Shown piece by piece: positions 1 through 64,000 of a stretch of DNA of 64,000 nucleotides. Numbering within the stretch: the first letter of the stretch is position 1; every line of letters starts with the position of its first letter. Source of the DNA: Solirubrobacteraceae bacterium (GTDB lineage Bacteria; Actinomycetota; Thermoleophilia; Solirubrobacterales; Solirubrobacteraceae); the NCBI GenBank assembly GCA_025451035.1, contig JANWLE010000069.1, forward strand, positions 13,483-77,482. Reading direction: 5' to 3'. A program made the translations under genes and the position numbers. The notes beneath the pieces were generated by a model. That model had not been told where the DNA came from. It saw only the letters and a program-made list of their open reading frames with translations, and did not search any database.

Positions 1-845
1 AACTCATCCACGATCAGCACACAGCCCTGCTGCCTCGGCTTACGCGTTGAGAAGTACTGGGTGAAGTCCTCGAACAAGAAGCGAGCGAGGCCGGCGGTCT
101 CCTCCCGCAGCCTCAATGTTTCTAGGAGCAGGTAGCCGGCGGTCGTGTCTTCCCAGCACCAGCTGCCGTTCAGGGCGCCGTGGAGTTCGCCGAAGAACGC
201 GTCGTAGCGCAACCTGACTTGCTGCACCTGCGCGCGGCTCAACGTGGCCGCCACTCCGTCGTGCGGGTGCGCGGCGCGCAACACGTCGAGGTCCATTCGC
301 TCCAACACCATCCCGGCGGTGCGTGGTGGTCCTTCGGGGTGGTGGCAGACCAGTCGCAGCACGGTCTTCGCTACATCCCGGTACCACGCGGCTGGCCCCT
401 CGGTCGCGTAGTCGATGATCTCCATCAACCGCGCCTGCACATCAGAGGCGCCGCCACGCCAGCCATCGAACCGCTCACAAGGAAACACACGACAGTCCCG
501 GCCAGCGTCTCGCATGAGGCCGAGGAACCGCTCTGCGTTCTCACGGTCGCCCTTCCCGTCCAGGTAGAACACGGGGACATCTGAGCGCTTCGCGACCGTC
601 CAAGCCAAACGCAACAACGTCTCTGTCTTCCCGGACCCGGTGGCTCCGAGGACAAGCACGTGGTGCACGAGCCGTCTCGGCGGAAGAAAGATCCATCCTT
701 CCTGCGGCGGCAGTGCTTTCTCGCCGGAGAGCTTGCGGGCGAACACGAAACCCGCCTCACCACCGAACTGGCCGACCAACGGTGGCGGACCAATCACCGG
801 CACCACCGGCTGGCGACGGCTACCAAAGATGCTTCTGGCAGTCAT
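1..845 (-). CDS. Conjugative coupling-type P-loop ATPase (TraD/TraG/VirD4- or TcpA/FtsK-like), 3' end cut by the window edge; absent from the supplied ORF track
   Basis: My own minus-strand translation starts at ATG 845..843, preceded by GGGGAGGGG. It reads MTARSIFGSRRQ...RRLVHHVLVLGATGSGKTETLLRLAW (Walker A) and later ...QQGCVLIVDEF (Walker-B-like). The frame stays open to position 1. It lies directly downstream of a Replic_Relax gene. Confidence 0.7.
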   Translation of the reverse strand, partial: MTARSIFGSRRQPVVPVIGPPPLVGQFGGEAGFVFARKLSGEKALPPQEGWIFLPPRRLVHHVLVLGATGSGKTETLLRLAWTVAKRSDVPVFYLDGKGDRENAERFLGLMRDAGRDCRVFPCERFDGWRGGASDVQARLMEIIDYATEGPAAWYRDVAKTVLRLVCHHPEGPPRTAGMVLERMDLDVLRAAHPHDGVAATLSRAQVQQVRLRYDAFFGELHGALNGSWCWEDTTAGYLLLETLRLREETAGLARFLFEDFTQYFSTRKPRQQGCVLIVDE

Positions 846-850
846 AGTGC

Positions 851-1525
851 TCACGACCCCTCCCCGGCGTTCGTTGGTAGCTCGCGTATCCCGAGGCCGG
901 GCCAACGGCCAGCCGAAACCAGCTGCTCCAAGCGCTTGTGGGCGGCGGGCGCGCAGAAATAGAGAACGCCGCCGTACCGCCGGGCCAGCTCGTCGAGGAT
1001 CGTCTTGATCCGCTGCTGAGACTTGACGGTCAACTCAACCTCAACGGCGATCTCCTGGCCATCGACCACTACGACCGCGTCTGGGAGGTGCTCGCCCGGC
1101 CTGCGGTCCCGCGCCAACACGCGCTCGGAGATCCATGTCGATGATGGGGAGCGGGATTGGATGTGCAGCCGCACGTCGTTCACGGCGCCCACATGCCTCA
1201 AGAGAGCGAGGTTCGGCTTCCACACCCCGAACCCGAGACCTGAGACGCGGTTACCGAGCGGGGTTGGTGTGACCCACGCCGCCTGTCCGTACACAAGCCG
1301 CAACACCCTGACCAGGCCGTGCGCGCGGAGGCGAGTGACGACACGCTGCACGTTCCTGGGGCCGCAACCCAGCAAGCACTCGAGCTGGTCTACGCGCACC
1401 CCGTACATCTCTCCGGCCCACGCCAGGACATCTAGGTCACGAGACCTGACCAAGCCAGCATCGCTCCTCCGGGCTGGCGCTACGGGCACGGCATGCCGTG
1501 CCCTGTATGCGGGCAGGGTCCTCAC
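851..1525 (-). CDS. Replication-relaxation (Replic_Relax) family protein
   Basis: 224-aa ORF with a GTG start that overlaps the upstream stop (GTGA at 1522-1525). The N-terminus is wHTH-like (LDVLAWAGEMYGVRVDQLE...RLRAHGLV). The C-terminus is nuclease-like (PDAVVVVDGQEIAVEVELTVKS), as in Replic_Relax proteins of actinobacterial plasmids and ICEs. Recognised from memory, not searched. Confidence 0.7.
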   Translation of the reverse strand: MRTLPAYRARHAVPVAPARRSDAGLVRSRDLDVLAWAGEMYGVRVDQLECLLGCGPRNVQRVVTRLRAHGLVRVLRLVYGQAAWVTPTPLGNRVSGLGFGVWKPNLALLRHVGAVNDVRLHIQSRSPSSTWISERVLARDRRPGEHLPDAVVVVDGQEIAVEVELTVKSQQRIKTILDELARRYGGVLYFCAPAAHKRLEQLVSAGRWPGLGIRELPTNAGEGS

Positions 1526-1893
1526 TTGCCGCGCCCCCCAGGCTTCTCCGAGATGACATACCAGCCGTCTGGTCGTTTATCGAACCGGATGCCTCTGCCG
1601 CGATGCAGATGCTGGGAGATCGTGGTCAACGGGACGTTCATGCCCTTCGCGATCTCGTTAGCCCGCACACCAGGATGCGCCTCCAGGAACGCGGTGACCT
1701 CGTCCTGGGTGATACGCCTGACCATGCTCCCCAACACCGAAGGACCAGCCTCACCCGTGATCTCACGACGCGCGGTCAGCAAGCTCCGCCGCTCAGCCAT
1801 CAGCTCCTGAGCCACCTTGAGCTCGCGATCCAGCACAGCCAGCCGCTCATCGATCTGAGCGACCACACCACGCACACCAGGCCTCTTAGCCAT
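1522..1893 (-). CDS. Small winged-helix/HTH DNA-binding protein
   Basis: ATG at 1893 is preceded by GGAGGG. The track start at 1956 is probably over-extended. HTH-like segment VRANEIAKGMNVPLTTISQHLHR. Translationally coupled to the Replic_Relax gene. Confidence 0.65.
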   Translation of the reverse strand: MAKRPGVRGVVAQIDERLAVLDRELKVAQELMAERRSLLTARREITGEAGPSVLGSMVRRITQDEVTAFLEAHPGVRANEIAKGMNVPLTTISQHLHRGRGIRFDKRPDGWYVISEKPGGRGK

Positions 1894-1899
1894 CAACCC

Positions 1900-1980
1900 T
1901 CCAGTCCAATAACAAACAACATATACACAAACTAACGCACTAACGTTATATGTCAAGTAGATTAGACAATCGTACTAGGA
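1900..1980. promoter_or_regulatory. AT-rich control region upstream of the HTH/Replic_Relax/ATPase operon (promoter and possibly oriT)
   Basis: A low-GC stretch in an otherwise GC-rich context. It has a tandem direct repeat ACTAACG (1931-1937 and 1939-1945) running into the palindrome AACGTT. The function is inferred only from its position. Confidence 0.3.
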
Positions 1981-2081
1981 GGGGCTCATCTCAACCCGCC
2001 GTGGGGCGTCGGCAAGTCGTCCCGCAAACGTTCGATCCCCGCGAAAGCGACACTGTCCCAGCCGTCGCATGACCTAGACTC

Positions 2082-2438
2082 GTGTCAGTGTCGTTGCATC
2101 TCTTCGCGGGTATGCGCGTGCGGGACCTCCAAGCGGCCAGGCCGTGGTATGAGCGGCTGCTGGGCGAGCCGACGTTCCTCCCCCACGCCACCGAGGCGGT
2201 GTGGACGCTCGCCGAGGACCGGTCGGTTTATGTCGTCGAGCACGCCGATGGCGCGGGCCACTGCTTGGTGACGATCTTCCTCGACGATCTCGACGCCCAC
2301 ATAGCCACGATCGCTGCCCGCGGACTCGAGCCAGACGAGCGCGAGACATACACGGGCGGCGTACGCAAGGCCATCTACCGCGACCCGGACGGCAACGAGC
2401 TGGGGTTCGGCGGCGCGCCGCTCCACACCGATTCATAA
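2082..2438 (+). CDS. VOC (glyoxalase/bleomycin-resistance/dioxygenase) family protein
   Basis: 118 aa with a GTG start. Typical VOC pattern: LHLFAGMRVRDLQAARPWYERLLG ... YRDPDGNELGF. Confidence 0.8.
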   Translation: MSVSLHLFAGMRVRDLQAARPWYERLLGEPTFLPHATEAVWTLAEDRSVYVVEHADGAGHCLVTIFLDDLDAHIATIAARGLEPDERETYTGGVRKAIYRDPDGNELGFGGAPLHTDS

Positions 2439-2649
2439 CGAGCGGGCGCCTGCGACCGAGCCACTCGCGTACTCTCCGGCCGAAGCAGTAGCAGGGGCTA
2501 CCGGAGGTCGTGCTCTCCCAGCTCGTCCAACTCGGGCGTCTCGCTGGCTAACGCGGGCGGCGCCTGCTTTCACGCGGAAACCGGGGTCACCATTCCCCGC
2601 GCTTCATGCGCGTGCGGTGCTGGAAGCAGGTGTCCCGTTTGCCGATCGC

Positions 2650-3843
2650 TCAGCGGGGTGTTCGGAGCTCTTCGATCCTGCGGGTAAGGAGAGCGCGCTC
2701 GGTCTTGTTCTGGGTGAGCGCTAGCGCGCTGCGGTATGCCCGGTCGGCTTCGGCCTGGCGGCGAAGGCGGCTGAGCAGATCGCCGCGGATCGCGTGAAAC
2801 AAGTAGTAGCGCTCGAGTTTCAGCTCATCGACGAGCGGGAGCGCGGCGCTGGGGCCGTGCACCTCGGCTACGGCGACCGCTCGGTGTAGCGACACGATCG
2901 GACCGGGAGCGGCGGCTAGCAGCTGGTCGTAGAGCTGCAAGATCTGTGCCCAGTCGGTGGCCTCGAACGTCGGTGCGTCGCTGTGAACAGCGTTGATCGC
3001 CGCCTGGATCTGATAGGGCCCTGGCTGGTCGCGCCGCAGACATTCCCGCACGAGCGCCTGACCCTCGGCGATCAGCCGGCGATCCCAGCTCCGGCGGTCT
3101 TGGTTGGCAAGGAGTGCGAGTTCGCCGTCAGGAGTGGTGCGGGCAGGGTGGCGGGCATGGATGAGCAGCATGAGAGCCAGCAGCCCTTTGGCCTCTGGTT
3201 CGTCAGGCATCAGCCGAGCCAGCAACCGTCCCAAGCGGATCGCCTCGATGCAGAGGTCCTCGCGAGCGAGCCGCTCGCCTGAGCTGGCCGCGTAGCCCTC
3301 ATTGAAGATCAAATAGATCACCGATAGAACCGCACGCACGCGTTCAGGGAGATCAGCCTCGAAGGGAACGCGGTATGGAATGCCGGCGTCTCGGATCTTG
3401 CTCTTGGCGCGAACCAGTCGCTGAGCCATGGTCGTCTCGCTAACGAGAAACGCGCGTGCAATCTCAGGGGTGCTGAGACCGCCGAGCAGCCGCAGGGTCA
3501 ACGCCACCCGGGCGGTTATCCCGAGCGCCGGGTGACAGCAAGTAAAGATCAACCGGAGGCGATCGTCTTGCACCGGGCCCTCCTCACTCGGCGGTTCTTG
3601 GAAGTGCAGAATCGCCGCTTGGGCATGGCGATCGCCACGGGAGGACTCGCGCCGCAGCCGGTCAATCGCGCGGTTGCGGGCGGTGGTAATGATCCATCCC
3701 GCGGGACTCGGAGGCAGGCCGGAGGACGGCCAGCGCTCCGAGGCAGCGGCGAAGGCGTCCTGGACCGCGTCCTCGGCCAGATCGATATCGCCGAAAGCGC
3801 GGGCCAGGACTGCCACCGCCCGTCCGTGCTCCTCCCGGAACAC
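2650..3843 (-). CDS. ECF-type RNA polymerase sigma factor with a long C-terminal extension (the kind paired with YciI proteins)
   Basis: Sigma-2 and sigma-4 regions are recognisable: [30 protein letters not shown] and [26 protein letters not shown] ~200-aa helical C-terminal domain follows. The 545-aa track ORF (to 4287) is a read-through composite. The most plausible start is GTG 3843..3841, and the start is uncertain. Confidence 0.8.
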
Positions 3844-3875
3844 GCGCGCGATCTCCGCTGAGGTGACCGGAGGGC

Positions 3876-4235
3876 TCAGTCCTGCGCCTCCTCCTGAAGC
3901 GGGCGGACCTCCACCGGTACCCGCGCTGCCCGCGTCGCCTTGCGGCCCCAGTCCAGCGCCGCGTCCAAGTCCGCTGCCTTGATCACCCAGAACCCGCCGA
4001 TGTGCTCCTTGCCCTCGAGGAACGGACCGTCGGTGGTGAGCACCTCGTCGCCCTCGAGTCGCAGCACGGTGGCCGTGCTCGAGGGATGAAGCCCACCCGC
4101 GAAAACCCATGTCCCAGTGCTCCGTAGCTCGGTGTTGAACGCCTCGACGCCGCTCATGATCTGCTGGATCTCGTCCGCCGGCGGCGCGTAATCCGCACCC
4201 TCGGCGTGGTACACGCTGAGTAGATACTGCTTCAT
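3876..4235 (-). CDS. YciI family protein
   Basis: ATG 4235 is preceded by [19 protein letters not shown]...[20 protein letters not shown] carries the YciI/DGPF signature. It lies directly upstream of the ECF sigma gene, a known pairing. Confidence 0.85.
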
Positions 4236-4506
4236 TTGACCGTCCTCCTTTAGAGGGTCTCGAGCCGGGCCCATCCCGGCCTCTCACCCCCTACACGAAC
4301 AGGCTCGGCCGAAATCGACAACGGCCTCGACAATACTTGCCGCCAGAAGCAGGGCGCCGTTGGCCCTGGTGCCTGCTTTCGCCCCGGGAGCAGGCATCCA
4401 GTCGCGAGTGACCGACACGATCGCAAGGGACGAGTTCGGGGCGTGCCGCTCGATGGGCTCCTTACGGTTGCTTCCCCGGGCGACGCGGTAGCCAGTGCGC
4501 CTCGCC

Positions 4507-5325
4507 TCAGATACTGACCTCGATGACTCGGTATGGACTGGTGACTCGGAATGCTTGTGGGTCTTCGTTGCCTTGGCGCAGGATGTGGAGGGCTTGCTCT
4601 CGCACCTGGCTGTAGCTGCCGGCCTGTTCTAGTAGTGGCCGTCCGGTGAGGCTCATGGGGTGTAGCTGCTCGTTCGCGACGAGGTAGGCCTCTGGGGATG
4701 AGGCGGTGACGCGCAGCTCACCATCATGGAACGACACGTGTGCGTTATGACGTGTGGCGAGCTCGCGGACTGCCTCGGTGTCGTGCCAGGCGAAACGGGT
4801 GGGCGTGACTCCGGTCGCTGTGGCGATCGCACGGCCGAACGTGCCGACCATAGCGTCGATCGGCCCGGTCGGCACCCACACCGAGAGCAGCGCACGTCCG
4901 CCGGGTGCCAGTACACGGATCATCTCGCCGAGAGCACGGTTCGCGTCGTTGGCGAAGATGACCCCGAAGACCGAGAGTGCTACTTCGAACGCGTGATCAT
5001 CGAACGGGAGCGCTTGCACATCACCGACGAGAAAAGACGCGTCGAGGCCCTCGCTTGCGGCCCTGGCGCGTGCGACATCGATCAGGCGGGCGGCCGCGTC
5101 GAGCCCCGTCGGGACCGCGCCCGACCGGGCGGCGAATATGGCGGCGTTGCCTGTGCCGATGGCGAGATCGAGCACCCGCTCGCCGGGCTGCAACTGGGCG
5201 AGTGACACCACGTGCTCGGCCACAGGCTTGAGTTCCACGGCGGTCTGCTCATACTGCCCGACGCCCCCCAATCGATCATCACGCCGCACGCTAAACCACA
5301 CCGCGAAAGAAGCCTGATCGATCAC
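4507..5325 (-). CDS. Class I SAM-dependent methyltransferase
   Basis: Motif I VLDLAIGTGNAA, then FDDHAFEVALSVFGVIF and LAPGGRALLSVW. Confidence 0.85.
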   Translation of the reverse strand: MIDQASFAVWFSVRRDDRLGGVGQYEQTAVELKPVAEHVVSLAQLQPGERVLDLAIGTGNAAIFAARSGAVPTGLDAAARLIDVARARAASEGLDASFLVGDVQALPFDDHAFEVALSVFGVIFANDANRALGEMIRVLAPGGRALLSVWVPTGPIDAMVGTFGRAIATATGVTPTRFAWHDTEAVRELATRHNAHVSFHDGELRVTASSPEAYLVANEQLHPMSLTGRPLLEQAGSYSQVREQALHILRQGNEDPQAFRVTSPYRVIEVSI

Positions 5326-5463
5326 GGGTTCATATCAACCCAAAGTCCGCGCTATTGGCCTGCGCGCTTACTGCTCAGCGATCAGCCGCACACGTTGCTG
5401 ATCGCCTCGCAGTTCTCGTCGCAGCACCACGCCCAAGCCGCCACCAACTCCAACATTCAACTC

Positions 5464-5498
5464 CAAATCTCAAATCTCAAATCTCAAATCTCAAATTC
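5464..5498. repeat. Heptanucleotide tandem repeat (CAAATCT)x4 plus one degenerate unit
   Basis: Four perfect CAAATCT units span 5464-5491, followed by CAAATTC. The repeat sits in a ~430-bp AT-rich non-coding patch. Confidence 0.9.
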
Positions 5499-5520
5499 AA
5501 TCCTTCATCTAGTCTCTAAT

Positions 5521-5735
5521 CACTTTCTTTGGTCCCGGTCCCACACCTCCAACTACCTCTGCTCTTCTTGTTTTCTTTTTTGTTATCCCACTTGTTGACC
5601 ATCCTTATCGAAAGCAAAGCTGAGAGAGGGGTGGTCAAGAACATCGAAGCGCAGCGAGATGAGGGATAACGGCAGACAAAAACCTATCTGCAGAGCCAAA
5701 AACCAGGTGCGGGACCGGGACCAAAGAAGTCCACG
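5521..5735. repeat. ~215-bp imperfect palindrome (long hairpin or MITE-like element)
   Basis: CTTTGGTCCCGGTCCCACACCT (5527-5548) is the reverse complement of AGGTGCGGGACCGGGACCAAAG (5705-5726), matching 21 of 22. Inner arm blocks also pair: CTCTGC/GCAGAG, GTTATCCC/GGGATAAC and TTGACCA/TGGTCAA. Confidence 0.8.
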
Positions 5736-5881
5736 AACCCGTCTGCTCCGTTGACAACCTTCCGGACGGATCCAGGACACTTGCCAGCAGCCGCGCGACA
5801 CTCACGAGGAAGCGGTGGGGTGAGGCATAGCGAACCGCTTGCGTCGACAGACCGACGAGGCATCTGCCGTTGTCCGTCACG

Positions 5882-6829
5882 TCAACTAGCGACTTCCGGC
5901 GGGACTTTTGGTAGCAACGGCCTTCCAAGGAAACGAGCCGGGTCCGGCTCGTTTGCCAGGAACCAGTTGGTAGTACGCACAGTATCGTCGCTGCCAACCC
6001 ACCATGCTAGATGCCACTCGCCCTCCCTCCAGATAAACGCCGCCTGCCGCAAATCGCCCATGACTAGCGACTCTGCCTGCGCGCCTGCCAATTCGGCTAT
6101 GCGCGTCGCACCATCCAGGGCTGGCAGGGCTTCCCGTGTGATATCGGCCGACGCGTTGATCGGGACGAAGCCGTCGATACGGGCCCCTGTCGGGCTCTCA
6201 CTTGGAAGCGTGAACTGAAACGTGATGATGCGGTCGCGATCAGGGTCCTTCGCATGGGTAGCGAGAGCCGCAATCCAGTCCATGGCAGCCAAGGCGGACT
6301 CTTTGCCGAGCTCCTCCAGGAAACCGCCGAGAAACTTCGTGGCGCCCCAAATGACTGGGATCACGAGGATCCACTCGAGGGGCGGGAGCTCGGACCAGCG
6401 GGCTACCTCTTGAATCTCGACCGGCGCATTGTCTTGAGCCACTGCGAAGGCGCGCTGGCCGAAGTTCCTAGGCTCCAGATTGATAGTCGCTATCGACGGA
6501 CACGTGTCCGCGACCGGCCGATCATCTCGCAATAGCGTCCATAGATCTGGATCCGCACCCACCGGGTGCAGCGTGCGGAACAGCCGGCCATAGAGGATCA
6601 GCTCGTCAGCGCCGTCGTCAGCGGCGACTACCTTCGCTGAATGCCATCGTCCACAGGGCGGAAGCAAGCACAGATGCTCAATAACAATTGGGATAAAGCC
6701 GCACTGAACTTGTTCGGCCATTCCATCGAGTGCGCTTCGTGTAAAGCGCACCATCTCGCCGTTTGACATCCGCGCGGGCCGCGTGCTCATGCCCTTGGCA
6801 ACAACCTCACCCTCACGCCACTCGACCAC
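5882..6829 (-). CDS. Hypothetical protein with a central hydrophobic helix
   Basis: 315-aa ORF, transcribed divergently from the QueC-like cassette. It has a hydrophobic segment LEWILVIPVIWGATKFLGGFL. I recognise no family. The start is uncertain (GTG 6829, or ATG 6790/6769). Confidence 0.55.
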   Translation of the reverse strand: MVEWREGEVVAKGMSTRPARMSNGEMVRFTRSALDGMAEQVQCGFIPIVIEHLCLLPPCGRWHSAKVVAADDGADELILYGRLFRTLHPVGADPDLWTLLRDDRPVADTCPSIATINLEPRNFGQRAFAVAQDNAPVEIQEVARWSELPPLEWILVIPVIWGATKFLGGFLEELGKESALAAMDWIAALATHAKDPDRDRIITFQFTLPSESPTGARIDGFVPINASADITREALPALDGATRIAELAGAQAESLVMGDLRQAAFIWREGEWHLAWWVGSDDTVRTTNWFLANEPDPARFLGRPLLPKVPPEVAS

Positions 6830-7079
6830 TACGCCTCACCCTAGCCAGGTTGCTGGTCTTCGTGTGATTGCTGAGATGTAGACCTTTGTCGCTCTGTGCA
6901 GCTGTCGCGTAGCCGCAGGTTGCAGCGGAGCCCAGGCATTTTGCCGCAGTCGCAGAGCTTTCTCTAGCGACGGACACCTCAAAAGGACCGGCATGCTTAT
7001 GTGGGCTCTGGCGGAGCAGTCCGCAGGAACCATGGCTCTCTTGCCCTTGCGTCTGACATCTGTGGTATATATCTTTCTA

Positions 7080-7098
7080 TTGACACTGACAATGTCAG
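7080..7098 (+). promoter_or_regulatory. Putative -35 element (TTGACA) abutting a 13-bp palindromic operator CTGACAATGTCAG
   Basis: TTGACA lies at 7080-7085. It is followed at once by a perfect 6+1+6 inverted repeat at 7086-7098, 16 nt before ATG 7114. This is a candidate site for the XRE-HTH protein encoded in the operon, and the mRNA may be leaderless or short-leadered. Confidence 0.4.
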
Positions 7099-7113
7099 AG
7101 AGGATAGCTGATC

Positions 7114-7722
7114 ATGGCAGACGGCGATTACTACGCGCGGAATCTAGCTCCCAGATGGAGGAAGGTCCGCAACACACTGTTGGGTCGTCATGATGTCCGT
7201 GTGGTTGGCGGCCTCGCTCGCGAAGCCTACGCTGAGACTATGCGCCTGGGTAACGGTGTCCCCGGCCTGAACGAGTTGTGCGGTGCGTTCGCGGCTGCGG
7301 CTCTGGACGGAGATCGTGACACGTGGACGGCGATCAACGAGGAGGTGCGGCGTGCCGTGAAACATCACGCGAATACCGAGATCGCCGCGATGGCGGGCCA
7401 GGCGCTGCTTGAGAACGACGATGGTCGACTTCGAGCCATGAGCGAAGACGAGCTTGCCGAGACGCTCGCCAAGGCCACGGCAGATCGCATCGCGCGGCAC
7501 CACTTCGCCAAGTGTCATCAAGGCCGGCTACCGGATACGTTCGCCAGCGCGAGCGAACTCCAGGCCCGCGCACGGGAGGCCTTGGCGTGCATGGACACGG
7601 CAGGCCTCGCGCGTGAGATGCTTCGCCACGAGGACGGCCGAGCTTTCAAGGCACCCGCGCGGCAGACCTCGGCGGCCGGCACCCAGCGACTCATCGGACG
7701 GACGCTTGTGGGTAGGTCGTGA
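7114..7722 (+). CDS. Hypothetical protein, first gene of the QueC-like cassette
   Basis: 202 aa, Ala/Arg-rich and apparently helical. Its stop overlaps the next start (GTGA at 7719-7722). Confidence 0.65.
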   Translation: MADGDYYARNLAPRWRKVRNTLLGRHDVRVVGGLAREAYAETMRLGNGVPGLNELCGAFAAAALDGDRDTWTAINEEVRRAVKHHANTEIAAMAGQALLENDDGRLRAMSEDELAETLAKATADRIARHHFAKCHQGRLPDTFASASELQARAREALACMDTAGLAREMLRHEDGRAFKAPARQTSAAGTQRLIGRTLVGRS

Positions 7723-9107
7723 CCGTGAGCGCGGCCGGAACCTGGAGGTCTCCGGCGGGTATCGAGTTTCGTGTCAGCGCGTCTCGCGCGTACCGGCTGG
7801 ACGATGCGATGATCGCCGCGACGTTCCGAGCGCGACTTCCTGAGCGTGTTGCAGATCTGCTCGATATCGCCATGGAGGTATATGCGGCCGACCGGCTGAC
7901 TACGCGCAGTCTTCGTGATCCGATCGGCCGCGGGTGGTGTCGCGAGCTTTCGCCGGTGATCGAGGTCCGCGACGTCGAGTTTTGGTCGTCTGACCAGGTC
8001 GCCGGCACATTGACGGGCGTCCTTGACTGGTTGACCGACGATTATTGGGAGCTGTGTTTTGTTCCGTTCCGGGGCCAGCGCTCTCACGCTGAGACGCAGG
8101 ACACCCTTTTCTCGTTCCGACCGGAGAACATTGCCGCTGTCGCCTGCTTCAGCGGTGGGCTTGACTCGTTTGGTGGTGCGGCGATCGATCTGGGTGAGCA
8201 GGAAGACCTTGAGCTTGTCCTCGTCGGCGCGAGCGGAACGAACCGCGCCCGCTCGCTGCAACGCGAGCTCTCCACAGAGTTGGCGACGCGTACGGGGCGC
8301 GTTCAGCCACTCCTGGTCAAGGCGAATCTCGTCGGCGCGAAGGCGCGGCCCCAGGATCGCCACCAGCGCACACGCGGGCTGCTGTTTCTCTCTCTCGCCG
8401 CCGCGACGGCGCTTGTCGCCGATGTCGACGAAATCCGCGTATACGAGAATGGCGTCGGCGCGATCAACCTTCCGTACAGTCATGGTCAGATCGGCGCTCA
8501 CATGTCGCGCTCAGCCCATCCCAAGACACTCGCGGCGATGCAACGTCTTGTGGATCTCATTGACGTGGCAGGGGTGCGCTTCACCTTGCCACGAATGTTC
8601 GACACTAAGGCCGAGCTCACCGCTCGAATCCCAGAGCAGTTCACGGACCTCATTAGGAGGACAGTGTCATGTGATACGTGGTCCTCCGATCGTCAGCCGC
8701 CGCCGCCGAAAGGTGAGCGCGTCCACCGCTGCGGCAGCTGCTCGAGCTGCATTCTGAGGCGGCAGGCGCTTTACGCCAGCGGCCGCGTTTCGCTCGACGC
8801 GCATGAGCGCTATCGCGCGAACGCCTTTGCGAGTAACCCTACTAATGCCGCCGCATTTTCACTACGTCTGATGCTCAACCAGATCGCCGAGCTTGACGCC
8901 GCTACTAGTGCCGAGCACCCATGGGCCGCGCTCGTTGAGGTGTTCCCGCAGCTCGTTGAGGCGCGGGACGCACTACTGAATCTTGGTCATGGCTCCAGCG
9001 TCGAAGACGAGCTGGTCGGACTTTACCGCCGCCACGCCGACGAGTGGCGTCGGGTGGAGGCACCGATTGTGGAACGGTACTTGGGGACGGTGCCGTCATG
9101 GGCGTGA
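7719..9107 (+). CDS. QueC-fold PP-loop ATPase with a ~140-aa N-terminal extension (QatC-like)
   Basis: PP-loop CFSGGLDSFGGA. The stretch GLLFLSLAAATALVADVDEIRVYENG resembles QueC GRNLLFLSFAA...VTG. TKAELTARI is also present. C-terminal Zn-cysteine cluster SCD...HRCGSCSSCILRRQAL. There are no que or tgt genes nearby. Confidence 0.85.
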   Translation: MTVSAAGTWRSPAGIEFRVSASRAYRLDDAMIAATFRARLPERVADLLDIAMEVYAADRLTTRSLRDPIGRGWCRELSPVIEVRDVEFWSSDQVAGTLTGVLDWLTDDYWELCFVPFRGQRSHAETQDTLFSFRPENIAAVACFSGGLDSFGGAAIDLGEQEDLELVLVGASGTNRARSLQRELSTELATRTGRVQPLLVKANLVGAKARPQDRHQRTRGLLFLSLAAATALVADVDEIRVYENGVGAINLPYSHGQIGAHMSRSAHPKTLAAMQRLVDLIDVAGVRFTLPRMFDTKAELTARIPEQFTDLIRRTVSCDTWSSDRQPPPPKGERVHRCGSCSSCILRRQALYASGRVSLDAHERYRANAFASNPTNAAAFSLRLMLNQIAELDAATSAEHPWAALVEVFPQLVEARDALLNLGHGSSVEDELVGLYRRHADEWRRVEAPIVERYLGTVPSWA

Positions 9108-10249
9108 GCGAGGCGGAGCTCCGTAACCCGAACCTGCCAAAGCGACTGCGCAACGCGCGACGCGACCGAGGCCTGACTCAGGAGGCTGTCGCTGAGCAGC
9201 TAGGGCTTGCCCGCACGTCGCTTGTGGCGCTTGAGAAGGGCGAGCGCTTCATCCGCCCAGACGAGCTCGTCGTGATGGCCCGGCTTTACGGTCGCCCGAT
9301 CGATGAGCTTCTCCGCCCAAGCGCTCCCGCCGACAACTTCGTCGGGCAGTTTCGCACGTCGCTCTCGCGCACAGCAGATGCCGACAAGCTTGAGGACGCA
9401 ATCCGCACGATAGAGCGTTACGCTGAGGACTACCGTGAGCTCGAGCGTCGCTCCGGCGTCGCTCCGGATCACCGGTACCCTGCGCCCTACTCGGTTGATG
9501 GGCTGTCACCCACGGCTGCGGCAACAGAAATCGCCTCGACTGAGCGCAATCGCCTGGGCCTTGGTGACGGACCACTGCCTAACCTCCGCGACATCCTTGA
9601 GACGAAGCTGGGGATCCGAGTCTTCTTTATTGAGCTGCCACCCCGGATTGAGGGCTTTTTCGCGTTCACACCGGAGACCGGCGCGTGCATTGCTGTGAAT
9701 GCCAAGCACCCGGTAGAGCGTCAACAGTGGACGATGGCGCACGAGTTCGCGCACTTCCTAACCCGGCGCTTGCGCGCAGAGATCACAGTGTCAAAGATGG
9801 AGCCGCGGGGCCGCACTCCTCAGCACGAGCGGCTCGCCGAGGCATTCGCCGGCGACTTCCTGATGCCGACCTCCGGCCTGACACGCGACTTCAACGCGAT
9901 CCGGCGCACAGGCGTGGAGGGTGTGACCCCGGGCACCCTCGTTGAGCTGGCCGCGTTCTATCGCGTTTCGTTTCAAGCACTGGTCGTCCGCCTGGAAGGA
10001 CTTGGCCTCCTGCCTCGTGGGACATTCGACATGCTCCAGCACGAGCGCTTCAGCGTCGCAGAGGCACGCCGCCTGCTCGGGCTATCTGCGCCGGAGCCCG
10101 ACACCCGTGTGTTCCCGGTGCGGTACGTGACGCTGGCTGTTGACGCCTACCGGGACGGCAGCATTTCGGAGGGTGCGTTCGCGCGCCTCCTCCTCCTCGA
10201 TCGTGTTACCGCGCGCGCAGTCGCGCGCACTCTCGAAAACATGGCATAG
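9098..10249 (+). CDS. XRE-family HTH fused to an ImmA/IrrE (COG2856) metallopeptidase
   Basis: ATG 9098 lies inside the last 10 nt of the upstream gene. HTH: LRNARRDRGLTQEAVAEQLGLARTSLVALEKGER. Zn motif: MAHEFAHFL (HExxH), followed by EAFAGDFLMP. Confidence 0.85.
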   Translation: MGVSEAELRNPNLPKRLRNARRDRGLTQEAVAEQLGLARTSLVALEKGERFIRPDELVVMARLYGRPIDELLRPSAPADNFVGQFRTSLSRTADADKLEDAIRTIERYAEDYRELERRSGVAPDHRYPAPYSVDGLSPTAAATEIASTERNRLGLGDGPLPNLRDILETKLGIRVFFIELPPRIEGFFAFTPETGACIAVNAKHPVERQQWTMAHEFAHFLTRRLRAEITVSKMEPRGRTPQHERLAEAFAGDFLMPTSGLTRDFNAIRRTGVEGVTPGTLVELAAFYRVSFQALVVRLEGLGLLPRGTFDMLQHERFSVAEARRLLGLSAPEPDTRVFPVRYVTLAVDAYRDGSISEGAFARLLLLDRVTARAVARTLENMA

Positions 10250-10251
10250 TA

Positions 10252-10806
10252 ATGGCGGCGCGCAGGCTCTCGATCGACGCCTGCGTGCTGATCAACCTGT
10301 GTGCGACCGGCCGCCTGCACGACATCGCCTCGAACCTGGATGCGTGTTTTATTGTCGTACAGGAGGTCGCAAGCGAGTCGTTCTACCTGTCTTCGACCGG
10401 TAAACGAGATGACAGGTTGACGCCGATAGACCTCGACGGTCTCCTCGCCAACGGGCTGATTGAGCTCACAAGTCTCGATGGTGACGAGTTCACGACGTTT
10501 GTCAGAGTGGCCGAGCGGCTCGATGACGGCGAGGCGGCAACGCTGGCGCTCGCGCTACACCGGGGTTTGCCCCTAGCCACAGATGATCGCGCCGCGCTAC
10601 GGTTGATCGATGCGGACTACCCGCGAATGGAGGTGCTGTCAACGTCGCAGATCATCCGGCGCTATTGCGAGCGAGCCCGTCTGTCGTCAGTCGACGTGGC
10701 CGGTTGTCTCAACGCGATCGAACAGCGCGCCAGCTTTGTCCCACCGGATCGTGACCCAGAGGTGGAGTGGTGGCGGTCGGCGCGGGAAAGCGTAAGGGGC
10801 GATTAG
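10252..10806 (+). CDS. PIN-like nuclease domain protein
   Basis: Starts 2 nt after the upstream stop. Acidic PIN-type positions: SIDACVLINL, DDGEAATLALA and LATDDRAA. PIN or DUF4411-type partners of COG2856 proteins are a known pairing. Confidence 0.65.
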   Translation: MAARRLSIDACVLINLCATGRLHDIASNLDACFIVVQEVASESFYLSSTGKRDDRLTPIDLDGLLANGLIELTSLDGDEFTTFVRVAERLDDGEAATLALALHRGLPLATDDRAALRLIDADYPRMEVLSTSQIIRRYCERARLSSVDVAGCLNAIEQRASFVPPDRDPEVEWWRSARESVRGD

Positions 10807-10976
10807 CGTCGCATCGGCTAGATCGCTGGCCTTGTCGCTAAATTCAGTGTCCAATGCATGAAGTCGATCGGCGAGGCCATCCGTACCTACGCCTCAGTGT
10901 CTTTGATGTGCAATCTCGCACAGCGTTCGTCGAGTCGTGCGCCATGTGCGGTACTTATGGGCGGTTACCAGTGCAG

Positions 10977-11255
10977 CTAGATCTGTACCTCCCCAGCCCT
11001 CACGGCCGCTCTCGTAGGGAACACGAACCGGTCCAAGCGATGGATGAGCCCGTCTCGCTCGAGCCTCATCAAAGTGTCGCCCGCAGTGGTTGGACTCCCG
11101 ATCACGCGGCTGATCTCATCGACTGCCCACAGACCCGGGTGATCTGAGTCGATCAGGATCGCCAGCACCATCCCATCGTCGAAGTCATCCCGTTCTCCCA
11201 CGTCGGTCGCAGGCGCTTGCTCTCGCGGTATGCGGCTACAGTGCCTCTCAGGCAT
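10977..11255 (-). CDS. Small putative winged-helix protein
   Basis: 92-aa ORF (HPGLWAVDEISRVIG...TLMRLERDGLIHRLDRFVFPTRAA). The start may be internal (ATG 11171). It competes with a 97-aa plus-strand shadow ORF. Confidence 0.45.
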   Translation of the reverse strand: MPERHCSRIPREQAPATDVGERDDFDDGMVLAILIDSDHPGLWAVDEISRVIGSPTTAGDTLMRLERDGLIHRLDRFVFPTRAAVRAGEVQI

Positions 11256-11464
11256 AGGAACTCACTTTCCTTTGTCTAGACCCCGGCATGGGCTGCACTC
11301 CCGTGTCGGGGTCGCTATTTACCAGCAACTACCCGACGATAATGCCTGACCTTCAAGAATCAACGCTGTCCACAGTTCTGGCACACAGCTGACACAGTTT
11401 GATAGCTGGCTACCTCTGAACGCGGATCAGCCCCGCACGCAACAGGTCACTCGTCCTCCTCGTC

Positions 11465-11499
11465 GATCACCTCCTCGCTGGTGGTTGAAGGAGGTGATC
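11465..11499 (+). promoter_or_regulatory. SD-sequestering hairpin: a 16S-3'-end mimic GATCACCTCCT paired to the SD AGGAGGTGATC
   Basis: 11465-11475 and 11489-11499 form a perfect 11-bp inverted repeat with a 13-nt loop. The 3' arm is an extended Shine-Dalgarno sequence 7 nt upstream of GTG 11502. Confidence 0.6.
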
Positions 11500-11501
11500 T
11501 A

Positions 11502-11561
11502 GTGCAGAACGAGCTGATAGTGATGCTGCTGACGATCGCGGTAATCCTGCGCTCACGGTAG
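11502..11561 (+). CDS. Candidate 19-aa hydrophobic peptide (type-I-toxin-like small ORF)
   Basis: The codons run GTG CAG AAC GAG CTG ATA GTG ATG CTG CTG ACG ATC GCG GTA ATC CTG CGC TCA CGG TAG. They translate to MQNELIVMLLTIAVILRSR. The extended SD AAGGAGGTGATC sits at ideal spacing, and a stem-loop at 11575-11599 follows. Confidence 0.4.
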   Translation: MQNELIVMLLTIAVILRSR

Positions 11562-11598
11562 CCAACGTGTCGCTGAGCGCCCGCCTCGTGTGGGCGCT

Positions 11599-11787
11599 TC
11601 AGTCGATGCCTTCCGCCGCCTCAATCTCGTCGATCTTGTGCCGGCGAACCCAACGGTTGAGCTCTATCGGGTCGAAGCGGATCTGCTCACCAATCCTGTA
11701 GTGCGGGATCAAGTGATGTCGTGCTCCAGCTTCAAGCAGAGTGGGCGCGATCCTCAGCCGTGAGCTGGCCGCGATAGGGTCTATCAA
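11599..11787 (-). CDS. Excisionase/AlpA-type (HTH_17) DNA-binding protein
   Basis: ...PIAASSRLRIAPTLLEAGARHHLIPHYRIGEQIRFDPIELNRWV matches the MerR-like excisionase HTH pattern. I chose TTG 11787, preceded by AAGGAG. The start is uncertain and the track ORF extends to 11904. Confidence 0.55.
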   Translation of the reverse strand: MIDPIAASSRLRIAPTLLEAGARHHLIPHYRIGEQIRFDPIELNRWVRRHKIDEIEAAEGID

Positions 11788-12283
11788 GTCGATTACACAC
11801 TCCTTGCCATGTCCGCCTCTCGTTCGTACGCCGTGTGGCGCTTTGAGAAGTGAAAATCGTTGGACATGTAGCCTGCTGACGCAATATCGTTGGATCATCC
11901 GCAACTACCTCCTATTTGTGACATGTCTCTGAGTCTTTGAGAGTCACTTCCAAAAACCAAAACCAAAACCGCCGACAACGGGCTTCCCTTTTTGCATGCG
12001 CCAGCGTGCTACGCTCGATCCTGTCGGCGGTTGGATAACCCCTTACATGTCCAATCTGGGGAACACAAGGCGTGCCGGCGGACCAGCCGATGCCGGAGTG
12101 GTCGGCCCTGGAAGGGACGGCGCTCTATGGCTGTGATTTGAACCGTTGTAACCCCCCTTCCCTTCCAGAAGTCGCACTCGCGTCTTCTAAGCGCCCGAGT
12201 GGTATCTAGGCCACACGCCACTCCCGCAAGGAGGCGGTTGTCGGCGCGGTGGCCTAGCCGCGAATCACGGTCACGCCTGGGCG

Positions 12284-12991
12284 GTGGGCTGGGTTATGCT
12301 CCACTGCATGCCAAACGGCCGCCACGCGTTCAATCCGCTCGATCGCGTCGAGCTTGGCCGCAGCGTTGGCCGAGCCCTACTTCTGAGCCCGTGTGAGGAG
12401 CTCCCTCCTGAGCGCTTTGACGGAGTTGGTATCTACGCGCTCTACTACCAAGGCGACTTCGATCCGTATCGACCCGTCGCGTTGGCGGGTTGCGAGTGGC
12501 CGATCTATGTCGGGCGTGCTATGCCTGCTGGAGGTCGTAAGGGCTTGATCGGGCTGAACGCGTCGCCGGGCCGCAAGCTCTATGAGCGTCTACGTCAGCA
12601 CTACAGCTCGGTGAAGGCGGCCAAAAACCTAGACGAGCGTGACTTCCGTTGCCGATACCTTGTCGTGGACGACATCTGGATTCCGCTCGCCGAGCGTCTG
12701 CTGATCGGCCACTACCGGCCCCTGTGGAACGGCGTTGTGGACGGCTTCGGTATCCACGCGCCCGGTGGTACGCCTGGGGGCACGACGGGTCGCGCTGGTC
12801 AGCAGAAGTCTGCTTGGGACACATTGCATCCGGGTCGATCATTCGCCAAGGGCCGGCCCACGCGAGTGAAGCTCGCGGAGATCCGATCACGAATCGCCAA
12901 GCACATCGAAGCGCACCCGCCCCAAGCGGGCGAGCCGCCAACCCTCGCCGATCCCCCAGCTCTCGAGGCTCCAGGCGAGCTCGAAGACTAG
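12284..12991 (+). CDS. Eco29kI-family (GIY-YIG) type II restriction endonuclease
   Basis: LPPERFDGVGIYALYY, WPIYVGRAMPAGGRKG, FRCRYLVVDDIWIPLAERLLIGHYRPLWNGVVDGFGIHAPG and SAWDTLHPGRSFA match the Eco29kI pattern. The start is uncertain (GTG 12284, or ATG 12296/12308). Confidence 0.85.
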   Translation: MGWVMLHCMPNGRHAFNPLDRVELGRSVGRALLLSPCEELPPERFDGVGIYALYYQGDFDPYRPVALAGCEWPIYVGRAMPAGGRKGLIGLNASPGRKLYERLRQHYSSVKAAKNLDERDFRCRYLVVDDIWIPLAERLLIGHYRPLWNGVVDGFGIHAPGGTPGGTTGRAGQQKSAWDTLHPGRSFAKGRPTRVKLAEIRSRIAKHIEAHPPQAGEPPTLADPPALEAPGELED

Positions 12992-13067
12992 GGTGAGTTA
13001 CGGCACAAAGTTGGCTCTAAACAGGCGCTAAGCGCGGACACTTGTAGATGATGGCGCGTAGCTTCGG

Positions 13068-14432
13068 TTGGCTATGACGTCAGTCAAAAGTTCCGCCGAG
13101 CTCCGCGGTAGTGTCACGACCATGTCGCTGGGTTTTGAGCTGGCACGGCGGCCAGTCGATGCCATCTCTTCCTCAGCCGCAGGCACCTCGATCGAGCTAT
13201 TCGCGGGTGGTGGTGGCCTGGCTCTAGGTGTTCACGAGGCTGGCTTTCAGCACTTGCTCGTGAACGAGCTGGACCGTCGCGCGTGTGAGACTCTCCGCGA
13301 GAACGTCGCGGAGGACTTCGAGGCTCAATCCAGTGACGGTCGCTGGCCGTTGCTCGCCGGTGATGTCGCCGCGATCGACTGGAGTCCGTTCGCCGGGAGG
13401 GTTGATCTGCTCGCTGGTGGCGCTCCCTGCCAGCCGTTCTCGCTTGGCGGTCGCCACCGTGGCGAGCAGGACAAGCGCAATTTGTTCCCCGAAGTCTTTC
13501 GCGCGATGCGTGAAGTGCGCCCTAGGGCGTTCTTGCTGGAGAATGTGCGTGGTCTGCTGCGCCAATCCTTCAGGCCGTACTTCGATTATATTCTCGACCA
13601 GCTACGGCAGCCGTATCTCTCGCCGAAGCGAGGAGAGTCCTGGGAGCGCCACAAGGCTCGCCTCGAGCGCCAAGGCTCTCCATATGGAGCGGAGAGGGAT
13701 CGCTATGTCGTGCACACGCTGCTCGTAAACGCGGCCGACTATGGCCTGCCGCAGAACCGCCACCGCGTCCTCATCGTCGGCTTCCGCGAAGACCTCGGCG
13801 TAGAGTGGACCTGGCCTGAGGCAACACACAGCCGCCGTGCGCTCGTATGGGCGAAGAAGAACGGGTCCTACTGGAGAGAGCACGGGATCCGCCCCGTGAC
13901 GGATCCAAGCGGTCCCAACGGCGAAGGCGGATCCCATCGCGAGCCGCCAGAGCTACGCTGGCGAACTCTTCGAGACGCGATCAAGGGACTTCCTGAGCCA
14001 GTCGATGGGAAGGAGCATCCCAGGATCGCCAACCATGTCGGCATCCCCGGTGCTCGCCTGTATACAGGGCATACGGGCAATCCGCTCGACTGGCCCGCCA
14101 AGACGGTCAAGGCCGGCGTGCACGGCGTGCCTGGTGGTGAGCACGTGCTGCTCCGCGACGATGGCACCCACCGCTATCTCACCGTCCGCGAGTGCGCCCG
14201 ACTACAAGGCTTCCCGGACTCCTACCGCTTCACGGGACCTCGCAGCGAGGCAATGCGCCAGATCGGCAACGCCGTACCGGTTCCGCTTGCTCGACTTATT
14301 GCCGTCCGCGTAGCCGATAAGCTCGCTGGAACACTACGTCCAGCGCATGCAGACAACAACGGAGCGTCGCCGAGATCCCGCTGTCACCTCCCGGATGATG
14401 GCAGCGGTCAAGCACAAGGACTCACGGGCTGA
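13068..14432 (+). CDS. dcm: DNA (cytosine-5)-methyltransferase
   Basis: Motif [13 protein letters not shown], motif [14 protein letters not shown], motif [10 protein letters not shown], motif [15 protein letters not shown], then [15 protein letters not shown] and motif [10 protein letters not shown]. The start may be ATG 13074. Confidence 0.92.
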
Positions 14433-14790
14433 GCTTGCCCTTCGCCGTGAGCTGCACGCTCGCGGTGTGCGCTATCGCCTACACGCCAGAGATGTCTTTG
14501 GTTGTCCGGACATCGTCGTGCGAAAGCGCGGCGTCGCCGTGTTCGTCGACGGAGACTTCTGGCACGGCAACGCCCACAACAGGCGGGGCCTGAAAAGCCT
14601 CGAGGACCTGTTCCCCAGCAACAAGGAGTTCTGGGTGCCGAAGATCCACAGAACGATGGAGCGCGACCGCGAAGTCACCGCCACCCTGCAAGCCAATGGC
14701 TGGCAAGTCGTAAGGCTCTGGGAGGAAGACGTCCTAGAAGCGCCCGCGCTCGCTGCGGACAGGGTCGAGCGCCTCATACGAGGTCGATAG
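14347..14790 (+). CDS. vsr: Very short patch repair endonuclease
   Basis: [33 protein letters not shown]...GCPDIVV...[11 protein letters not shown]...W..KI..N..RD. It overlaps the 3' end of the methyltransferase by 86 nt in another frame. Confidence 0.85.
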
Positions 14791-14878
14791 CTTGCCTCGC
14801 TGGGCACCACGGCCACCCCTGGCTGTGGTGTGGAGGGCACCCTCTGGATCACGGGCCGACCGTACGCAGGAACAGGAC

Positions 14879-15112
14879 ATGGCCGCTGGTGGACCATCCG
14901 CTAGAAAGGTCAGATTGACCGACGGTCGAACGGCGATTGGCTCCATACGCCTTCGACATCTCCCCAAAACACGCCGTGTCTATGCCTATCTGCGCTATAG
15001 CCGGAACGGACAAACGATCACGAGGTATGTCGGCGACGCCACCGCTAACACGCGCGGCGAAGCTCTCAAAAAGGCTTGGGCCGAAGCGCGCCGCAGAGGT
15101 CTACTAAGCTAA
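14879..15112 (+). CDS. Small hypothetical protein downstream of vsr
   Basis: ATG 14879; 78 aa (…RRVYAYLRYSRNGQTITRYVGDATANTRGEALKKAWAEARRRGLL). A terminator follows. I recognise no family with confidence. Confidence 0.45.
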   Translation: MAAGGPSARKVRLTDGRTAIGSIRLRHLPKTRRVYAYLRYSRNGQTITRYVGDATANTRGEALKKAWAEARRRGLLS

Positions 15113-15136
15113 GACTAGCGCTGGGTGTTAGGTAGG

Positions 15137-17026
15137 CTATGCGCCTGGCGCGCCAGGCGTTTCTGTTCGCCCGGGGCGGCTTGCTGCCGCCTCACCAAGC
15201 TTACTCTTGCGCGCAACATAAGTAATGAAGTCAGCATCCCCAATCCTATTTCGATCGGGCATGCTTGTGGCACGAGCCTGTATTTGGACTAGATCTGCGT
15301 ATACGTCTATTTCAGTAAAACCAGCGTTTCGCAGTAGTGAGAAGAGCTCTCCGTGCGAGAATGCGTGCAGGACTAGATCAGAGCCTCTCAATCTGCGGTC
15401 GTCAAGTTCACCGCGGTCACTAATCGCCGGCACGTTCCTAAAGAATCGCCAGTGAACCATCCGAGCGCCCTTATCCACGTGAGCCGGATACCCACGTATC
15501 TTTTGGCCTCGGTACATCACGTCACCTTGGGTAGTGGCAGAAAACTCCTTGACTGGATCAAAGTTAATACTTCGCGCGTTATCTAGTATGGCCTGAAAGT
15601 TCCGCTCATCAATGACTAGCAGGCCGTCCCCTACTAGTGATTCACGAAACGTCTTTAGGCACTGAAGTCGGCCAGCCGCGTCATCCACTAGGCATAGCGA
15701 GTTCCCAAGACAAAGAAGCGCGTCAAAGCGCAGATTTCCAGGCAACTGGTCTGGAAGGTCCTCCCACAGAATACTCATAAAATGGAGGTTTACGTCCTGG
15801 CTCTCGGCATACTCGAGCGCCTGCTGGGCAAGTAGTCCGTCTACCTCATTGGGGAACACTTGAAAGTCGTGGCGCATGAGAAACACGCTGTCGCATGCAA
15901 TACCAGCCGCAGCGTCAAACACCGATCGCTTACCGTCGAGGGTCTCAAGGAGGAACCTGGCCATCCCACCTTCCTCACGCGCCTCTGGCTCTACATAGTT
16001 GATCCACTCTACCGCCAGCTCTCTGTTTACCAGATCGAGGCCTGGCGCAACCTTCTCTAGAGGGATGGCCTCCGCCAAGACCTTCGTGACAAACTCACTG
16101 ATCTTCTCATATGTAGTGTTCTCTCTTTGGCTATCTCCCGGAAACCACATGCCCAACTTCGTGATGCCAGTGGACGTGTCGGGTTCAAACATAACAGCAA
16201 AATTCTTCCACAGGCAGACATCAGCGTTGCCAATCCCGTACTCTTGACGAAGAGCGTTTGCGCGGGCGACATCAATCCACGTCACATCAACGTCGTGATC
16301 CTGGTGCCAGCGGTAGAAGCTCTGGTAGTCGGGACGAGCATGCCGCCAATCCTTACTTAGGTCGCCTCGTGAAGTCGTCAACACGCGGCGGTCGTGCTTT
16401 GGATTGCCACGCTCACCAAGACTTTCGGCATGGGCGTCGAGATACCACGCATACTGAGTCATGTACTCGGCCGGGCGATGGCTATCCACGCCAATATAGG
16501 CTCCCCCACCGTTACTAAAAAAGCGGGCGAACCAAGGCCGCATCGCGGTTGTGTTGGTGACTGGATAGCCGGGCCCAGTGAGTCCCCCAACGATGTCGCG
16601 CGTTGCCTGTATCTGGGCTGTAGCGAAGCTACGAAGAAACTCGCGCTTGGGCTCTTGGGTGCAGGCGGCGATATCGCGGACGTGCGACATCATCGCTGGA
16701 ACACCCCACGTGATGGACCACCGCGTAAACATCATCACGGCTATGAGGACCGAGATATCAAAAGCGACCTCGGTAAACGCGTTATTGCCAAGAGGCGCTA
16801 GCTGCTGCCTTTGGGCGAAGGCAAGAAGGAGTCTGGCGACTACGGTTGTGACCAGCGGAATGGCAAAATCACGTGTCCAGCCACGAGTGGCAAGGCGGTG
16901 GAGCCACCAGTGCCAGACTGATCTCAGTAGCCGGTGTATTGGCTGAGGCAGGTGGTGCCCTATGCGCCTGATCCAGGAAGACTGACGACGGATTTGAGCA
17001 TCCTGAGCGGTTTCAATAGTCGACAT
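15137..17026 (-). CDS. Membrane-anchored protein with an unknown central domain and a C-terminal GNMT-like class I SAM methyltransferase
   Basis: The likely start is ATG 17026 (MSTIETAQ...). Two hydrophobic segments: FAIPLVTTVVARLLLAF and VAFDISVLIAVMMFTRW. The C-terminus resembles glycine N-methyltransferases: VFDAAAGIACDS, FDALLCLGNSLCLV and DGLLVIDERNFQAIL. GC is lower than in the core, by eye. Confidence 0.7.
   Translation of the reverse strand: MSTIETAQDAQIRRQSSWIRRIGHHLPQPIHRLLRSVWHWWLHRLATRGWTRDFAIPLVTTVVARLLLAFAQRQQLAPLGNNAFTEVAFDISVLIAVMMFTRWSITWGVPAMMSHVRDIAACTQEPKREFLRSFATAQIQATRDIVGGLTGPGYPVTNTTAMRPWFARFFSNGGGAYIGVDSHRPAEYMTQYAWYLDAHAESLGERGNPKHDRRVLTTSRGDLSKDWRHARPDYQSFYRWHQDHDVDVTWIDVARANALRQEYGIGNADVCLWKNFAVMFEPDTSTGITKLGMWFPGDSQRENTTYEKISEFVTKVLAEAIPLEKVAPGLDLVNRELAVEWINYVEPEAREEGGMARFLLETLDGKRSVFDAAAGIACDSVFLMRHDFQVFPNEVDGLLAQQALEYAESQDVNLHFMSILWEDLPDQLPGNLRFDALLCLGNSLCLVDDAAGRLQCLKTFRESLVGDGLLVIDERNFQAILDNARSINFDPVKEFSATTQGDVMYRGQKIRGYPAHVDKGARMVHWRFFRNVPAISDRGELDDRRLRGSDLVLHAFSHGELFSLLRNAGFTEIDVYADLVQIQARATSMPDRNRIGDADFITYVARKSKLGEAAASRPGRTETPGAPGA
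15142..15167 (+). terminator. Intrinsic terminator for the R-M/vsr operon
   Basis: Perfect palindrome CGCCTGGCG/CGCCAGGCG (15142-15159) followed by TTTCTGTT. It overlaps the last codons of the convergent minus-strand gene. Confidence 0.5.
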
Positions 17027-17323
17027 GGCGCGGCACCCTACAGCATCGGTGCGAAAGATGCTAGTCGCTGGTACGGGTCGGCTAAACGGAATGGTTGGGA
17101 AGAGGGACGTAAGTGGGTGGTTGCGCCCGCGCCGCGCGAAGTGATCACTGAGGCCGAGAGCGACAGCGATTGGCCGCGCCCACCGTGCCAGCCTTAGGTA
17201 ACCCAAGATCCTGTATTGCAGCAGGGTTATTGCGCCGGAGTTAGCCGCCGCCGTCCATCATGTGCGTGGTGCGGCTCGAGACATATCGGCGGATACGTCG
17301 CCGGCATGAACGGCATCGTGAAC

Positions 17324-18256
17324 TTATCGGAGATCCAGGTCCCCGCTGTTGTCTGGATCGTGCTCAAAGCGTCCGAGGTCATCCTCGCGATGTCGGAGGG
17401 AGATGACGTGGGCGCGGCGGTCAGTTATCTCCCAAACAAAGAATTGACGACGCACCTCGCCTCTGCGGACGCCGCTGGAACCTGCGGCGGCTACGTATAG
17501 CGGGCCGTGATCCCACTTTTGCAATCCAAACTTCATGATCGTTGTTGCGTGTTGATGACCGTGCAACACCAGCGATGCCCCGAGTTCTACTAGACGTCTG
17601 ATTACTATTGTGGCGTCAACCGTAACGCTCACAACCAGCCGATCACTGTCGCCTGGATTAGCTGTCGCTGGCAGCACGGGCCGCGACCCCACAGGCAAGA
17701 GGTGATGATGTAGTACGGCCACGACTGTGTGCGTATCGGCGCTGATTCGTGCCTCACGCATACGGGCGCTGAGCGCATCCAGCTGTCGTTCGCCGACTAG
17801 CCCGAGACCTCTTTGGGCTTCGCTCTCAAGCTGGCATGAATCTAGCGCCACGATGGCCAATGGCTTCGAATGGTCATGTTCGATGATATGTACGGCCGGA
17901 AGGTCGACTGATGCTCCGAGCGCTTGCGCCAGCAACTTGTAGTCGTAGAGCTTGTCAGCCGGCTTAGCATCCCAGTCCACATCGTGGTTGCCGGGCACCA
18001 TGATGACGGATGTTGCGCCTGCCGCGCGAGCCAGTTGCTGGAGCTGCAGGCGTGCCTCGGCGCGCTCGCCTGCTGCTCGAGTCGTAAAGATGTCGCCCGA
18101 GAGAATTAGCGCATCGAAGCTAAGAGGCACGCAGTTCTCTTCCAGCCCTAGAAGAATCGCCTCGCGGAAAGTTCGTGCTGTTGGTGGCCGTCCATCTTGA
18201 CCAAAGGCATGATCGCGCCCGAAGTGGATGTCGGATAGCTGCAGCAGACGGTACAT
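17324..18256 (-). CDS. Calcineurin-like metallophosphoesterase
   Basis: All signature motifs are present: LSDIHFG, SGDIF, PGNHD, LHHH and HGHQH. Confidence 0.85.
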   Translation of the reverse strand: MYRLLQLSDIHFGRDHAFGQDGRPPTARTFREAILLGLEENCVPLSFDALILSGDIFTTRAAGERAEARLQLQQLARAAGATSVIMVPGNHDVDWDAKPADKLYDYKLLAQALGASVDLPAVHIIEHDHSKPLAIVALDSCQLESEAQRGLGLVGERQLDALSARMREARISADTHTVVAVLHHHLLPVGSRPVLPATANPGDSDRLVVSVTVDATIVIRRLVELGASLVLHGHQHATTIMKFGLQKWDHGPLYVAAAGSSGVRRGEVRRQFFVWEITDRRAHVISLRHREDDLGRFEHDPDNSGDLDLR

Positions 18257-18377
18257 AAGAACTCGGATAGGCCCCGCCGAGACCCGCGATGCTAGCTACA
18301 CGAAGACCTCGTCGATAGAACGCTTGATGTTGGGAGCACACGGCGCGCAAGTCAAATGCTAAAACGCGTACGATCTG

Positions 18378-19979
18378 ATGCTGATGAAGCAGGTACCCGA
18401 CCTCGTATCCGTCCGCGAGATGGTCGACATGGTCCAGAATGGACAGCTCGCAATCCCTGAGTTCCAGCGGCCGTTTGTTTGGAAGCCTCCGCAAGTAGCC
18501 GACCTGCTTGTGAGCGTGGCGCGACGGTGGCCGATTGGGACACTGCTTCTCTTGGAGGGACCACAGGACTTCGCGGTAAGGCCATTGGCTGAGGCGCCAG
18601 AGGTCACGAGCGCAACGCTTCTGCTCCTTGATGGTCAGCAGCGCATGACGGCTCTCTACCGAGCCCTCGGCGACCACGTGGGCGACGAGGTCTACTACGT
18701 CGATTTTAACGCTCTGCGAGAAGACAACGAGCTGTCGGATGAGCATATTAAGGTTCGGCAGCGGAAGGCATTTGTCCGACAATACCCCGATGTTGCGGCT
18801 CGCGCCCGAAGCGGGTATGCGTTGGTAGGTGAGGTTGCGGACCCAGACCAATTCCTCGAATGGCTCCGCCAGGATCCCGCTGAAATGAAGGACTTTTCTT
18901 CCCTACGTAATTCGCAGCTCGCAGGACTTCAGGATTACTCGGTTCCGGCTGTGCGGCTTTCGCGCGATATCGGCTTTGAGGCGCTAGCCAAGATCTTTGA
19001 GACAATCAATCGTACGGGTGTGAGGCTGGCGACCTTCGACCTAATGGTCGCCCGCATGTATCCTCGAAACTTCGATCTGCGTGCGAAGTGGACCGCTGCC
19101 GTCGAGACACACGAGGATCTACGGCGATTCGCGGTAGAGGGTATGGAGATTCTGCGCCTGATTGCTCTACGTGAGCTGCTGCGCGAGATACGCGAGCAAG
19201 ATCTCCGCCGGGTAAAGGGCGTGCGCCAAGGAGACGTCCTCGGGCTCGATGCAGCGGTTGTCAAGCAAGACTGGGACGCATCCGTTGCTGCCTACGTCGC
19301 GGCGCTGGGCCTGGTCCGTAAGCGTTGCGGAGTGGTCAATAAGGCGCTTATGCCTGCTTCGACGATGTTGCTGCCCCTTGCCGCGACCCTAGCCGACAAC
19401 CGCGCGGGCGCTGAGCCGGCGGCGGAGCGGTTCTTTTGGGCTGCCGGTTTGGCACAGGTTTATGCCCAGGGCGCTAATACCCAAGCTGTGCGCGACGCGC
19501 GCGAGCTGGAGCGCGAGCTTGAAGGTGGAGAACCACCAGAGGTCGTATGTCGCGCCGAGGCAGACCAGGAGCTACTGCTGGATTCACGCCGCCGCAATGA
19601 GGTGCTATTGCGCACGCTTAGCTGCTTGTTGGTGCGTAATGGCGCGCGCGACTGGCTCACCGGACAGCCGCTTATCGATTTGGAAGATGAGCCGGTGGAG
19701 AGCATGGTGTTTCCAGAATCATGGTTGCGGTCCCGCGGAATCGTGCCAGATGGGTTGCTGAACTGGACGGTCCAGTCAAAGGAAACGGACGCGCAGCTTG
19801 CCGAGATGGAGCCATCCCAACTAGTGTCTCGTGGCGACCTTGTTCTCGCGGCAGTGGAGTCACAGCTGGTCGATCTCGCCGCACTACGTGCTAATGACTG
19901 GCAACTGTTTGCTGACAGCCGCGCACGGGCAATGCGTGGGCTTCTAGAGGTTCTGCTCCAGGATGTGCGCCAAATCTAG
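18378..19979 (+). CDS. DUF262 (ParB-like/GmrSD N-terminal type) domain protein without a recognisable His-Me nuclease domain
   Basis: IPEFQRPFVW and LLLDGQQRMTALY are the DUF262 signatures. There is no histidine in the last ~160 residues. Confidence 0.85.
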   Translation: MLMKQVPDLVSVREMVDMVQNGQLAIPEFQRPFVWKPPQVADLLVSVARRWPIGTLLLLEGPQDFAVRPLAEAPEVTSATLLLLDGQQRMTALYRALGDHVGDEVYYVDFNALREDNELSDEHIKVRQRKAFVRQYPDVAARARSGYALVGEVADPDQFLEWLRQDPAEMKDFSSLRNSQLAGLQDYSVPAVRLSRDIGFEALAKIFETINRTGVRLATFDLMVARMYPRNFDLRAKWTAAVETHEDLRRFAVEGMEILRLIALRELLREIREQDLRRVKGVRQGDVLGLDAAVVKQDWDASVAAYVAALGLVRKRCGVVNKALMPASTMLLPLAATLADNRAGAEPAAERFFWAAGLAQVYAQGANTQAVRDARELERELEGGEPPEVVCRAEADQELLLDSRRRNEVLLRTLSCLLVRNGARDWLTGQPLIDLEDEPVESMVFPESWLRSRGIVPDGLLNWTVQSKETDAQLAEMEPSQLVSRGDLVLAAVESQLVDLAALRANDWQLFADSRARAMRGLLEVLLQDVRQI

Positions 19980-20260
19980 GTTACAACAGGCAACTCAGAC
20001 TAGCCTGTAGTCAACAACGCGGCGGTGACCCGCAGTGCCACTCAATGAGAATACTGACCGGAAGCTGGCGAAAGTCAGGGTCCTGATAGGTTTAGCTGCC
20101 GCTGGAAGCGCCCCCAGGTTTAGGACCGAAGACCGATCCTTGGTCCTAAACCCCAGCAAAAACCCCGCAAACTGCGGCCTGTTTGGGTCTACTGCGTAGG
20201 GAGCAAACTACAGGTAAAAGTCCTCCTCTTCAGCGAATTCATGTAGTTCCTCAAGGGCCG

Positions 20261-20302
<42 letters not shown>

Positions 20303-20460
20303 TTCAGGGCTACGCTTCTCCGGCAACCGGTCTTCCGCAGATCGCTTGGGGGCCGCGGCGCGGTCAGCTACCGGTGGGTAGACGTCTCCTGGCCTTTAAG
20401 CCTAGTTGCCTGGCGTGGCCCGAGAAAAGCGCCAGGCGCTACTTGTTCGGGATGTCGTGC

Positions 20461-20865
20461 TCAGGCAATCACTACCTCCCTTGGAAACTCTGCGAGCAAG
20501 TCTTCGAGCGTCGCCTGAAAGGCCGTCTCGGCCGGATGCAAATGCGCTTCGGGCGCCAGAGCAAAGAGCCGCTCGATGAACTCCTCCCAGCGCAATGCGG
20601 GGCGCATTTGTATTCGCAGGCGCACTGGATCCTCGCCCGGGTTCCAGGCGACATGGGGTGTTCCAGGGGGCGCCACGACAACCTCGCCCGCACCCGCGGT
20701 GACTTGCGCCTCGCCGATCCGGAAGCACGCAACTCCGCTTATGATTTCCCACCGCTCCTGCATATGGGGGTGAAGGTGCGACGCCGCGCGGGGCCCCGGC
20801 CTCGTCCAGAAATCATCGAGTTCGGGCAGGCGCCCGCCGGTTTCAGCCGCAGTCAGCAGGAACAC
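20461..20865 (-). CDS. Cupin domain protein
   Basis: 134 aa with a GTG start. HLHPHMQERWEIISGVACFRIG...VVVAPPGTPHVAWN is a cupin metal-site pattern. Confidence 0.8.
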   Translation of the reverse strand: MFLLTAAETGGRLPELDDFWTRPGPRAASHLHPHMQERWEIISGVACFRIGEAQVTAGAGEVVVAPPGTPHVAWNPGEDPVRLRIQMRPALRWEEFIERLFALAPEAHLHPAETAFQATLEDLLAEFPREVVIA

Positions 20866-20880
20866 GATCCGCTCGCCTGT

Positions 20881-20895
20881 GGGGGGGGGGGGGGG
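20881..20895. repeat. Homopolymeric G15 (C15 on the minus strand) tract
   Basis: Fifteen consecutive G. The tract lies 16 nt upstream of the cupin GTG start and ~100 nt upstream of pyrE. Confidence 0.95.
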
Positions 20896-20996
20896 TTCTC
20901 TATCTCATCGCCGACCCGCGCCGTTGCCCGATGTTAGCCCGGGGACGTTCTCGCGGCACAACAGGGGTCAGGCACCCTAGGCTTGACGGTGAAAAC

Positions 20997-21524
20997 ATGA
21001 GCAACTCGGACTCTCTATCTAGACGCATCTTTGAGCGGGCGCACCTCACCGGGGAATTCCGTCTGCGCTCCGGCCAGCTGAGCAGCGAGTACTTCGACAA
21101 GTACAGGTTCGAGTCAGACCCCGTGCTTCTGCGCGAGATAGCCGCGGCCTTGGTGGCAGCTCTTCCCACTGGCGTTGACGCACTCGCTGGACTCGAGCTC
21201 GGCGGGGTGCCGCTGGCGAGCGTAGCCTCACAGATATGTGGTCTGCCTACCTTGTTCGTGCGCAAGCATGCGAAGAGCTATGGAACTTGCAGGCTCGCCG
21301 AGGGGGGCGAGCTGGACGGCAAGTGTCTGGCGATCATCGAGGACGTCGTTACCTCGGGAGGGCAGGTGATTGACTCTGCCAGGGAGCTCAGAAACCGAGG
21401 TGCCGCGATCGTAGTGGTTCTCTGTGTAATCGATCGCGAAGCGGGCGGTGCAGAGAACCTGGCCAAGGAGGGACTAGTCCTCAGGTCGCTCTACCGTATG
21501 AGCGAGCTCAACAGCCGGCCCTGA
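20997..21524 (+). CDS. pyrE: Orotate phosphoribosyltransferase
   Basis: FRLRSGQLSSEYFDKY... and the PRPP motif CLAIIEDVVTSGGQ. ATG 20997 is preferred over the extended track start. Confidence 0.9.
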   Translation: MSNSDSLSRRIFERAHLTGEFRLRSGQLSSEYFDKYRFESDPVLLREIAAALVAALPTGVDALAGLELGGVPLASVASQICGLPTLFVRKHAKSYGTCRLAEGGELDGKCLAIIEDVVTSGGQVIDSARELRNRGAAIVVVLCVIDREAGGAENLAKEGLVLRSLYRMSELNSRP

Positions 21525-21545
21525 CCAGTACGGTCGTGGGACCAT

Positions 21546-21830
21546 CTAGACCGCATTGGCTTCAGCCCAGGCGACGATCTCCTTCGAGCCGTCAATGACG
21601 GTGCCGTCGTCGAGTTGGAGTGTCGGGACCATACTGTTGCCAGTTAGACGCCTGACCTCCCGCCGCCCAGGCGTTTGATTGAAGACGTCCGGCAGGATCC
21701 CAACCCCGTAGCTCTTGATTACTTCTGGGTCATGCCCCGCGCTCTTGAGCGCCCTATAGGCGTTGCCGCAAGCATGACCGCCCGGTCGCGGCGTCATGGT
21801 GAAGGTTCCATAGCAAACGTAAAGCTTCAT
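21546..21830 (-). CDS. Glutaredoxin-like / GST N-terminal (thioredoxin-fold) protein
   Basis: 94 aa: MKLYVCYG...HACGNAY...VPTLQLDDGTVIDGSKEI. Confidence 0.65.
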   Translation of the reverse strand: MKLYVCYGTFTMTPRPGGHACGNAYRALKSAGHDPEVIKSYGVGILPDVFNQTPGRREVRRLTGNSMVPTLQLDDGTVIDGSKEIVAWAEANAV

Positions 21831-21839
21831 GCGCTACCG

Positions 21840-22469
21840 TTAGGAGACCTTCAGCGTTCCTTCCATACCCGCTTGGCGGTGCCCTGGGATGGAACAGTAG
21901 AAGGTGTAGGTGCCGGGCTTCAGGCGAAGCGTGAGCTTCCGGGAGCCGCCCTGGAAGGTGGGTGTGGCGCCTAGCACCTTGCCGCCTTGGGCGATCGTCA
22001 CATTGTGCGCCAGCGGGGCGGCGTTAGTCAACGTGACGGTGACCTCGCCCGCCTTGGCTTGTAGCCGCTTGGTGTCGTAGGCGAGCTGGCCTTCGGGGTT
22101 CGTGGCGAACTTGACCGAGGAGCCTGCCGATTCGGGAGTTTCACCAGTGGTGCTTGGCGCCGAAGGCGACCCGGTCGTGGCCGCGGGTTCCTGCGTGGTG
22201 CGCGCTGTAGAGCCACCCGAGTTAGCTGCCTTGGAGGGCGTGCCCGAGGTGATGACGCCGCTTGCCATGGTCGCGATGACAAGGACGGCGCTTACGAGCA
22301 TGACGATCCGCTCACCGCCGATGTTGGCCGGGAACCCAGATCTTCTCAGCCCGATCCCAAGCGAGACGAGGACGGCCCAGGCAGCCAAGGCGCTGGCGAA
22401 GACATAGAAGGCGACACGGCTCTTCTCTGCGGCGAAAACGGGAATTAGTTGTAGTGCTGTTGCGTGCAT
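21840..22469 (-). CDS. Membrane-anchored cupredoxin (plastocyanin/azurin-like copper protein)
   Basis: N-terminal TM helices. C-terminus: VTVTLTNAAPLAHNV...GTYTFYCSIPGHRQAGMEGTL (type-1 Cu ligands H, C, H, M). Confidence 0.75.
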   Translation of the reverse strand: MHATALQLIPVFAAEKSRVAFYVFASALAAWAVLVSLGIGLRRSGFPANIGGERIVMLVSAVLVIATMASGVITSGTPSKAANSGGSTARTTQEPAATTGSPSAPSTTGETPESAGSSVKFATNPEGQLAYDTKRLQAKAGEVTVTLTNAAPLAHNVTIAQGGKVLGATPTFQGGSRKLTLRLKPGTYTFYCSIPGHRQAGMEGTLKVS

Positions 22470-22516
22470 TCAGCGCGAGCCTAACGGATGCGAACAAGGA
22501 TATGCTGCACGACGGC

Positions 22517-23407
22517 ATGGTGGATGCGATACGCACTCCCGACGAGCTTCTGGAAGGGCTTCCCCAGTTCCCGTTCTTGTCGCGGTATCGCGAGGTGGAC
22601 GGGTTGCGCTTGGCGCATCTGCAAGAGGGTGAAGGCCCACCGGTCATCTTTATGCACGGTGAGCCGACTTGGTCATTTCTGTGGCGCAAGATCATCCCTA
22701 GCGTCCGTGACGCTGGATTTAGCTGCATCGCGCCGGATCTCCCCGGCTTCGGCCGCTCGGATAAGCCGGTCGACATCGGCTGGTATTCATACGATCGCCA
22801 CACACAGCTGGCAGCGAGCCTGCTCGAGGATCTGGATCTGAGGGGCGCGACCATCGTCGTTCATGACTGGGGAGGCCCGATCGGTCTGCGTCTGGCGGTC
22901 GAGCACCGAGACCGCATCGATCGGCTCGTCATACTCGACACCGGGCTGTTCACTGGCCGGCAAGCGATGGCGGACGCGTGGATTGCCTTCCGCGATTTCG
23001 TTGAGCGCACGGAGGATCTGCCTGTCGGCTTTCTGGTGAAGGGAGCTTGCAAGACCGATCCCGGCGATGAGGTGATAGCCGCATATGACGCCCCATACCC
23101 CAATGCCGCCTCAAAGGCCGGGGCACGTGCGTTTCCTCTGCTGATCCCGCATACACCTGAGGCGCCTGGCGCTGCTGCTGGCCAGCGGGTGCTAGACGCG
23201 CTGCGGGAGGACCAGCGCCCGACGTTGATGTTGTGGGCTGATTCGGACCCCGTCCTACCGTTCTCGGTGGGAGAGCGGTTTGCTCACGCAATTGGTCGCG
23301 AGGCTCCGAGGATGATCGAGGGAGCCTCGCACTTCCTCCAAGAGGACAAGGGGCCCGAGATCGGCGTCTTGATCGCCGACTGGCTTACAAGTCAGCGTTC
23401 TGTGTGA
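22517..23407 (+). CDS. Haloalkane dehalogenase (alpha/beta hydrolase, DhlA-like)
   Basis: MVDAIRTPDE..., FMHGEPTWSFLWRKIIP, GFGRSDKP and VVHDWGGPIGLRL. The start is set at ATG 22517 by similarity to the DhlA N-terminus (MINAIRTPDQ). Confidence 0.85.
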   Translation: MVDAIRTPDELLEGLPQFPFLSRYREVDGLRLAHLQEGEGPPVIFMHGEPTWSFLWRKIIPSVRDAGFSCIAPDLPGFGRSDKPVDIGWYSYDRHTQLAASLLEDLDLRGATIVVHDWGGPIGLRLAVEHRDRIDRLVILDTGLFTGRQAMADAWIAFRDFVERTEDLPVGFLVKGACKTDPGDEVIAAYDAPYPNAASKAGARAFPLLIPHTPEAPGAAAGQRVLDALREDQRPTLMLWADSDPVLPFSVGERFAHAIGREAPRMIEGASHFLQEDKGPEIGVLIADWLTSQRSV

Positions 23408-24284
23408 GCTGGTGCTGCTCCGGTGCGGCTGGCAGCCCTGGCTCCGACTGGGCCGCGCGCAGGTGGTAGTCGCGGCGCGCTGCCATGTCTGCGCCGGCAA
23501 GGACCCGGTCAGCCTTCATCACTCGGGCCATCCCCTCTGATAGGCGGCGCGGTAGAAGGGCCCCCACCCGGAACGTGTACTTTGCGGACTTCGGAACCCA
23601 CACTTCCACGGTCCCGAACTGCAGAGCGTCCACGATCGCGCCTGCAACGTCCCCGGGCTCGAGCGTGGTCATTCCAAACGCATTGGCTGTCCCGCTTCCG
23701 AGCTCGGTGTTGACGACGAACGGCATCACATAGCTGAGGTCTATGTGGGCGTCCATCAGACGCAGCTCACCGCGCACCGCCTCGGTAAGGCCAATCACGG
23801 CATGCTTGGTGGCCGAATATGTTGCGCCGCCCGGCGCACCGTACTTGCCCGCCTGGGAGGCAATGTTCACGATGTGCCCGCGGTCGCGGGCAAGCATGCG
23901 CTCCAGGGCGAGCTTCATGCCGATGATCACACCGTGCAGGTTGATGTCCACCATGCGGCGTGCGGTCAAATCATCCTCGTCGATAAAGCGCCCGATAGGC
24001 ATTATGCCGGCGTTATTGACAAGCACATCGAGCGGGCCGAGCTGCTGTTCAGCGGCGTCCAGGAAATTCGAGAAGGACTCACGGTCGGTCACGTCGAGCG
24101 GTAGCGCGATTGCTCGTTGACCAAGCTCTGTCGCCGTCTTCTCCGCAAGCGCAGCGTCCACGTCGCCGATCGCGACTCTCATCCCCACGCCTAGGAGGGC
24201 TTCTGCTGTCGCGCGGCCGATGCCGCGCGCACCGCCTGTGATCGCCGCGGTTTGTCCGGCGAGAATACGAGGTTGCTTGGCCAT
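23385..24284 (-). CDS. SDR family oxidoreductase
   Basis: TAAITGGARGIGRATA, NNAG and YSATKHAV motifs. Confidence 0.9.
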   Translation of the reverse strand: MAKQPRILAGQTAAITGGARGIGRATAEALLGVGMRVAIGDVDAALAEKTATELGQRAIALPLDVTDRESFSNFLDAAEQQLGPLDVLVNNAGIMPIGRFIDEDDLTARRMVDINLHGVIIGMKLALERMLARDRGHIVNIASQAGKYGAPGGATYSATKHAVIGLTEAVRGELRLMDAHIDLSYVMPFVVNTELGSGTANAFGMTTLEPGDVAGAIVDALQFGTVEVWVPKSAKYTFRVGALLPRRLSEGMARVMKADRVLAGADMAARRDYHLRAAQSEPGLPAAPEQHQLTQNADL

Positions 24285-24517
24285 CGGCGTCCTCCGGTTG
24301 GGGATCGTGCCAGCTAAAAGCTAGCGCTCTTGTGCCCTGCGCGTCCATAGCTGGAGGCGACTTCTACAAAAGGCGACTGGCGGCGGTTCTCCGGAGTACG
24401 CCGAGCGCGACTTTTCCCGAGGAGAATGGTTGTGGGAGCGAGACGGACGCGGGGGCGTGCCGGCAGACTGCCAAAGCCCCGTGCTCGCGACGGAGAAACC
24501 ACGACTAGGAGGTTCCA

Positions 24518-25288
24518 ATGTTGCGCAGACTAGGCCGGTTCTCGGCTCTCGGGCGAGCCAAAGTCAAGCGTCTAGGGCTACTTGCGGGTGGACTGGGCGT
24601 GCTGGGCGCCGCACCCCTTGCCCTGGCTGCGGGAGTGGCCGGTCCAATCCGGGGTGGCGCACGTAATCCCAGCCCAAACCCGGCGATCTCATATAGGAGC
24701 AAAACGCAGATTATCGCCGAAACGTCCGGTTACGGCACACGCCAGTCCAATAAGGGCAGCGGTGGTGGCGCGATTTACGGTTGCCGTAGTGCCTTCGGCG
24801 GTAACGGCTGCATTGCCGCCGACAATCTCAATACAGGGCCCGCGTTCGCATTCGTAAGCTCAGGCAAAGTGGGCGGTACCATCAATCTGCAGGACTCCGA
24901 TGGTGCACCTCTGACTACCAACGCCAAAGGGGTGGCCACGGGCTTCAACGCCAACTACTTGCAGGGCAAGCAGGCGAGCGAATTCGTGCTTGCAAGTCAG
25001 GCGGCCAGCTACGCTCAGACAAGCCAGCTGCTGTTCGCAGTCGTCGACCAGTCAGGCAAGCTTGGTGCTACGCGCGGAGCGACTGCATCGAGCCAAACCA
25101 ACGAAAAGTCATACACCGTCACGTTCAACGCGAATCTCAGCAAGTGTGCGGTGACCGCCTCGCCGAGCGGACAGGGCCTCAGCACCGGATCGCTCGGCGT
25201 AGCCGTCTCCTCCTCAAACGCGCAGCTGGTCGAAGTCAGCGCACCTTCTGCACTCGCCAAGGGTTTCAACCTGCAAGTCATGTGCTAG
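24518..25288 (+). CDS. Secreted hypothetical protein
   Basis: AGGAGG RBS and a signal-peptide-like N-terminus (LLAGGLGVLGAAPLALAAG). I recognise no family. Confidence 0.6.
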   Translation: MLRRLGRFSALGRAKVKRLGLLAGGLGVLGAAPLALAAGVAGPIRGGARNPSPNPAISYRSKTQIIAETSGYGTRQSNKGSGGGAIYGCRSAFGGNGCIAADNLNTGPAFAFVSSGKVGGTINLQDSDGAPLTTNAKGVATGFNANYLQGKQASEFVLASQAASYAQTSQLLFAVVDQSGKLGATRGATASSQTNEKSYTVTFNANLSKCAVTASPSGQGLSTGSLGVAVSSSNAQLVEVSAPSALAKGFNLQVMC

Positions 25289-25380
25289 CTAGCCACCGGA
25301 GAGGCAACAGGCCCGGGCGAGGCACGCGCCCGGGCCTGTGCATGCTGGCTGTTAGCACCCGTTGCAGCGTGTAGTCTGAG

Positions 25381-26310
25381 TTGGTGGCTTCGTTTCGCTA
25401 CGAGGGACAGAGAATCAACTACACCGAGTTCGGTGGTGGCCCGGCGCTAGTAAGCGACGCGCGCGGCAAGCGCGGCCGCACGGCACGCAGCTCAAGCGCG
25501 GGCGAGAGGCCGGTGATCCTCATTCACGGGCTGCTGCTTTCGCAGACGATGGATCATCGGCTGGCCGAAGATTTGGCGGCCAGGGGGAATCGCGCGATTA
25601 CTATCGATCTGCTCGGCCACGGAGCGTCGCACCGCCCACGGGACATGTGGCGGTACTCGATGAGCGCCTTCGCGCGGCAGGTGGTTGCGCTGATGGACCA
25701 TCTGGAGATCGAGCAGGCGGCTGTGATGGGCACTTCGCTGGGTGCGAACACGGCGCTCGAGGTCGCTTCGCTCGCACCGGAGCGCCTTCGCGCGATGGTG
25801 CTGGAGATGCCGGTGCTCGACAACGGGTTGCTGGCCTGCGCGGTTACGTTCACGCCGATGCTAGTGGCGCTTACGTTCGGCGAGCCCATCATGAAGGTTG
25901 TGCAGTTGGGCGCAAAGGCCGTCCCCCGCAGACTGCTGCCCCATTACGGCAACGTCCTGCTCGACTTGATACGCCAGGATCCCGGTCCCAGTGCCGCCGT
26001 GCTGCAAGGGTTGTTCTTCGGCCGGGTCGCCCCTCACCGCAGCGAGCGGCGTACGTTCACGACGCCGGCCCTAGTGATCGGTCACCAACGCGATCCTGTG
26101 CACCCCTTCTCGGATGCGGGCATGCTCGCTAAGGAGCTGCCGAACAGTCGACTGTTGGAAGCGAGCTCCCTCTTCGAGTTGCGATTGACTCCCGAGCGTC
26201 TCAGTGGCGAGATCGCCGGCTTTCTGGACGAGGCCTGGGCACAGACGCCGAAGCGTGGCGCCCAGGCCAACGGTGCCAGAAGGCGAGCGCGCGCGGCCAA
26301 GCCCGCCTGA
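25381..26310 (+). CDS. Alpha/beta hydrolase
   Basis: VILIHGLLLS and the nucleophile elbow GTSLGA. Confidence 0.8.
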   Translation: MVASFRYEGQRINYTEFGGGPALVSDARGKRGRTARSSSAGERPVILIHGLLLSQTMDHRLAEDLAARGNRAITIDLLGHGASHRPRDMWRYSMSAFARQVVALMDHLEIEQAAVMGTSLGANTALEVASLAPERLRAMVLEMPVLDNGLLACAVTFTPMLVALTFGEPIMKVVQLGAKAVPRRLLPHYGNVLLDLIRQDPGPSAAVLQGLFFGRVAPHRSERRTFTTPALVIGHQRDPVHPFSDAGMLAKELPNSRLLEASSLFELRLTPERLSGEIAGFLDEAWAQTPKRGAQANGARRRARAAKPA

Positions 26311-26317
26311 CCGCGGC

Positions 26318-27388
26318 CTATTTGTTGGGCGCGGGGAAGAGCATGACTTCGTCCAGGCTCACCGACGACGTCTGCGTCGCCGAGGGCGCGGTCCCGGCGC
26401 TCGCTGGTGCCTTGACGATCCACGCGAGCACGTAGCGGAAGGACTTCGTCGCGTCCTGGAGCGTCATGCCTACGCGCTTCTTCTTCACGAGCCGCTCAGC
26501 GGTCAGCTGGGTCCAGGCTGGGTCGGTGATCGCCGCTGGTGGGTGGGCTCCCCGCGCGCCGTAGATCCTGACGGTCAACCCCGGGGTCGAGGTGATCAGC
26601 TTCAGCTTCGCGAGGTGCCGGTTGGCGTTCAAGTTGACGAGCAGGCCGGCGTTTACCAGTGGTCCTGCACCGGGCTGAACCTGCGCGGTCCACGCCGTCG
26701 TGGTTTCGCCGTCGATCGCGAGCGTGGGATCGCCGAAGTCAGATTCAGGGAATCCATTCGGGTTGTAGGTGCTCGCGGCATTCGTGTCGAGCAGGATCGG
26801 CATGGGTCCCTTCGGTGCCGGGTTGGGCGCCGTGGGCGTCGAGCCAGTCGCTGGAGTGCTTTCTTCCCCCTTGCTGGTTTCGTGTTCAGGAGTGTGAGCC
26901 TGGACGGGGATCTTCGGAGGCTTGCTGGAAGTCGTGGGCAGGCTTGGCGGTAGGGCCGCACTGGGTGTTTCCGCGGGCGGAACCGGCGCGGTCGGCACGG
27001 TTGCTGTCGGGGCGGTTGCCGTAGCCGCCGGCAGCTGCGGCGCCGGTGCCGCCACGATCGTCAGGTGAGGTGGGGGCTTGTGTTGCTCTTCCTTGAGTGC
27101 GGCGTAGGCTGCCGCGGCCGCGCCAAGCAGGAGCAGGATGCTCACGGCAATGATTCCCGCCATCGGCGCGAGGCTCGTGCCACCGCTCAGGGCGCCAGCG
27201 CTGCCGGCGCCGCAGTGAAGGCACCAATCCTGATCTGGCGCCATCGTGCCGCCGCAGCGTGCGCACGAACGGGCAGCGGCTGGCGGTGCCTGCTCTGCGG
27301 GGTCTCGCGGAGATGTCCCGATGACGGCTGCCTCAGCGCTCGTAGCGGGAGCCTCGGCGGCAGTGATGGTCGTAAGCGGCTGATTCAC
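26318..27388 (-). CDS. Zinc-ribbon / TM / Pro-rich membrane protein with a C-terminal discoidin-like domain
   Basis: CARCGG...CLHCGA, one TM helix and a Pro/Thr/Ala linker. The C-terminal domain is paralogous to the C-terminus of the kinase at 43080..44606. Confidence 0.65.
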   Translation of the reverse strand: MNQPLTTITAAEAPATSAEAAVIGTSPRDPAEQAPPAAARSCARCGGTMAPDQDWCLHCGAGSAGALSGGTSLAPMAGIIAVSILLLLGAAAAAYAALKEEQHKPPPHLTIVAAPAPQLPAATATAPTATVPTAPVPPAETPSAALPPSLPTTSSKPPKIPVQAHTPEHETSKGEESTPATGSTPTAPNPAPKGPMPILLDTNAASTYNPNGFPESDFGDPTLAIDGETTTAWTAQVQPGAGPLVNAGLLVNLNANRHLAKLKLITSTPGLTVRIYGARGAHPPAAITDPAWTQLTAERLVKKKRVGMTLQDATKSFRYVLAWIVKAPASAGTAPSATQTSSVSLDEVMLFPAPNK

Positions 27389-27448
27389 TGGCTCAATTCT
27401 TGCACTTAGCTACGCATTTGAAACCCGCTTGTCTACATAACGTTTCGC

Positions 27449-28444
27449 CTATATGCGGACTGGGCCCCCGGGCGCGATCTCCCGCCCAGTAGGAAGCGAC
27501 TGCTGATCCAGCTCAAGCTGCCAGTAGTAGCGTGCGAATGTGACCCCGGCTTTCATCTGGCCGACATGTGGCGTCACGCGCTCGCCGCTCGCCATGCGGA
27601 TGATCAGCTCTGGGTAGGTGTGTCCAGGCAGTGCCCCATACATGTGGGCTGGATAGCCGCCACCGAAACGGATGTTGATGTCTGTCACACGCAGCCCTAG
27701 CTCGGGGTCGCGGAAGGCCTGTACCATGCACGGGCCGCGAGCCCCGACGCCCTCGCTGACTGCCTGCCCGAGCTCGATGAGCTCTGGATCTCCGAGTACG
27801 GTGCCCTTGACCGACTCTCCCCCGCGAGACTCGATCATGCTGCGCGGGATCGCGTTTAGGCAGCGTCCCTGCGTGTCGCACAGGCAGTCGATCGAGAACT
27901 CCGGGCCCCGCATCGCCCGCTGCAGGACGACAGGCTCCTGGGCGTAGTCGGCGAAGAAGCGCGCCTGTTCGGGGCTACTCGCGAGATGGATGGAGCGAGA
28001 GTTCGAGCCGTGCCGTGGCTTGACGATCACGGGATAGTGCTCGGGTTCTGTCGGGGGAAGGACGGTCGGCGGTGACGGAAGCCCCAGGCGTTCGAGCAGC
28101 AGGTGAGTCTCGTACTTGTCGAACGTCGCGCGAGCCATCTCAGGGTCAGGGACGAGGGCCGGCAGCAAACCCTGAGCTCGTGCGTGCGCGAGTACCTCGA
28201 TGTCAGGGTCGATGAGGGGTACGACAGCGCCCACTCCATGCTCGCCGCAGAGCCTGACCAGCTCCGGCACGTAGGCGGGGTCATCAAGACTCGGTACGAT
28301 CGCTCTCACCTGAGCCGCGTACTGAGCTGGAGCCAAGGGGCTTGTCTCGGTCGCGATCACGGTCGTGTGCTGGGCGAACGAGGCGACTATGTCGTAACGT
28401 CGCCCCACCGAGGTGATCATCACCGCTGGTGGTTGGCTGCTCAT
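27449..28444 (-). CDS. ATP-grasp domain protein
   Basis: 331 aa with ATP-grasp-type organisation (VIVKPRHGSNSRSI..., EFSIDCL..). ATGA overlap with the upstream sugar transferase gene. Confidence 0.75.
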   Translation of the reverse strand: MSSQPPAVMITSVGRRYDIVASFAQHTTVIATETSPLAPAQYAAQVRAIVPSLDDPAYVPELVRLCGEHGVGAVVPLIDPDIEVLAHARAQGLLPALVPDPEMARATFDKYETHLLLERLGLPSPPTVLPPTEPEHYPVIVKPRHGSNSRSIHLASSPEQARFFADYAQEPVVLQRAMRGPEFSIDCLCDTQGRCLNAIPRSMIESRGGESVKGTVLGDPELIELGQAVSEGVGARGPCMVQAFRDPELGLRVTDINIRFGGGYPAHMYGALPGHTYPELIIRMASGERVTPHVGQMKAGVTFARYYWQLELDQQSLPTGREIAPGGPVRI

Positions 28445-29040
28445 GCGCTTGCCTCCCCGTCCCAGCCGCCGGTGTCCCGCTTATAGAGGCCGGAGCCCCT
28501 GAAGACCATGGCCACGGTGCGTGCCAAGATCTGCAGGTCCATCGTCAGGCGACGATGCTCGATGTAGTAGAGGTCGAGCTCGATGCGCTCTGACCATGGC
28601 AGCGCGGTGCGGCCATTGACCTGCGCCCAGCCGGTGATGCCGGGCTTTATGCTCAGCCGCCGCCGTTGGCGGGGTGTGTAGCTCGCTACCTGGTCAGGAA
28701 GTGTCGGGCGGGGCCCGATCAACGACATCTCCCCTCGCAGCACATTCAGGAGGTTCGGGAGCTCGTCGATTGAGGTGCGCCTCAGCAGCGCCCCGATCCT
28801 CGTGATACGCGGATCGTTCTCGTTGACTGCCAGGCCGGCCCCGATGTACTCTGCGCCATCCACCATCGTGCGCAGCTTGAGGACATCGAAGGGGTGCCCG
28901 TCCTTGCCGATCCGCCGCTGGCGGTAGATCGCCGAACCCCTGGACTCCAGCCGAATCGCGATCGTCGCGATCGCAAGCACGGGTGCAGCCAGGATCAACA
29001 GCGATAGCGAGACGAGGATGTCGAGGAGGCGACGGATCAT
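28441..29040 (-). CDS. Priming sugar-phosphate transferase (bacterial sugar transferase family, PglC/WbaP C-terminal type)
   Basis: RRLLDILVSLSLLILAAPV...YRQRRIGKDGHPFDVLKLRTM...DELPNLLNVLRGEMSLIGPRP. Confidence 0.9.
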   Translation of the reverse strand: MIRRLLDILVSLSLLILAAPVLAIATIAIRLESRGSAIYRQRRIGKDGHPFDVLKLRTMVDGAEYIGAGLAVNENDPRITRIGALLRRTSIDELPNLLNVLRGEMSLIGPRPTLPDQVASYTPRQRRRLSIKPGITGWAQVNGRTALPWSERIELDLYYIEHRRLTMDLQILARTVAMVFRGSGLYKRDTGGWDGEASA

Positions 29041-29103
29041 GACGGCTGTGTTGGTTGCGGCGAGGCGGATCGTAAGCGCTCGGAGGCTGGCCGGGCGGGC
29101 CGC

Positions 29104-30261
29104 TCAGCGCGTGCCTTGCGCGGCCTCCCACCCTGGCGAGGTCCCGTGTCGCGCCCAGTCCCATAGGCCTGCCGCCAGTGACGCGGTGCTGAGGACGTAG
29201 TAGCGAGCGATCAACAGTGGCCGCAGGCGTATGACGCTGGCCAGGGTTGCCGCTGCCAGCAGGCAGACCTGAAGCGCGAGGGTCGCCAGATACAGCGGGC
29301 TAGGCTGCATGATCACCACGGCGACATTCGCGAGCAGTGCCAGCAGATGCAGTGCTGGAGTCGCGTAGCGCAGCAGGCGGTGGGAGATGATCGCGATGCT
29401 ATAGCCGAGACCATAGCCGCGCGGGGAGAGCATTCCGCCGCGCAGAACTATCGGCCACGTGTGGCTCATCATCCTTCGCTTGCGGGCGAACTCACCCTCG
29501 ATCGACGGCGCCATCTTCTCGGTGGCGAGCGCTCCCGGGACGTAGATCGCGCGTTGCCCCCGCTTGACGATTTTGAATGGGAACGAGAGATCGTGGCCCA
29601 TCACCGGGTCGACGATCATGTAGCTCTCGCGTCGGGTCGCATAGATCGCGCCGTTGCCGGCCGTTATCGAGCCGAGCTGAGACTCCAGTGCGCGGACAGC
29701 CATCTCATAGCGCCAGTACAGGCCCTCCTGGTTGTTGCCCGCTAGCGCCCCTTGCACGAAGCGAACCTGTCCACAGGCGTAGCCGACCTCAGGATCAGCG
29801 AATGCGTTGAGCAGGACGCGCAAGGCGTCCGACTCCCACACGCAGTTGGCGTCGGAGAATGCGAGGATCTCTCCCCGTGCTGTCTCCACGGCTGCGTCCT
29901 GCGCCCTGATCTTGCCTACGCGCGGAAGCTCGAGCACGAGGTCAGCGCCGGCCCGGCGCGCGCGTTCGGCGGTCTCGTCAGTGCACCCGTCGCAGGCGAC
30001 GATGATCTCCAGCAGCTCGCGAGGGTAGTCCAGCGCAAGCGCGTTGGCCAGCTTGCGCTCGATGACGGCCTGCTCGTTATGTGCGGCGACGATCAACGAG
30101 ACCTTCGGCAGGGACCGTCCCGTCATCCTCCTGGTAGGCGTGGGCGTTATCGCCGAGCCCTTCACGCGGGCAAGGATCGCTAGCGCGAGCGCGTAGCCGA
30201 GCTGAGTCCAGCCGATCAGCGCGGCCGCGGCCCAGAACAGCGCTTCAAAGAGGATGAGCAC
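29104..30261 (-). CDS. Membrane glycosyltransferase family 2
   Basis: VSLIVAAHNEQAVIERKL, IVACDGCTD, FSDAN and C-terminal TM helices. I chose GTG 30261 to avoid a long overlap with the upstream gene. The start is uncertain. Confidence 0.8.
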   Translation of the reverse strand: MLILFEALFWAAAALIGWTQLGYALALAILARVKGSAITPTPTRRMTGRSLPKVSLIVAAHNEQAVIERKLANALALDYPRELLEIIVACDGCTDETAERARRAGADLVLELPRVGKIRAQDAAVETARGEILAFSDANCVWESDALRVLLNAFADPEVGYACGQVRFVQGALAGNNQEGLYWRYEMAVRALESQLGSITAGNGAIYATRRESYMIVDPVMGHDLSFPFKIVKRGQRAIYVPGALATEKMAPSIEGEFARKRRMMSHTWPIVLRGGMLSPRGYGLGYSIAIISHRLLRYATPALHLLALLANVAVVIMQPSPLYLATLALQVCLLAAATLASVIRLRPLLIARYYVLSTASLAAGLWDWARHGTSPGWEAAQGTR

Positions 30262-30334
30262 ACGTGCATTGTCGCCGAGTCGCGAGATGATGTGTGCCGC
30301 GGTTTCACCCTGCGCACACGGGGCGCATACCGGC

Positions 30335-31441
30335 TCAGTCCAGCAGCTGTGCGTACAAGTCGAGATGCCTGCGCGCGAGCGAATGCCAGGAGTAGCACCC
30401 ATCGGCCGCCGCCCTAGCCTTCGCGCACATATCGACCAGGACGGCCTCGTTACGCAGCAGGTCGAGCAGCGCCTGCCTGAGCGCATCTGCGTCTCCGGCG
30501 TTGAACAGGCGTGCCGCGCCTGTGTGGGCGACCTCAGGAAATCCGCCCACATCGCTCAGCAGCAGCGGCCTGCCATAGCCGAGTGCCGTAAAGAGCACTC
30601 CGGACTGGTCGATCTCGCTGTAGGGAAGGACCACGAAGCTCGCTCGGCGCATAAAAGCCGGTATTTGCGCGTTGGGGATGAAGCTTTCGAGAAAACGGAC
30701 ATTCGCCGGCGCTTTTGCCCGCAGAGCCGAAGTATCCATGCGTGGCATGCCCACGATCCAAAGCTCGGCGCCATCGACTCCGCTCCAGGCGTCGAGCAAC
30801 AGCTCTATGCCCTTGTACGGGCGTAGCAGCCCGAAGAACAGCACTACCTGACCTCGAACCTCGCGCAGTCCCTCCGGCAGTGGCAGCTCCGGTTGGCCCG
30901 CGCCCGGGCGCAGCACCCCATGGGGGATCACGTGCACCCGCTCGTGGTCAACGCCGAGCTCCTCAACAAGGCGCCGCTGCCCGTGAAAGCTGTGGACGAC
31001 GATCGCGTCGACCCGCTCATACAAGCGCCGCTGGGCGCGCAGCTGGCCGGTGCGGGGCTCGCGTGGCAGGATGTCGTGCGCCGTCAACACGACCGGCCGG
31101 CCGGACGGCAGCAGGTGGATATCCAGAGGTTGAACCGTCAGCCACTGGAAGTGGACGATCTCGGCACTGCGTGCGGCCGCACGGTAGCGCAGCATGTCGG
31201 GAATATGCTCGAACAGCTTGACGGCCACGCCGGTGTGACCGCGCTGGCCCGAGCGAGCGGAGGAGTGGGAGCGGCGGTAGAAGAACTCGTTGCGGAGGTA
31301 GGCGCGCTCGCCGTGGAGCGGGCCGTACTGGAAGCGGCTCGTGAATAGCTGTACCTCCACACCGGCTTGGGCCAAGGCACTGCAGAGCGCATCATCGTAT
31401 GCGGGGGTGTAGGAGGAGGGGTCGACGACATGCACGCGCAT
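30335..31441 (-). CDS. Glycosyltransferase family 4
   Basis: MRVHVVDPSSYTPAYD...; C-terminal EGFGLP-like region (YSEIDQSGVLFTALGYGRPLLLSDVGG). ATG 31441 overlaps the divergent ATG 31440 by 2 nt (CATG). Confidence 0.85.
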   Translation of the reverse strand: MRVHVVDPSSYTPAYDDALCSALAQAGVEVQLFTSRFQYGPLHGERAYLRNEFFYRRSHSSARSGQRGHTGVAVKLFEHIPDMLRYRAAARSAEIVHFQWLTVQPLDIHLLPSGRPVVLTAHDILPREPRTGQLRAQRRLYERVDAIVVHSFHGQRRLVEELGVDHERVHVIPHGVLRPGAGQPELPLPEGLREVRGQVVLFFGLLRPYKGIELLLDAWSGVDGAELWIVGMPRMDTSALRAKAPANVRFLESFIPNAQIPAFMRRASFVVLPYSEIDQSGVLFTALGYGRPLLLSDVGGFPEVAHTGAARLFNAGDADALRQALLDLLRNEAVLVDMCAKARAAADGCYSWHSLARRHLDLYAQLLD

Positions 31442-32423
31442 GGAGCAAGACAATAAGGGGATGCAACAGCGCGGCGCCATCGAGCTGACGTTCTGCGTGG
31501 TCAACACCGCCCAGCGAGAGCTGCTGTTGCGCGGCCTGGACGCGATCGCTCGCGAGCGGCAGAGCCTGCCGTTTGCGAGCGAGGTGCTGGTGCTCGACAA
31601 CGCCTCGCGCGACGGCTCCACGCAAGCCGCCAAGGAGCATCCGGCCGTGGACGAGCTGATCATCCTGTCCGAGCGCCGCGGGAAGTCATTGAACGACTCG
31701 GCGCTGATGCAGCGCGCCCGAGGGCGCTACGCGCTGTTGCTCAACGAGGACTCCGAGCTACAGCCCGGCGCGACACTGGCGCTTTACGAGGCGCTCGAGC
31801 GGCGCCCGGACGCAGCATGCGCCGGAGCTAGGCTGCGACGGCCCGACGGCCGCTGGCAGGCGTCGGCATGGCGCTTCCCCGCGCCGTTGACGGCGTTCGC
31901 GGGCGCGCTGCTGCTGCACCGTGTCTTCAACGTTCAGAGCAAAGGCAGGCAAGTCCGCGAGGTGGACTGGTGTCAGTCGGCTGCGCTGATGGTGCGCCTC
32001 GCCGCCGCCGAGCAGATCGACTATCTGGACCCTGACTTCTTCGTGTACTCAGACGAGGTCGACTTCGCCAAGCGGCTGCGCGATCACAGGTGGCTCAGTC
32101 TGTATGTGCCAGAGGCCGTGGCTGTCCACCATGAGCAGCTCTCAACGGACACGTTCAGCGAGCGCCGGATCATTGAACTCTCGCGCAACCGCGATCTGTA
32201 TATGCGAAAGCACCACTCGCAGCTGTCGGCGTGGCTGGTGCGCATTCTGACCGCATGGGCATACGGCCTGCGCGCGCTCGCGGCAATGCTGCTGCCTGGT
32301 CACTCGCCCAGACGCTATTGGCGCCACGTCATCGCCACTCTTTGCCCGGGCCGTGGCGAGGGGTTGCGCGAGGCAGCCGACGCCTTCAATCGCGAAGCGA
32401 CTGGTCAATCCGCTCGCAAGTAG
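31440..32423 (+). CDS. Glycosyltransferase family 2
   Basis: ELTFCVVNTAQRELL...VLVLDNASRDGS...LLNEDSEL. The start could be an internal ATG 21 nt downstream. Confidence 0.85.
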   Translation: MEQDNKGMQQRGAIELTFCVVNTAQRELLLRGLDAIARERQSLPFASEVLVLDNASRDGSTQAAKEHPAVDELIILSERRGKSLNDSALMQRARGRYALLLNEDSELQPGATLALYEALERRPDAACAGARLRRPDGRWQASAWRFPAPLTAFAGALLLHRVFNVQSKGRQVREVDWCQSAALMVRLAAAEQIDYLDPDFFVYSDEVDFAKRLRDHRWLSLYVPEAVAVHHEQLSTDTFSERRIIELSRNRDLYMRKHHSQLSAWLVRILTAWAYGLRALAAMLLPGHSPRRYWRHVIATLCPGRGEGLREAADAFNREATGQSARK

Positions 32424-32464
32424 CCGGCGGGTGTGACTCGGAAACGCACGGCAACGCTTGGATG

Positions 32465-33955
32465 TCAAGCGCCGCCCGCGCCGATCTGAGTGTGCCTGAC
32501 CGCACGCCAGAGCTCGCGAGCGTGCGTGAGCTCCTTGGCTGTGAAGAAGCGCGTAGCGAGCAGCAGGGCGGGCACCAGCGCAAGCCAGGCGACGCGCAGC
32601 ACCAGACCCATCACGCCCGCGGCGGGCAGCAGCAACTCGCCGCCGGCAGCGACGCCGGCCAGGATCGAGCACAAAAGCCCTAGGCGGCGCCACTCGAAGC
32701 CGACGCTGAACAGTGAGCGTGTGAGCGTGTACATGGCCGCAAGCATCACAAGGTAGGCGCCGCAGAGAGCGATCCCGGCGCCGGCTATCCCCAGGCCCAG
32801 CCCGCCGTTGGGTACGAGAACGAGCAGCAACACCACGTTGGCCACGAGACCCATCGCGGTGGCCGGGAAGTTACGTGTCATCACGCCCGAGCGCCCTGCG
32901 ATCACCATCAGCACCGGGTAAAGCCCGTACAGCGCCCAGCCCAGAGCCAGCCACGGCAGCGCGCGATGAGCGCCAAAGTAAACGGGAGCCGAAAGCAGAC
33001 GGACGATCCAGCGCGACAGGAGCGCGACAGCGCACACCACCGCACCCGTAGCCAGCGCGTAGTAGGTTCCCACCAGCGAATAAAGCCGCGAGGCCTCGGC
33101 ATCGCTTTGAATGGAGTAGGCAAGCGGCGGCCAAGCGTATTGGAAGCCCCTCACCGCCACGAACACGACGGTCGCGAGCTGCAGCGCGACCGAATACAGG
33201 CCGGCGGCATTATGGGAGTAGGCGCGAAACAGGTAGAGCCGGTCGATTACTTGTAGCGCGTAAACGCTGGCGTCCGCCGGGACCGTCGGCAAGCCAAAAC
33301 GCAGCATCGCCGCCAGGTCCCCGCGATGCACTCTCAGCGAGAAACGGCGTGCGCGCAGCAGCACCCACCACAGCCCGAGCACGACCAGCGCGGAGGCGCC
33401 GAAGTTGCCGAGCAGGAGCCCGCGTGCCTGCTGGCCCGCGAAGACCACCAGGATGACTGTCAGCGTCACCGTCATCGCGACGTTCGACATCGAAGCGAAG
33501 AGGTAGGCGCGGGTGCGCTCGTCGACCCGCAACTGGGCGTAGGCCATCTCCAGGTTGGTGAAGGCCCACAGTCCGAGGATCGCGCAGTCCAGCAGCAGGG
33601 GGTCGGCGAAGCCGAGGACGAGCTTGGAAATGGGGCTCGCGAAGATCACGGCTATGCCAGCCGCGACGCTCGAGCTCCAGGCAACGGTAGCGGCAGCCGT
33701 CCGCGCAAGGCGCTCGCGCCTGGCCTGGTCCTCGTCGGTGAAGTAGAAGCGCAGAAACGCCTCGCCCACGCCTACACGCAGCAGGATGCTGGTCAGGATC
33801 ACCAGCGTCAGCAGCGAGTTGTATGCGCCATAGCCGGCGGGCGGGACGTGACGGGTGTAGAGACGCAGGGTGACGAGCGCGATGCACTTGGCCGCGATAT
33901 CCGCCGCCTGATAGGTCAGGCCCGTGCTGACCAGGCGCTTCAGATAGCCGAGCAC
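32465..33955 (-). CDS. Polysaccharide flippase (Wzx/MOP superfamily)
   Basis: 496 aa, polytopic (roughly 12-14 hydrophobic segments). Lies within the glycan cluster. Confidence 0.8.
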   Translation of the reverse strand: MLGYLKRLVSTGLTYQAADIAAKCIALVTLRLYTRHVPPAGYGAYNSLLTLVILTSILLRVGVGEAFLRFYFTDEDQARRERLARTAAATVAWSSSVAAGIAVIFASPISKLVLGFADPLLLDCAILGLWAFTNLEMAYAQLRVDERTRAYLFASMSNVAMTVTLTVILVVFAGQQARGLLLGNFGASALVVLGLWWVLLRARRFSLRVHRGDLAAMLRFGLPTVPADASVYALQVIDRLYLFRAYSHNAAGLYSVALQLATVVFVAVRGFQYAWPPLAYSIQSDAEASRLYSLVGTYYALATGAVVCAVALLSRWIVRLLSAPVYFGAHRALPWLALGWALYGLYPVLMVIAGRSGVMTRNFPATAMGLVANVVLLLVLVPNGGLGLGIAGAGIALCGAYLVMLAAMYTLTRSLFSVGFEWRRLGLLCSILAGVAAGGELLLPAAGVMGLVLRVAWLALVPALLLATRFFTAKELTHARELWRAVRHTQIGAGGA

Positions 33956-33967
33956 GCCGCCGCCCCC

Positions 33968-35320
33968 TTACCCAGCGACTGGCACCCGTCGCGCGGCGGG
34001 CGTGTCCGCTGGCGGGAGCGAGCGGTAGGGCGCACTCTGAAGCGCGACTCCGATTCCCAAGAGCGTCCAGGTCATCGGATCCTCTAGGAAGTCGGCGTAA
34101 ATGAACGTGTGGAGAACGAGCGCGGCGAAGCAGGCCGCGATCACAATCCGTGGCGGCGACCGCCCAGCGTCCGAGAACAGCACGAGAAATGCGGTCACCA
34201 ACAGCGTTAGATACAGCGCCAAGCCGGCGATTCCCTGCTCGGCGGCGATCGTCACTGGGATCGTGTGCGAGGCGGAGGTAGCCCCGGCGCCGGACACCCC
34301 GTTATGGCGCACGTATTCGCGCTCAAACGACCCCGACCCAAAGCCCTGCAGAGGCCGATCGGCGAACAGCTTCAGGCCGCCGGTGACCAGTTTTGCGCGG
34401 CCACTGGTCGCGTTGTTAGCCGAGCCTTTGCTGCCGCTCAATCCCAGGTGCAGGCTTGGTGGCGCCATCAGCACCGCCACCAGCACGATCGCCACTAGCC
34501 CAGCCGCCACATACGCGGTTGAGCGCATATCCCAGCGGCACGCGGCCAGCACCGCCAGCCCCAAAAGCAGGGCGGCGATGCTTGACTGCGAGAAGCTCGT
34601 GATCAACCCCCCCCACAGCCACGCCAGTACGGCTGCCCCGAGCAGCACCTCGCGCCGTCGGCGCGTCCACAGCACGGCGGTCGTCACACCCAACATCACG
34701 AGTGCGAGGAAGCGGCCGTAGATGGAGGGGTCGAAGAAGAGCGAGTTGACGCGGAAATAATTGTCGTACTGGTTGGCTGCCACAACCTTGGGGTTGAGCA
34801 AGAGCTGTTTGCGCCCGTACTCGACGAATCCCACTCCGGCGAACAGCACCGCTAGCGCTACGGCTGCGCCGAAGCAGGCGAACACCATCCCGCGTGTCCA
34901 GGGTGCCTCGCGCAGCAGCAGGTAGAGCAATAGGAAGGGGATGTAGAAGAACACGAGGTTCTCCACCCCCTTGACGCGATCGGATGAGTAGGCGATCTGA
35001 ACCGCATAAACCAGGACCGACGCGCTAAGCAGCCAGTCCAGCAGCATCGGCGGGCGGCCCGACAGGTATGCGCTTTGGCGTTTGAGCACACGCGGGAGTA
35101 GATGGGCGAGCGCTCCCGCCGCGACCACCGCGTAGAGGGGGATCAGGAGGTTGACGGTGCGGCCTTCAAGCGAAAGCGGCACCCGGAATGGCAGCGCTAT
35201 CACCGCAAGCAGCGGGAACGCCTGCGGACGCTCGCGCATCGCAAAGGTCAACGCCGCCACGGCCGCCAGCCAAACGGCGCCGGCGATCAGGATGGCGTGG
35301 ACGCTGTGCCCGGCGATCAT
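33968..35320 (-). CDS. O-antigen ligase/polymerase-like (Wzy_C) membrane protein
   Basis: 450 aa, polytopic. Wzy_C-like loop: SQSSIAALLLGLAVLA...HSHTIPVTIAAEQG-type region. ATGA overlap with the upstream gene. Confidence 0.75.
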   Translation of the reverse strand: MIAGHSVHAILIAGAVWLAAVAALTFAMRERPQAFPLLAVIALPFRVPLSLEGRTVNLLIPLYAVVAAGALAHLLPRVLKRQSAYLSGRPPMLLDWLLSASVLVYAVQIAYSSDRVKGVENLVFFYIPFLLLYLLLREAPWTRGMVFACFGAAVALAVLFAGVGFVEYGRKQLLLNPKVVAANQYDNYFRVNSLFFDPSIYGRFLALVMLGVTTAVLWTRRRREVLLGAAVLAWLWGGLITSFSQSSIAALLLGLAVLAACRWDMRSTAYVAAGLVAIVLVAVLMAPPSLHLGLSGSKGSANNATSGRAKLVTGGLKLFADRPLQGFGSGSFEREYVRHNGVSGAGATSASHTIPVTIAAEQGIAGLALYLTLLVTAFLVLFSDAGRSPPRIVIAACFAALVLHTFIYADFLEDPMTWTLLGIGVALQSAPYRSLPPADTPAARRVPVAG

Positions 35321-35691
35321 TGACCCACCAGCTCAAACGCGGCCGGTGAGAGCACTTCTCGTTTCTGGCCGAGCAACTCGATGCGGACCCTGTAGGTGCC
35401 GCCCGGAGCGTGGCGGCCGCGAGCCTCATGGCCGTTCCAGTAGAAATACGCCCGTTTGTAGGCGGCCAGCTCGCTGTCGCGGGCAAGTGTTCTGACGGTG
35501 TTGTCTTGTGAGTCGATCACCGTCACCCTCACCCGGTCTGTGTGGGCGATCTTGAAGGAGATGCGCTCAACCGCATTGTGGGTTCTCGAGCCGGGGGTGA
35601 AGGACGCCGACATTTCGATGTCCTGAACGATCGTCGGGGTGTGCTTGAGCCGCTGTGTCACAGCGAAGGACGCGAAGCTGCCGAGCACCAT
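35317..35691 (-). CDS. Small membrane-anchored protein with an Ig-like (FlgD-Ig-type) domain
   Basis: TM helix VFALMVLGSFASFAV followed by a beta-rich domain (RVRVTVIDSQDNTVRTL...GTYRVRIEL). The track ORF's N-terminal 140 aa overlap the ComA gene and are rejected. The start is uncertain (TTG/ATG/GTG at 35694-35688). Confidence 0.5.
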   Translation of the reverse strand: MVLGSFASFAVTQRLKHTPTIVQDIEMSASFTPGSRTHNAVERISFKIAHTDRVRVTVIDSQDNTVRTLARDSELAAYKRAYFYWNGHEARGRHAPGGTYRVRIELLGQKREVLSPAAFELVGQ

Positions 35692-35792
35692 CAATGCGAA
35701 TACGGCTCGGGCAAGTGGATGCTCGGCATCCGTTCGACGCCAGCGCGTGGACTCCGCGCGCGTGGCTGGGGCGGGCGCCTCGCCGGCCCCGC

Positions 35793-36560
35793 TCAACTGC
35801 GACCGTCCGGGGCGAACTGCTCGACCGTGTCGGAGCGCAGTCCGAGGCGCAGCGTCTCCAGCGAAAGCACGTCTTCCGCGGCGATGTTGCCGAGGTTGCA
35901 GTCCGCGCCGATGTGCTTTAGGAACCAGACCTGCTGCGGGTGCTGGGGGGCGTCGAAGATGATCTGCTCGGCATTGACCGCATGGACGATCTCGTCCACG
36001 AGCCCCATTCGTATCTCGCCATCGGGCCGGGCTATGCCAGCTGTGCCCGACTCCCGTCCCTCGGCGATCACCTTCCAAGCGCCAGCCTCGAGCTCCGCTT
36101 CGATCTGCTCCACCCACACGTATGGCGCCATGATGACCTCGGCGTCCTTACTGCCGACCTCTGAGAGCACAGTGAATTCCCGCGAGAGCTCGGCGATCAG
36201 TTCGCGCTTGACCCGCGGATCGATCGTGATCGTGCCGTCGGAGATCTCCACGTGACGCAAGCCCAGCTCATGCAGCCACCCCACCATCTCCTTCACGCGC
36301 CCTTGGCGGATGGCGAGCTCGGTCAGCGTGCCGCCAAGCACCACCGGAATGCCATGGGCGGCATAGCGCGCGACCTTGTCCTGGAGGTTGGCCGTCACAA
36401 GCGCGGTGCCCCAGCCGAGCTTTACGATGTCGACGCTGTCGCCGACCGTCTCGATCAGCCCGTCAACGGCGGCGATCGACAGCCCGCGATCGATCACATG
36501 TGTGATTCCTCGCTCGCGTGGCTTCTGCGCGCGCACGGGTATGTCCAAAAAGCCCTCCAT
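35793..36560 (-). CDS. Phosphosulfolactate synthase (ComA) family protein
   Basis: KPRERGITHVIDRGL...DIVKLGWGTA...VEISDGTI...VLSEVGKD-type pattern of the ComA family. Confidence 0.8.
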   Translation of the reverse strand: MEGFLDIPVRAQKPRERGITHVIDRGLSIAAVDGLIETVGDSVDIVKLGWGTALVTANLQDKVARYAAHGIPVVLGGTLTELAIRQGRVKEMVGWLHELGLRHVEISDGTITIDPRVKRELIAELSREFTVLSEVGSKDAEVIMAPYVWVEQIEAELEAGAWKVIAEGRESGTAGIARPDGEIRMGLVDEIVHAVNAEQIIFDAPQHPQQVWFLKHIGADCNLGNIAAEDVLSLETLRLGLRSDTVEQFAPDGRS

Positions 36561-36574
36561 GCAGGCCCTGCCCG

Positions 36575-38074
36575 CTACCCGCCAGTTGGCGAGGCAGTGC
36601 TTTCGCCGCTTTCCCCGGCGCCGGTGGTCGCCGCAGAACTCGACGCGGTCGACTGATCGCTGCCGGCGACTACCAGTACAGACGCTCCTGAGCTCAAGGA
36701 AGCCGTCGATGGTTCGAGTGGCTGCACCTGGCCCGTGCTCACGTTGAGTGCCTTCGCCACGCTGTCCGCGGCGGCTCGGTGGTTGCTCGCGTACTCGATG
36801 ACCGTCTGCGAATAGGCGCTTGGGGGCTGGCTGTCGAGCGGGTTGGCGTGCGTAAAGCCCTTTTCTTGCAGCCGGGCAGCGAGACGGTGGGCCAGGCCAC
36901 TGATTTCGGTGCCGTTCAGCACTACTACGGAGACACCGGCAGGGCTCGGACTCGCCTGCGTGGAGGGAGCTCTGTGGGCTGCGCTGGAGCTCCCACTGAT
37001 GGATGGCGGGGAAGTCCGTTGCGTCGAGGAGCCTTTGCTGCCGCCGAGCGAAGCCAGTACCAGCGCCAGCGCCACTACAACGACGATCACTGCCGCGAAG
37101 ACCCCGATCCTGCGGGGTCTCCTTGCGCGTGCCGGCTCGTCGCGGAGATGCTTGTATGCGCCGCGTTGGGCGGAGCCCACTGCCGGTGGACGGCGTCCGG
37201 CGAACTGCTCGGCGGGTCGGCTCGCGGCCGTCCCGCGTGGCGGGTCGATTGCGGGAGCCGCAGTGCGCCGCGCTGGCATGGGCTGACCGCTGGGAACAGT
37301 CGCCGCCGGCTGTTTGCCGGGCTCGCCGCCGGGCGATGCAGGCCTGCTCGGAGCTGGCGGCAAAGGCGGTCTCGCGCTCCTCGCGGCTGCGGCGGCGGTT
37401 AGCGGTGCCGGCTGCGGGCTCTGTGAGACTGGCTCAACTGTCGGCGCGGGAGCGGCCTCTTTTGTCTCCGCCTGCGCCTGCTCATCCTGCGTGTCTGCAT
37501 CCTGCTCGGGCGGAGGTGCTGGGGCTGCTGCGGGCGCTTCACCGGCTGGTTGGCTGGTAGGGCTTGGATTGGGCGGGTTCGTATCGGCTTGTGCGCCAGC
37601 AGCAGCGGTCGTCTCTGCAGTCGTCTCACGTTCGTTTGCGGTCGGACTAGCCTGCGGGCTGGAGGCCTGCTCGAGCGGGGGCGCGGTGCCCGGTGGTGCC
37701 TGGGCCACTGGCGCGTGAGCCTGCGCAGTGGGGACTGTAGCCTCGGCGGCGAGAATCGAGGCTGCTGGCGCAACGCGGCTGGCCTGCTCGCTGGTGCTCG
37801 TCGCACGCACGTTTACAGGGGTCGCCCTGGGCGCCGGTCGAGTGCCGCCAAGCGGCTGAGCTCGCACAGCGGGCGCAGAGCTCAAGCGTTGCTCGAGTTC
37901 TGCGGAGCGCTCCGGTGCGCGACCAGCCCACTCCCGCAAGCGCTTGATCTCCCTCGCCTGGGAGAAGACGAGCAGCGCGAGGATTGCGATCCCTAGCAGG
38001 GCAGCGAGGCCCGCGACGGCGCCGACCTGCGTGAAGGAGCTGGTGAGCGAGAAAGCGAGCGGAGAGACGGTCAT
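36575..38074 (-). CDS. Membrane protein with a Pro/Ala-rich linker and a LytR_C domain
   Basis: N-terminal TM helix, a ~300-aa low-complexity region, then VSVVVLNGTEISGLAHRLAARLQEKGF...VIEYAS (LytR C-terminal domain pattern). Confidence 0.7.
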   Translation of the reverse strand: MTVSPLAFSLTSSFTQVGAVAGLAALLGIAILALLVFSQAREIKRLREWAGRAPERSAELEQRLSSAPAVRAQPLGGTRPAPRATPVNVRATSTSEQASRVAPAASILAAEATVPTAQAHAPVAQAPPGTAPPLEQASSPQASPTANERETTAETTAAAGAQADTNPPNPSPTSQPAGEAPAAAPAPPPEQDADTQDEQAQAETKEAAPAPTVEPVSQSPQPAPLTAAAAARSARPPLPPAPSRPASPGGEPGKQPAATVPSGQPMPARRTAAPAIDPPRGTAASRPAEQFAGRRPPAVGSAQRGAYKHLRDEPARARRPRRIGVFAAVIVVVVALALVLASLGGSKGSSTQRTSPPSISGSSSAAHRAPSTQASPSPAGVSVVVLNGTEISGLAHRLAARLQEKGFTHANPLDSQPPSAYSQTVIEYASNHRAAADSVAKALNVSTGQVQPLEPSTASLSSGASVLVVAGSDQSTASSSAATTGAGESGESTASPTGG

Positions 38075-40071
38075 GAGTCCACCGAGTGTAGGAGGCGCTC
38101 AGGCGACCTTGCAGCACGGGTCGCGGAGAGCTGCGAAACCTTGGCCGCCAATGCGGCCGCATCGCCCTCCAGTACGAGCAGATTGATTTCGGCGAACATG
38201 TCCTCGACCACCTCGGGCGCGAGCGGCTCTCGCTCGGCGAGGATTATCTTCTCGATCGGCGTAGGCTGCGGGCGCTCGTGGGTGTTGAAGAGTTCCTCTC
38301 CTAGCTTCTCGCCTGGCCGTCGTCCGACGATCTCGATGTGAATGTCCTCCCCGGGCTTCAGTCCAGAGAGCTCGATCATCGTCTTCGCAAGGTCAAGGAT
38401 CCTCACTGGTTCGCCCATCTCCAGTACGAACACGTCCGCTCCCTTTCCGCTTGCGGGCAGCGAGCCGGAATGGATGATCAACTGCACCGCCTCGGGGATC
38501 GTCATGAAATAACGCGCCATACGCTCGTCGGTGACCGTGACCGGCCCACCCTGTGCGATCTGATGACGGAATATCGGCACCACGCTGCCAGAGGAGCCGA
38601 GCACATTGCCGAAGCGAACCGCCGCATAGCGTGTTTTGGGGAAGCGCGCGCTCGCGGCCTCTAGCGCGTACTCAGCCAGTGCCTTGGACGCGCCCATGAC
38701 CGTGGCTGGTGCAACGGCCTTGTCGGTCGATACCAGCAAGAAATGCACTGCTTGCGCCTCGCCAGCGATGTGAGCGACCACGCGTGTGGCGATCGCGTTG
38801 TTGCGCACGGCCTCCACCGGATTCGACTCCATCAAGCCGACGTGCTTGTAGGCGGCTGCGTGAAAGACGATCGTCGGATGGTGCTGGGCGAAGATCTCCC
38901 TGATCCGCTCCTCCTCCTTGCAGTCCGCGAGCACTGTCGCCAGCATCGAGGACTGTACGTGCCGGTCGTATTCCAGCTCGCGCTGGATTGCGAAGAGATT
39001 GTCCTCGGCGTGGTCGAGCAGCACGATTCGCCGCGGGCCCACGCGTGCTATCTGGCGGCACAGCTCAGCGCCGATCGATCCGCCTGCGCCTGTCACCAGC
39101 ACAGTCTCGCCAGCTAGGTACGCGCCGACACGGTCGAGCTCCATGTGAACCGGCTCACGCCCAAGGATGTCCTCGACGCGGACCTCGCGCACCTGGCGAG
39201 TGAGCGTGCCGCGACTTTGCAGTAGCTCAAACACCGTCGGCAACGTGCGGACTGGTATCCCGCGCGTGCGGCACTCACGAACCACCCTCGCTCGGGTTGA
39301 GCCCGGAGCCGATGGGATCGCGATGATCACTTCATCTGGCTCTGACGCATCGAGTATGCGAGGCAAATCTCCCTGAGTATCGCCTCGGACGCGTACGCCG
39401 TCGATCCTCAGCCCCCGCTTGCGGGGATCGTCGTCGAGGAAGCCAACGGGGTTCAGGCCCAGCTCGCGGTTGCGAGTGATCTCGCGTAGAACCAAGCGAC
39501 CGCCGTCGCCCGCGCCTACGATCAGGACACTGCGTGCCTCCTTGGCGCTCGCGCGGAAAGCCTCTAGCGGGCGGCGCTCGTGTAGAGCTCGAGCGATCAT
39601 CCGCGCGCCACATAGAAACACTAGGCTGAGGAGGCCAAACAGGACAATCACGCCATTCGGCAATCCCACCGCGATCGCACCGCGATGAGGATGTTGCAGC
39701 GGTGCTGTGAGGAGGGGGTACGCATGCACCGGTCGAAGCACCTCGATGCCTACGGCCGTGAGCACGGCGATCGCGATCACTCCTCGTAGCACGGCCTCGT
39801 AGTCGCGTTGGCTGGCATAGCGCCAGCGGCGCTCATAGACCCGCGAGAAGAGGAGCACAAGCATGCCGCCCGGCAGGACCCACCAGATCGTTCGGTCGAG
39901 TAGTTGGGCATAGTGGCCGGTTGGGCCGTTGTCGAAGCGCAGCCTGAAGGCGAGGTAGTATGCGAGCGCGACCAGGATCCCGTCGGTGGCAACCTGCGGC
40001 ATAGCGTGCCGATGAAGCGGGAAGGCCGCCGAGCGAATACGTCGGCGCATTGCCGGAATTGTAAGCGTCAT
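38071..40071 (-). CDS. Membrane-bound nucleotide-sugar 4,6-dehydratase/epimerase (CapD/PglF/WbpM-like)
   Basis: N-terminal TM segments. Two Rossmann regions: VLIVGAGDGG and VLVTGAGGSIGAELCRQI. The start is uncertain (40092, 40071, 40050 or 40002). Confidence 0.88.
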   Translation of the reverse strand: MTLTIPAMRRRIRSAAFPLHRHAMPQVATDGILVALAYYLAFRLRFDNGPTGHYAQLLDRTIWWVLPGGMLVLLFSRVYERRWRYASQRDYEAVLRGVIAIAVLTAVGIEVLRPVHAYPLLTAPLQHPHRGAIAVGLPNGVIVLFGLLSLVFLCGARMIARALHERRPLEAFRASAKEARSVLIVGAGDGGRLVLREITRNRELGLNPVGFLDDDPRKRGLRIDGVRVRGDTQGDLPRILDASEPDEVIIAIPSAPGSTRARVVRECRTRGIPVRTLPTVFELLQSRGTLTRQVREVRVEDILGREPVHMELDRVGAYLAGETVLVTGAGGSIGAELCRQIARVGPRRIVLLDHAEDNLFAIQRELEYDRHVQSSMLATVLADCKEEERIREIFAQHHPTIVFHAAAYKHVGLMESNPVEAVRNNAIATRVVAHIAGEAQAVHFLLVSTDKAVAPATVMGASKALAEYALEAASARFPKTRYAAVRFGNVLGSSGSVVPIFRHQIAQGGPVTVTDERMARYFMTIPEAVQLIIHSGSLPASGKGADVFVLEMGEPVRILDLAKTMIELSGLKPGEDIHIEIVGRRPGEKLGEELFNTHERPQPTPIEKIILAEREPLAPEVVEDMFAEINLLVLEGDAAALAAKVSQLSATRAARSPERLLHSVDS

Positions 40072-40109
40072 GTGCGCCCAGGGCGCACTCACAACACAAG
40101 TTGCGCCGC

Positions 40110-41153
40110 TCAGCTCTCGGCTGCGGCTAGCAGTAGGTTCATCATCAGCCGCGGATCACGGCGCATGCGCGCCGCGCTCGATGAACGTTCACGTTTGTGG
40201 GCGAGCACCTCGCCCAGGTCGTCCGGGCTCTCGAGCCGCCGCAAGCGGCGCTCCTTGATGAGTTGTTCGTCGAGCGCTCCGAGGCGTCCCTCGAAGGTGG
40301 TGAAAACCGGTGTACCGAGCGCCACGGCCTCACGGTTCATCGTGCCCCCGGCGGAGATGACCACGTCTGCGTGATAGATCAGTGATTGGGCATCGATCGC
40401 CCGCTCAGGGACGATGAACTCACTGACACGCTTAAGCTGCTCGCGTTGCTCGGTGGTGCGCGGCAGCAGCACCGGCTGCAGGCCGTGCTCAGAGGCCGCG
40501 AGCCTGACACGGTCAAGTACGGCGGGGAAAAGGTCGTTTTGAAAGCGGTGGTACAGAGACACCTGAGGCGGGGTGCGAACGACCGCGATCGGTCGCTGCT
40601 GGTCCAGCGAGAGCTCCACCAGCACGTCCGTGGTCGGCTCGAAGGCGCTCATGTAGTACTCCTCCTTCAGGCCTGCGTACGTACGCACCTTCCCGCGCGC
40701 GCCGTAGCGATCCAGGCGCTCGGGCGGAATCGCATCGGGCACCACCACGATCTTCGCCAAGCGGCAGTTGATGTGATGCTGGACGGCGGCGAACTCGTAG
40801 TCGAACATGGTCGCGGACGGGATGCCGAGCATGCGAGCGGCTACCGAGATGTCGTTCGAGCCATGGCCCAACGCGAGGTCGAAGCGGTGAGAGGCGGCAC
40901 GGTGGCTCGCTCGCGCCCAGCGCACGAGCGCCAGCGAGCGCTCTAGCAGGCCCTCGGCCTTCGCCGTTAGACGCTCGCCGCGGTGACGACCGATAGCTGT
41001 GTGGGGAATCGAGAAGCGCTCGAGCAGATCCAAGGTTTGTGCAAAGTCGCGGGCGGTGACATCCACGCTGTGGCCGTCCTCACGTAGGCACCTGATCACA
41101 GGGGCCATCACGAGCACGTGGGGGCTGTTGGTGAGGTCGATCCAGACGCGCAT
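40110..41153 (-). CDS. DUF354 domain protein (GT-B-like)
   Basis: MRVWIDLTNSPHVLVMAPVIR... The N-terminal 88 aa of the track ORF overlap the divergent dedA leader and are rejected. Confidence 0.8.
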   Translation of the reverse strand: MRVWIDLTNSPHVLVMAPVIRCLREDGHSVDVTARDFAQTLDLLERFSIPHTAIGRHRGERLTAKAEGLLERSLALVRWARASHRAASHRFDLALGHGSNDISVAARMLGIPSATMFDYEFAAVQHHINCRLAKIVVVPDAIPPERLDRYGARGKVRTYAGLKEEYYMSAFEPTTDVLVELSLDQQRPIAVVRTPPQVSLYHRFQNDLFPAVLDRVRLAASEHGLQPVLLPRTTEQREQLKRVSEFIVPERAIDAQSLIYHADVVISAGGTMNREAVALGTPVFTTFEGRLGALDEQLIKERRLRRLESPDDLGEVLAHKRERSSSAARMRRDPRLMMNLLLAAAES

Positions 41154-41247
41154 CGCCAGCACGGTAGCGCGCGGCGGCCAGGCGCAGGGCGGTGAGAAAA
41201 CGTTCATGCCGCCAAGACCGGACAGGGTGCAGGTATCGTTTGCTGGG

Positions 41248-41946
41248 ATGCTGATCGTCGCCTCGATCACCGGATCGCTAGTTGACGCAACCGCGCACTT
41301 CGTGCGCGACGCCGGCCTGCCCGGCATATTCGTGCTGATGGCGATCAGCTCGGCGTGCATCCCGATACCGTCCGAGGTGGTGATGCTGTTCGCTGGTTTC
41401 GCGGTCGCGGACCACACCTCGAGCGGCGCTCATCACCACCTGACGATGACGGGGATCGTCCTAGCTGGCCTGCTCGGGACCCTGGCCGGCTCGTGGGTGG
41501 CCTATGCGGTTGGTCGTGGCGGGAGGTTGGAGTTGCTGGAACGGCATGGCGCGAAGTTCCACATGGGCCCGGCGCAGATCGAACGCGCCGACCAATGGTT
41601 TCAACGCTACGGGCAGAGCGTGGTGCTGTTCGGGCGGATAATCCCGCTCGTACGCGCGTTCGTGTCGCTCCCCGCGGGAGTGGCACGGATGCCGTTCGTG
41701 CGCTTCAACGCGCTCACCCTGATCGGCTCGCTCCCGTGGGTTCTGGCGTTGGCGTTCGCCGGCCAGGCGGTCGGTAGGGACTGGACCAGCGTGCGTAAGG
41801 GCTTCGAGTACGTCGACTATGGGCTGGTTGTCCTGATCGCGCTAGGGCTTGTGTATTTCTTGGTGCGAAGGCGCAGGCAGCTAGCGCTGGCGGTACAGGC
41901 GGCAGAGGCGACCCCCGGCGCTGGCACCGCATCCGACGCTAGCTGA
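41248..41946 (+). CDS. DedA family membrane protein
   Basis: GIFVLMAISSACIPIPSEVVMLFAGF and SLPAGVARMPF. ATG 41248 is preferred. Confidence 0.85.
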   Translation: MLIVASITGSLVDATAHFVRDAGLPGIFVLMAISSACIPIPSEVVMLFAGFAVADHTSSGAHHHLTMTGIVLAGLLGTLAGSWVAYAVGRGGRLELLERHGAKFHMGPAQIERADQWFQRYGQSVVLFGRIIPLVRAFVSLPAGVARMPFVRFNALTLIGSLPWVLALAFAGQAVGRDWTSVRKGFEYVDYGLVVLIALGLVYFLVRRRRQLALAVQAAEATPGAGTASDAS

Positions 41947-41965
41947 GGCTCTCCCGAGCTTTTCC

Positions 41966-42847
41966 ATGAGAGTCAGCGTACGGCCCGCCGCCTACCGAGC
42001 GCGCGTGACCCGCCCCCGGCGAACGCAACCGACCAGCAGCAACCTGTCGTTGGGGCAGGCGGTTGCGCTGGGCTTGGTTCATGGTCCATCCGAGCTGTTG
42101 CCGATCTCATCCTCGGCTCACACCGTGTTGCTTGCGTGGCTAGCCGGGTGGGATTACGACCAGCTAGACCCACAGGCGCGTAAGTCCTTTGAGGTTGCCT
42201 TGCACGCCGGCGCCTTGGCGGCATTGACCATCAGCTCAAGGCGCGAGGTCTCGCAGATGCTGCGCGGGCTCACGTTCAGGCGCGTGGCGGTACTCGCCCA
42301 GGCCTCGGCGCCAGCGGCGCTGGTCGGCTATTTCTGCGAGCAGCCGATCGAGCGACGGTTGAGCGCGCCACTGCCGATCTCGATCGCGCTGCTCGTGAGC
42401 TCGGGTGCAATGGCTGGCGCGGACATGTGCGGTCCCACTCACCGGGCTGCACGCTCGGCTGGCGCGGTGGACGGGCTCCTCTTGGGTGTAGCCCAGGCCG
42501 CCGCCCTCATCCCGGGAGTGTCGCGAGCGGGCGTCACGCTCACAGTCGCTCGTGCGCGGGGATTTTCACGCGGGGAGGCGGAACGGCTCTCGTGGGAGGC
42601 TGGGCTGCCTGTGATCCTGGGCGCGAGCGCGCTGCGCGCGAAGCGCGTCCTCGACGGGCGGACACAGATAGATGTCCGCGGGCAGCTTGTCCCTGCAGCC
42701 ACGGCTGCCTTCCTCTCGACCGGCTTGAGTTGCAGGCTCCTGCGCCCCGGTAAAGCGCGTCCCCTGGCCCCGTTTGCGCTTTACCGACTGGGCCTGGGGC
42801 TGCTTGTGCTATTCACAATCAGGGCACGTAAAGCGTCCGGCCGGTGA
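41966..42847 (+). CDS. uppP: Undecaprenyl-diphosphate phosphatase
   Basis: GLVHGPSELLPISSSAHTVL and PGVSRAGVTLTVA motifs. The start may be ~80 nt downstream. Confidence 0.85.
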   Translation: MRVSVRPAAYRARVTRPRRTQPTSSNLSLGQAVALGLVHGPSELLPISSSAHTVLLAWLAGWDYDQLDPQARKSFEVALHAGALAALTISSRREVSQMLRGLTFRRVAVLAQASAPAALVGYFCEQPIERRLSAPLPISIALLVSSGAMAGADMCGPTHRAARSAGAVDGLLLGVAQAAALIPGVSRAGVTLTVARARGFSRGEAERLSWEAGLPVILGASALRAKRVLDGRTQIDVRGQLVPAATAAFLSTGLSCRLLRPGKARPLAPFALYRLGLGLLVLFTIRARKASGR

Positions 42848-43079
42848 GCAGCCCGCACGGCTTCGGCTAAGAGAACCCGTGGCTTGCTGGCTGAAACGTC
42901 GCGAGCGAGCAGCCGGCGCCAGGGGTGGCTTGCGGGAAGGTTCGGCGTTCGCCGCGGAAGGCAACTAAGCTCGACTGGTGAATATTTGACAGTGACTGCT
43001 ATTGCGCACAATGCAAGCGGATGACTCACCGGTCTCGATATGCCATGCGGATAGCCGTCCAGAGGGCTAGGCGTCAGCA

Positions 43080-44606
43080 ATGAGCACAACTCCGCTGGGC
43101 ACGCTGCTCGGAGGGCGCTACCGGCTCGAGGAGAAGATTGGCCACGGCGGGATGTCCACGGTCTACCGCGCTTTTGACACGGTGCTCGAACGCGATGTCG
43201 CGATCAAGCTGATGCACCGCGACATCGCCGCAGACGTGGATCAACTCGAGCGCTTCCGGCGAGAGGCGCGGGCCGTGGCCCAGCTGAGCCATCCCCACAT
43301 AGTCACGGTGATCGACGCCGGCGATGACGACGGAGCTTCCTACATCGTGCTGCAGTACGTGGAGGGCGAGACGCTTAAGCAGCGGATTCGCCGCGACGGG
43401 GAGATGCAGACGACCCAGGCGCTTGCCTATGCGATCGAGATAGCGCGCGCCCTCGGGGCGGCGCACGACCACATGATCGTCCATCGCGATGTCAAGCCCC
43501 AGAACGTCCTGCTCAGCGTCGAGGGGGACGCCAAGATCACCGACTTCGGCATTGCGCGCACCCTCACCGAGCAGGGGTTGACGGTGGACGGACGCGTGCT
43601 GGGAACCACCGACTATGTGTCGCCAGAGCAGGCGCTGGGCCAGCCCGTCACGGGCCAGTCGGATATCTACTCGCTGGGGATCGTTCTGTTCGAGATGCTC
43701 ACGGGGCAGGTGCCTTTTACCGGCGAGAGCCCTGTCGCGGTCGCGATGCGGCATGTGCGCGAGGAGCTGCCCGACCTGCAGGTGCTTCGCCCTGATGTCT
43801 CTGCCGCGACCGCGTCGATCGTCGACCGTGCCACCGCGAAGGACCTCGCGGATCGCTATCCGGACATGGCGAGCATGGTCACTGAGCTCGAGCAGGCGCT
43901 GGCGATCGAGACATCTCGCTCGGGGCAGGCGACGGGCGAGGTCACCACGGTGCTGCGCACACTGCCAGCCGATATGCGCCACCGCGTTCCCTGGCATCTG
44001 CGCCACGGCATCCCTTGGCCTATAGCGCTGACGCTCGTCGCTGTGCTCGTGGGGGCGGCGCTGTTGTTCATCGCCAACAGCACCCATCGTGGTGGGGGAC
44101 TCGGGTCAGACGTGCTCTCTCCACCACACCTACAGGCCGTGACGCTGGGGCAGGCCGCCGCACACGACTACAACCCGTTCGGGAACACGCCCGAGCACCC
44201 CGATGAAGACTCCAACGTAATCGATGGTGACCCCGGCACTTCCTGGAGCACAGAGCACTATGTGGGCGGCAACCTTGGGAAGCCCGGGGTTGGCATCTAC
44301 CTCGACGCCCAACCTGGGCTAGCCGCGCGAGCGATCGCCATTCAGACGCCCACGCCGGGATTCCAAGCCGCTATTTATGCGGCAAGCGAATTCAGTCGCT
44401 TGCCGTTTGGCCAATCCGCGAGCTTGGCGCAGCGAGGCTGGAGGCAGCTCTCAAAGCCGCGCGCCATCGGTTCGCGGACCGATATTCCACTGAACACGCA
44501 GGGGACTCGCTTTCGCTACTACCTGGTTTGGATCACCAGGCTGCAGCCGAGCACCGAAGCACCGGCAGTCGCCGCCGAGATCTCTGAAATGACCCTGTTC
44601 AGGTAG
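43080..44606 (+). CDS. Ser/Thr protein kinase with a TM helix and an extracellular discoidin-like domain
   Basis: GHGGMSTVYRA, HRDVKPQN, DFG and SPE motifs. The C-terminal domain is shared with the protein at 26318..27388. Confidence 0.9.
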   Translation: MSTTPLGTLLGGRYRLEEKIGHGGMSTVYRAFDTVLERDVAIKLMHRDIAADVDQLERFRREARAVAQLSHPHIVTVIDAGDDDGASYIVLQYVEGETLKQRIRRDGEMQTTQALAYAIEIARALGAAHDHMIVHRDVKPQNVLLSVEGDAKITDFGIARTLTEQGLTVDGRVLGTTDYVSPEQALGQPVTGQSDIYSLGIVLFEMLTGQVPFTGESPVAVAMRHVREELPDLQVLRPDVSAATASIVDRATAKDLADRYPDMASMVTELEQALAIETSRSGQATGEVTTVLRTLPADMRHRVPWHLRHGIPWPIALTLVAVLVGAALLFIANSTHRGGGLGSDVLSPPHLQAVTLGQAAAHDYNPFGNTPEHPDEDSNVIDGDPGTSWSTEHYVGGNLGKPGVGIYLDAQPGLAARAIAIQTPTPGFQAAIYAASEFSRLPFGQSASLAQRGWRQLSKPRAIGSRTDIPLNTQGTRFRYYLVWITRLQPSTEAPAVAAEISEMTLFR

Positions 44607-44662
44607 CGCTGTATTTTGCGCCTGACCGTCCGGGGCGAGCACCAGCTGCGGTGCTTGACCTC

Positions 44663-45691
44663 TTAGTATCGGTAGGCTGCCCGCCGCCGATGGCGCTCGA
44701 GCGCCAGGCGACAAAGCCGATCGACTAGTTCCGTGTAGTCGATTCCTGAGGCTGTGATGAGCTTGGGGTAGACGCTCGTGGGAGTGAAGCCGGGCATTGT
44801 GTTGAGCTCGTTGACGAGTACCTGCTCGCCGCCGACGAAAAAATCCACGCGCGCGAGGCCTTCGCAGCCGCTCGCCGTGAAGACCTCGATCGCCAGATCC
44901 TGCACCCGTTGGTGTAGCTGCGCAGAGATCTTTGCGGGAACGAGCAGCTCCATGCCGCCGGGCTCATACTTGGCGCTGTAGTCATACCAGTCGCCGTGCA
45001 GGCATATCTGCCCTGGCACCGAGGCGAGCGCGGCGGCGCCAGGCGGCGTCTGCTGCTGGCTCAGAACGCCGAGTACGGCACACTCGACCTCCACTCCGCT
45101 AGACGCCGCCTCGACGATTGCCAGCGCGTCGTGGGTGAATGCCGCGTCGAGCGCGACCGCCAGCTCGTCGCGGTGCGTCACCTTGACGATGCCGACCGAG
45201 GAGCCCAGGTGCGCCGGCTTCACAAACGCCGGCAGTCCCAGGCGGGAGAGCTCTTGCTCGATTCTCTCGCGATCTGTACGCCAGCGCGCCTCGCTCACGC
45301 CCTCATAGTCCACCTGCGGTATACCCTCGGCAGACATCAGGTCCTTGAAGAGGACCTTGTTCATGCACAGCGCCGATGCGCTGACGCCCGCGCCGACATA
45401 CGCGACGTCGAGCATCTCAAGCGCCCCCTGCACCGTGCCGTCCTCCCCGAACGGGCCGTGTAGGACAGGGAAAGCGACGTCGGCTCCTAGCAGCCCCTCG
45501 CCGGGGCAAATGCTCAGCGGCGTTCCGTCATACAGCCACTTGCCGTCGCGCGCGATCGTCACTGCGAGCACCTCGTGCCCACCTGCCAGCAGCCCCGCGC
45601 GAACAGCCCGGGCGGAGGCCAGCGATATCTCGTGCTCGGAGGAGCGCCCCCCGGCGAGGAGGGCGATAGTCAAGCGCTGCGGCTCGCTCAC
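44663..45691 (-). CDS. ddl: D-alanine--D-alanine ligase
   Basis: LLAGGRSSEHEISLASA, HGPFGEDGTVQG and EVNTMPGFT-like NELNTMPGFTPTSVYP. 4-nt overlap with the pknB stop. Confidence 0.92.
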   Translation of the reverse strand: MSEPQRLTIALLAGGRSSEHEISLASARAVRAGLLAGGHEVLAVTIARDGKWLYDGTPLSICPGEGLLGADVAFPVLHGPFGEDGTVQGALEMLDVAYVGAGVSASALCMNKVLFKDLMSAEGIPQVDYEGVSEARWRTDRERIEQELSRLGLPAFVKPAHLGSSVGIVKVTHRDELAVALDAAFTHDALAIVEAASSGVEVECAVLGVLSQQQTPPGAAALASVPGQICLHGDWYDYSAKYEPGGMELLVPAKISAQLHQRVQDLAIEVFTASGCEGLARVDFFVGGEQVLVNELNTMPGFTPTSVYPKLITASGIDYTELVDRLCRLALERHRRRAAYRY

Positions 45692-47574
45692 TGGCCTGGA
45701 GCTGGGGTCGCCGGCGGGTTCGGGGTTGCTGGTGGCGGCGTCGTTGTGGTGGTCGAGGTCGTCTGCTGCGGTTCGGCTACCCCGATCGCCAGCGTAACTG
45801 TCGATCCGCGGCGCGCCTTGTTGCCAGCGTGAGGGTTCTGCTCGACCACCAAGCCCACCTTGGTGGTGTCGCTGACGGGCAACGTGACTGTCTTTGCCTT
45901 GAACCCGGCGCCTTCAAGCGCGGCTGCCGCCGCGGCTGCTTCCTGGCCAAGCACGTTGGGAACCGCCGCTTCCTGTGGGGCCTGGGCTACCGTGAGGTTC
46001 ACGGCGCTTGCTGGCAGCACCATCGCGCCGTGTTCGGGTGACTGGGAGAGCACGGTCCCGGCTGGCTTACTCGTCGTTTGCTGGGGGGTTATGAGGCCGA
46101 CCTTCAGCGAAGCTGCGCTGAGTGCCGCTTCGGCCGCCTGCTGGCTTTCGCCTGTGACGCCCGGCACGCTGACCTTAGCTGGTCCGCTGGAGACGAGCAC
46201 GGTGATCGGGCTGCCCAACTGCACCACGGTGCCCGCTGGCGGTTCGGTCGAGATCACGATCCCAGCCTTGACGGAGGAGCTTGCCTGGGTTTCGGACTTG
46301 GGTTTGAAACCATCGTGTGAGAGTGTCCGCAGTGCGTCCTCGCGCCGCAGTTTGGACACGTCGGGGACCGAAGCGCTGCCCGGTCCGGTGGACAGCACGA
46401 CCCGCACCCGCGAGCCTTTTTTGACGAGGCTCGCCACGTGGGGAGAGGTGCTGATCACAAGGCCGTTGGCGACAGTCGAGTTGGAGCTTTGCGTGAAACT
46501 GGGCGTCAACCCGGCTTCCCGCAGGCGTGCATCGGCGGCCGCGCGTGACACGCCAAGGACGTCTGGGACTCTCACGCGGCTGGTATCGGCGAACAGCAGC
46601 AGCAGCGCGCCGGCTATCAGAGCGGCGAGCAGCGCGGCGCCGCCGATCAGCAGGCTGCGCCGTCGCCGTTTGCCGGGGAGAACCCCGTTGGCTGGATGTG
46701 TGGCGACGGTCGCTGGTGTCGGAAGCACAGTGGTTTGGCGCCGCTCTTGAAAGCCATCCTGGCCCGCCTGCTCGAGCGCCTCGATGAATTCCTCTGCGCT
46801 GGTGAAACGCTCGGCGGGGTTCTTGGCTAGCACGCGCGCCACGATCGCGTCGAGTGCTGGCGGGACCAGCGGGTTGATCGAGCTAGGCGCCGGTGGCTGC
46901 GCCGACACCTGCTTGAGCGCGATGCTCACCGCGGTCTCGCCGTCGAAGGGAATCCGCCCGGTCAACAGCTCGTACAGCACGATGCCGATCGCGTACAGGT
47001 CGGATGCCGCGCTTACCGGCCTTCCCTGTGCCTGCTCGGGTGAGAGGTACTGGGCGGTGCCCATGATCGAACCGGTGAGTGTCATGTCCGAGGCGCCGGC
47101 GCGGGCGATGCCGAAGTCGGTCACCTTTGCACGGCCCTCCTCGTCGAGGATCACGTTGTGCGGCTTGAGATCGCGGTGGATGATCCCCTGGCGGTGTGCG
47201 AAGCGGGCCGCCTGCAGGATTTGGATGACGATGTCGGTGGCCACGGCCGGATCGAGCGGGCCGTGTTCCGCGACTAGCGCCTTCAACGAGCGGCCAGGCA
47301 GGTACTCCATCGCTATGTAGTAGGTCCCGTTCCACTCGCCGCGATCGAAGATCGAGACCACGTTGGGGTGAGATAGCGATGCCGCGCTCGACGCCTCGCG
47401 GCGGAAGCGCTCGACGAATTCCTGGTCTTCGACGAAGCGGCGGTGAAGAACCTTGACCGCGACCTTGCGGCCCAGCAGCTGATCTTCAGCGAGATAGACA
47501 TCGGCCATCCCGCCTGAGCCGATGCGTGAGATCACCTTGTAGCGGTTGTCGATAACCGTCTGAGGCTCAATCAT
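45688..47574 (-). CDS. pknB: PASTA-domain Ser/Thr protein kinase
   Basis: Kinase core (GSGGMADVY, HRDLKPHN, DFG), a TM helix and four PASTA-like repeats. Confidence 0.92.
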   Translation of the reverse strand: MIEPQTVIDNRYKVISRIGSGGMADVYLAEDQLLGRKVAVKVLHRRFVEDQEFVERFRREASSAASLSHPNVVSIFDRGEWNGTYYIAMEYLPGRSLKALVAEHGPLDPAVATDIVIQILQAARFAHRQGIIHRDLKPHNVILDEEGRAKVTDFGIARAGASDMTLTGSIMGTAQYLSPEQAQGRPVSAASDLYAIGIVLYELLTGRIPFDGETAVSIALKQVSAQPPAPSSINPLVPPALDAIVARVLAKNPAERFTSAEEFIEALEQAGQDGFQERRQTTVLPTPATVATHPANGVLPGKRRRRSLLIGGAALLAALIAGALLLLFADTSRVRVPDVLGVSRAAADARLREAGLTPSFTQSSNSTVANGLVISTSPHVASLVKKGSRVRVVLSTGPGSASVPDVSKLRREDALRTLSHDGFKPKSETQASSSVKAGIVISTEPPAGTVVQLGSPITVLVSSGPAKVSVPGVTGESQQAAEAALSAASLKVGLITPQQTTSKPAGTVLSQSPEHGAMVLPASAVNLTVAQAPQEAAVPNVLGQEAAAAAAALEGAGFKAKTVTLPVSDTTKVGLVVEQNPHAGNKARRGSTVTLAIGVAEPQQTTSTTTTTPPPATPNPPATPAPGQ

Positions 47575-49000
47575 GCAGCAGCACTTCCATGACTTCTCTG
47601 GCGACCGGGGCAGCGAACGACGCGCCCTGACCTGGCACGCCCTTCAAGGTCACCGCGATCGCCACTCGTGGGGCGCTGGTAGGCGCAAAGGCGATGAACC
47701 AGACATTGTTGATAGCGGCGCCAATCTGGGTCTCGGCTGTGCCGGTCTTGCCAGCAACTGCGACACCGGGAATCTGCGCAGAGGTGCCGGTTCCTTCTTT
47801 GACGACTGCTTCCATCATCTGCGTGACCGCGGACGCCGTCGAGGGCTTCATCACGACCGCCTGCACGCTCGGAGATATCTGTTCGACGATCCTGCCTTCT
47901 GGGTCGACGATCTTCTGCGTCAGATGCGGCGCCATCAGCCTGCCTCGATCCGCGACGGCCGCCGCGACCTCTGCCATCTGCAGGGGCGTCACCTGGAGCT
48001 TGTCTTGCCCGATCCCCATGCGGCCGACGTCCACTTCAGGGCTGGTCGGCCGGATCAGCCTGCCTGCGAGATACTCGCCGCTGCTCGACATCTCGCTCGA
48101 GGGATAGTCAAGTCGTGGCTTGTGGTCGAAGCCGAACCGTTCCATGTAGCGGGCTAGCGTCTGCTTGCCGAGCTGTTCGGCCACTTGTGCCCACACCGTG
48201 TTGACCGAGTGAGCCAACGCTTCGGTGAGCGTTATCTGGCCGAAAGTCTCGTTGTTGTCGTTGTTCAGCGGCACGCCCGAGACGACGATCCCGTTGCGGC
48301 CGCTGAGTGTGGAGGACGGGCTGAAGCTGCCCGTGTCGATCGCGGCAGTCGCGGTGACGATCTTGAACGAGGATCCTGGCGCGTACCCGAATTGCGTGGC
48401 GCGGTTGACCAGAGGGGACCCCGCGCTAGCGTTCAGCTGCTTGAGTCCTGAGAGCGAGCTCGCGCGGTTGGGATCGAAGCCCGGCGAGGAGGCCATCACC
48501 TTGACCGCTCCGCTGCGCGGGTCGAGTGCCACCACTGCTCCTTCGTGGCCGGCGAGCGCTTTGGCGGCCACGAGTTGCGCCTTGGGGTCGAGTGTCGTGA
48601 TCACATTGTCCCCTTGCCGGCGCTTACCCTGCAACTGGTCGAGGATCGCCTGCACGTATTCCTGCGTTTCGCCGGAGAGAAGATGGTCACGATCGGTCTC
48701 GAGCCCGGTCTGACCGGTTTCCACGAATGCGTACCCGATCGCGTTGGAGAAAAGTTCGCGTGTGGGGTAGATGCGCTCGTATGTCCCTTCCCCGGCGGGC
48801 TTGCTACGGGCGAGCACCGTCCCGTCTTCGGTGGTGATCTCGCCACGCTCGATGCGCTTCTGCTCCAGCAGCTTGCGCACATTGAAATGGTTGTCGCGCA
48901 GCGTTGAGGCTTCGAAGACCGTCCAGCGTGAGGTGAACGCCACGAGCAGTGCGAACAGCAGCACGACGAGGGCGTAGAGGCGGACGATCGGGCGGTTCAT
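47567..49000 (-). CDS. pbpA: Penicillin-binding protein (class B transpeptidase, PbpA-like)
   Basis: N-terminal TM helix, with SxxK (PGSSFK), SVN and KTG(T) motifs. Confidence 0.9.
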   Translation of the reverse strand: MNRPIVRLYALVVLLFALLVAFTSRWTVFEASTLRDNHFNVRKLLEQKRIERGEITTEDGTVLARSKPAGEGTYERIYPTRELFSNAIGYAFVETGQTGLETDRDHLLSGETQEYVQAILDQLQGKRRQGDNVITTLDPKAQLVAAKALAGHEGAVVALDPRSGAVKVMASSPGFDPNRASSLSGLKQLNASAGSPLVNRATQFGYAPGSSFKIVTATAAIDTGSFSPSSTLSGRNGIVVSGVPLNNDNNETFGQITLTEALAHSVNTVWAQVAEQLGKQTLARYMERFGFDHKPRLDYPSSEMSSSGEYLAGRLIRPTSPEVDVGRMGIGQDKLQVTPLQMAEVAAAVADRGRLMAPHLTQKIVDPEGRIVEQISPSVQAVVMKPSTASAVTQMMEAVVKEGTGTSAQIPGVAVAGKTGTAETQIGAAINNVWFIAFAPTSAPRVAIAVTLKGVPGQGASFAAPVAREVMEVLLHD

Positions 49001-49011
49001 CGGGTTGGCGG

Positions 49012-50211
49012 CTAGCGCTCCAGCTGCCCTTGTTCGAGGCTGCGCACTAGTTGCGCGGCGTTGCTTTCAGAGCGAAGCGAATGGTTCAGCAGCGAGCGCC
49101 TGCGCGTCGGCGGGATGGTCGACGCTGGCACGCCCGATACGTAGTGCTGGCTATACAGGTTCAGTTTGCCCGGCAGCGTGTAGGGCAGGCCGGAGTAGAT
49201 GGTGACCAGCCCGCGCTGGTTGGTCGCGATGAAGTACACGGACTGAATGGCCAGGTAGGCTCCGGCCGCCAGCACGCCGAGCACGATCAGCAGCGCCAAT
49301 GGGACGCGCAGGCGCCGCCGCCACACAGTCCGCCGCGCGAGGGGCCGCTGGGCCGGCGGCCTGCGGGGAGCACGACGTACAACGCCCACAACGCCCCGCT
49401 CGGAGGCGGCCCCCGCGGCGAGCTCCGTGTCCTGGCTGGCGAAGTTCGTCAGCGTGTGGTGTGCTGTGAGGCCCGACTCGGCTGCGCCATCTACCTCCTC
49501 TAGGCGGAAGAGCACGACGGTGATGTTGTCGCGACCGCCCGCTTCGTTTGCGGCGCGCAGCAGCGTCTCGGCGGCGTCGCGCAGGCGGTCGTGCCCTATC
49601 AGCAGCTCGCGTATCTGGCTCTCTTGCAGCATCGTTGTCAGGCCGTCGCTGCACAGCAGATAGACATCGCGTGCGCGTCCGCGGTAGGAGCGCGTGTCGA
49701 CCTCGACAGTGGGTTCTGGCCCGAGTGCCCGGGTGATGATCGAGCGCTGCGGATGCTCTTCGGCTTCCTCGGGCGTCAACTTGCCTTGGCGCATCAACTC
49801 GTCCACCAGCGAGTGATCGTCGGTGAGCCGCTCGAGCTCGCCGTCACGCAGGCAGTACACCCGGCTGTCCCCGACGTGGGCGATCGAGACGTCCTGCTCA
49901 CCGACATACACAGCCGTCAGCGTCGTGCCCATGCCTGCCTGCTTGGGGTTGCTCTGAGAGAGCTCGTGTATGCGCGCGTTTGCCTCGAGCGCACGGGCGG
50001 TGAGGCTTCCCTCTGGGTCGCGCCGGGCGTCGTCTCCCAGGCCTTCACGGAACGCATCGACGGCGGTGCGTGAGGCGACCTCGCCGGCTTGTGCTCCCCC
50101 CATGCCATCGGCCACCACGAATAGCGGCGTGCGGACGAACAGAGCGTCCTCGTTGGCCGGGCGCTGGCGGCCTGTATCGGTGGCCGCATGCTGCTCAGCT
50201 ACGCGTAGCAT
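49012..50211 (-). CDS. pstP: PP2C-family Ser/Thr phosphatase with a C-terminal TM anchor (PstP-like)
   Basis: TDTGRQRPANEDA, VADGMGG, LLCSDGL and DNITVV. ATG 50211 lies 1 nt after the fhaB stop. Confidence 0.9.
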   Translation of the reverse strand: MLRVAEQHAATDTGRQRPANEDALFVRTPLFVVADGMGGAQAGEVASRTAVDAFREGLGDDARRDPEGSLTARALEANARIHELSQSNPKQAGMGTTLTAVYVGEQDVSIAHVGDSRVYCLRDGELERLTDDHSLVDELMRQGKLTPEEAEEHPQRSIITRALGPEPTVEVDTRSYRGRARDVYLLCSDGLTTMLQESQIRELLIGHDRLRDAAETLLRAANEAGGRDNITVVLFRLEEVDGAAESGLTAHHTLTNFASQDTELAAGAASERGVVGVVRRAPRRPPAQRPLARRTVWRRRLRVPLALLIVLGVLAAGAYLAIQSVYFIATNQRGLVTIYSGLPYTLPGKLNLYSQHYVSGVPASTIPPTRRRSLLNHSLRSESNAAQLVRSLEQGQLER

Positions 50212-50212
50212 G

Positions 50213-50710
50213 TCAATCGACCTCGAAGGTAAATTCACTGTCACCGATGCGCACCCGATCGCCGGAATGCAAGGGGCGGGGGCTCTCGAGCTGCTCCTCG
50301 TTGAGATAGGTGCCGTTGGTCGAGCGGAGGTCTTCGATCGCGAAGATGCCTCCCTGCTCGTAGATCCGGGCGTGCTGGGATGAGGCGAAGGGATCCTCGA
50401 GTCTTATCTCGGCCTGGTTCCCGCGCCCGAGCACGACCTCGCCCTCGAGGTCGTAGATCATTCCGGGCTCGTGGCCGGGTGCGCGCTCGACGGTCAATCT
50501 CGGTGTCTGCTTTGAGATGTCGGACCGCAGCGGCGCTGAGGCAGAGTGAAGGCCGGTGGCGTCCATCGGTGGCCCAGCCGCATTCGAGTTGCCTAGCTCT
50601 CGCCCGCGCAGGTCGCGAAATGCGCTGCGCGCCACCCATAGCAAAAAGAGGTAGAGGACGAGCAAGAAGCCGAACTTCAACGCTACCGATACAGGTGCGA
50701 GCGTGTTCAT
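50213..50710 (-). CDS. fhaB: FHA domain protein with an N-terminal TM helix (FhaB/FipA-like)
   Basis: ATGA overlap with fhaA. FHA core: VVLGRGNQAEIRLEDPFASSQHARI...STNGTYLN. Confidence 0.85.
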   Translation of the reverse strand: MNTLAPVSVALKFGFLLVLYLFLLWVARSAFRDLRGRELGNSNAAGPPMDATGLHSASAPLRSDISKQTPRLTVERAPGHEPGMIYDLEGEVVLGRGNQAEIRLEDPFASSQHARIYEQGGIFAIEDLRSTNGTYLNEEQLESPRPLHSGDRVRIGDSEFTFEVD

Positions 50711-51462
50711 CTGAGCTGGAAGACGATCTCTGTGTTGCCGAGCTGGATACGGTCCCCGTCTTGTAGCTCGCGAGGCTCTGAGACGGTGCTCCCGTTGACA
50801 TGCAGGCCATTGGTCGAGCCCAGGTCTTCGATCGCCCAGCTCTCGCCCCAACGGATCACCTTCGCATGTTGACGTGAGACGCCGACGTCATCCAGAACGA
50901 TGTCGCAGTTGCGACTGCGGCCTACGGTCGCGCCTCTGCGGGGAACCACCAAGCGCTTGCCGTCAGCCAGAACGAACGCGCGTTGCTGTTCGCGTTCCGG
51001 TTGCTCGCTCGCGCCGCGAAAGCGCGCGGCCGCGCTGTAGATCATCGTATGGCCATGTTCTGCCTGGCGTAGCTCGCCGCTGTCGTCGTCCTCTTCGTGG
51101 ACCATCCTGACCTGAATACCGAATTCGCCGAGCGAGAGCTGCTCGTCGGTGTTGAATGTGATCACCGGCCGTGATGCGAGCGTAAGCTCTTCGCGTCTAG
51201 CGTGCTCGAGCAGGTACGCGCACAGCTCATCGATGACTTCATCCTCGACCTGCTGGTAGCGGGCGCGATCCTCCGGCGACAACCACACTAGGTACTCGTT
51301 CGGGACGTAGACGCGGGTTACGGACGAGGTGCGGTGCTCGTCCATCTCGCGGACGAGCTTGTGAGCGATCTCCATGGGTCGCACCTCGGAGCGGAACATG
51401 CGACCGAAGCCGCCTTCGAGGAGGCCAGCCAGCTTGCTCTCAACTGTCCTGAAGATGTTCAT
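50707..51462 (-). CDS. fhaA: FhaA-like protein (DUF3662 N-terminal domain plus a C-terminal FHA domain)
   Basis: MNIFRTVESKLAGLLEGGFGRMF...; FHA core: TVGRSRNCDIVLDDVGVSRQHA...STNGLHVN. Confidence 0.88.
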   Translation of the reverse strand: MNIFRTVESKLAGLLEGGFGRMFRSEVRPMEIAHKLVREMDEHRTSSVTRVYVPNEYLVWLSPEDRARYQQVEDEVIDELCAYLLEHARREELTLASRPVITFNTDEQLSLGEFGIQVRMVHEEDDDSGELRQAEHGHTMIYSAAARFRGASEQPEREQQRAFVLADGKRLVVPRRGATVGRSRNCDIVLDDVGVSRQHAKVIRWGESWAIEDLGSTNGLHVNGSTVSEPRELQDGDRIQLGNTEIVFQLR

Positions 51463-51555
51463 TGCTACCGATCTCTGGGATCCTGCGGCTCGAGCACTCT
51501 ATGACTTCTAGCTGCCGCGGCAGCCGGCGAGAGGCTCGGCCCGATCCATGCTATG

Positions 51556-53232
51556 TCAGAGCGGCGTCCTGATAGCGCGCGCGCCGACTGCGAGTATCCC
51601 GCAGGCGATCGCCGAAACGATCAGGCCGTGTGGCGTAGTCGCCGGGGAATGGCCCGTGAAGCTGTGGGCCAGCCGATACTCGCCTAGGGCCAGGGCGCCC
51701 GCCCATAGGGTCGCGGCGACCATATCCACGGCGGCGCTGCGGCCACGCACGATCCACGGCAGAACGGTGCACGCGCCGGCCCACAGCACGCACCCGAAGA
51801 CAACGCCAAGCCCCAGCAGTGGGTAGATGATGTGTACCGCGCTTAGCTGCACCGATCCCTCCCAGGCACCTCTAGACAGGCTGTCAGGGGGAACGCCAAG
51901 CCACAAGCGATGAGGACTCAGCGGCTCGGCTAGCTCTAGCCACCAGTAGCCGAGCGCTGCGAGGTAGGCGCGCGAGCGCCAGCGCGAAGCCTGGCCGAAG
52001 ACAGCTGGGCATGCCCCGGCGAGCCCTACGAACCCGAAGGCGGGGGCAAGCGCGCCGATGAGAAATCCCGGTGTGCTGCGCCGTGGTAGGGCCAGGAGCG
52101 GCAGCGCGCCGGCGCTGAAGAGAAGAGCGACTCCCGCGTGACCGACAGCTAGCTGCCAGCCGATGAGTCCTACGGCACTCGCCCACCAGCAGACCCGGGG
52201 CAGCGCATACCAGCGCGGGCGGGGCCGCTCCCCGAAATCCGCCGACCTTTCCCGCCGCGGATATGAGAGCAGCGGGGCTGCCTGCTGCGGTGCTCTGCGA
52301 GCGCCGCCGGTCTTCTGGGCAGGCGCTCCGGCGAGCTCGCCAGCGATGTCCTCCAAGGAGGCGTGCAGTTGCGCCACGGTCCCGCGCCTAGCGGGGTCCG
52401 GGTCGAGCGCACGCCCGAGGGTGTCGCTCAGAGTCAGCGGCAGGTCGGCGCGCTCCCGCCGCAGGGGCGTGATCGGCTGGCCTAGGCGGCGTGCGGTCTC
52501 GGCCGGAGTTGCACCCCGTACAGGGTTGGCGCCGGTGAACGCCTCATACAACAGCAGCGCCAGCGAGTAGAGGTCAGCCTGCGGGCCCGCTCGCAGGCCT
52601 TCGCTTTGCTCGGGTGCCATGTAGGCGAGCGTGCCCAGCACGTCGCCGGTCAGCGTGAGCGCCTCTTCCCCGACCAGGCTCGCTCCGCCGAAGTCCGCGA
52701 GCTTGGCGATAGTGGTGTCGCTCGACGACCTGGCGGGCACGAGAACGTTTTGGGGCTTGACGTCCCGGTGAATGACGCCGCGGGCGTGGGCGTGTTCGAG
52801 GGCCGCCGTGAGCGCGAGGCCTATCTCAAGGATGTCCTGGTCGCAGAGCGCGTCTTCGGCGATCAAGTCCCTGAGCGTGTCGCCGTCGACTAGCTCGGAG
52901 ACGAGATAGAACTCGCCCGGGCCGGGATGCGCTTCCAAGAGCGCGACGATCGCGGGGTGCGACAGGCGGGCCGTGGCCTTGGCCTCCCGTTGGGCACGAC
53001 CCATGTCGCGGTCCGCCGGCAGCGGAATACGCTTGAGTGCGACCTCGCGATCCAGTCGTTCGTCATGGGCTCTCCACACCGCGGCAAAGCCGCCGCTGCC
53101 AAGGTGTTCGATCAGGCGATAGCGCCCGAGCAGAGTCTCGCCCTGGTCGCCAGCGGCGATCTGCTCCCGCGCGGGAGGCGCCCTGCGTCTGCGCTCGGAG
53201 CCGCCGTAGGCGACAGTTTGCAGAGAATCCAC
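51556..53232 (-). CDS. Ser/Thr protein kinase with a C-terminal polytopic membrane domain
   Basis: GSGGFAAVWRA, HRDVKPQN, DFG and APE motifs, then several hydrophobic segments. Confidence 0.85.
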   Translation of the reverse strand: MDSLQTVAYGGSERRRRAPPAREQIAAGDQGETLLGRYRLIEHLGSGGFAAVWRAHDERLDREVALKRIPLPADRDMGRAQREAKATARLSHPAIVALLEAHPGPGEFYLVSELVDGDTLRDLIAEDALCDQDILEIGLALTAALEHAHARGVIHRDVKPQNVLVPARSSSDTTIAKLADFGGASLVGEEALTLTGDVLGTLAYMAPEQSEGLRAGPQADLYSLALLLYEAFTGANPVRGATPAETARRLGQPITPLRRERADLPLTLSDTLGRALDPDPARRGTVAQLHASLEDIAGELAGAPAQKTGGARRAPQQAAPLLSYPRRERSADFGERPRPRWYALPRVCWWASAVGLIGWQLAVGHAGVALLFSAGALPLLALPRRSTPGFLIGALAPAFGFVGLAGACPAVFGQASRWRSRAYLAALGYWWLELAEPLSPHRLWLGVPPDSLSRGAWEGSVQLSAVHIIYPLLGLGVVFGCVLWAGACTVLPWIVRGRSAAVDMVAATLWAGALALGEYRLAHSFTGHSPATTPHGLIVSAIACGILAVGARAIRTPL

Positions 53233-53389
53233 CGTCTGCGCGTTCGCGTTCAGGTGCCTTTTCCCTGCCGCTTTCGGCTAAAACCTCGCATTGACCGAGA
53301 AATTGCAAGCATCTCAGTATCTGAGCCTGCAGTCATACTAGGGCTGCAACAGCAGCACCCTTTCCTCAAATCCCTGCAAGGAACATCTT

Positions 53390-54502
53390 TTGTCGTTCTT
53401 TGATGACGACGACGAGACGGCCTCGTCGCCCCCGAGACCTCCACGCAATCCCCCGCGGCCGCGGCCGGCGCAGCACGCCCGTTCTCACGTGGCGGCTGAT
53501 CAGCACACGCTGATGGTCCGCAGGCGGATCGCCTTTGGAGTCGGGCTGGCGCTTCTGATCCTGATCATCCTGATTATTGGCGGCTGCTTGAAAAGCCGCT
53601 CGCAGCAGGCGCTCGAAACGTACAACCAGCAGGTCAGCCAGATCGTCGGCGAATCCGACAGCCAAGTCTCTCGCGGGTTGTTCAGCGCTCTGGGGGGCGC
53701 TTCTGGAAGCACCCCCCAACAGGTGGAGCAGCGCATCAACGAATACCGCCAGCAAGCTCAGACGCAGGCCGCAAACGCCAAGGCGTTGAGCGTACCCTCA
53801 AGCATGCAGTCCGCCCAGCGTTACCTTTTGCTCGTACTCGATCTGCGCGAAGAGGCGCTCACCAAGATCGCCAATCTCGTTCCGAGCGCGCTCAGCGGCC
53901 AGAACTCCAACGCGACCACGGAAGTCGCTGGTGATATGGAGATCTTCCTGGCGTCGGACATCGTCTACTCCCAGCGTGTGGCTCCTCTGATACAGCAGGA
54001 GCTGAGGTCGAGCGGCGTCACCTCGCAGAGCACTGCCGCTAGCCATTTCTTGCCGAACCTCGGATGGCTTGATCCGACCACAGTGCAGCAGCGGCTGACC
54101 GGGCAAACGCCAACCGAAAACGGATCGGTCCCGCCGGGCAACTACGGTCACGAACTCGTTGGAGCGAGCGTGGGCGGCGTCAAGCTCGAACCCGAATCTA
54201 CGGAAACGCTGAACCACGTCAAAGCGGGATCCACTCCCACGCTGACGGTCGAAGTCAAGAACTCCGGCGAACACATCGAGCACGGCGTCAAGGTCGACGT
54301 GAAAGTCACCAGCAGTGGCCAGAGCAAGACCGAGTCGCACACGATCAACACGACCGAACCTGGGAAGACCGTGAACGTCGATATCCCCTTGGAAGGGGTG
54401 CCGCTCGGTAAGGCCTCCAAGCTCGAAGTCAAGATCGAGAAGGTGCCGGGCGAGGACGTGACCACTAACAACGAAGGCACTTATCTGGTTGTCTTCGAAT
54501 AG
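53390..54502 (+). CDS. Hypothetical single-pass membrane protein
   Basis: TTG start, an acidic/Pro-rich N-terminus, TM helix FGVGLALLILIILIIGG, and a beta-rich C-terminal end (CARDB-like by eye). Confidence 0.6.
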   Translation: MSFFDDDDETASSPPRPPRNPPRPRPAQHARSHVAADQHTLMVRRRIAFGVGLALLILIILIIGGCLKSRSQQALETYNQQVSQIVGESDSQVSRGLFSALGGASGSTPQQVEQRINEYRQQAQTQAANAKALSVPSSMQSAQRYLLLVLDLREEALTKIANLVPSALSGQNSNATTEVAGDMEIFLASDIVYSQRVAPLIQQELRSSGVTSQSTAASHFLPNLGWLDPTTVQQRLTGQTPTENGSVPPGNYGHELVGASVGGVKLEPESTETLNHVKAGSTPTLTVEVKNSGEHIEHGVKVDVKVTSSGQSKTESHTINTTEPGKTVNVDIPLEGVPLGKASKLEVKIEKVPGEDVTTNNEGTYLVVFE

Positions 54503-54609
54503 CGAGGTGGACTCGTCTCGTTCCGTCGTCACGAACCAGGCGAAACCACCTCTGCTATGGCGCTCGCCGCGCGACGTCCCGAGCCGCGAGTGGGCAAACT
54601 TAGGGGCAG

Positions 54610-55140
54610 GTGAGCGCCTCGATCACAGACACCACCGGCATCATTGCGATCGCAGCCGCCGCTGTCGCCCTGCTGGCGCTGGCTGTCTGCGTAACGCTCG
54701 TGATCTCGCTGCGGCGAGTCAGGGCGGACCAGCGCGCTGTTCTCGGCGAGCGTGAGCCGCGTGACCTGATCGCCCACGCGCATGAGCTGCAGGGTGCCTT
54801 CGATTCGCTGCGAGAGTACGTAGAGCAAATCGCGCTGCGTCTCGACGGGCGCCTAGCGCAAGCAGAGTCCGATCTGCAGGGCGCGATCGCTCATACCGCG
54901 TTGGTTCGCTACGACGCCTACAACGAGCTCTCGGGCCGCCAGTCGATGTCGATCGCCCTACTCGACAGCGACCGCTCGGGGATCGTTCTGTCCTGCATCC
55001 ACCACCGCGACCAGGCGCGCGTGTACGGCAAGCTCGTGCGCGACGGACAGAGCGAACTGGAGTTCTCGCCCGAGGAGGCCGAGGCTGTGCGCTTGGCGCT
55101 TTCGCCGTCCTCGGTGGACGATCCGGATCAGCCGAGCTGA
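54610..55140 (+). CDS. DUF4446 family protein
   Basis: N-terminal TM helix. LVRYDAYNELSGRQSMSIALLD..GIVLSCIHHRDQARVY pattern. Confidence 0.7.
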   Translation: MSASITDTTGIIAIAAAAVALLALAVCVTLVISLRRVRADQRAVLGEREPRDLIAHAHELQGAFDSLREYVEQIALRLDGRLAQAESDLQGAIAHTALVRYDAYNELSGRQSMSIALLDSDRSGIVLSCIHHRDQARVYGKLVRDGQSELEFSPEEAEAVRLALSPSSVDDPDQPS

Positions 55141-55151
55141 CCGACGTTCTC

Positions 55152-56012
55152 GTGAGACCCAGTGTCGCCTATCTAGGACCGCAGGGAACCTTCAGCGAGG
55201 AGGCCCTGATCGCGGGTGCGCAAGCCGACTCGGTAGAGCCGGTCGCCTGCGAAACGATCTACGACGCCGTGATGGCGGTCGACGGCGGTGAGGTCGAGTT
55301 CGCGCTCGTGCCGATCGAGAACTCCCTCGAGGGGTCGGTGACAGTCACCTTGGACACCCTCGTCGGCGACGGCGTACACACGAGGATCGTTGGCGAGACG
55401 CTGCTGGCAGTCCGTCACTGTTTGATCGCGAGCGAGCCAGTTGAGCTAGCCGAGATCGACACGGTGATCTCCCACCCGCATGTGCCGGGGCAGTGCGCGC
55501 GCTTCTTGCGCGGCGAGCTTGCTCACGCGCACGTCAGGGCCGCGAGTTCGACCGCCGAGGCTGTCAGGCAGGTCGCTGAGGCACGAGCTCACGGCTGGGC
55601 GGCGATCGGCACGCGCCTGGCCGCGGAGATCTATGGATGCGAAGTTCTGCGCGAAGGTATCCAGGATCGCTCGGATAACGAGACGCGCTTCGTGTGGTTG
55701 GCAAGAAACGGCGCTGGCCAAGCGCCGCTCATCGCGCCGCCCGGGCCGCGACCGCTGAAGACGTCGCTTGTGTTCTGGGGGCCAGGTGCCGACCATCCCG
55801 GCTGGCTGGTGCGCTGTCTGAGCGAGTTCGCCGACCGCGAGATCAACCTGACGAAGATCGAGTCACGCCCGCAGCGTGAGCGCTCATGGCGCTACATGTT
55901 CTTCCTCGACATGGAGGGCGCGGTCGGCGAGGAGCGCATCGATGCGGCGATCGGTGGCCTGCGAGGCCGCTGTGAAGTGGTGCGTGTGCTCGGTTCCTAT
56001 CAAGCCGCGTGA
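55152..56012 (+). CDS. pheA: Prephenate dehydratase
   Basis: VAYLGPQGTFSEEA, VPIENSLEGSV, and a C-terminal ACT region with the ESRP motif (TKIESRPQR). Confidence 0.9.
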   Translation: MRPSVAYLGPQGTFSEEALIAGAQADSVEPVACETIYDAVMAVDGGEVEFALVPIENSLEGSVTVTLDTLVGDGVHTRIVGETLLAVRHCLIASEPVELAEIDTVISHPHVPGQCARFLRGELAHAHVRAASSTAEAVRQVAEARAHGWAAIGTRLAAEIYGCEVLREGIQDRSDNETRFVWLARNGAGQAPLIAPPGPRPLKTSLVFWGPGADHPGWLVRCLSEFADREINLTKIESRPQRERSWRYMFFLDMEGAVGEERIDAAIGGLRGRCEVVRVLGSYQAA

Positions 56013-56063
56013 GATCACCAGACTCGGGCGGGGGCCGCTCACGCTACACTCCGGCGCAACCAC

Positions 56064-56657
56064 ATGGAGAGCACCGTACCCCCTGTCCCATCGGGGTCCG
56101 CGTCGTTTTCCGAGTACCGGCGACGCGGACTCAGGCCGCCGCTGAACGCGGTAGGCGGACGGGTGCTCGTCCTGAACGCAACGTACGAGCCGATCAACGT
56201 CTGTTCGGTGAAGCGTGCGGTGGTGCTGCTGCTCAAGGAGCGCGCCGAGTTGCTCGAGCGCGGGAGGTGGGAACTCCACTCGGAGCATTCGACGCTCGCA
56301 CGACCAGTCGTTATCCGCTTGGTCAGCTACGTGCACGTCCCCCGCGACGCCCACCGGCGCAAAATCACTCGCCGCGCGGTCTTCGCGCGCGACGAGTGGA
56401 CCTGCCAGTACTGCGGTTCGCGGTCCAACCTGACCGTCGACCATGTGATCCCGCGCTCCAAGGGTGGCTCCTCGAGCTGGGAGAACATTGTGGCGTCGTG
56501 CGCACCATGCAACCGTCGTAAGGGAGACCGCTTGCCCAAGCAGGCGGGCATGCATCCGCGCAGGTCGCCGAAGATCCCACACAGCGGCATATTCATCCAA
56601 GTCGCCAGCCCGAGCATTCCGGCTGCGTGGCGCCAGTACCTACCGCGGGCTGCCTGA
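56064..56657 (+). CDS. HNH endonuclease
   Basis: CQYCGSRSNLTVDHVIPRSKGGSSSWENIVASCAPCNRRKG. Confidence 0.85.
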   Translation: MESTVPPVPSGSASFSEYRRRGLRPPLNAVGGRVLVLNATYEPINVCSVKRAVVLLLKERAELLERGRWELHSEHSTLARPVVIRLVSYVHVPRDAHRRKITRRAVFARDEWTCQYCGSRSNLTVDHVIPRSKGGSSSWENIVASCAPCNRRKGDRLPKQAGMHPRRSPKIPHSGIFIQVASPSIPAAWRQYLPRAA

Positions 56658-56660
56658 AAA

Positions 56661-56695
56661 AGCTAGGGAGCGCCCTCGACTGGCGCCCCCTAGCT
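56661..56695 (-). terminator. Intrinsic terminator closing the gyrB-gyrA transcript plus a ~260-nt trailer (may also stop the convergent HNH gene)
   Basis: A 14-bp stem, AGCTAGGGAGCGCC / GGCGCCCCCTAGCT, with one mismatch and a 7-nt loop. On the minus strand a T run (rc of A56657-56661) follows. Confidence 0.6.
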
Positions 56696-56922
56696 ACAGC
56701 GCTGACTGGAAATCCGATACGACCTAGTTGAGCCGGAGGGACCAGAGCCGGCGGTCGTCTCGGGGTGTCCCGGGTTGGATTCCGCTAAGCGGTCCAGCCT
56801 GTCCGACCTAGCGGCCGGTCACCTCCAGGGTCCCGTAAGAACTGTCACTCAAGATTAGGACCACCTCCTTTCTCTGGTCCATCCAGAGTAGCGGACGCTG
56901 GTGACGATAGGAGCAGATTCGC

Positions 56923-59415
56923 TTAGGAGATCGGCTCGTCCGCGTCGGGTATGACGGTGTCCTCCGCTGAGTCGACAACGGCAGCGACTGCACTCACGAC
57001 ATCATCGTCACGCAGGTTCATCAAACGCACGCCCTGCGAGGCGCGCCCATAGCGGTTGATGCCGCGCACCGTGGTGCGCTGAACCATGCCCGTGCTCGAG
57101 ATGAACACGAGCTCCTCGTGCTCGCGCACCACGAGCGCGCCGGCGAGCGCGCCCTTGCGGTCGGTGAGCGTGATCGTCTTGACGCCCATGGTTGCCCTGC
57201 TCTTGCGCGGATAGTCGGCCAGCGCGGTGCGCTTGCCGTAGCCGTTCTCGGTCACGACGAGAAGCTCCTGGTCGTCACGGGCGACGTCCATGGAGATCAC
57301 CGCGTTGCCCTTCTGCGAGACGTTCATACCCTTCACGCCCGAGGTGTCCCTACCCATCGAGCGGACCTGAGACTCGTGGAAGCGCGCCGCCTGGCCCGAG
57401 CGCGACACCATCAAAATGTCGTCGTCACCGCCCGTGCGCCGCACCGCGACGAGCTCGTCGTCATCGCGGATCTTGATCGCGATGATCCCGTCCGCGTTGA
57501 TCGGGGTGTTGTAGAGCTTGAACTCGGTCTTCTTGACCATCCCCTGCCTGGTCGCGAAAAGCAGATGCTTGCCCTCCGAGTAATCGCGCGTAGCCAGCAC
57601 AGACTGCACGCGCTCGCCCTCGCGCAGCGGGAGCACGTTCACAAGCGCTCTTCCCTTCGCTGTGCGAGAGGCCTCGGGCAGTTCATACACCTTTGAGCGG
57701 TACACCTTGCCGCGGTTGGTGAAGAACAGCAGGTAGTCGTGTGTCGAGCAGATGAACAGGTGCTCGATGAAGTCACCGTCCTTCATGTCCATTCCGGTTA
57801 TCCCGCGTCCACCACGGTGCTGCTGGCGGTAGGTGGCGAGCGGCAGCGACTTGATGTAGCCGGTGTTCGTGATCGTGATCACCATCTGCTGATCGGCAAT
57901 CAAATCCTCGATGTCGATCTCGTCCTCGGAGTGGGTTATCTCCGTGCGGCGCTCATCGCCAAAGCGCTCCCCGATCTCCGAAAGCTCCTCCTTGATGACG
58001 CCCAGCACGCGGCTCTCGTCGCCGAGGATCGCGCGCAGCTCGGCGATCCGCTCAGTGACGTCGGTGTGCTCCTGCTTGATCGCGTCCGCCTCGAGCGCCG
58101 TCAGCTGGGAGAGGCGCAGGTCGAGGATCGCGGTCGCCTGGATGGCGCTCAGCTCGAAGCGCTCGACGAGCTGTTCGCGGGCCGCTTCGCGGTCGCGTGA
58201 GGCCCTGATCAGATCAATGATCGCGTCCAGGTTCTCCAGGGCGACGAGCAGTCCCTCGAGGATGTGCGCGCGCGCCTCCTTCTCGCTCAGCTCGTGCTTG
58301 GTGCGTCTGACGATCACCTCGCGCTGATGGGCGACGTAGTTGTGGATCATCGCCCTCAGGTTCAGCGTGCGCGGAACGTTGTCGACGAGCGCGACCATGT
58401 TCACGCCGAATGTGCTCTGCATCGGCGTGTGCTTGTAGAGCTTGTTCAGCACGACCTTCGGGATCGCGTCGCGCTTGAGCTCAATCACCAGTCGCATGCC
58501 GCGCTTGTCTGACTCGTCGCGCAGGTCGGAGATCTCGGGGATCTTCTTGTCGTGCACCAGATCGGCGATCTTCTGGATCAGACCGCCGTCACCGCCCTTC
58601 TTGACCATGAAGGGCAGCTCGGTGACGACGATCGCCTCCTTGCCCTGCTTGAGCGGCTCGATGTGGGCCTTGGCCTGAACACGGACCCGACCGCGTCCGG
58701 TCTCATACGCATCGCGGATGCCCGCGCGTCCGAGAATCACGCCCCCCGTGGGGAAGTCGGGGCCCTTGACGTGAGCCATCAGGCCATCCAGGTCGGTGTC
58801 GGGATCCTCGATGTAGGCGATCGTGGCGCCGATCACCTCGCGGAGGTTGTGGGGCGGGATGTTGGTGGCCATGCCTACCGCGATCCCGGAGGAGCCGTTG
58901 ACGAGCAGGTTGGGAAAGCGCGAGGGAAGGACCGTCGGTTCCTGGCGAGAGCCGTCGTAGTTGGGCACGAAGTCGACCGTGTCCATGTCGAGGTCGCGCA
59001 ACATCTCCGTGGCTATGCGGGCCAGCCTTGCCTCCGTGTAGCGCATCGCGGCTGCCGGGTCGTCATCGACCGAGCCGAAGTTACCCTGGCCGTCGACCAG
59101 CTCGTAGCGCATCGAGAAGTCCTGGGCCATGCGTACTAGCGTGTCGTAGATGGCCGAGTCGCCGTGGGGGTGATAGTTGCCCATCACCTCGCCCACGATC
59201 TTGGCGCACTTGGAGTAGGGCCGGGTCGGCCCGAGACCGAGCTCGTTCATCGCGTACAGCACGCGGCGGTGAACCGGCTTCAGGCCGTCGCGCACGTCGG
59301 GCAGCGCGCGCCCGACGATCACCGACATGGCGTAGTCGAGATACGCGGTGCGCATCTCCTCCTCGAGGGCGCGCGGCTCGATGTTGCCGCCACTCAATGT
59401 GTCAGGCGTAGCCAT
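56923..59415 (-). CDS. gyrA: DNA gyrase subunit A
   Basis: [28 protein letters not shown], with the active-site region ...AAMRYTE... 830 aa. Confidence 0.97.
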
Positions 59416-59430
59416 GCTCGATCCCCCCTT

Positions 59431-61938
<2,508 letters not shown>

Positions 61939-62366
61939 CTACCTACACCACAGCCGGGGCGGAGAAATGCTTTGAATAAGGATAGCACAGACGGTGGCCG
62001 TACCGACCTCCGCGGCCGCAGCTAAAAGCCTGCAAATTCCCGCTAAATAGGACAATTCTGGGGGGCTCTCGCCGGGGCCGCGTCGTGTGCTTTGGGCGGT
62101 CCTCTGGATGGTCGTTGGGCGCGCTTTGCGGCCGGCTCTCAGAAACCGTTGCCTATATACACGGCGCCGCGCAAGATCGGTCCGTGCGCTGGGTGAACGA
62201 ACCATGTGGCAACAAGGCAGATAGAGATGTCCACTGCTGGCCAAAGAGGGGCGGGACGGCACAGATAGTGGCCCTGACCAAACGCGCGCTCAACAGGGCT
62301 TGGCGGTCGCCGGTCAACCGTGCAGATCAGTGAACGATTCAGCTTTCAAGTAGGCGGGCTGCACCA

Positions 62367-62684
62367 TCATGATCTGTCGCAGATTTTTGAATAGGGCGCA
62401 AAAGCACGACTCCGCGAGGGCGGCCTTGAAAGCCGCGCGATGAATTGGTCCGCGTGCCGACGAAACGGCATCGTCGTGGCAAACACTTTCCTGTCTCTCG
62501 GCACGCTAGGATCGCTGATGTGCCGCAAGCCCTCGATTCCTACGCGCGGGTAGGCTCTTTCCGAAAAGCCGAGTTGGTACATGCCGGCGGCGACTAGCGC
62601 CACGCTCGATGGGTCTCGCCGCCCCGGGTTGCGTTCACTGCCTGTGGGCATGATCTTGACATGTGCAAATCGCCTAAGCGTCAC
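62367..62684 (-). CDS. Doubtful hypothetical ORF
   Basis: The only ORF over 100 aa in the ~790-bp gap between gyrB and tkt. It uses many codons that are rare in this window (AGG, AGA, CGA, AAA, TTT), and I recognise no family. Confidence 0.25.
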
Positions 62685-62719
62685 CTCACGCCAGTGAGAT
62701 GGTCAGGGTCAAATCACCC

Positions 62720-64000
62720 ATGAGCCCGTCCGACATTCGCAAGCTCTCGATCGACACGATCAGGGCGCTGGCGATGGACGCTGTCCAAAAGGCCCAGTCG
62801 GGCCATCCGGGCACGGCTATGGCGCTCGCGCCACTCGCCTACACCCTCTACAGGCATGTGCTTCGCCTCAACCCGGCCGACACGAGCTGGATCGATCGAG
62901 ACCGCTTCGTTCTGAGCGCCGGCCACGCGTGCGTGCTGCAGTACTCGATGCTCCACCTCACGGGCTATGACCTGTCGATCGAGGACCTGAAGAGCTTTCG
63001 CCAGTGGGGCTCCCGCACACCGGGCCATCCCGAGCGCGGGCACACGCCCGGCATCGAGGTCACGACCGGCCCGCTCGGGCAGGGCGTGAGCAACGCCGTT
63101 GGCATGGCGATGGCGGAGCGCTTCCTCGCCGAGCGCTTCAACCGGCCTGGCCTGGAGGTCATCGACCACCACACCTACGCGATCTGCTCGGACGGGGATC
63201 TCATGGAGGGCGTCAGCCAGGAGGCCGCCTCGATCGCCGGCCACCTCGGATTGGGCAGGCTGATCGTCTGCTACGACGACAACCGCATCACCATCGATGG
63301 GACCACCTCCATCTCCTTCGATGGGGAGAACCACGCCGCGCGCCTGACGGCCGATGGGTGGCACGTGCAGAGCGTGGACGACTCGGAGGACACCGATGCG
63401 CTCCATGCGGCTCTGACCGCCGCGCGCGAGGAAGGGGAGCGTCCCTCCTTCATCCAGATTCGCTCCCACATCGCCTACCCCGCGCCCAACGCGGTCGACA
63501 CAGCCAAAGCCCATGGGGCGCCGCTCGGCGAGGAGGAGGTGCGGGCGACCAAGGAAGTCATGGGCTTCGATCCGGACCGCTCCTTCGATGTCGATCAGGG
63601 CGTCTACGAGCACATGAGCCTGCGCGACTCCGGCGCCGCCGCACAGACTGGCTGGCAGGAGCGTGAGCAGGCCTGGCGCGAGCGCTATCCCGAGCTCGCG
63701 TCGGAGTGGGACGGCGCGCTGGCCGGGCGCTTGCGAGAGGGCTGGCAGCAGGCGCTTCCGAGCTTCGAGGCCGGCGAGAAGATCGCCACGCGCGCGGCCG
63801 GCCAGAAGGCGATGGCCGCCTTCAGCGACTTCGCGCCGACGATGGTCGGCGGGGCCGCCGATCTGGTGGAGTCCACCAAGACGACCTTCAAGGGGGGCGG
63901 GCAGTTCTCGCGCGTGCACGCCGGACGCAACGTGGCGTTCGGCATCCGCGAGCACGCGATGGGAGCGATCGTCAACGGGCTCGCCGCCCACGGCGGAATC
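62720..64000 (+). CDS. tkt: Transketolase, 5' part (runs off the right edge; absent from the supplied ORF track)
   Basis: My own translation from ATG 62720 reads [44 protein letters not shown]...[21 protein letters not shown]...RTPGHPE...[12 protein letters not shown]. The frame is open to position 64000. Confidence 0.92.

Follow-up and report, generated by a model that had tools for sequence, protein, structure and literature searches.

A recurrent four-gene cassette joining a QatC-family enzyme to a repressor-peptidase fusion and a PIN nuclease is a predicted anti-phage system

The window, a 64,000-nt stretch of DNA from a Solirubrobacteraceae bacterium, carries four consecutive open reading frames (g1 to g4) on the plus strand, at the positions claimed in the initial annotation and recovered by our check of the sequence and of the public gene calls. 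The genes, their domains and the elements upstream are located as follows:

7052-7059, plus strand: upstream operator half-site TCTGACAT, part of a 20-nt direct repeat with 7072-7091
7080-7085, plus strand: TTGACA hexamer (-35 consensus), candidate element of a putative promoter, 29-34 nt before the g1 ATG
7086-7098, no strand assigned: palindromic operator CTGACA-A-TGTCAG, presumed site for the XRE-HTH of g3
7114-7722, plus strand: g1, 202 aa, ATG start; all-alpha partner protein, proposed substrate or partner of g2
7719-9107, plus strand: g2, 462 aa, GTG start; QatC-family PP-loop ATP pyrophosphatase, as judged from sequence
9098-10249, plus strand: g3, 383 aa from the ATG at 9098; three-part fusion of XRE-HTH, M78/ImmA and UPF0175-like tail
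9140-9313, plus strand: XRE-HTH of g3 (aa 15-72; Pfam HTH_3)
9605-9994, plus strand: M78/ImmA domain of g3 (aa 170-299; Pfam Peptidase_M78), with HEFAH at nt 9740-9754
10130-10210, plus strand: UPF0175-like antitoxin tail of g3 (aa 345-371; profile matches)
10252-10806, plus strand: g4, 184 aa; VapC-type PIN nuclease of the COG2405/DUF3368 family

The junctions also agree with the earlier reading. The overlap between g1 and g2 is GTGA (7719-7722), the ATG of g3 (9098) lies 10 nt inside g2, whose stop codon occupies 9105-9107, and the TAG of g3 (10247-10249) is followed by a 2-nt gap before the g4 ATG (10252). Among the 71 complete loci surveyed, the commonest g1/g2 junction is a 4-nt overlap, and g2 either overlaps g3 or abuts it. 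The four genes are a translationally coupled, self-contained module. A longer g3 starting from a GTG at 9044 is possible; the public gene calls also give 383 aa.

All of the g2 motifs quoted in the initial annotation were present: the SGGLDS PP-loop (residues 145-150, nt 8151-8168), the GLLFLSLAA segment, the N-terminal extension of ~140 aa and the zinc-binding cysteine cluster (C318, then C338-G-S-C-S-S-C344, at about nt 8670-8750). Searches returned QatC as a match in PADLOC (4e-45) and NCBIfam (8e-51), and the protein aligns with the solved QatC 9zee_B (1e-23 over residues 42-352) across both the N-terminal extension and the QueC core. It also carries the motifs D(x)4R...WxR, DxWxxxF, RxRxxxF, ExG, HP, P(x)4TK and C(x)19CGxCxxC, as in QatABCD systems. 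The PP-loop, RxR, YENG, HP and TK motifs and the four zinc cysteines are conserved in 73-74 of the 74 cassettes. In sequence terms, therefore, g2 is a member of the QatC family, one that forms its own clade at about 26% identity and that scores 173.2 bits on the QatC equivalog NF041925, below the cut-off of 280. Residues T278 and T280 of QatC are invariant in the substrate pocket and essential in the Pseudomonas aeruginosa enzyme; the equivalent positions are S263 and S265 in the window and vary across the 74 cassettes (T30/S29/A10/Y4 and S43/A24/G5, respectively). The C-terminal ~85 aa of QatC bind QatB, and g2 has a C-terminal extension of comparable length whose ~85 aa do not align with QatC.

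The protein encoded directly 5' of this enzyme is small, predicted to be all-helical and overlaps it at the gene level, as QatB does with QatC. In the window, g1 begins M-A-D-G-D and has a tryptophan at position 15 (nt 7114-7158); across the family, the tag reads M-[P/A]-D-x-D, and only M1, D3 and D5 are conserved at 90% or more. The tag starts at an ATG in all 71 loci, with a Shine-Dalgarno-like motif in 63 of them. The tag is a parallel to the MGTS tag of QatB, though an acidic one. Removal of the methionine exposes Pro or Ala in g1, whereas QatB and CdnD need Gly directly after Met. In both QatB and CdnD the N-terminal tag is either a site of modification or essential (PMC13279940, PMC13376578). 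The proposal that g1 is the QatB equivalent survives as a statement about position and logic but not about homology: the hhalign probability between the families is 0.9%, the N-terminal tags differ and PF28083, the Pfam family of QatB, was absent from g1 relatives. Nor did g1 match any Pfam, PADLOC or NCBIfam entry, and its predicted structure, in which helices start at residue 4 without the long disordered tail of QatB, had no structural match in the PDB. It is, on the other hand, homologous (hhalign 92.5%, the W15 residues aligning) to the ~260-aa 'MGH...W15' partner found in the 'Group 3' QatC-like two-gene module, where the gene for that partner overlaps the QatC-like gene. That module differs in its tag (M-G-H-x-R-L-G), in the unknown C-terminal extension of ~250-300 aa on the enzyme and in lacking g3 and g4, a sigma-70-like gene often being next. 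Group 3 modules were found in viral contigs and match no named system.

Type IV CBASS offers a second precedent, because there too a QueC-family enzyme (Cap9) acts on the N-terminal tail of an adjacently encoded partner (the CD-NTase). Cap9 is, however, a minimal protein (~185 aa) in which the catalytic motifs of QueC persist, whereas g2 is QatC-like, with 462 aa and remodelled motifs, and the g1 tag differs from MGGS. No CD-NTase was present among the scanned neighbours in the window, and neither CD-NTase nor Cap10 was seen near g2. The absence of QatA (KAP NTPase) and QatD (TatD) and of queD, queE, queF and tgt, which had been noted earlier, held in a scan of the larger ORFs from 1 to 24 kb of the window; QatA and QatD were present in the control canonical Qat loci. 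The cassette thus departs from QatABCD in lacking QatA and QatD, in a partner that is no QatB homologue and has [P/A]-D-x-D in place of G-T-S, in an enzyme below the equivalog cut-off with variable T278/T280 positions, and in its obligate extra genes, an HTH-M78-antitoxin fusion and a PIN toxin.

The four genes recur together far more often than chance would allow. The order g1-g2-g3-g4 on a single strand was found in 68 of the 71 complete loci (one species per locus), spanning at least 8 phyla that include Actinomycetota, Chloroflexota, Acidobacteriota, Cyanobacteriota, Deinococcota, Verrucomicrobiota and Gemmatimonadota, plus Pseudomonadota plasmids. The g2 homologues accordingly keep their synteny with ImmA and PIN genes in 68/71 loci, a point on which the initial annotation had staked its proposal. 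The cassette is patchily distributed and occurs in defence islands and conjugative plasmids. Its flanks differ completely from locus to locus and no fifth gene is conserved, the most widespread family of flanking ORFs reaching no more than 4 of the 74 cassettes. The flanks often hold defence or toxin-antitoxin (TA) genes: an Eco29kI-type restriction-modification (R-M) system with Vsr and a GmrSD-like gene in the window, and Gabija-like genes, CBASS, HipBA with Abi/HEPN genes, type I R-M, HepT or Lit in other loci.

These neighbourhoods bear on whether the cassette is a defence system at all. In the plasmid copies, PGAP labels the four genes in turn as hypothetical, 7-cyano-7-deazaguanine synthase, XRE regulator and hypothetical, and IrrE/DdrO-type M78/XRE pairs control stress regulons (PMC7907104), so that a stress-responsive TA or regulatory module, or a 7-deazaguanine metabolic paralogue, could be imagined. 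We regard this as highly improbable given the patchy distribution, the variable flanks and the association with defence islands and conjugative plasmids. Furthermore, g2 reaches only 16.1 bits on the QueC equivalog TIGR00364 (cut-off 150.3), its Pfam QueC match is confined to the C-terminal half and its homologues do not sit in queuosine pathways. Canonical QueC activity (preQ0 synthesis) was rejected for g2 on the failed equivalog, the QatC-type motifs and the lack of que genes among the scanned neighbours.

The same survey addresses a different concern, that a minimal QatBC-like system and a RosmerTA-like HTH-M78/PIN pair merely travel together. Modules of HTH-DUF955 with a COG2405 PIN do occur alone (PMC5499597), RosmerTA functions with two genes and tight gene packing is typical of defence islands. 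Yet g1-g2 and g3-g4 co-occur at 96% across phyla despite protein identities of only 26-38%, the flanks around them are completely different, and searches seeded with g1, g2 or g4, including its most distant relatives, all recover one four-gene unit, with g2 overlapping or directly adjoining g3. The regulatory DNA also argues for a single unit. An exact TGACA-N-TGTCA palindrome lies 20-82 nt 5' of g1 in 55/71 cassettes (65/71 when up to one mismatch is allowed); the background rate is 0.0055 per 200 nt. A single further copy turns up in the 1.12 Mb of locus DNA, and the palindrome, therefore, does not recur before g3. Two independent systems are, on this evidence, improbable. A simple promoter scan of the window gave a single marginal hit, CTGACA-18-GATCAT.

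The presumed ligand of this operator, g3, matches 16 PADLOC RmrA models (best 5.8e-27) and also the capP and capH models. Its zinc ligands H215, H219 and E244 are invariant (100%), and 26 of the 74 g3 tails match UPF0175, a family reported only beside COG2405 PINs (PMC5499597). The PIN assignment of g4 was confirmed by its fold: the model has a pLDDT of 95.4 and the top Foldseek hits are all PIN/VapC proteins, 2mdt among them. PF11848 is found on nearly all g4 homologues. The window protein has acidic residues at D9, E42, E94, D111 and D112 and a C-terminal WW motif, and the predicted catalytic residues are intact in all 74 cassettes. Against PADLOC, g4 gave nothing below E = 0.03 and no RmrT model at E <= 0.1. 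The sequence gives no sign of how g1-g2 would communicate with g3-g4.

As an XRE-HTH fused to an M78 zinc peptidase with an RmrA match, g3 resembles the RmrA antitoxin of RosmerTA, a system from which the cassette differs in having four genes rather than two and a g4 without an RmrT match. A COG2405/DUF3368 PIN downstream of an HTH plus DUF955 (PF06114) gene also recalls the HTH-DUF955-PIN modules (Matelska et al., 2017). These HTH-DUF955(COG2856)-PIN(COG2405/DUF4411) arrangements are predicted 'three-component' TA modules (PMC5499597). Unlike in either of these, the g3-g4 pair was never seen alone but always 3' of g1-g2, and g3 has the extra UPF0175-like tail. Finally, an XRE repressor with an M78 peptidase and a palindromic operator overlapping the promoter is the plan of ImmR/ImmA, DdrO/IrrE and CapH/CapP. 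In the cassette repressor and peptidase are fused in g3 with an antitoxin tail, the genes under control encode a QatC-like pair and a PIN toxin, and the catalytic Glu appears dispensable in some clades. HTH-M78 modules such as CapH/CapP regulate other defence systems.

That precedent, the capP and capH matches and the conserved operator with its HTH would also fit a cassette in which g1-g2 are the entire defence machine, g3 a stress-linked transcriptional switch like CapH/CapP or ImmR/ImmA, and g4 a toxin that stabilises the cassette through addiction or as a back-up. Defence against lambda-vir takes no more than QatBC (PMC13279940), and two species have g1-g2 without g3-g4 (loci L019 and L033), both lacking the exact palindrome. 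Such loci are rare (2/71), however, and g4 persists in every cassette with its catalytic residues intact, belongs to a family found only inside cassettes, and faces a UPF0175-like tail that indicates a dedicated toxin-antitoxin contact. We consider this arrangement unlikely, if the strongest of the alternatives.

The proposal that proteolysis gates the PIN nuclease gains from the UPF0175-like tail but may not hold universally. The general-base Glu of the g3 HExxH motif is replaced in 25 of 74 cassettes: 15 from cyanobacteria have Gly, nine have Asp and one has Ala. With the catalytic Glu lost in about a third of cassettes, proteolysis cannot be the universal switch. The same losses, in cassettes whose g1 tag and g2 active site are intact, weigh against a cycle in which g2 would join the N-terminus of g1 to a target or small molecule and the M78 peptidase of g3 would take off or trim the conjugate, the balance between them controlling the PIN. 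A ligase-type enzyme and a peptidase share one operon here, the g1 tag is fixed and, in type II CBASS, Cap3 reverses Cap2; we nevertheless hold such a cycle to be scarcely probable.

Very probably, then, this conserved, self-regulated cassette is a predicted anti-phage system undescribed so far: no published description was found in the literature searched and, as anticipated, PADLOC matches QatC (g2) and RmrA (g3) and has no model for the whole cassette. As to how it works, we lean, with modest confidence, towards an autoregulated system of the abortive-infection type built from two coupled pairs. In this scheme, a promoter overlapped by (T/C)TGACA-W-TGTCAG would drive the four genes and be repressed by the XRE-HTH of g3. 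The N-terminal 14-residue arm of g1 ([P/A]-D-x-D ... W15) would enter the active site of g2 and, by analogy with QatB/QatC and CdnD/Cap9, be covalently modified in an ATP-dependent, adenylation-based reaction. Meanwhile, the UPF0175-like C-terminal tail of g3 would keep g4 inactive, as the pairing of the two families suggests. In the last steps, which are the least supported, infection would alter the state of the g1-g2 sensor pair, the M78 domain of g3 would read the change, and g3 would be cleaved or otherwise inactivated, de-repressing the operon and freeing the PIN toxin. In the canonical system QatBC can defend by itself, so the effector need not lie in g3-g4.

A broader extension of this scheme, which we think quite unlikely, is that QatC-like proteins are general modifiers of N-terminal tags with swappable partners and effectors, the acidic g1 tag being the adenylated substrate and modified g1 switching the M78 domain to free the PIN. 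The partner sets of such a family may include QatB with its MGTS tag, the 'MGH' partner and the acidic [P/A]-D-x-D partner. Asp3 or Asp5 of g1, rather than an amine nucleophile, could be the adenylated carboxylate, with chemistry like that of asparagine synthetase. If true, an adenylated g1 carboxylate would be a new kind of protein modification. The upstream trigger of the DUF955 protease in HTH-DUF955-PIN modules was still to be determined according to Matelska et al. (PMC5499597). The cassette offers a candidate generator of that signal and, if the extension is true, modified g1 would be the long-sought signal that switches the COG2856/M78 domain.

All four open reading frames reported in the initial annotation were recovered where it had placed them, on the + strand and with matching junctions:

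Genes of the cassette in the window
7114-7722, + strand: gene 1, partner protein of 202 aa
7719-9107, + strand: gene 2, QatC-like enzyme of 462 aa with a GTG start
9098-10249, + strand: gene 3, HTH-M78 protein with a putative antitoxin tail, 383 aa, the same length in public gene calls
10252-10806, + strand: gene 4, predicted PIN nuclease of 184 aa

Genes 1 and 2 overlap by a GTGA (7719-7722), the ATG of gene 3 (9098) lies 10 nt inside gene 2, and 2 nt separate genes 3 and 4. A search begun from gene 1 homologues found the same four genes in six independent metagenomic loci whose flanks were wholly different. Scanning one genome per species with patterns derived from gene 2 yielded 80 loci (26-69% identity) from Actinomycetota, Chloroflexota, Acidobacteriota, Cyanobacteriota, Deinococcota, Verrucomicrobiota, Gemmatimonadota and other groups. 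We scored the loci with custom HMMs; among the 71 with room on both sides, the four genes stood in order and on one strand in 68, genes 1 and 2 occurred alone in two and gene 1 was undetectable in one. The commonest gene 1/gene 2 junction across loci was a 4-nt overlap. Hence, the proposed synteny of the QueC-like gene with the ImmA and PIN genes holds in other genomes. A reverse test from gene 4, which rests on three distant homologues, found the complete cassette around all three of the most distant ones looked up. Because ORF families in the flanks recur in at most 4 of 74 loci, the unit has no hidden fifth conserved gene, nor does it have QatA or QatD as recurrent neighbours. One Actinomycetota MAG (CAWATV010000012.1, 3048-6731; a single locus recorded as L004 and L010) carries a decayed copy with a truncated gene 1, gene 2 in two pieces, gene 3 broken into separate HTH and M78-plus-tail pieces, and an intact gene 4.

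Judged by its sequence, gene 2 is a QatC-family enzyme with an intact ATP site, in agreement with the QatC-like assignment made at the outset. It matched QatC at 4e-45 (PADLOC) and 8e-51 (NCBIfam); the latter match, at 173 bits, falls short of the 280-bit equivalog cut-off. Within the region aligned with the solved Pseudomonas aeruginosa QatC (9zee_B; 1e-23, residues 42-352) lie the N-terminal extension specific to QatC, the PP-loop (S145-S150), the adenine site RxRxxxF, the long loop of the active site and the zinc-binding cysteines. The protein also has the signature motifs that Libby et al. give for QatC. At the positions of the essential QatC residues T278/T280, the window protein has S263/S265, and the clade as a whole is variable there. 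In a crude neighbour-joining tree, the 74 cassette enzymes formed one clade, separate from those of canonical QatC and of a third group, with ~26% identity between groups. A role in queuosine metabolism, against which the initial annotation had argued, was rejected, as gene 2 reached no more than 16 bits against the QueC equivalog model.

Gene 1 had no match in family libraries and belongs to a small family (22 close clusters, ~150 representatives at 50% identity) with a fast-evolving body. In the 74 cassettes, conservation of at least 90% was confined to M1, D3 and D5; 56 had Pro and 13 had Ala at position 2, position 4 was mostly Gly, and position 15 Trp or Tyr. In every one of 71 cassettes this short acidic tag (M-[P/A]-D-x-D) starts with an ATG, and in 63 a Shine-Dalgarno-like motif lies before it; it is thus the real N-terminus of the protein. 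Since the initial Met is generally removed where the second residue is small (PMC13279940), its removal would expose Pro or Ala. The logic parallels that of QatB and the type IV CBASS CD-NTase, whose conserved N-terminal tails (MGTS, MGGS) are published as inserting into the QueC-like active site and as carrying an essential Gly2 tag, but gene 1 is not a QatB homologue by sequence. Comparison of its family with 115 QatB sequences gave an hhalign probability of 0.9%, neither phmmer nor profile searching against the PDB recovered QatB, and PF28083, the Pfam family on QatB relatives, was on none of the relatives of gene 1. The suggested equivalence to QatB holds in position and logic, with a different N-terminal tag, and fails for homology at the sequence level. 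The AlphaFold model is all-helical (pLDDT 89), and its best Foldseek match in the PDB had an E of 0.69, in a library that runs to 2026-04-08 and may predate the QatB entries 9zee and 9vlk.

Gene 1 is homologous to the ~260-aa partner of the third QatC-like group (hhalign 92.5%, Trp in register). This third module accounts for 55 of 73 viral-contig matches (L093-L163, IMG/VR; for example, L093:4557-7366 and L112:4199-6875). Its partner has a fixed N-terminus, M-G-H-x-R-L-G-x-L-P-x-T-R-K-W, and is encoded by a gene overlapping that of a 600-750-aa QatC-like protein, which has an uncharacterised C-terminal extension of ~250-300 aa; a sigma-70-like ORF is often next. The module had no QatA, QatB or QatD, and PADLOC matched QatC only.

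Matches of gene 4 to PIN domains were weak by sequence, direct Pfam scans of its members were mostly empty and nothing meaningful came from searching the PDB with its profile; PF11848/DUF3368 was on nearly all of its homologues. The AlphaFold model (pLDDT 95.4) had PIN/VapC structures as top Foldseek matches at probability 1.00, among them 2mdt, the COG2405 representative, and the acidic residues are intact. On this model, gene 4 is a predicted PIN nuclease, as first annotated. The call of gene 3 as an XRE-HTH/ImmA metallopeptidase was likewise borne out by its XRE-HTH and Peptidase_M78 domains and a match at 6e-27 to RmrA, the antitoxin of RosmerTA. Its last 100 residues matched UPF0175, the sole recurrent family there, in 26 of 74 cassettes. 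UPF0175 has been reported exclusively beside COG2405 PINs (Matelska et al., 2017; PMC5499597) and, thus, the tail of gene 3 would be the cognate antitoxin module for gene 4. The three zinc-binding residues (H215, H219, E244) never vary. The general base of HExxH, Glu at residue 216 (window 9743-9745), gives way to Gly in 15 cyanobacterial cassettes, to Asp in 9 from Chloroflexota and Chthonomonadaceae, and to Ala in 1 (loci with replacements include L046, L051, L055, L059, L064, L070 and L072). Because the catalytic Glu is replaced in 25 cassettes, proteolysis may not be universal, and the retained zinc ligands suggest a non-proteolytic, zinc-dependent switch in these clades. Rir is a non-proteolytic COG2856 protein (PMC7907104).

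A palindrome upstream of gene 1 is the candidate target of gene 3:

Operator elements in the window
7052-7059: further operator half-site
just 5' of the palindrome: TTGACA
7086-7098: operator palindrome, CTGACAATGTCAG
candidate gene 3 target DNA: TTGACAWTGTCAG

The exact TGACA-N-TGTCA lies 20-82 nt 5' of gene 1 in 55 of 71 cassettes (65 with at most one mismatch) and has one further copy in 1.12 Mb of locus DNA; in 42 of these 55 cassettes its left half reads as the -35 consensus TTGACA. The operator is kept in divergent plasmid cassettes. The exact palindrome is missing from the two actinomycete loci without genes 3 and 4, Spirillospora sp. (L019:7235-9242) and Thermomonospora catenispora (L033:7319-9248), which keep the gene 1 tag intact (VPDDD and VPDQD, respectively). 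In the former, a convergent beta-galactosidase gene directly follows gene 2. From the conserved operator, the absence of its exact form where genes 3 and 4 are missing, and the highly conserved HTH residues, we infer that gene 3 auto-represses a single operon. A simple promoter scan of the window locus gave one marginal match, and no intrinsic terminator was found 3' of gene 4.

The proposed role of the cassette in defence rests on genomic context, in the window on the R-M unit and the GmrSD-like protein directly downstream:

Neighbouring features in the window
2650-4287, - strand: sigma-70 (r2/r4) protein with a DUF6596 domain, further upstream
5882-6829, - strand: 315-aa ORF, no family match, divergent from the cassette promoter region
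12284-14790: complete type II restriction-modification (R-M) unit just 3' of the cassette (Eco29kI-type restriction endonuclease, C5 cytosine methyltransferase and overlapping Vsr, a very-short-patch repair endonuclease)
15137-18256, - strand: 310-aa calcineurin-like metallophosphoesterase and, downstream, a 689-aa ORF with no family match
18378-19979, + strand: GmrSD-like / PDC-M55C protein, beside the preceding pair

The metallophosphoesterase weakly matched the PADLOC 'Effector endonuclease' model and, with the 689-aa ORF, may form another uncharacterised defence pair. No link of the 315-aa ORF or the sigma-70 protein to the cassette was found. Neighbours at other loci include Gabija-like genes, CBASS, HipBA with Abi/HEPN genes, type I R-M, HepT and Lit. 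Divergent copies reside on alphaproteobacterial conjugative plasmids, and such cassettes were found in Bosea vaviloviae (L090, plasmid NZ_CP017148.1), Agrobacterium radiobacter (L092, pAoF64/95, NC_019555.1, adjoining a Lit-family exclusion gene) and Mesorhizobium (L168). Their gene 1-like tag reads M-S-D-G-P-H-[K/R]-S-L-P, and PGAP names the plasmid genes hypothetical, 7-cyano-7-deazaguanine synthase, XRE family regulator and hypothetical. One predicted viral or prophage contig (L126, IMGVR_UViG_3300043772_005203, 3310-7259) carries the complete cassette and the operator; cultured phage genomes gave just two weak Listeria matches and did not contain the cassette.

The cassette resembles a Qat core joined to a RosmerTA-like (HTH-DUF955-PIN) module. 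It differs from QatABCD in QatA, QatB, QatD, the equivalog score and the T278/T280 pocket, and from RosmerTA in toxin identity and gene number. As anticipated, the PADLOC models did not classify the whole unit, and full-text literature searches returned no description of it. In a QueC-family survey, the only QatC neighbours were KAP NTPase and TatD (~34% each). We propose that gene 2 would modify the N-terminal arm of gene 1, while gene 3 would repress the operon and neutralise gene 4; infection could then alter the state of genes 1 and 2, inactivate gene 3 and free the gene 4 nuclease. The main rival explanation is that genes 1 and 2 are the whole effector, which genes 3 and 4 merely regulate or stabilise; QatBC alone is published as protective against some phages. 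The two gene pairs of the cassette co-occur obligately (68 of 71 loci). Under the proposed release of gene 4, the enzyme/substrate pair is a candidate signal generator for a COG2856/PIN-type module.

Current defence finders and PGAP miss or misname the cassette, gene 2 being called '7-cyano-7-deazaguanine synthase'. The cassette bears on the QatC-type reaction and on how partner modification restricts phage (PMC13279940, PMC13376578), and also on what triggers COG2856/XRE/PIN and RosmerTA-type modules, which are widespread (PMC5499597). It offers a natural QatC-type variant whose partner carries a very short, acidic tag of a different kind. Its predicted effector, a PIN toxin restrained by an antitoxin tail, is conventional and easily assayed, a cleaner read-out than QatABCD, and the conserved operator could serve as a ready reporter. 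Thus, the cassette provides a tractable handle on both QatC-type chemistry and the COG2856/PIN trigger, testable in one small unit.

Follow-up and report, generated by a model that had tools for sequence, protein, structure and literature searches.

A candidate type I toxin-like locus in an actinobacterial defense island: a 19-codon hydrophobic ORF preceded by a Shine-Dalgarno/anti-Shine-Dalgarno hairpin

INTRODUCTION

Ibs toxins are peptides of only 18 to 19 amino acids. The type I systems txpA/RatA, bsrG/SR4, and fst/RNAII of Bacillota are formed by convergent, 3'-overlapping transcripts, and tisB, dinQ, and zorO are SOS-regulated genes with trans-encoded or divergent small RNAs. Fozo et al. 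described type I toxins as shorter than 70 amino acids, with a transmembrane region and a polar C terminus, and reported that many type I loci are duplicated and that very short toxins are routinely missed by gene callers (PMC2887945). Among the main determinants that T1TAdb gives for type I toxin mRNAs are Shine-Dalgarno (SD)/anti-SD stem-loops and 3' terminators (PMC8594479). Of individual systems, aapA1 has SD-sequestering hairpins (PMC6733600), translation of dinQ is activated by removal of the first 44 nt (PMC5066626), and SR6 is a 3'-overlapping antitoxin (PMC5848175).

Each of the described type I toxin families is found in narrow lineages, mostly of Proteobacteria and Bacillota (PMC5367252). 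The word Actinobacteria is absent from three surveys of type I systems (PMC8594479, PMC5367252, and PMC2887945), and further full-text searching turned up no actinobacterial example. This agrees with the statement, in the original prediction for the locus described here, that type I systems are barely documented in Actinomycetota, although such an absence is not proof. That prediction placed a type I toxin-antitoxin-like locus in a stretch of 64 kb of DNA, referred to here as the window. We compared the locus with a second, diverged copy and weighed the toxin-like reading against other explanations.

RESULTS AND DISCUSSION

Setting and anatomy of the module

The window has about 65% GC and resembles an actinobacterial chromosome. 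Its synteny, with gyrB-gyrA and genes for a PBP2-like transpeptidase and a PknB-type PASTA kinase, supports an origin in Actinomycetota. An island of lower GC content lies at roughly 5 to 20 kb. Pfam matches within this island (about 7100 to 19980) include an Eco29kI-type endonuclease, a C5 methylase, Vsr, a metallophosphatase, GmrSD, an XRE/M78 regulator, and a weak QueC-like protein. No integrase was found among the island ORFs of the window that were scanned. An exact-protein look-up yielded a JGI metagenome contig (L001) and a Logan assembly (L002), both of which are 100% identical to the window and therefore add no comparative information. A protein of the window island with a weak DUF3368 match was recorded only for these identical copies.

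The features of the locus, in window positions, are as follows:

11400 to 11598, + strand: whole module, flanked on one side by the Xis-like gene and on the other by the 92-aa gene's promoter region; present in the window and in a second locus (L008/L009)
11446 to 11464, + strand: helix-extending 5' flank, with predicted pairing to the start codon and codons 2 to 6
11465 to 11475, + strand: anti-SD arm, GATCACCTCCT, equal to the 3' tail sequence of 16S rRNA (see below)
11476 to 11488, + strand: hairpin loop, 13 nt; 57% identical to the loop of the second locus, which is 1 nt longer
11488 to 11499, + strand: SD, AAGGAGGTGATC, 12 nt, containing the 3' arm of the hairpin; GGAGG core 7 nt 5' of GTG 11502
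11502 to 11561, + strand: mini-ORF of 19 codons with a GTG start and a TAG stop, encoding MQNELIVMLLTIAVILRSR
11572 to 11603, + strand: GC-rich stem-loop past the stop codon, a putative bidirectional terminator without a U-tract, common to the mini-ORF and the convergent Xis-like gene
11599 to 11898, - strand: Xis-like helix-turn-helix (HTH) gene, 99 aa, convergent; its 3' end overlaps the terminator stem
10977 to 11255, - strand: 92-aa gene, function unassigned, with a conserved C terminus (...GLIHRLDRFVFPTRAAV); other flank of the module

An inverted-repeat search returned a stem of 11 bp in which GATCACCTCCT (11465 to 11475) and AGGAGGTGATC (11489 to 11499) are 100% complementary, with 13 nt between them. 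We take GATCACCTCCT to be the 3' tail of 16S rRNA and AAGGAGGTGATC to be the 12-nt complement of that tail. The original prediction had the hairpin arms, loop, SD, GTG 11502, 19-codon ORF, and TAG in place base for base. It also proposed a further stem-loop at 11575 to 11599; this is present, and folding gave it a slightly wider extent (11572 to 11603). The longest mechanical ORF in the frame of the mini-ORF has 26 aa and begins at GTG 11481 inside the hairpin loop, and the aligned position in the second locus, read by eye, has no start codon.

The encoded peptide (GRAVY 1.14) has an acidic/polar N terminus, a hydrophobic core at residues 5 to 16 (LIVMLLTIAVIL; mean hydropathy, 3.34), and an RSR tail. 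The core, at 12 residues, is short for a membrane span.

The exact 11-mer occurs twice on the two strands of the 64 kb, and both occurrences are the hairpin arms. Across both strands of the 64 kb, just two start codons have 12 nt complementary to the 16S tail in front of them, and the ordinary genes of the window have SD matches of at most 9 nt. The 171-nt region folded more stably than shuffled sequences, with z values of -3.8 for the + strand and -3.2 for the - strand. The window contains five distinct perfect 11-bp hairpins compared with about 0.8 expected. A perfect 11-bp hairpin by itself is not rare here; the distinguishing point is that its arm is an SD and goes together with the ORF.

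The other perfect hairpins of at least 11 bp with short loops (20117 to 20166, 25307 to 25339, 42748 to 42786, and 43192 to 43228) are probably terminators. The second 12-nt match to the 16S-tail complement, AGAAAGGAGGTG (56873 to 56862, - strand), lies just downstream of gyrA, within a short GGACCA/TGGTCC hairpin (56858 to 56880, - strand) in which it is situated in the loop and on the 3' side. Only very short ORFs, one of them a 14-codon ORF with a TTG start, are found 3' of this site.

Flanking genes

The original prediction described the neighboring gene as convergent and excisionase-like. Its convergent position is as described, and its identity as an excisionase depends on an HTH_17 match that is below threshold (20.7 bits; cutoff, 27; E = 5e-4) and a TIGR01764 match with an E value of 0.028. 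The mini-ORF is separated from the Xis-like stop codon by 37 nt, and read-through from the Xis-like gene would be antisense to the mini-ORF. AGGAGGT is found 8 nt 5' of the ATG of the Xis-like gene (11898). The family to which the Xis-like protein belongs (about 30 proteins) shares an N-terminal motif, HG-R-RGGH-(D/G)xxC, ahead of the weak HTH_17 domain. Gene calls for the Xis-like gene differ, with a 99-aa product in L002 and a 37-aa product in L001.

The 92-aa protein, for which nine homologues were found, had no match in Pfam or NCBIfam. The 5' leader of its gene contains a conserved stem-loop in the - strand RNA (11279 to 11313; stem, GACCCCG...CGGGGTC) just upstream of its SD. The leader stem-loop is also found in L004, L007, L008, L010, L138, and L139, with loops that vary. 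Its stem shows apparent covariation: GACCCC/GGGGTC in the window, L004, and L008; GGCCCC/GGGGCC in L010; and GGCCC/GGGCC in L007 and L139. A promoter-like sequence, TTGAYT-N16-TATCGT, precedes the 92-aa gene (11336 to 11363, - strand) and is kept in the window, L004, and L008. A box, GYRTCARC...GTGC (11380 to 11399), lies at a fixed distance from the 92-aa start in all loci and may be an operator.

Conservation at a second locus

Homologues of the 92-aa protein led to a 53-kb contig of a JGI metagenome (L008/L009), in which the same module, in diverged form, lies between the same two flanking genes. The island of this second locus (650 to 12237) contains an integrase, MerR, JAB/ThiF (Bil-like) genes, an ion channel, and a type I restriction-modification system. 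By their predicted gene content, both hosts of the module are defense islands, and the Xis-like gene together with the 92-aa gene looks like a shared island backbone.

The mini-ORF of the second locus encodes MQNELILMLLLIAVILRSR and has the same length, start, and stop as that of the window. The two loci are 100% identical from the SD through the start, and identity is 91% (10 of 11 positions) in the anti-SD arm and 90% in the ORF. It falls to 70% in the terminator spacer, 57% in the loop, and 26% in the upstream flank, which is unalignable apart from the arm. The nucleotide identities of the flanking genes are 72% (Xis-like) and 64% (92-aa gene). On this comparison, the module is the best-conserved piece of the locus, and conservation tracks its predicted functional parts.

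The ORFs differ at six nucleotides in five codons, with three synonymous changes, one valine-to-leucine replacement, and one threonine-to-leucine replacement. When all six frames were compared, the proposed frame had the fewest residue changes (two, both to leucine) and the most synonymous changes (three). The other five frames, including every frame on the - strand, had three to five residue changes each. In simulations with six random substitutions, the probability of no stop codon and at most two residue changes was 0.066, which decreased to 0.012 when both replacements were also required to be strongly hydrophobic; with only two independent sequences available, these statistics (P of about 0.01 to 0.07) are thin. 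Both of these sequences come from metagenomes, with adjacent JGI sample numbers (3300035174 to 3300035177).

The invariance of the start and SD and a pattern of substitutions that favors the proposed frame partly support the toxin-like small-ORF reading. The original prediction had proposed a search of relatives for the hairpin and the small ORF, and had named a hairpin that is kept beside an ORF that is not as an outcome that would count against it. In the one independent locus both are kept, with the SD and start invariant.

Predicted sequestration of the Shine-Dalgarno sequence

For the minimal SD hairpin, the calculated energies are -18.4 kcal/mol (window) and -23.6 kcal/mol (second locus). 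Minimum free energy folds of both loci show an extended, imperfect helix around this hairpin, in which the GTG start and codons 2 to 6 pair with the 5' flank. The helix-extending 5' flanks are largely nonhomologous between the two loci. Opening the GGAGG core in the presence of the arm was calculated to cost 10.3 to 11.5 kcal/mol in the window and 13.4 to 15.0 kcal/mol in the second locus. For a transcript that starts in the loop, and so lacks the arm, the cost was 2.7 and 6.8 kcal/mol, respectively. Thus, the SD is predicted to be sequestered by the anti-SD arm. An RNA thermometer was considered and rejected because of the stability of the stem, which has 10 to 11 GC-rich pairs and an energy of -18 to -24 kcal/mol.

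Transcript ends, promoters, and the question of strand

The stem-loop past the stop codon has an energy of -22.0 kcal/mol on the + strand and -17.9 kcal/mol on the - strand in the window, with corresponding values of -20.7 and -17.1 kcal/mol in the second locus. Its stability as + strand RNA, greater by about 4 kcal/mol in both loci, derives from G.U pairs, and these modeled energies are mild evidence that the stem-loop serves a + strand transcript. The stem is kept in the second locus despite a different inner sequence, and a U-tract is absent. The SD hairpin (11465 to 11499) was evaluated separately as a Rho-independent terminator, and a terminator scan gave no match there. After its stem, the + strand reads TAGTGCAG and the - strand reads GACGAGGA, with no T-run in either. 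Because terminators without U-tracts have been reported in actinobacteria, the missing T-run of the SD hairpin is not decisive.

A promoter scan of 10800 to 12300, which covered sigma-70-type promoters, revealed no sigma-70-like promoter ahead of the ORF, and no TANNNT hexamer was seen by eye on the + strand in the 100 nt upstream. Neither the promoter scan of 10800 to 12300 nor Rfam gave a recognizable dedicated antisense promoter or small RNA. The only evident source of antisense RNA is the convergent Xis-like transcript that shares the stem-loop.

These results bear on the possibility that the conserved element is a noncoding - strand RNA, such as the 3' untranslated region of the Xis-like mRNA, a second terminator, or a small RNA ending at the hairpin, and that the ORF and SD are by-products. 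The palindrome forms equally well in - strand RNA, and the region is directly downstream of the Xis-like gene. Its 90% nucleotide identity is higher than that of the coding genes on either side, a pattern also seen with structured RNAs. The absence of a + strand promoter would also fit, as would a weak promoter-like motif (TTACCG-N16-CA(C/A)TAT) that lies within the ORF of both loci on the - strand and was recognized by eye only. However, the substitutions, three of them synonymous and two conservative, best fit the + frame, and a 12-nt SD ideally spaced from a conserved start would be a striking coincidence. The lack of a T-run on either strand after the hairpin and the greater stability of the 3' stem-loop as + strand RNA also argue against a - strand element. 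We consider this explanation unlikely, though far from negligible. It is partly compatible with the toxin-like reading because a type I system would hold both a + strand mRNA and a - strand RNA.

A small membrane peptide built like a type I toxin

We tentatively read the module as a translated small membrane peptide that is under SD-sequestration control and is built like a type I toxin, and we give this reading not quite an even chance. By analogy, a type I toxin gene residing in a mobile defense island would have this layout. As for the type I toxin-antitoxin-like locus that was originally proposed, the hydrophobic peptide, the anti-SD arm, the 3' stem-loop, and the convergent neighbor all stood up to analysis; a promoter, an antisense RNA, and similarity to a known family did not emerge from the searches described here. 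The four features that stood up agree with the type I mRNA determinants of T1TAdb (PMC8594479), and the peptide, with its hydrophobic segment and charged C terminus, fits the toxin profile of Fozo et al. (PMC2887945).

In the mechanism that we propose, the module would be a self-contained mini-gene on the + strand, with a 19-residue product that is probably inserted in the membrane. Translation would be held off by an intramolecular mimic of the SD/16S duplex, formed by the 10- to 11-nt anti-SD arm and the 12-nt SD, and a looser extension of the helix may also cover the GTG start and the first codons. The mRNA would end at the stem-loop common to the convergent Xis-like gene. The peptide would be made only after the 5' arm is removed or bypassed, whether by processing, by an alternative start site, or by unfolding, and the freed 12-nt SD could then support efficient initiation. 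The likeliest counteracting RNA would come from antisense transcription that enters from the Xis-like gene through the shared stem-loop or that arises within the ORF. We infer the transcription, translation, and toxicity of the module, as well as its antitoxin, from this layout.

A more specific proposal is that the module represents a new actinobacterial type I family, in which a 19-aa membrane toxin is silenced by an exact intramolecular copy of the SD/16S duplex and is controlled by an antitoxin from the 3' end, or read-through, of the Xis-like mRNA and no dedicated small RNA is involved. This seems to us quite improbable. If true, the control of the toxin, and hence retention of the island, would be wired to the excision/regulatory gene of the island.

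It is also possible that the peptide is a small membrane protein that is translated and nontoxic, serving as a modulator of a membrane protein or as a mobile-element accessory, with the SD hairpin setting low or conditional translation. Actinobacteria are known to have hydrophobic mini-proteins that are not toxic, KdpF among them; a mention of KdpF is found in PMC10730256. All that speaks for coding and for SD sequestration fits a nontoxic product equally well, and no antitoxin RNA was found with the promoter scan or Rfam. The module is single copy in the window, with no tandem duplication seen there, whereas many type I loci are duplicated (PMC2887945). However, there is no codirectional partner gene, and the ORF is enclosed between a convergent gene and a terminator. 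An extreme SD under extreme sequestration is more typical of products that need to stay off, and the site is a mobile defense island. A nontoxic mini-protein therefore appears fairly unlikely to us.

A leader peptide or attenuator was a further candidate for the mini-ORF. It was rejected, as no codirectional gene lies downstream; on the + side the mini-ORF is followed by the stem-loop and then by the convergent Xis-like gene. The next genes downstream of the module in the second locus are likewise on the opposite strand.

Distribution of the module

The gene pair also occurs at three more distant loci (L007, L137, and L139), which do not contain the module. Between the Xis-like stop and the conserved box GYRTCARC...GTGC there are 203 nt in the window and 248 nt in the second locus, compared with 13 to 33 nt in these three loci, and the box keeps a constant spacing of 128 to 140 nt from the 92-aa start in the loci compared. 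This pattern identifies the module as a self-contained indel, and in these alignments it behaves like an autonomous cassette of about 170 to 215 nt. A profile search with the Xis-like family recovered 30 proteins. At three loci from this family (L141 to L143) the Xis-like gene is followed directly by codirectional genes, with no module.

The palindrome might instead act as a DNA site, bound as an operator by the Xis-like or 92-aa protein or used by the island for recombination or transfer. Genes for two putative DNA-binding proteins lie on either side of this perfect 11-bp inverted repeat, and its arms are kept while its center is not. However, the palindrome is absent from L007, L137, L139, L004 to L006, and L010, all of which encode the same protein families. 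Furthermore, the spacing of the 10-bp arms differs by 1 nt between the window and the second locus, and a DNA site leaves the conserved ORF, start codon, and SD spacing unexplained. We regard it as very improbable.

The module was sought in wider collections. A BLAST search in distant mode with 11256 to 11600 gave no match in plasmids and phages, and a tblastn search with the 92-aa protein gave none in plasmids. Among viral contigs, the hairpin pattern matched three loci, all of them unrelated, and two ORF-based patterns matched none; of the two flanking-protein profiles, one had no match there and the other had one distant match. A metagenome scan with a pattern of the SD plus the ORF returned six chance matches in a collection that does not include L001 and L008. 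The hairpin pattern matched at least 117 loci in a genome scan; among the matches listed, none precedes a related ORF, and most fall inside long open frames.

Some of these arm patterns recur. A version with 10-bp arms and an 11-nt loop (GATCACCTCCGG.ACN5GGAGGTGATC) is found in many actinomycetes (L039, L042, L070, L103, L115, L116, L128, L133, and L134) inside a clearly conserved protein-coding gene, and a second recurrent group, with a 22-nt loop, occurs in Gemmatimonadales. The recurrence of the arm pattern inside a conserved gene indicates that exact anti-SD/SD palindromes are often coding coincidences.

A chance combination in a decaying intergenic remnant, with the arm stemming, for example, from a former coding sequence for an acidic tail, might be suggested by the - strand frame, which is open for 58 codons without a start codon and reads ...SEEVIDEEDE*, and by the frequency of GAGGAGGTGATC-type strings inside the genes of high-GC genomes, but it is scarcely credible given that the second locus, read by eye, has ...GGDLRA in place of the acidic tail, that conservation peaks exactly on the arms, SD, and ORF, and that the features are jointly rare. 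The same open frame (EEVIDEEDE) was evaluated as the tail of a frameshifted gene and rejected because it is not conserved in the second locus, where the substitutions are mostly nonsynonymous.

Searches of Pfam and NCBIfam at E values up to 10 with the extended ORFs of 26 to 27 aa as queries, which have low power for such short peptides, returned no toxin family, and Rfam had no match for the region at the gathering threshold or at E values up to 1. With no profile or covariance-model match to a known toxin, antitoxin, or RNA family, the module is not assigned to the Ibs, Hok/Gef, Ldr/Fst, TisB, ShoB, or TxpA families, and its likeness to type I toxin genes is one of architecture only.

Significance and comparison with known systems

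Many actinobacterial mRNAs are leaderless, and weak SDs are a feature of the phylum. If validated, the locus would extend the type I kind of system to a phylum with these different translation habits. The locus also illustrates that a 60-nt gene annotated by no caller can be the best-conserved element of a defense-island backbone. If the module is only a terminator or a nontoxic mini-protein, its interest would be local.

Of the systems described, Ibs/Sib of the Enterobacteriaceae resembles the module in having a very short hydrophobic peptide that is encoded in an intergenic region and missed by gene callers (PMC2887945). A hypothetical antisense RNA at the locus described here would overlap the whole ORF, as Sib does. 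In contrast to Ibs/Sib, the host is an actinobacterium, the C terminus of the peptide is basic (RSR) rather than aromatic/polar, there is no sequence similarity, the window contains no tandem duplication, and no Sib-like antisense gene was identified.

The convergent arrangement resembles that of yonT/SR6 of Bacillota, in which the toxin gene and its partner transcript converge and overlap at their 3' ends/terminator (PMC5848175). Convergent systems of this kind in Bacillota are found on prophages/mobile elements. However, the partner of the mini-ORF is the protein-coding Xis-like gene instead of a dedicated small RNA, and any overlap beyond the shared stem-loop would require hypothetical read-through. 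The tisB, dinQ, and zorO mRNAs are inert until they are trimmed at the 5' end. Similarly, the SD of the module is predicted to be accessible only after its 5' arm is removed, although nothing comparable to the small RNAs or SOS regulation of those genes was seen here.

The local hairpin that would sequester the SD is shared with aapA1/IsoA1 of Helicobacter pylori (PMC6733600). The module differs from that system in that its arm is a perfect 10- to 11-nt copy of the 16S tail, paired with a 12-nt SD. With a 5' arm that is literally the 16S tail sequence, the module would, if validated, provide a very clean and minimal model for SD sequestration.

Follow-up and report, generated by a model that had tools for sequence, protein, structure and literature searches.

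At the end of a genomic island, in the 64,000-nucleotide stretch of Solirubrobacteraceae DNA analyzed here (the window), lies a block of three open reading frames (ORFs) that encode a membrane-anchored methyltransferase fusion, a metallophosphoesterase, and a DUF262 protein. This locus raises the question of which of these genes belong together, and of what a DUF262 protein without a functional nuclease would do beside a phosphoesterase. An ORF check of the block (positions 15137 to 19979) returned the same three ORFs, with identical coordinates, as an initial annotation made from the sequence alone, and the peptides quoted there were all located. IPEFQRPFVW, DGQQRMTAL, ESMVFPESWL, and NWT lie at residues 26, 85, 441, and 462 of the DUF262 protein, and VFDAAAGIA, FDALLCLGNSLCLV, and GLLVIDERNF at residues 369, 434, and 468 of the methyltransferase fusion. 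The drop in GC content was recovered as well, with 0.58 in the block compared to 0.65 on the right flank and 0.62 to 0.65 on the left, and a GC3 of 0.59 to 0.65 for the block genes compared to 0.69 to 0.75 for flanking genes. The window also carries QatC-like, RmrA-like, and Eco29kI/Dcm/Vsr genes.

The methyltransferase fusion (15137 to 17026, minus strand) is a 629-residue membrane-anchored protein with two hydrophobic helices (residues ~53 to 72 and ~83 to 109), a conserved middle domain (residues ~110 to 340) for which no Pfam or PDB relative was found, and a glycine/sarcosine-N-methyltransferase-like domain. Although a TTG at 17206 could also open this ORF, the alignment of homologues favors 17026, as does a public gene call of 629 residues. 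The C-terminal ~260 residues match GSMT (5H02, 2.8e-35) and GNMT (9e-27), with the LCLGNSL and IDERNF motifs present, and the score of 74 bits is well below the glycine/sarcosine methyltransferase equivalog cutoff of 350 bits. The likeness to GSMT (5H02/5GWX) and GNMT is limited to this domain. Unlike soluble, single-domain GSMT of ~260 to 290 residues, the fusion has an extra ~340 N-terminal residues comprising the two membrane helices and the conserved domain. No osmolyte-pathway genes were found beside it.

A DUF262 protein with a degenerate His-Me domain

The rightmost gene (18378 to 19979, plus strand) encodes a 533-residue BrxU/GmrSD-family protein, our proposed sensor, made of a DUF262 NTP-binding domain, a helical middle, and a C-terminal His-Me-type domain that is catalytically degenerate. 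Homologues open with MKQ or MQQ, so translation may in fact begin at the ATG at 18384. The DUF262 (ParB/Srx-like) domain covers residues 14 to 226 (18417 to 19055, plus strand; Pfam GmrSD_N, 6e-25) with intact FQR and DGQQR motifs. Residues P27, F29, Q30, R31, D85, G86, Q87, Q88, R89, E208, N211, F220, and D221 are invariant in the family alignment, including the whole NTP-binding motif DGQQR (residues 85 to 89); at least 212 homologues were identified. The AlphaFold2 (AF2) model has a pLDDT of 91.7, and Foldseek aligned it over its full length with BrxU (7p9m_A; E of 2.6e-12, probability of 1.0, ~620 aligned columns), with a low TM score of 0.38 that we attribute to the domain arrangement. 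The Dnd-system entry 9jfl_B (DndI) was also matched (E of 9.5e-4). At the sequence level, the family profile matches BrxU in three stretches, and identity between the window protein and BrxU is only ~16%. The product is a full-length BrxU/GmrSD-like protein that has kept its C-terminal domain.

Within this domain, residues 439 to 474 (19692 to 19799, plus strand) form a degenerate His-Me finger with a strand, short helix, strand, and helix, modeled with a pLDDT above 90. The segment ESMVFPESWLRSRGIVPDGLLNWTVQSKET of the finger aligns with 'DDHHIFPxxYL...D.ILNRTLI..TN' in relatives, and the motif table sets 'ESMVFP...LLNWT...ET' in the window against 'DDHHIFP...NRT...TN'. Ser-Met thus stands in place of the catalytic His-His, and ET in place of the distal TN, with scaffold residues P446 and N462 retained, whereas 192 relatives have HH in 'DDHHIFP..N..TN'. 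The absence of histidine from the last ~160 residues, pointed out in the initial annotation, turned out to be an understatement, the last histidine being residue 245 of 533. The accompanying claim that the protein is devoid of a His-Me domain is correct for a functional nuclease but not for the domain itself, which is still present but has had its catalytic residues replaced. Pfam DUF1524 was detected neither in the window protein nor in HH-intact relatives, and we therefore base the His-Me assignment on the motif, the fold match with BrxU, and the topology. Foldseek also returned weak local Cas9 HNH matches at the finger. The C-terminal domain is a well-folded but catalytically degenerate nuclease domain, and because the catalytic histidines are lost, the protein is predicted to have lost intrinsic DNA cleavage.

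Proteins of the window clade carry variable non-His residues at the HH site, yet share a clade-specific '[IV]FPxxW[LM]RxRG...LNW' signature. In a neighbor-joining (NJ) tree restricted to alignment columns upstream of the HH motif, the 23 signature proteins formed a single clade containing 0 HH-intact members, and the sister group is HH-intact. All 23 clade members have an intact, full-length ORF, down to ~52% identity, and the NTPase motifs are invariant. Such a conserved, clade-specific patch in a dead nuclease domain is suggestive of an interface newly gained for protein or DNA, as opposed to decay.

The phosphoesterase and its pairing with the DUF262 gene

The middle gene (17324 to 18256, minus strand) encodes a 310-residue stand-alone calcineurin-like metallophosphoesterase (Pfam Metallophos, 3e-11; AF2 pLDDT of 88.9) of the MisA/DS-9A/DS-8 defense family, without a sensor domain, that we propose as the effector. 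All five metal motifs previously described as intact were found and are invariant across the family (D8, H10, G53, D54, G88, N89, H90, D91, H182-184, H231, and H233). The NCBIfam model DS9_1 (NF053862) matches with 134.8 bits (4e-39) over model positions 195 to 478 only, corresponding to the catalytic part; as this is far below the equivalog cutoff of 420 bits, NAD+ specificity is not confidently transferable. Other NCBIfam matches, at 28 to 39 bits, include SbcD (28 bits) and PdeM 'ligase-associated endonuclease', and PADLOC gave a weak match to an 'Effector Endonuclease' model (6.9e-6). Structural matches by Foldseek were YydB (3.5e-13), Rv0805/GpdQ/Lmo2642 (~1e-10), and Mre11 (1.4e-6), and Lmo2642 was matched by sequence at 2e-14. 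The family profile also matched SbcD/Mre11 at 1e-9, over the first ~100 residues only, which correspond to the generic metal motifs I to III. With the MisA/DS-9A catalytic domain as its closest match by a wide margin, the phosphoesterase is no less likely to be a NAD+-depleting effector than a nuclease. Elsewhere, domains of this type are fused to varied putative sensors (PUA-like, NACHT in DS-8, REC, chaperonin-like, and an unassigned extension), as would be expected of a portable effector.

The two genes diverge from an intergenic region of exactly 121 bp (18257 to 18377), as initially annotated. Divergent DUF262 and Metallophos genes 61 to 121 bp apart were found in six independent loci (the window, L012, L013, L014, L015, and L176), with a candidate seventh pair on another short contig; all of these six or seven loci are metagenomic. 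The phosphoesterase neighbor was present in 6/6 loci examined for the His-less clade and, among ~165 DUF262 loci, the window-type phosphoesterase occurred only beside members of this clade. In L176, it had been overlooked by a k-mer-limited search and was predicted before it was found. Across the six loci, the identity matrices of the two proteins agree in topology, down to 37 to 41% and 51 to 54% identity, and this congruence indicates that the DUF262 protein and the phosphoesterase have been co-inherited. The functional linkage of these two genes put forward in the initial annotation was thereby supported.

The intergenic region presumably contains both promoters. Read by eye, it has TAGCAT/TACGAT-type −10-like boxes directed toward each gene, an arrangement that recurs in the 61- to 97-bp spacers of the other five loci. 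A sigma-70 consensus scan returned nothing, as expected for a high-GC organism, and no conserved operator-like repeat was evident by eye across the six spacers. Multigene defense systems rarely have such a divergent, non-co-transcribed layout, which is instead characteristic of a regulator and its target.

Downstream of the phosphoesterase, each of the six loci has a different gene. In L014, the pair is accompanied by an integrase, SduA_C, and PIN toxin-antitoxin genes, and in L176 by three integrases. MmeI-type R-M, Mrr, and PIN_12 genes are found in L015, where an unrelated N6-adenine methyltransferase follows the phosphoesterase. No obvious defense genes were seen among the neighbors in L012 and L013. 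Most contexts of this rare module are defense islands or mobile elements.

A proposed sensor-effector module and its alternatives

With roughly even confidence, we propose that the pair is a two-gene module derived from a single-chain BrxU/GmrSD-type type IV restriction enzyme, in which a nuclease-dead sensor works with a phosphoesterase effector in trans, probably in antiphage defense. The DUF262 protein would recognize modified or otherwise foreign DNA, like its relatives, with NTP binding or hydrolysis as the switch. The phosphoesterase would then be activated in trans, with the DUF262 protein taking the role that in MisA falls to a PUA-like sensor domain in cis. The most likely substrate of the phosphoesterase would be NAD+, split into NMN and AMP as by MisA, or else another nucleotide, and phage replication would be halted; between NAD+ and DNA, NAD+ would be favored. 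PADLOC and a literature search found no described system combining DUF262 with a phosphoesterase, in agreement with the initial annotation, which knew of no named system of such composition. The pair looks like an undescribed two-gene phage-defense module.

The phosphoesterase could instead be an Mre11/SbcD-like DNase, the pair then representing a modification-dependent restriction enzyme split into recognition/NTPase and cleavage subunits. Such a nuclease in trans, as suggested in the initial annotation, would fit a pairing that correlates exactly with the lost His-Me catalytic residues, the SbcD/Mre11 profile match at 1e-9, the weaker PdeM/SbcD and 'Effector Endonuclease' matches, and the founding system, in which GmrS and GmrD are separate subunits. 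We nevertheless consider it rather unlikely, since the SbcD/Mre11 likeness is confined to the first ~100 residues, whereas matches across the whole domain are small-molecule phosphodiesterases (Lmo2642 at 2e-14 and YydB/Rv0805/GpdQ at 1e-10 to 1e-13, versus 1.4e-6 for Mre11). In addition, MisA/DS-9A, which cleaves NAD+ and not ATP, is the strongest family match by ~100 bits, and the 310-residue protein has no Mre11-type capping or DNA-binding domain. Even less probable, in our view, is a transcriptional relationship without protein-protein activation, in which the DUF262 protein would be a DndB-like or ParB-like DNA-binding NTPase controlling divergent phosphoesterase transcription via the shared intergenic region. 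Its target would be a toxic effector repressed until infection or a housekeeping phosphodiesterase. DndB, a DUF262-only protein that regulates transcription of the dnd operon, provides a precedent; Foldseek also matched the Dnd-system entry 9jfl_B, and divergence across a short 61- to 121-bp spacer in six of six loci is the classic geometry. However, at 533 residues, with all NTPase motifs and the complete BrxU architecture retained, the protein would be a large repressor; the patch conserved specifically in its clade lies within the dead nuclease domain, the spacers show no evident operator-like repeat by eye, and the contexts are mostly defense islands.

The two remaining explanations are both highly improbable. 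If the DUF262 protein were a decaying, inactivated type IV restriction enzyme with the phosphoesterase as a fortuitous neighbor, lost catalytic residues would be expected, and the module is indeed rare. This is contradicted by the conservation pattern, namely, an intact full-length ORF with invariant NTPase motifs across the clade, a new conserved signature in the dead domain, a confidently folded model, and a conserved phosphoesterase neighbor that co-diverges with the DUF262 protein. The initial annotation had grouped all three genes, with the membrane methyltransferase fusion as a sensor or self-protection component. The fusion is indeed adjacent to the phosphoesterase, on the same strand and of common low GC, and L015 offers a methyltransferase, albeit an unrelated one, at the same place. 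The three-gene system is, however, effectively refuted, as the fusion is not co-conserved, an outcome that the initial annotation had itself named as grounds for rejection. Its family is rare (28 proteins), its homologues have neither a DUF262 gene nor a related phosphoesterase beside them in seven other contexts, and it occurs in 0 of ~165 DUF262 loci. It lies downstream of the phosphoesterase across a 297-bp gap, at a position occupied by a different gene in every locus, and its catalytic domain is that of a small-molecule (glycine/sarcosine-type) methyltransferase, not of a DNA methyltransferase. On these comparisons, the fusion is an unrelated neighbor outside the module that landed in the same low-GC island.

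Comparison with known systems

BrxU/GmrSD (7P9K and 7P9M; Eco94GmrSD) has the same N-terminal DUF262 domain with FQR and DGQQR, helical middle, and C-terminal beta-beta-alpha domain; BrxU is the best structural and sequence match of the window protein, and HH-intact relatives of the latter occur, like BrxU, in R-M/BREX-like loci. In contrast to these enzymes, the window protein has its His-His replaced and its distal Asn motif partly lost, and it does not stand alone but has an obligate-looking phosphoesterase partner.

DUF262 proteins with a separate effector are found in Menshen (NsnA with an OLD-family nuclease), Dazbog, PD-T4-2, SspE/DndB/DndI, and the PADLOC candidate PDC-M55, which set a precedent for a DUF262 NTPase as the sensor or regulator of a separately encoded effector. 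These systems are all without a metallophosphoesterase and, compared to Menshen, Dazbog, and PD-T4-2, the window protein differs in retaining a vestigial nuclease domain. PADLOC matched it partially to PDC-M55C (81 bits, model positions 11 to 382 of 554), as well as to NsnA, HEC-05/06, and SspE (23 bits, N-terminal, weak). The phosphoesterase and the methyltransferase matched no PDC-M55 model at an E of ≤0.1, and PADLOC detected no PDC-M55, Nsn, Ssp, or Dnd components among the other genes of the window; likewise, no dnd or ssp genes were present among the window ORFs examined. No description of PDC-M55 was found in the searchable literature.

Homology links the phosphoesterase to the catalytic domain of MisA/DS-9A in Metis/DS-9 and, more weakly, to that of DS-8; the calcineurin-like metallophosphatase domain is essential for defense in both DS-8 and DS-9. 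MisA is the NAD+ diphosphatase of the Metis system, yielding NMN and AMP, an activity known for E. coli MisA only. Full-length MisA-like homologues (P0160 and P0176) cover DS9_1 model positions 1 to 484, whereas the window phosphoesterase is without the N-terminal PUA-like m6dAMP-sensing domain (PF24405) of MisA. No HAD-family phosphatase (MisB) was found beside the pair in the six loci, where the neighbors are the DUF262 gene and variable genes. While the partner in Metis is the HAD phosphatase MisB or the membrane protein MisC, in the window it is the DUF262 protein.

A divergent gene pair at the closing end of a defence island

The three open reading frames (ORFs) described in the initial annotation were recovered by ORF reading, and each of the peptides quoted there was found at its expected position. 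They encode a methyltransferase fusion of 629 aa (15137-17026, minus strand), a 310-aa phosphoesterase matching Pfam Metallophos (17324-18256, minus strand), and a 533-aa protein matching Pfam GmrSD_N (DUF262) (18378-19979, plus strand), the last two being divergent with a spacer of exactly 121 bp. The lower GC content reported for this block was likewise confirmed (0.58 versus 0.65 rightward and 0.62 to 0.65 leftward), and GC3 is lower as well. The block is the closing end of a defence island, with housekeeping-looking genes rightward. Directly to its left lies a complete type II restriction-modification cassette, in which an Eco29kI-family restriction endonuclease (183 bits) is accompanied by a 454-aa C5 cytosine methyltransferase and by a Vsr mismatch endonuclease; a 106-aa ORF following these genes (14792-15112) received no assignment, and together with it they span 12284-15112 (plus strand). 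The island also includes a gene for a 401-aa HTH and Peptidase_M78 (ImmA/IrrE) protein, for which numerous PADLOC RmrA models gave matches of at most 92 bits. A 184-aa ORF without matches starts 2 bp after it, and the two (9044-10806, plus strand) look like a RosmerTA-type antitoxin-toxin pair. A 462-aa ORF (7719-9107, plus strand) matches PADLOC QatC (152 bits) and, weakly, Pfam QueC, and is overlapped by an upstream 202-aa ORF without matches (7114-7722, plus strand); this region (7114-9107) may hold a Qat-type defence system that is either partial or divergent.

Contigs of matching length recurred in the homologue lists of the DUF262 protein and the phosphoesterase, and direct neighbourhood look-ups confirmed the divergent arrangement of the two genes at four homologous loci (L012, L013, L014, and L015). 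A further DUF262 homologue, P0047, which is 53% identical, has a degenerate motif, and had no partner listed, was predicted beforehand to be paired, and its locus (L176) indeed contains a divergent 332-aa Metallophos gene 68 bp away. Across these five loci and the window, the identity matrices of both proteins have the same topology, grouping the window with L012 and L013, then L014 with L015, then L176, with lowest identities of 37 to 41% for the phosphoesterase and 51 to 54% for the DUF262 protein. This congruence argues that both genes have been inherited together since the origin of the clade. For four of these six loci the surroundings are plainly those of defence or mobile DNA. No phosphoesterase homologue was found in plasmid and phage collections. 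At L176, three consecutive tyrosine-recombinase genes (406, 308, and 329 aa; 164-3293, plus strand) just upstream of the pair look like a recombinase-trio mobile element, which may carry the module. In the spacers of all six loci (18257-18377 in the window), hexamers resembling TAGCAT, TAGGAT, or TACGAT lie a few bases ahead of either start codon, on both strands. These fit back-to-back actinobacterial -10 boxes with near-leaderless transcripts; a promoter consensus scan found nothing.

The methyltransferase fusion had been proposed as a third member of the system, and this proposal is contradicted by its distribution. The family is rare, with 28 proteins among 5.8 billion and none in a pattern scan of species-representative genomes. 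The neighbourhoods of seven homologues (35 to 61% identity) contained no adjoining DUF262 gene or related phosphoesterase; they were varied, and several were mobile, with an integrase, transposases, or a T4SS coupling protein. Scanning all ~165 DUF262 loci with an HMM of the fusion family detected no member, and the gene downstream of the phosphoesterase is a different one in each of the six paired loci. The fusion is thus not co-conserved with the pair, and the real unit consists of two genes rather than three. The fusion itself comprises two N-terminal hydrophobic helices, a conserved middle domain of ~230 residues, and a GSMT/GNMT-like domain, this C-terminal third matching glycine/sarcosine N-methyltransferase structures (2.8e-35). 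Pfam gave no match anywhere in the 629 residues, and neither a Pfam nor a PDB sequence relative was found for the middle domain. The helices combined with the GSMT/GNMT-like domain suggest a membrane-associated small-molecule methyltransferase. Two loci (L002, 9761-10744; L003, 8013-8996; both minus strand) encode a 309-aa protein convergent with the fusion homologue P0011. In L002 it was considered as a candidate phosphoesterase and rejected, being homologous to the N-terminal membrane and middle domains of the fusion (116 bits) without the methyltransferase; the middle domain is therefore also present in a separate, stand-alone paralogue beside the fusion.

A retained but catalytically disabled His-Me domain

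The motif position of the DUF262 protein was read from two alignments, one of 30 homologues and an HMM-based one of ~285. At the segment flagged in the initial annotation, most of the family has DDHHIFPxxYL...D.ILNRT.I...TNxxI, with HH at the catalytic position in 192 sequences and DH in 13, which matches the DHxxP...N...N signature described in the literature for the GmrD/DUF1524 His-Me finger. The window protein aligns over the whole segment, reading ESMVFPESWLRSRGIVPDGLLNWTVQSKET; both histidines are replaced and the distal TN is ET, with the scaffold proline and asparagine kept. Its last histidine is residue 245. The suggestion that this protein lacks a nuclease domain was therefore right as to the catalytic histidines, but the domain itself is retained in both alignment and fold. 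The AlphaFold model (pLDDT 91.7, and >90 through the motif region) places a strand, short helix, strand, and helix at residues 439-474. A Foldseek search with this model gave BrxU as a full-length match (E 2.6e-12); the DndI entry 9JFL was also matched (9.5e-4), and Cas9 HNH domains showed weak, local similarity. The family profile aligns to BrxU as well, in three stretches of which one is C-terminal. Pfam DUF1524 was not detected in the C-terminal domain, even of relatives with the catalytic His-His (HH-intact), so that Pfam cannot confirm the His-Me assignment, which rests on motif, fold, and topology. The NTP-binding DUF262 domain is intact.

The loss extends to all homologues of at least 52% identity, which share the signature [IV]FPxxW[LM]RxRG...LNW[ST]xQ. 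In this His-less clade the former histidine positions vary freely (SM, TP, HP, RP, VR, VQ, QQ, and RH), with a newly conserved patch made up of the residues flanking them. In a neighbor-joining tree built from the columns upstream of the motif only, the 23 signature proteins form one clade without any HH-intact member, and the sister protein, P0063, is HH-intact. Clade contexts were drawn from exact-protein look-ups; when genomes and metagenomes were scanned with the DUF262 alignment, most of what came back was distant (≤44% identity) and HH-intact, and these sequences served as a negative set. HH-intact relatives mostly adjoin N6-methyltransferase, type I, or BREX-like genes, as BrxU does. 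By HMM scan of ~165 DUF262 loci, window-type phosphoesterases were found beside His-less clade members only. The single other phosphoesterase neighbour, at L119, is a same-strand 353-aa protein following an HH-intact 752-aa DUF262 protein (both within 4779-8217, plus strand), and belongs to a different, DS-8-like subfamily (DS-8, 133 bits; PADLOC PDC-S60, 149 bits; "Effector Endonuclease" model, 117 bits). Judged from the tree and these contexts, the catalytic site appears to have been lost once in an ancestor, coupled to the phosphoesterase partner.

Other His-less branches have different conserved neighbours. In a second branch, with the DUF262 motifs SR, RA, TS, and RH, the gene immediately downstream (L016, 7578-8477; L017, 7506-8300; L021, 3084-3899; L096, 2098-2889; L116, 6283-7209) encodes a probable small membrane protein of 264 to 299 aa that may be a membrane effector; its hydrophobic GDxFGAxTALFSGLAL segment is invariant, and one DUF6082 match was obtained. 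This conserved partner suggests that nuclease loss and partner gain occurred more than once. For the partners of all the His-less lineages other than that of the window, the DUF6082 match was the sole identity given by Pfam or PADLOC. A third group (L040, L041, L042, L048, L100, L101, L111, L112, and L113) either lacks the C-terminal motif or has it in degenerate form, and its members share an ORF of ~270 aa immediately preceding the DUF262 gene; this ORF has no invariant column and, being so poorly conserved, may be a spurious high-GC ORF. Among distant homologues, the DUF262 gene is split at four loci (L068, 5929-7752; L073; L108; L165) into an N-terminal ORF and a ~278-aa ORF matching the C-terminal half (PDC-M55C positions 312-401 and the HEC-05 C terminus), which reflects either a frameshift or a two-chain form resembling GmrS/GmrD.

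Identity of the partner phosphoesterase

All five metal motifs of the phosphoesterase are intact and invariant in its family, preserving a MisA/DS-8-family active site. The NCBIfam model DS9_1, "anti-phage phosphoesterase", matched at 4e-39 and 135 bits against a cutoff of 420 bits, over model positions 195-478 of 486 only; PdeM (39 bits) and SbcD (28 bits) were weaker. The full-length MisA-like proteins P0160 and P0176 cover the whole model, and the window protein and its close relatives only the catalytic part. The best fold match was Bacillus subtilis YydB within an integrative YydD-YydB model (3.5e-13; PDB 9A6C chain B, from integrative crosslinking-MS), which hints that enzymes of this family may form working complexes with a protein encoded by an adjacent gene. 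Next in rank, at ~1e-10, were Rv0805, GpdQ, and Lmo2642, all small-molecule phosphodiesterases, then Mre11 at 1.4e-6. In a profile search, Lmo2642 matched the whole domain (2e-14) and SbcD/Mre11 the first ~100 residues only.

An exhaustive search yielded 42 cluster representatives at E ≤ 1e-30, divided between stand-alone proteins of ~315 aa and proteins of ~570 to 610 aa with a C-terminal extension. In P0186-P0217 (~560 to 613 aa), this extension spans ~270 to 300 aa, has no Pfam match, and is unrelated by HMM to the DUF262 or methyltransferase families. The more distant P0229 and P0231 (~820 to 860 aa) carry a C-terminal fusion to a chaperonin-like (Cpn60_TCP1) domain. From these varied fusions, the phosphoesterase domain appears to behave as a portable effector joined to many different sensors.

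Proposed mechanism and comparison with known systems

The pair is co-inherited and set in a defence island, and plain decay of the DUF262 gene is contradicted by the evidence. In BrxU, GmrSD, and SspE, foreign or modified DNA is sensed by means of a switch that depends on NTP. By analogy, the BrxU-like protein would sense such DNA through its own NTP-dependent switch and then activate the phosphoesterase in trans, which would most likely deplete NAD+ or another nucleotide. More specifically, and tentatively, a lineage of type IV, modification-dependent restriction enzymes might have turned into an abortive-infection system, in which the BrxU/GmrSD scaffold still senses foreign or modified DNA with an NTP switch and the W[LM]RxRG patch of the dead His-Me domain docks and activates a separate MisA-type phosphoesterase that destroys NAD+ (yielding NMN and AMP). 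The initial annotation proposed instead that the phosphoesterase supplies the lost nuclease in trans as a DNase; this would fit the correlation of nuclease loss with partner gain, though the similarity evidence for it is weaker. The divergent geometry, for its part, favours a rival model in which the DUF262 protein, like DndB, controls transcription of the phosphoesterase gene.

If the pair does work in defence, it would provide a clean route from a self-contained restriction enzyme to a sensor for an exchangeable effector, in which the cutting site was lost once at the base of the clade and the phosphoesterase partner has been carried along since. The recently discovered MisA-type NAD+-cleaving metallophosphatases would be extended to a system with sensing by another protein, and the pair would offer a tractable two-protein model for the question, posed also by Menshen, Dazbog, and PD-T4-2, of how a DUF262 NTPase signals to an effector. 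The abortive-infection reading, if true, would be the first link of DNA-modification sensing with NAD+ depletion. On that reading the pair would also exemplify a broader pattern, since every other His-less branch of the family is accompanied by its own, different conserved partner. Annotation pipelines that apply the name "GmrSD restriction endonuclease" to every DUF262 protein in the family would be in error for the His-less clade.

A literature search found no link between DUF262 and metallophosphoesterases and no mention of PDC-M55, a PADLOC candidate system. The window matches PDC-M55C only partially and lacks the other components, with no match to A or B among the neighbours. DS-9, a validated two-gene system from DefensePredictor in which mutation of the metallophosphatase abolishes defence, is the same system as Metis. 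In its MisA, a PUA-like m6dAMP sensor at the N terminus is joined to a calcineurin-like domain at the C terminus, which cleaves NAD+ to NMN and AMP; MisB is an HAD phosphatase, and the Metis authors reported the MisA catalytic domain in many predicted defence systems. The window phosphoesterase shares this catalytic domain but has neither the sensor domain nor a MisB partner, and scores below the cutoff. Similarly, the 533-aa protein has the BrxU/GmrSD fold but fails the defining catalytic feature of that family; its annotation as a restriction endonuclease should be avoided. The pair is an undescribed and rare combination of known domain families, with a clear evolutionary story.
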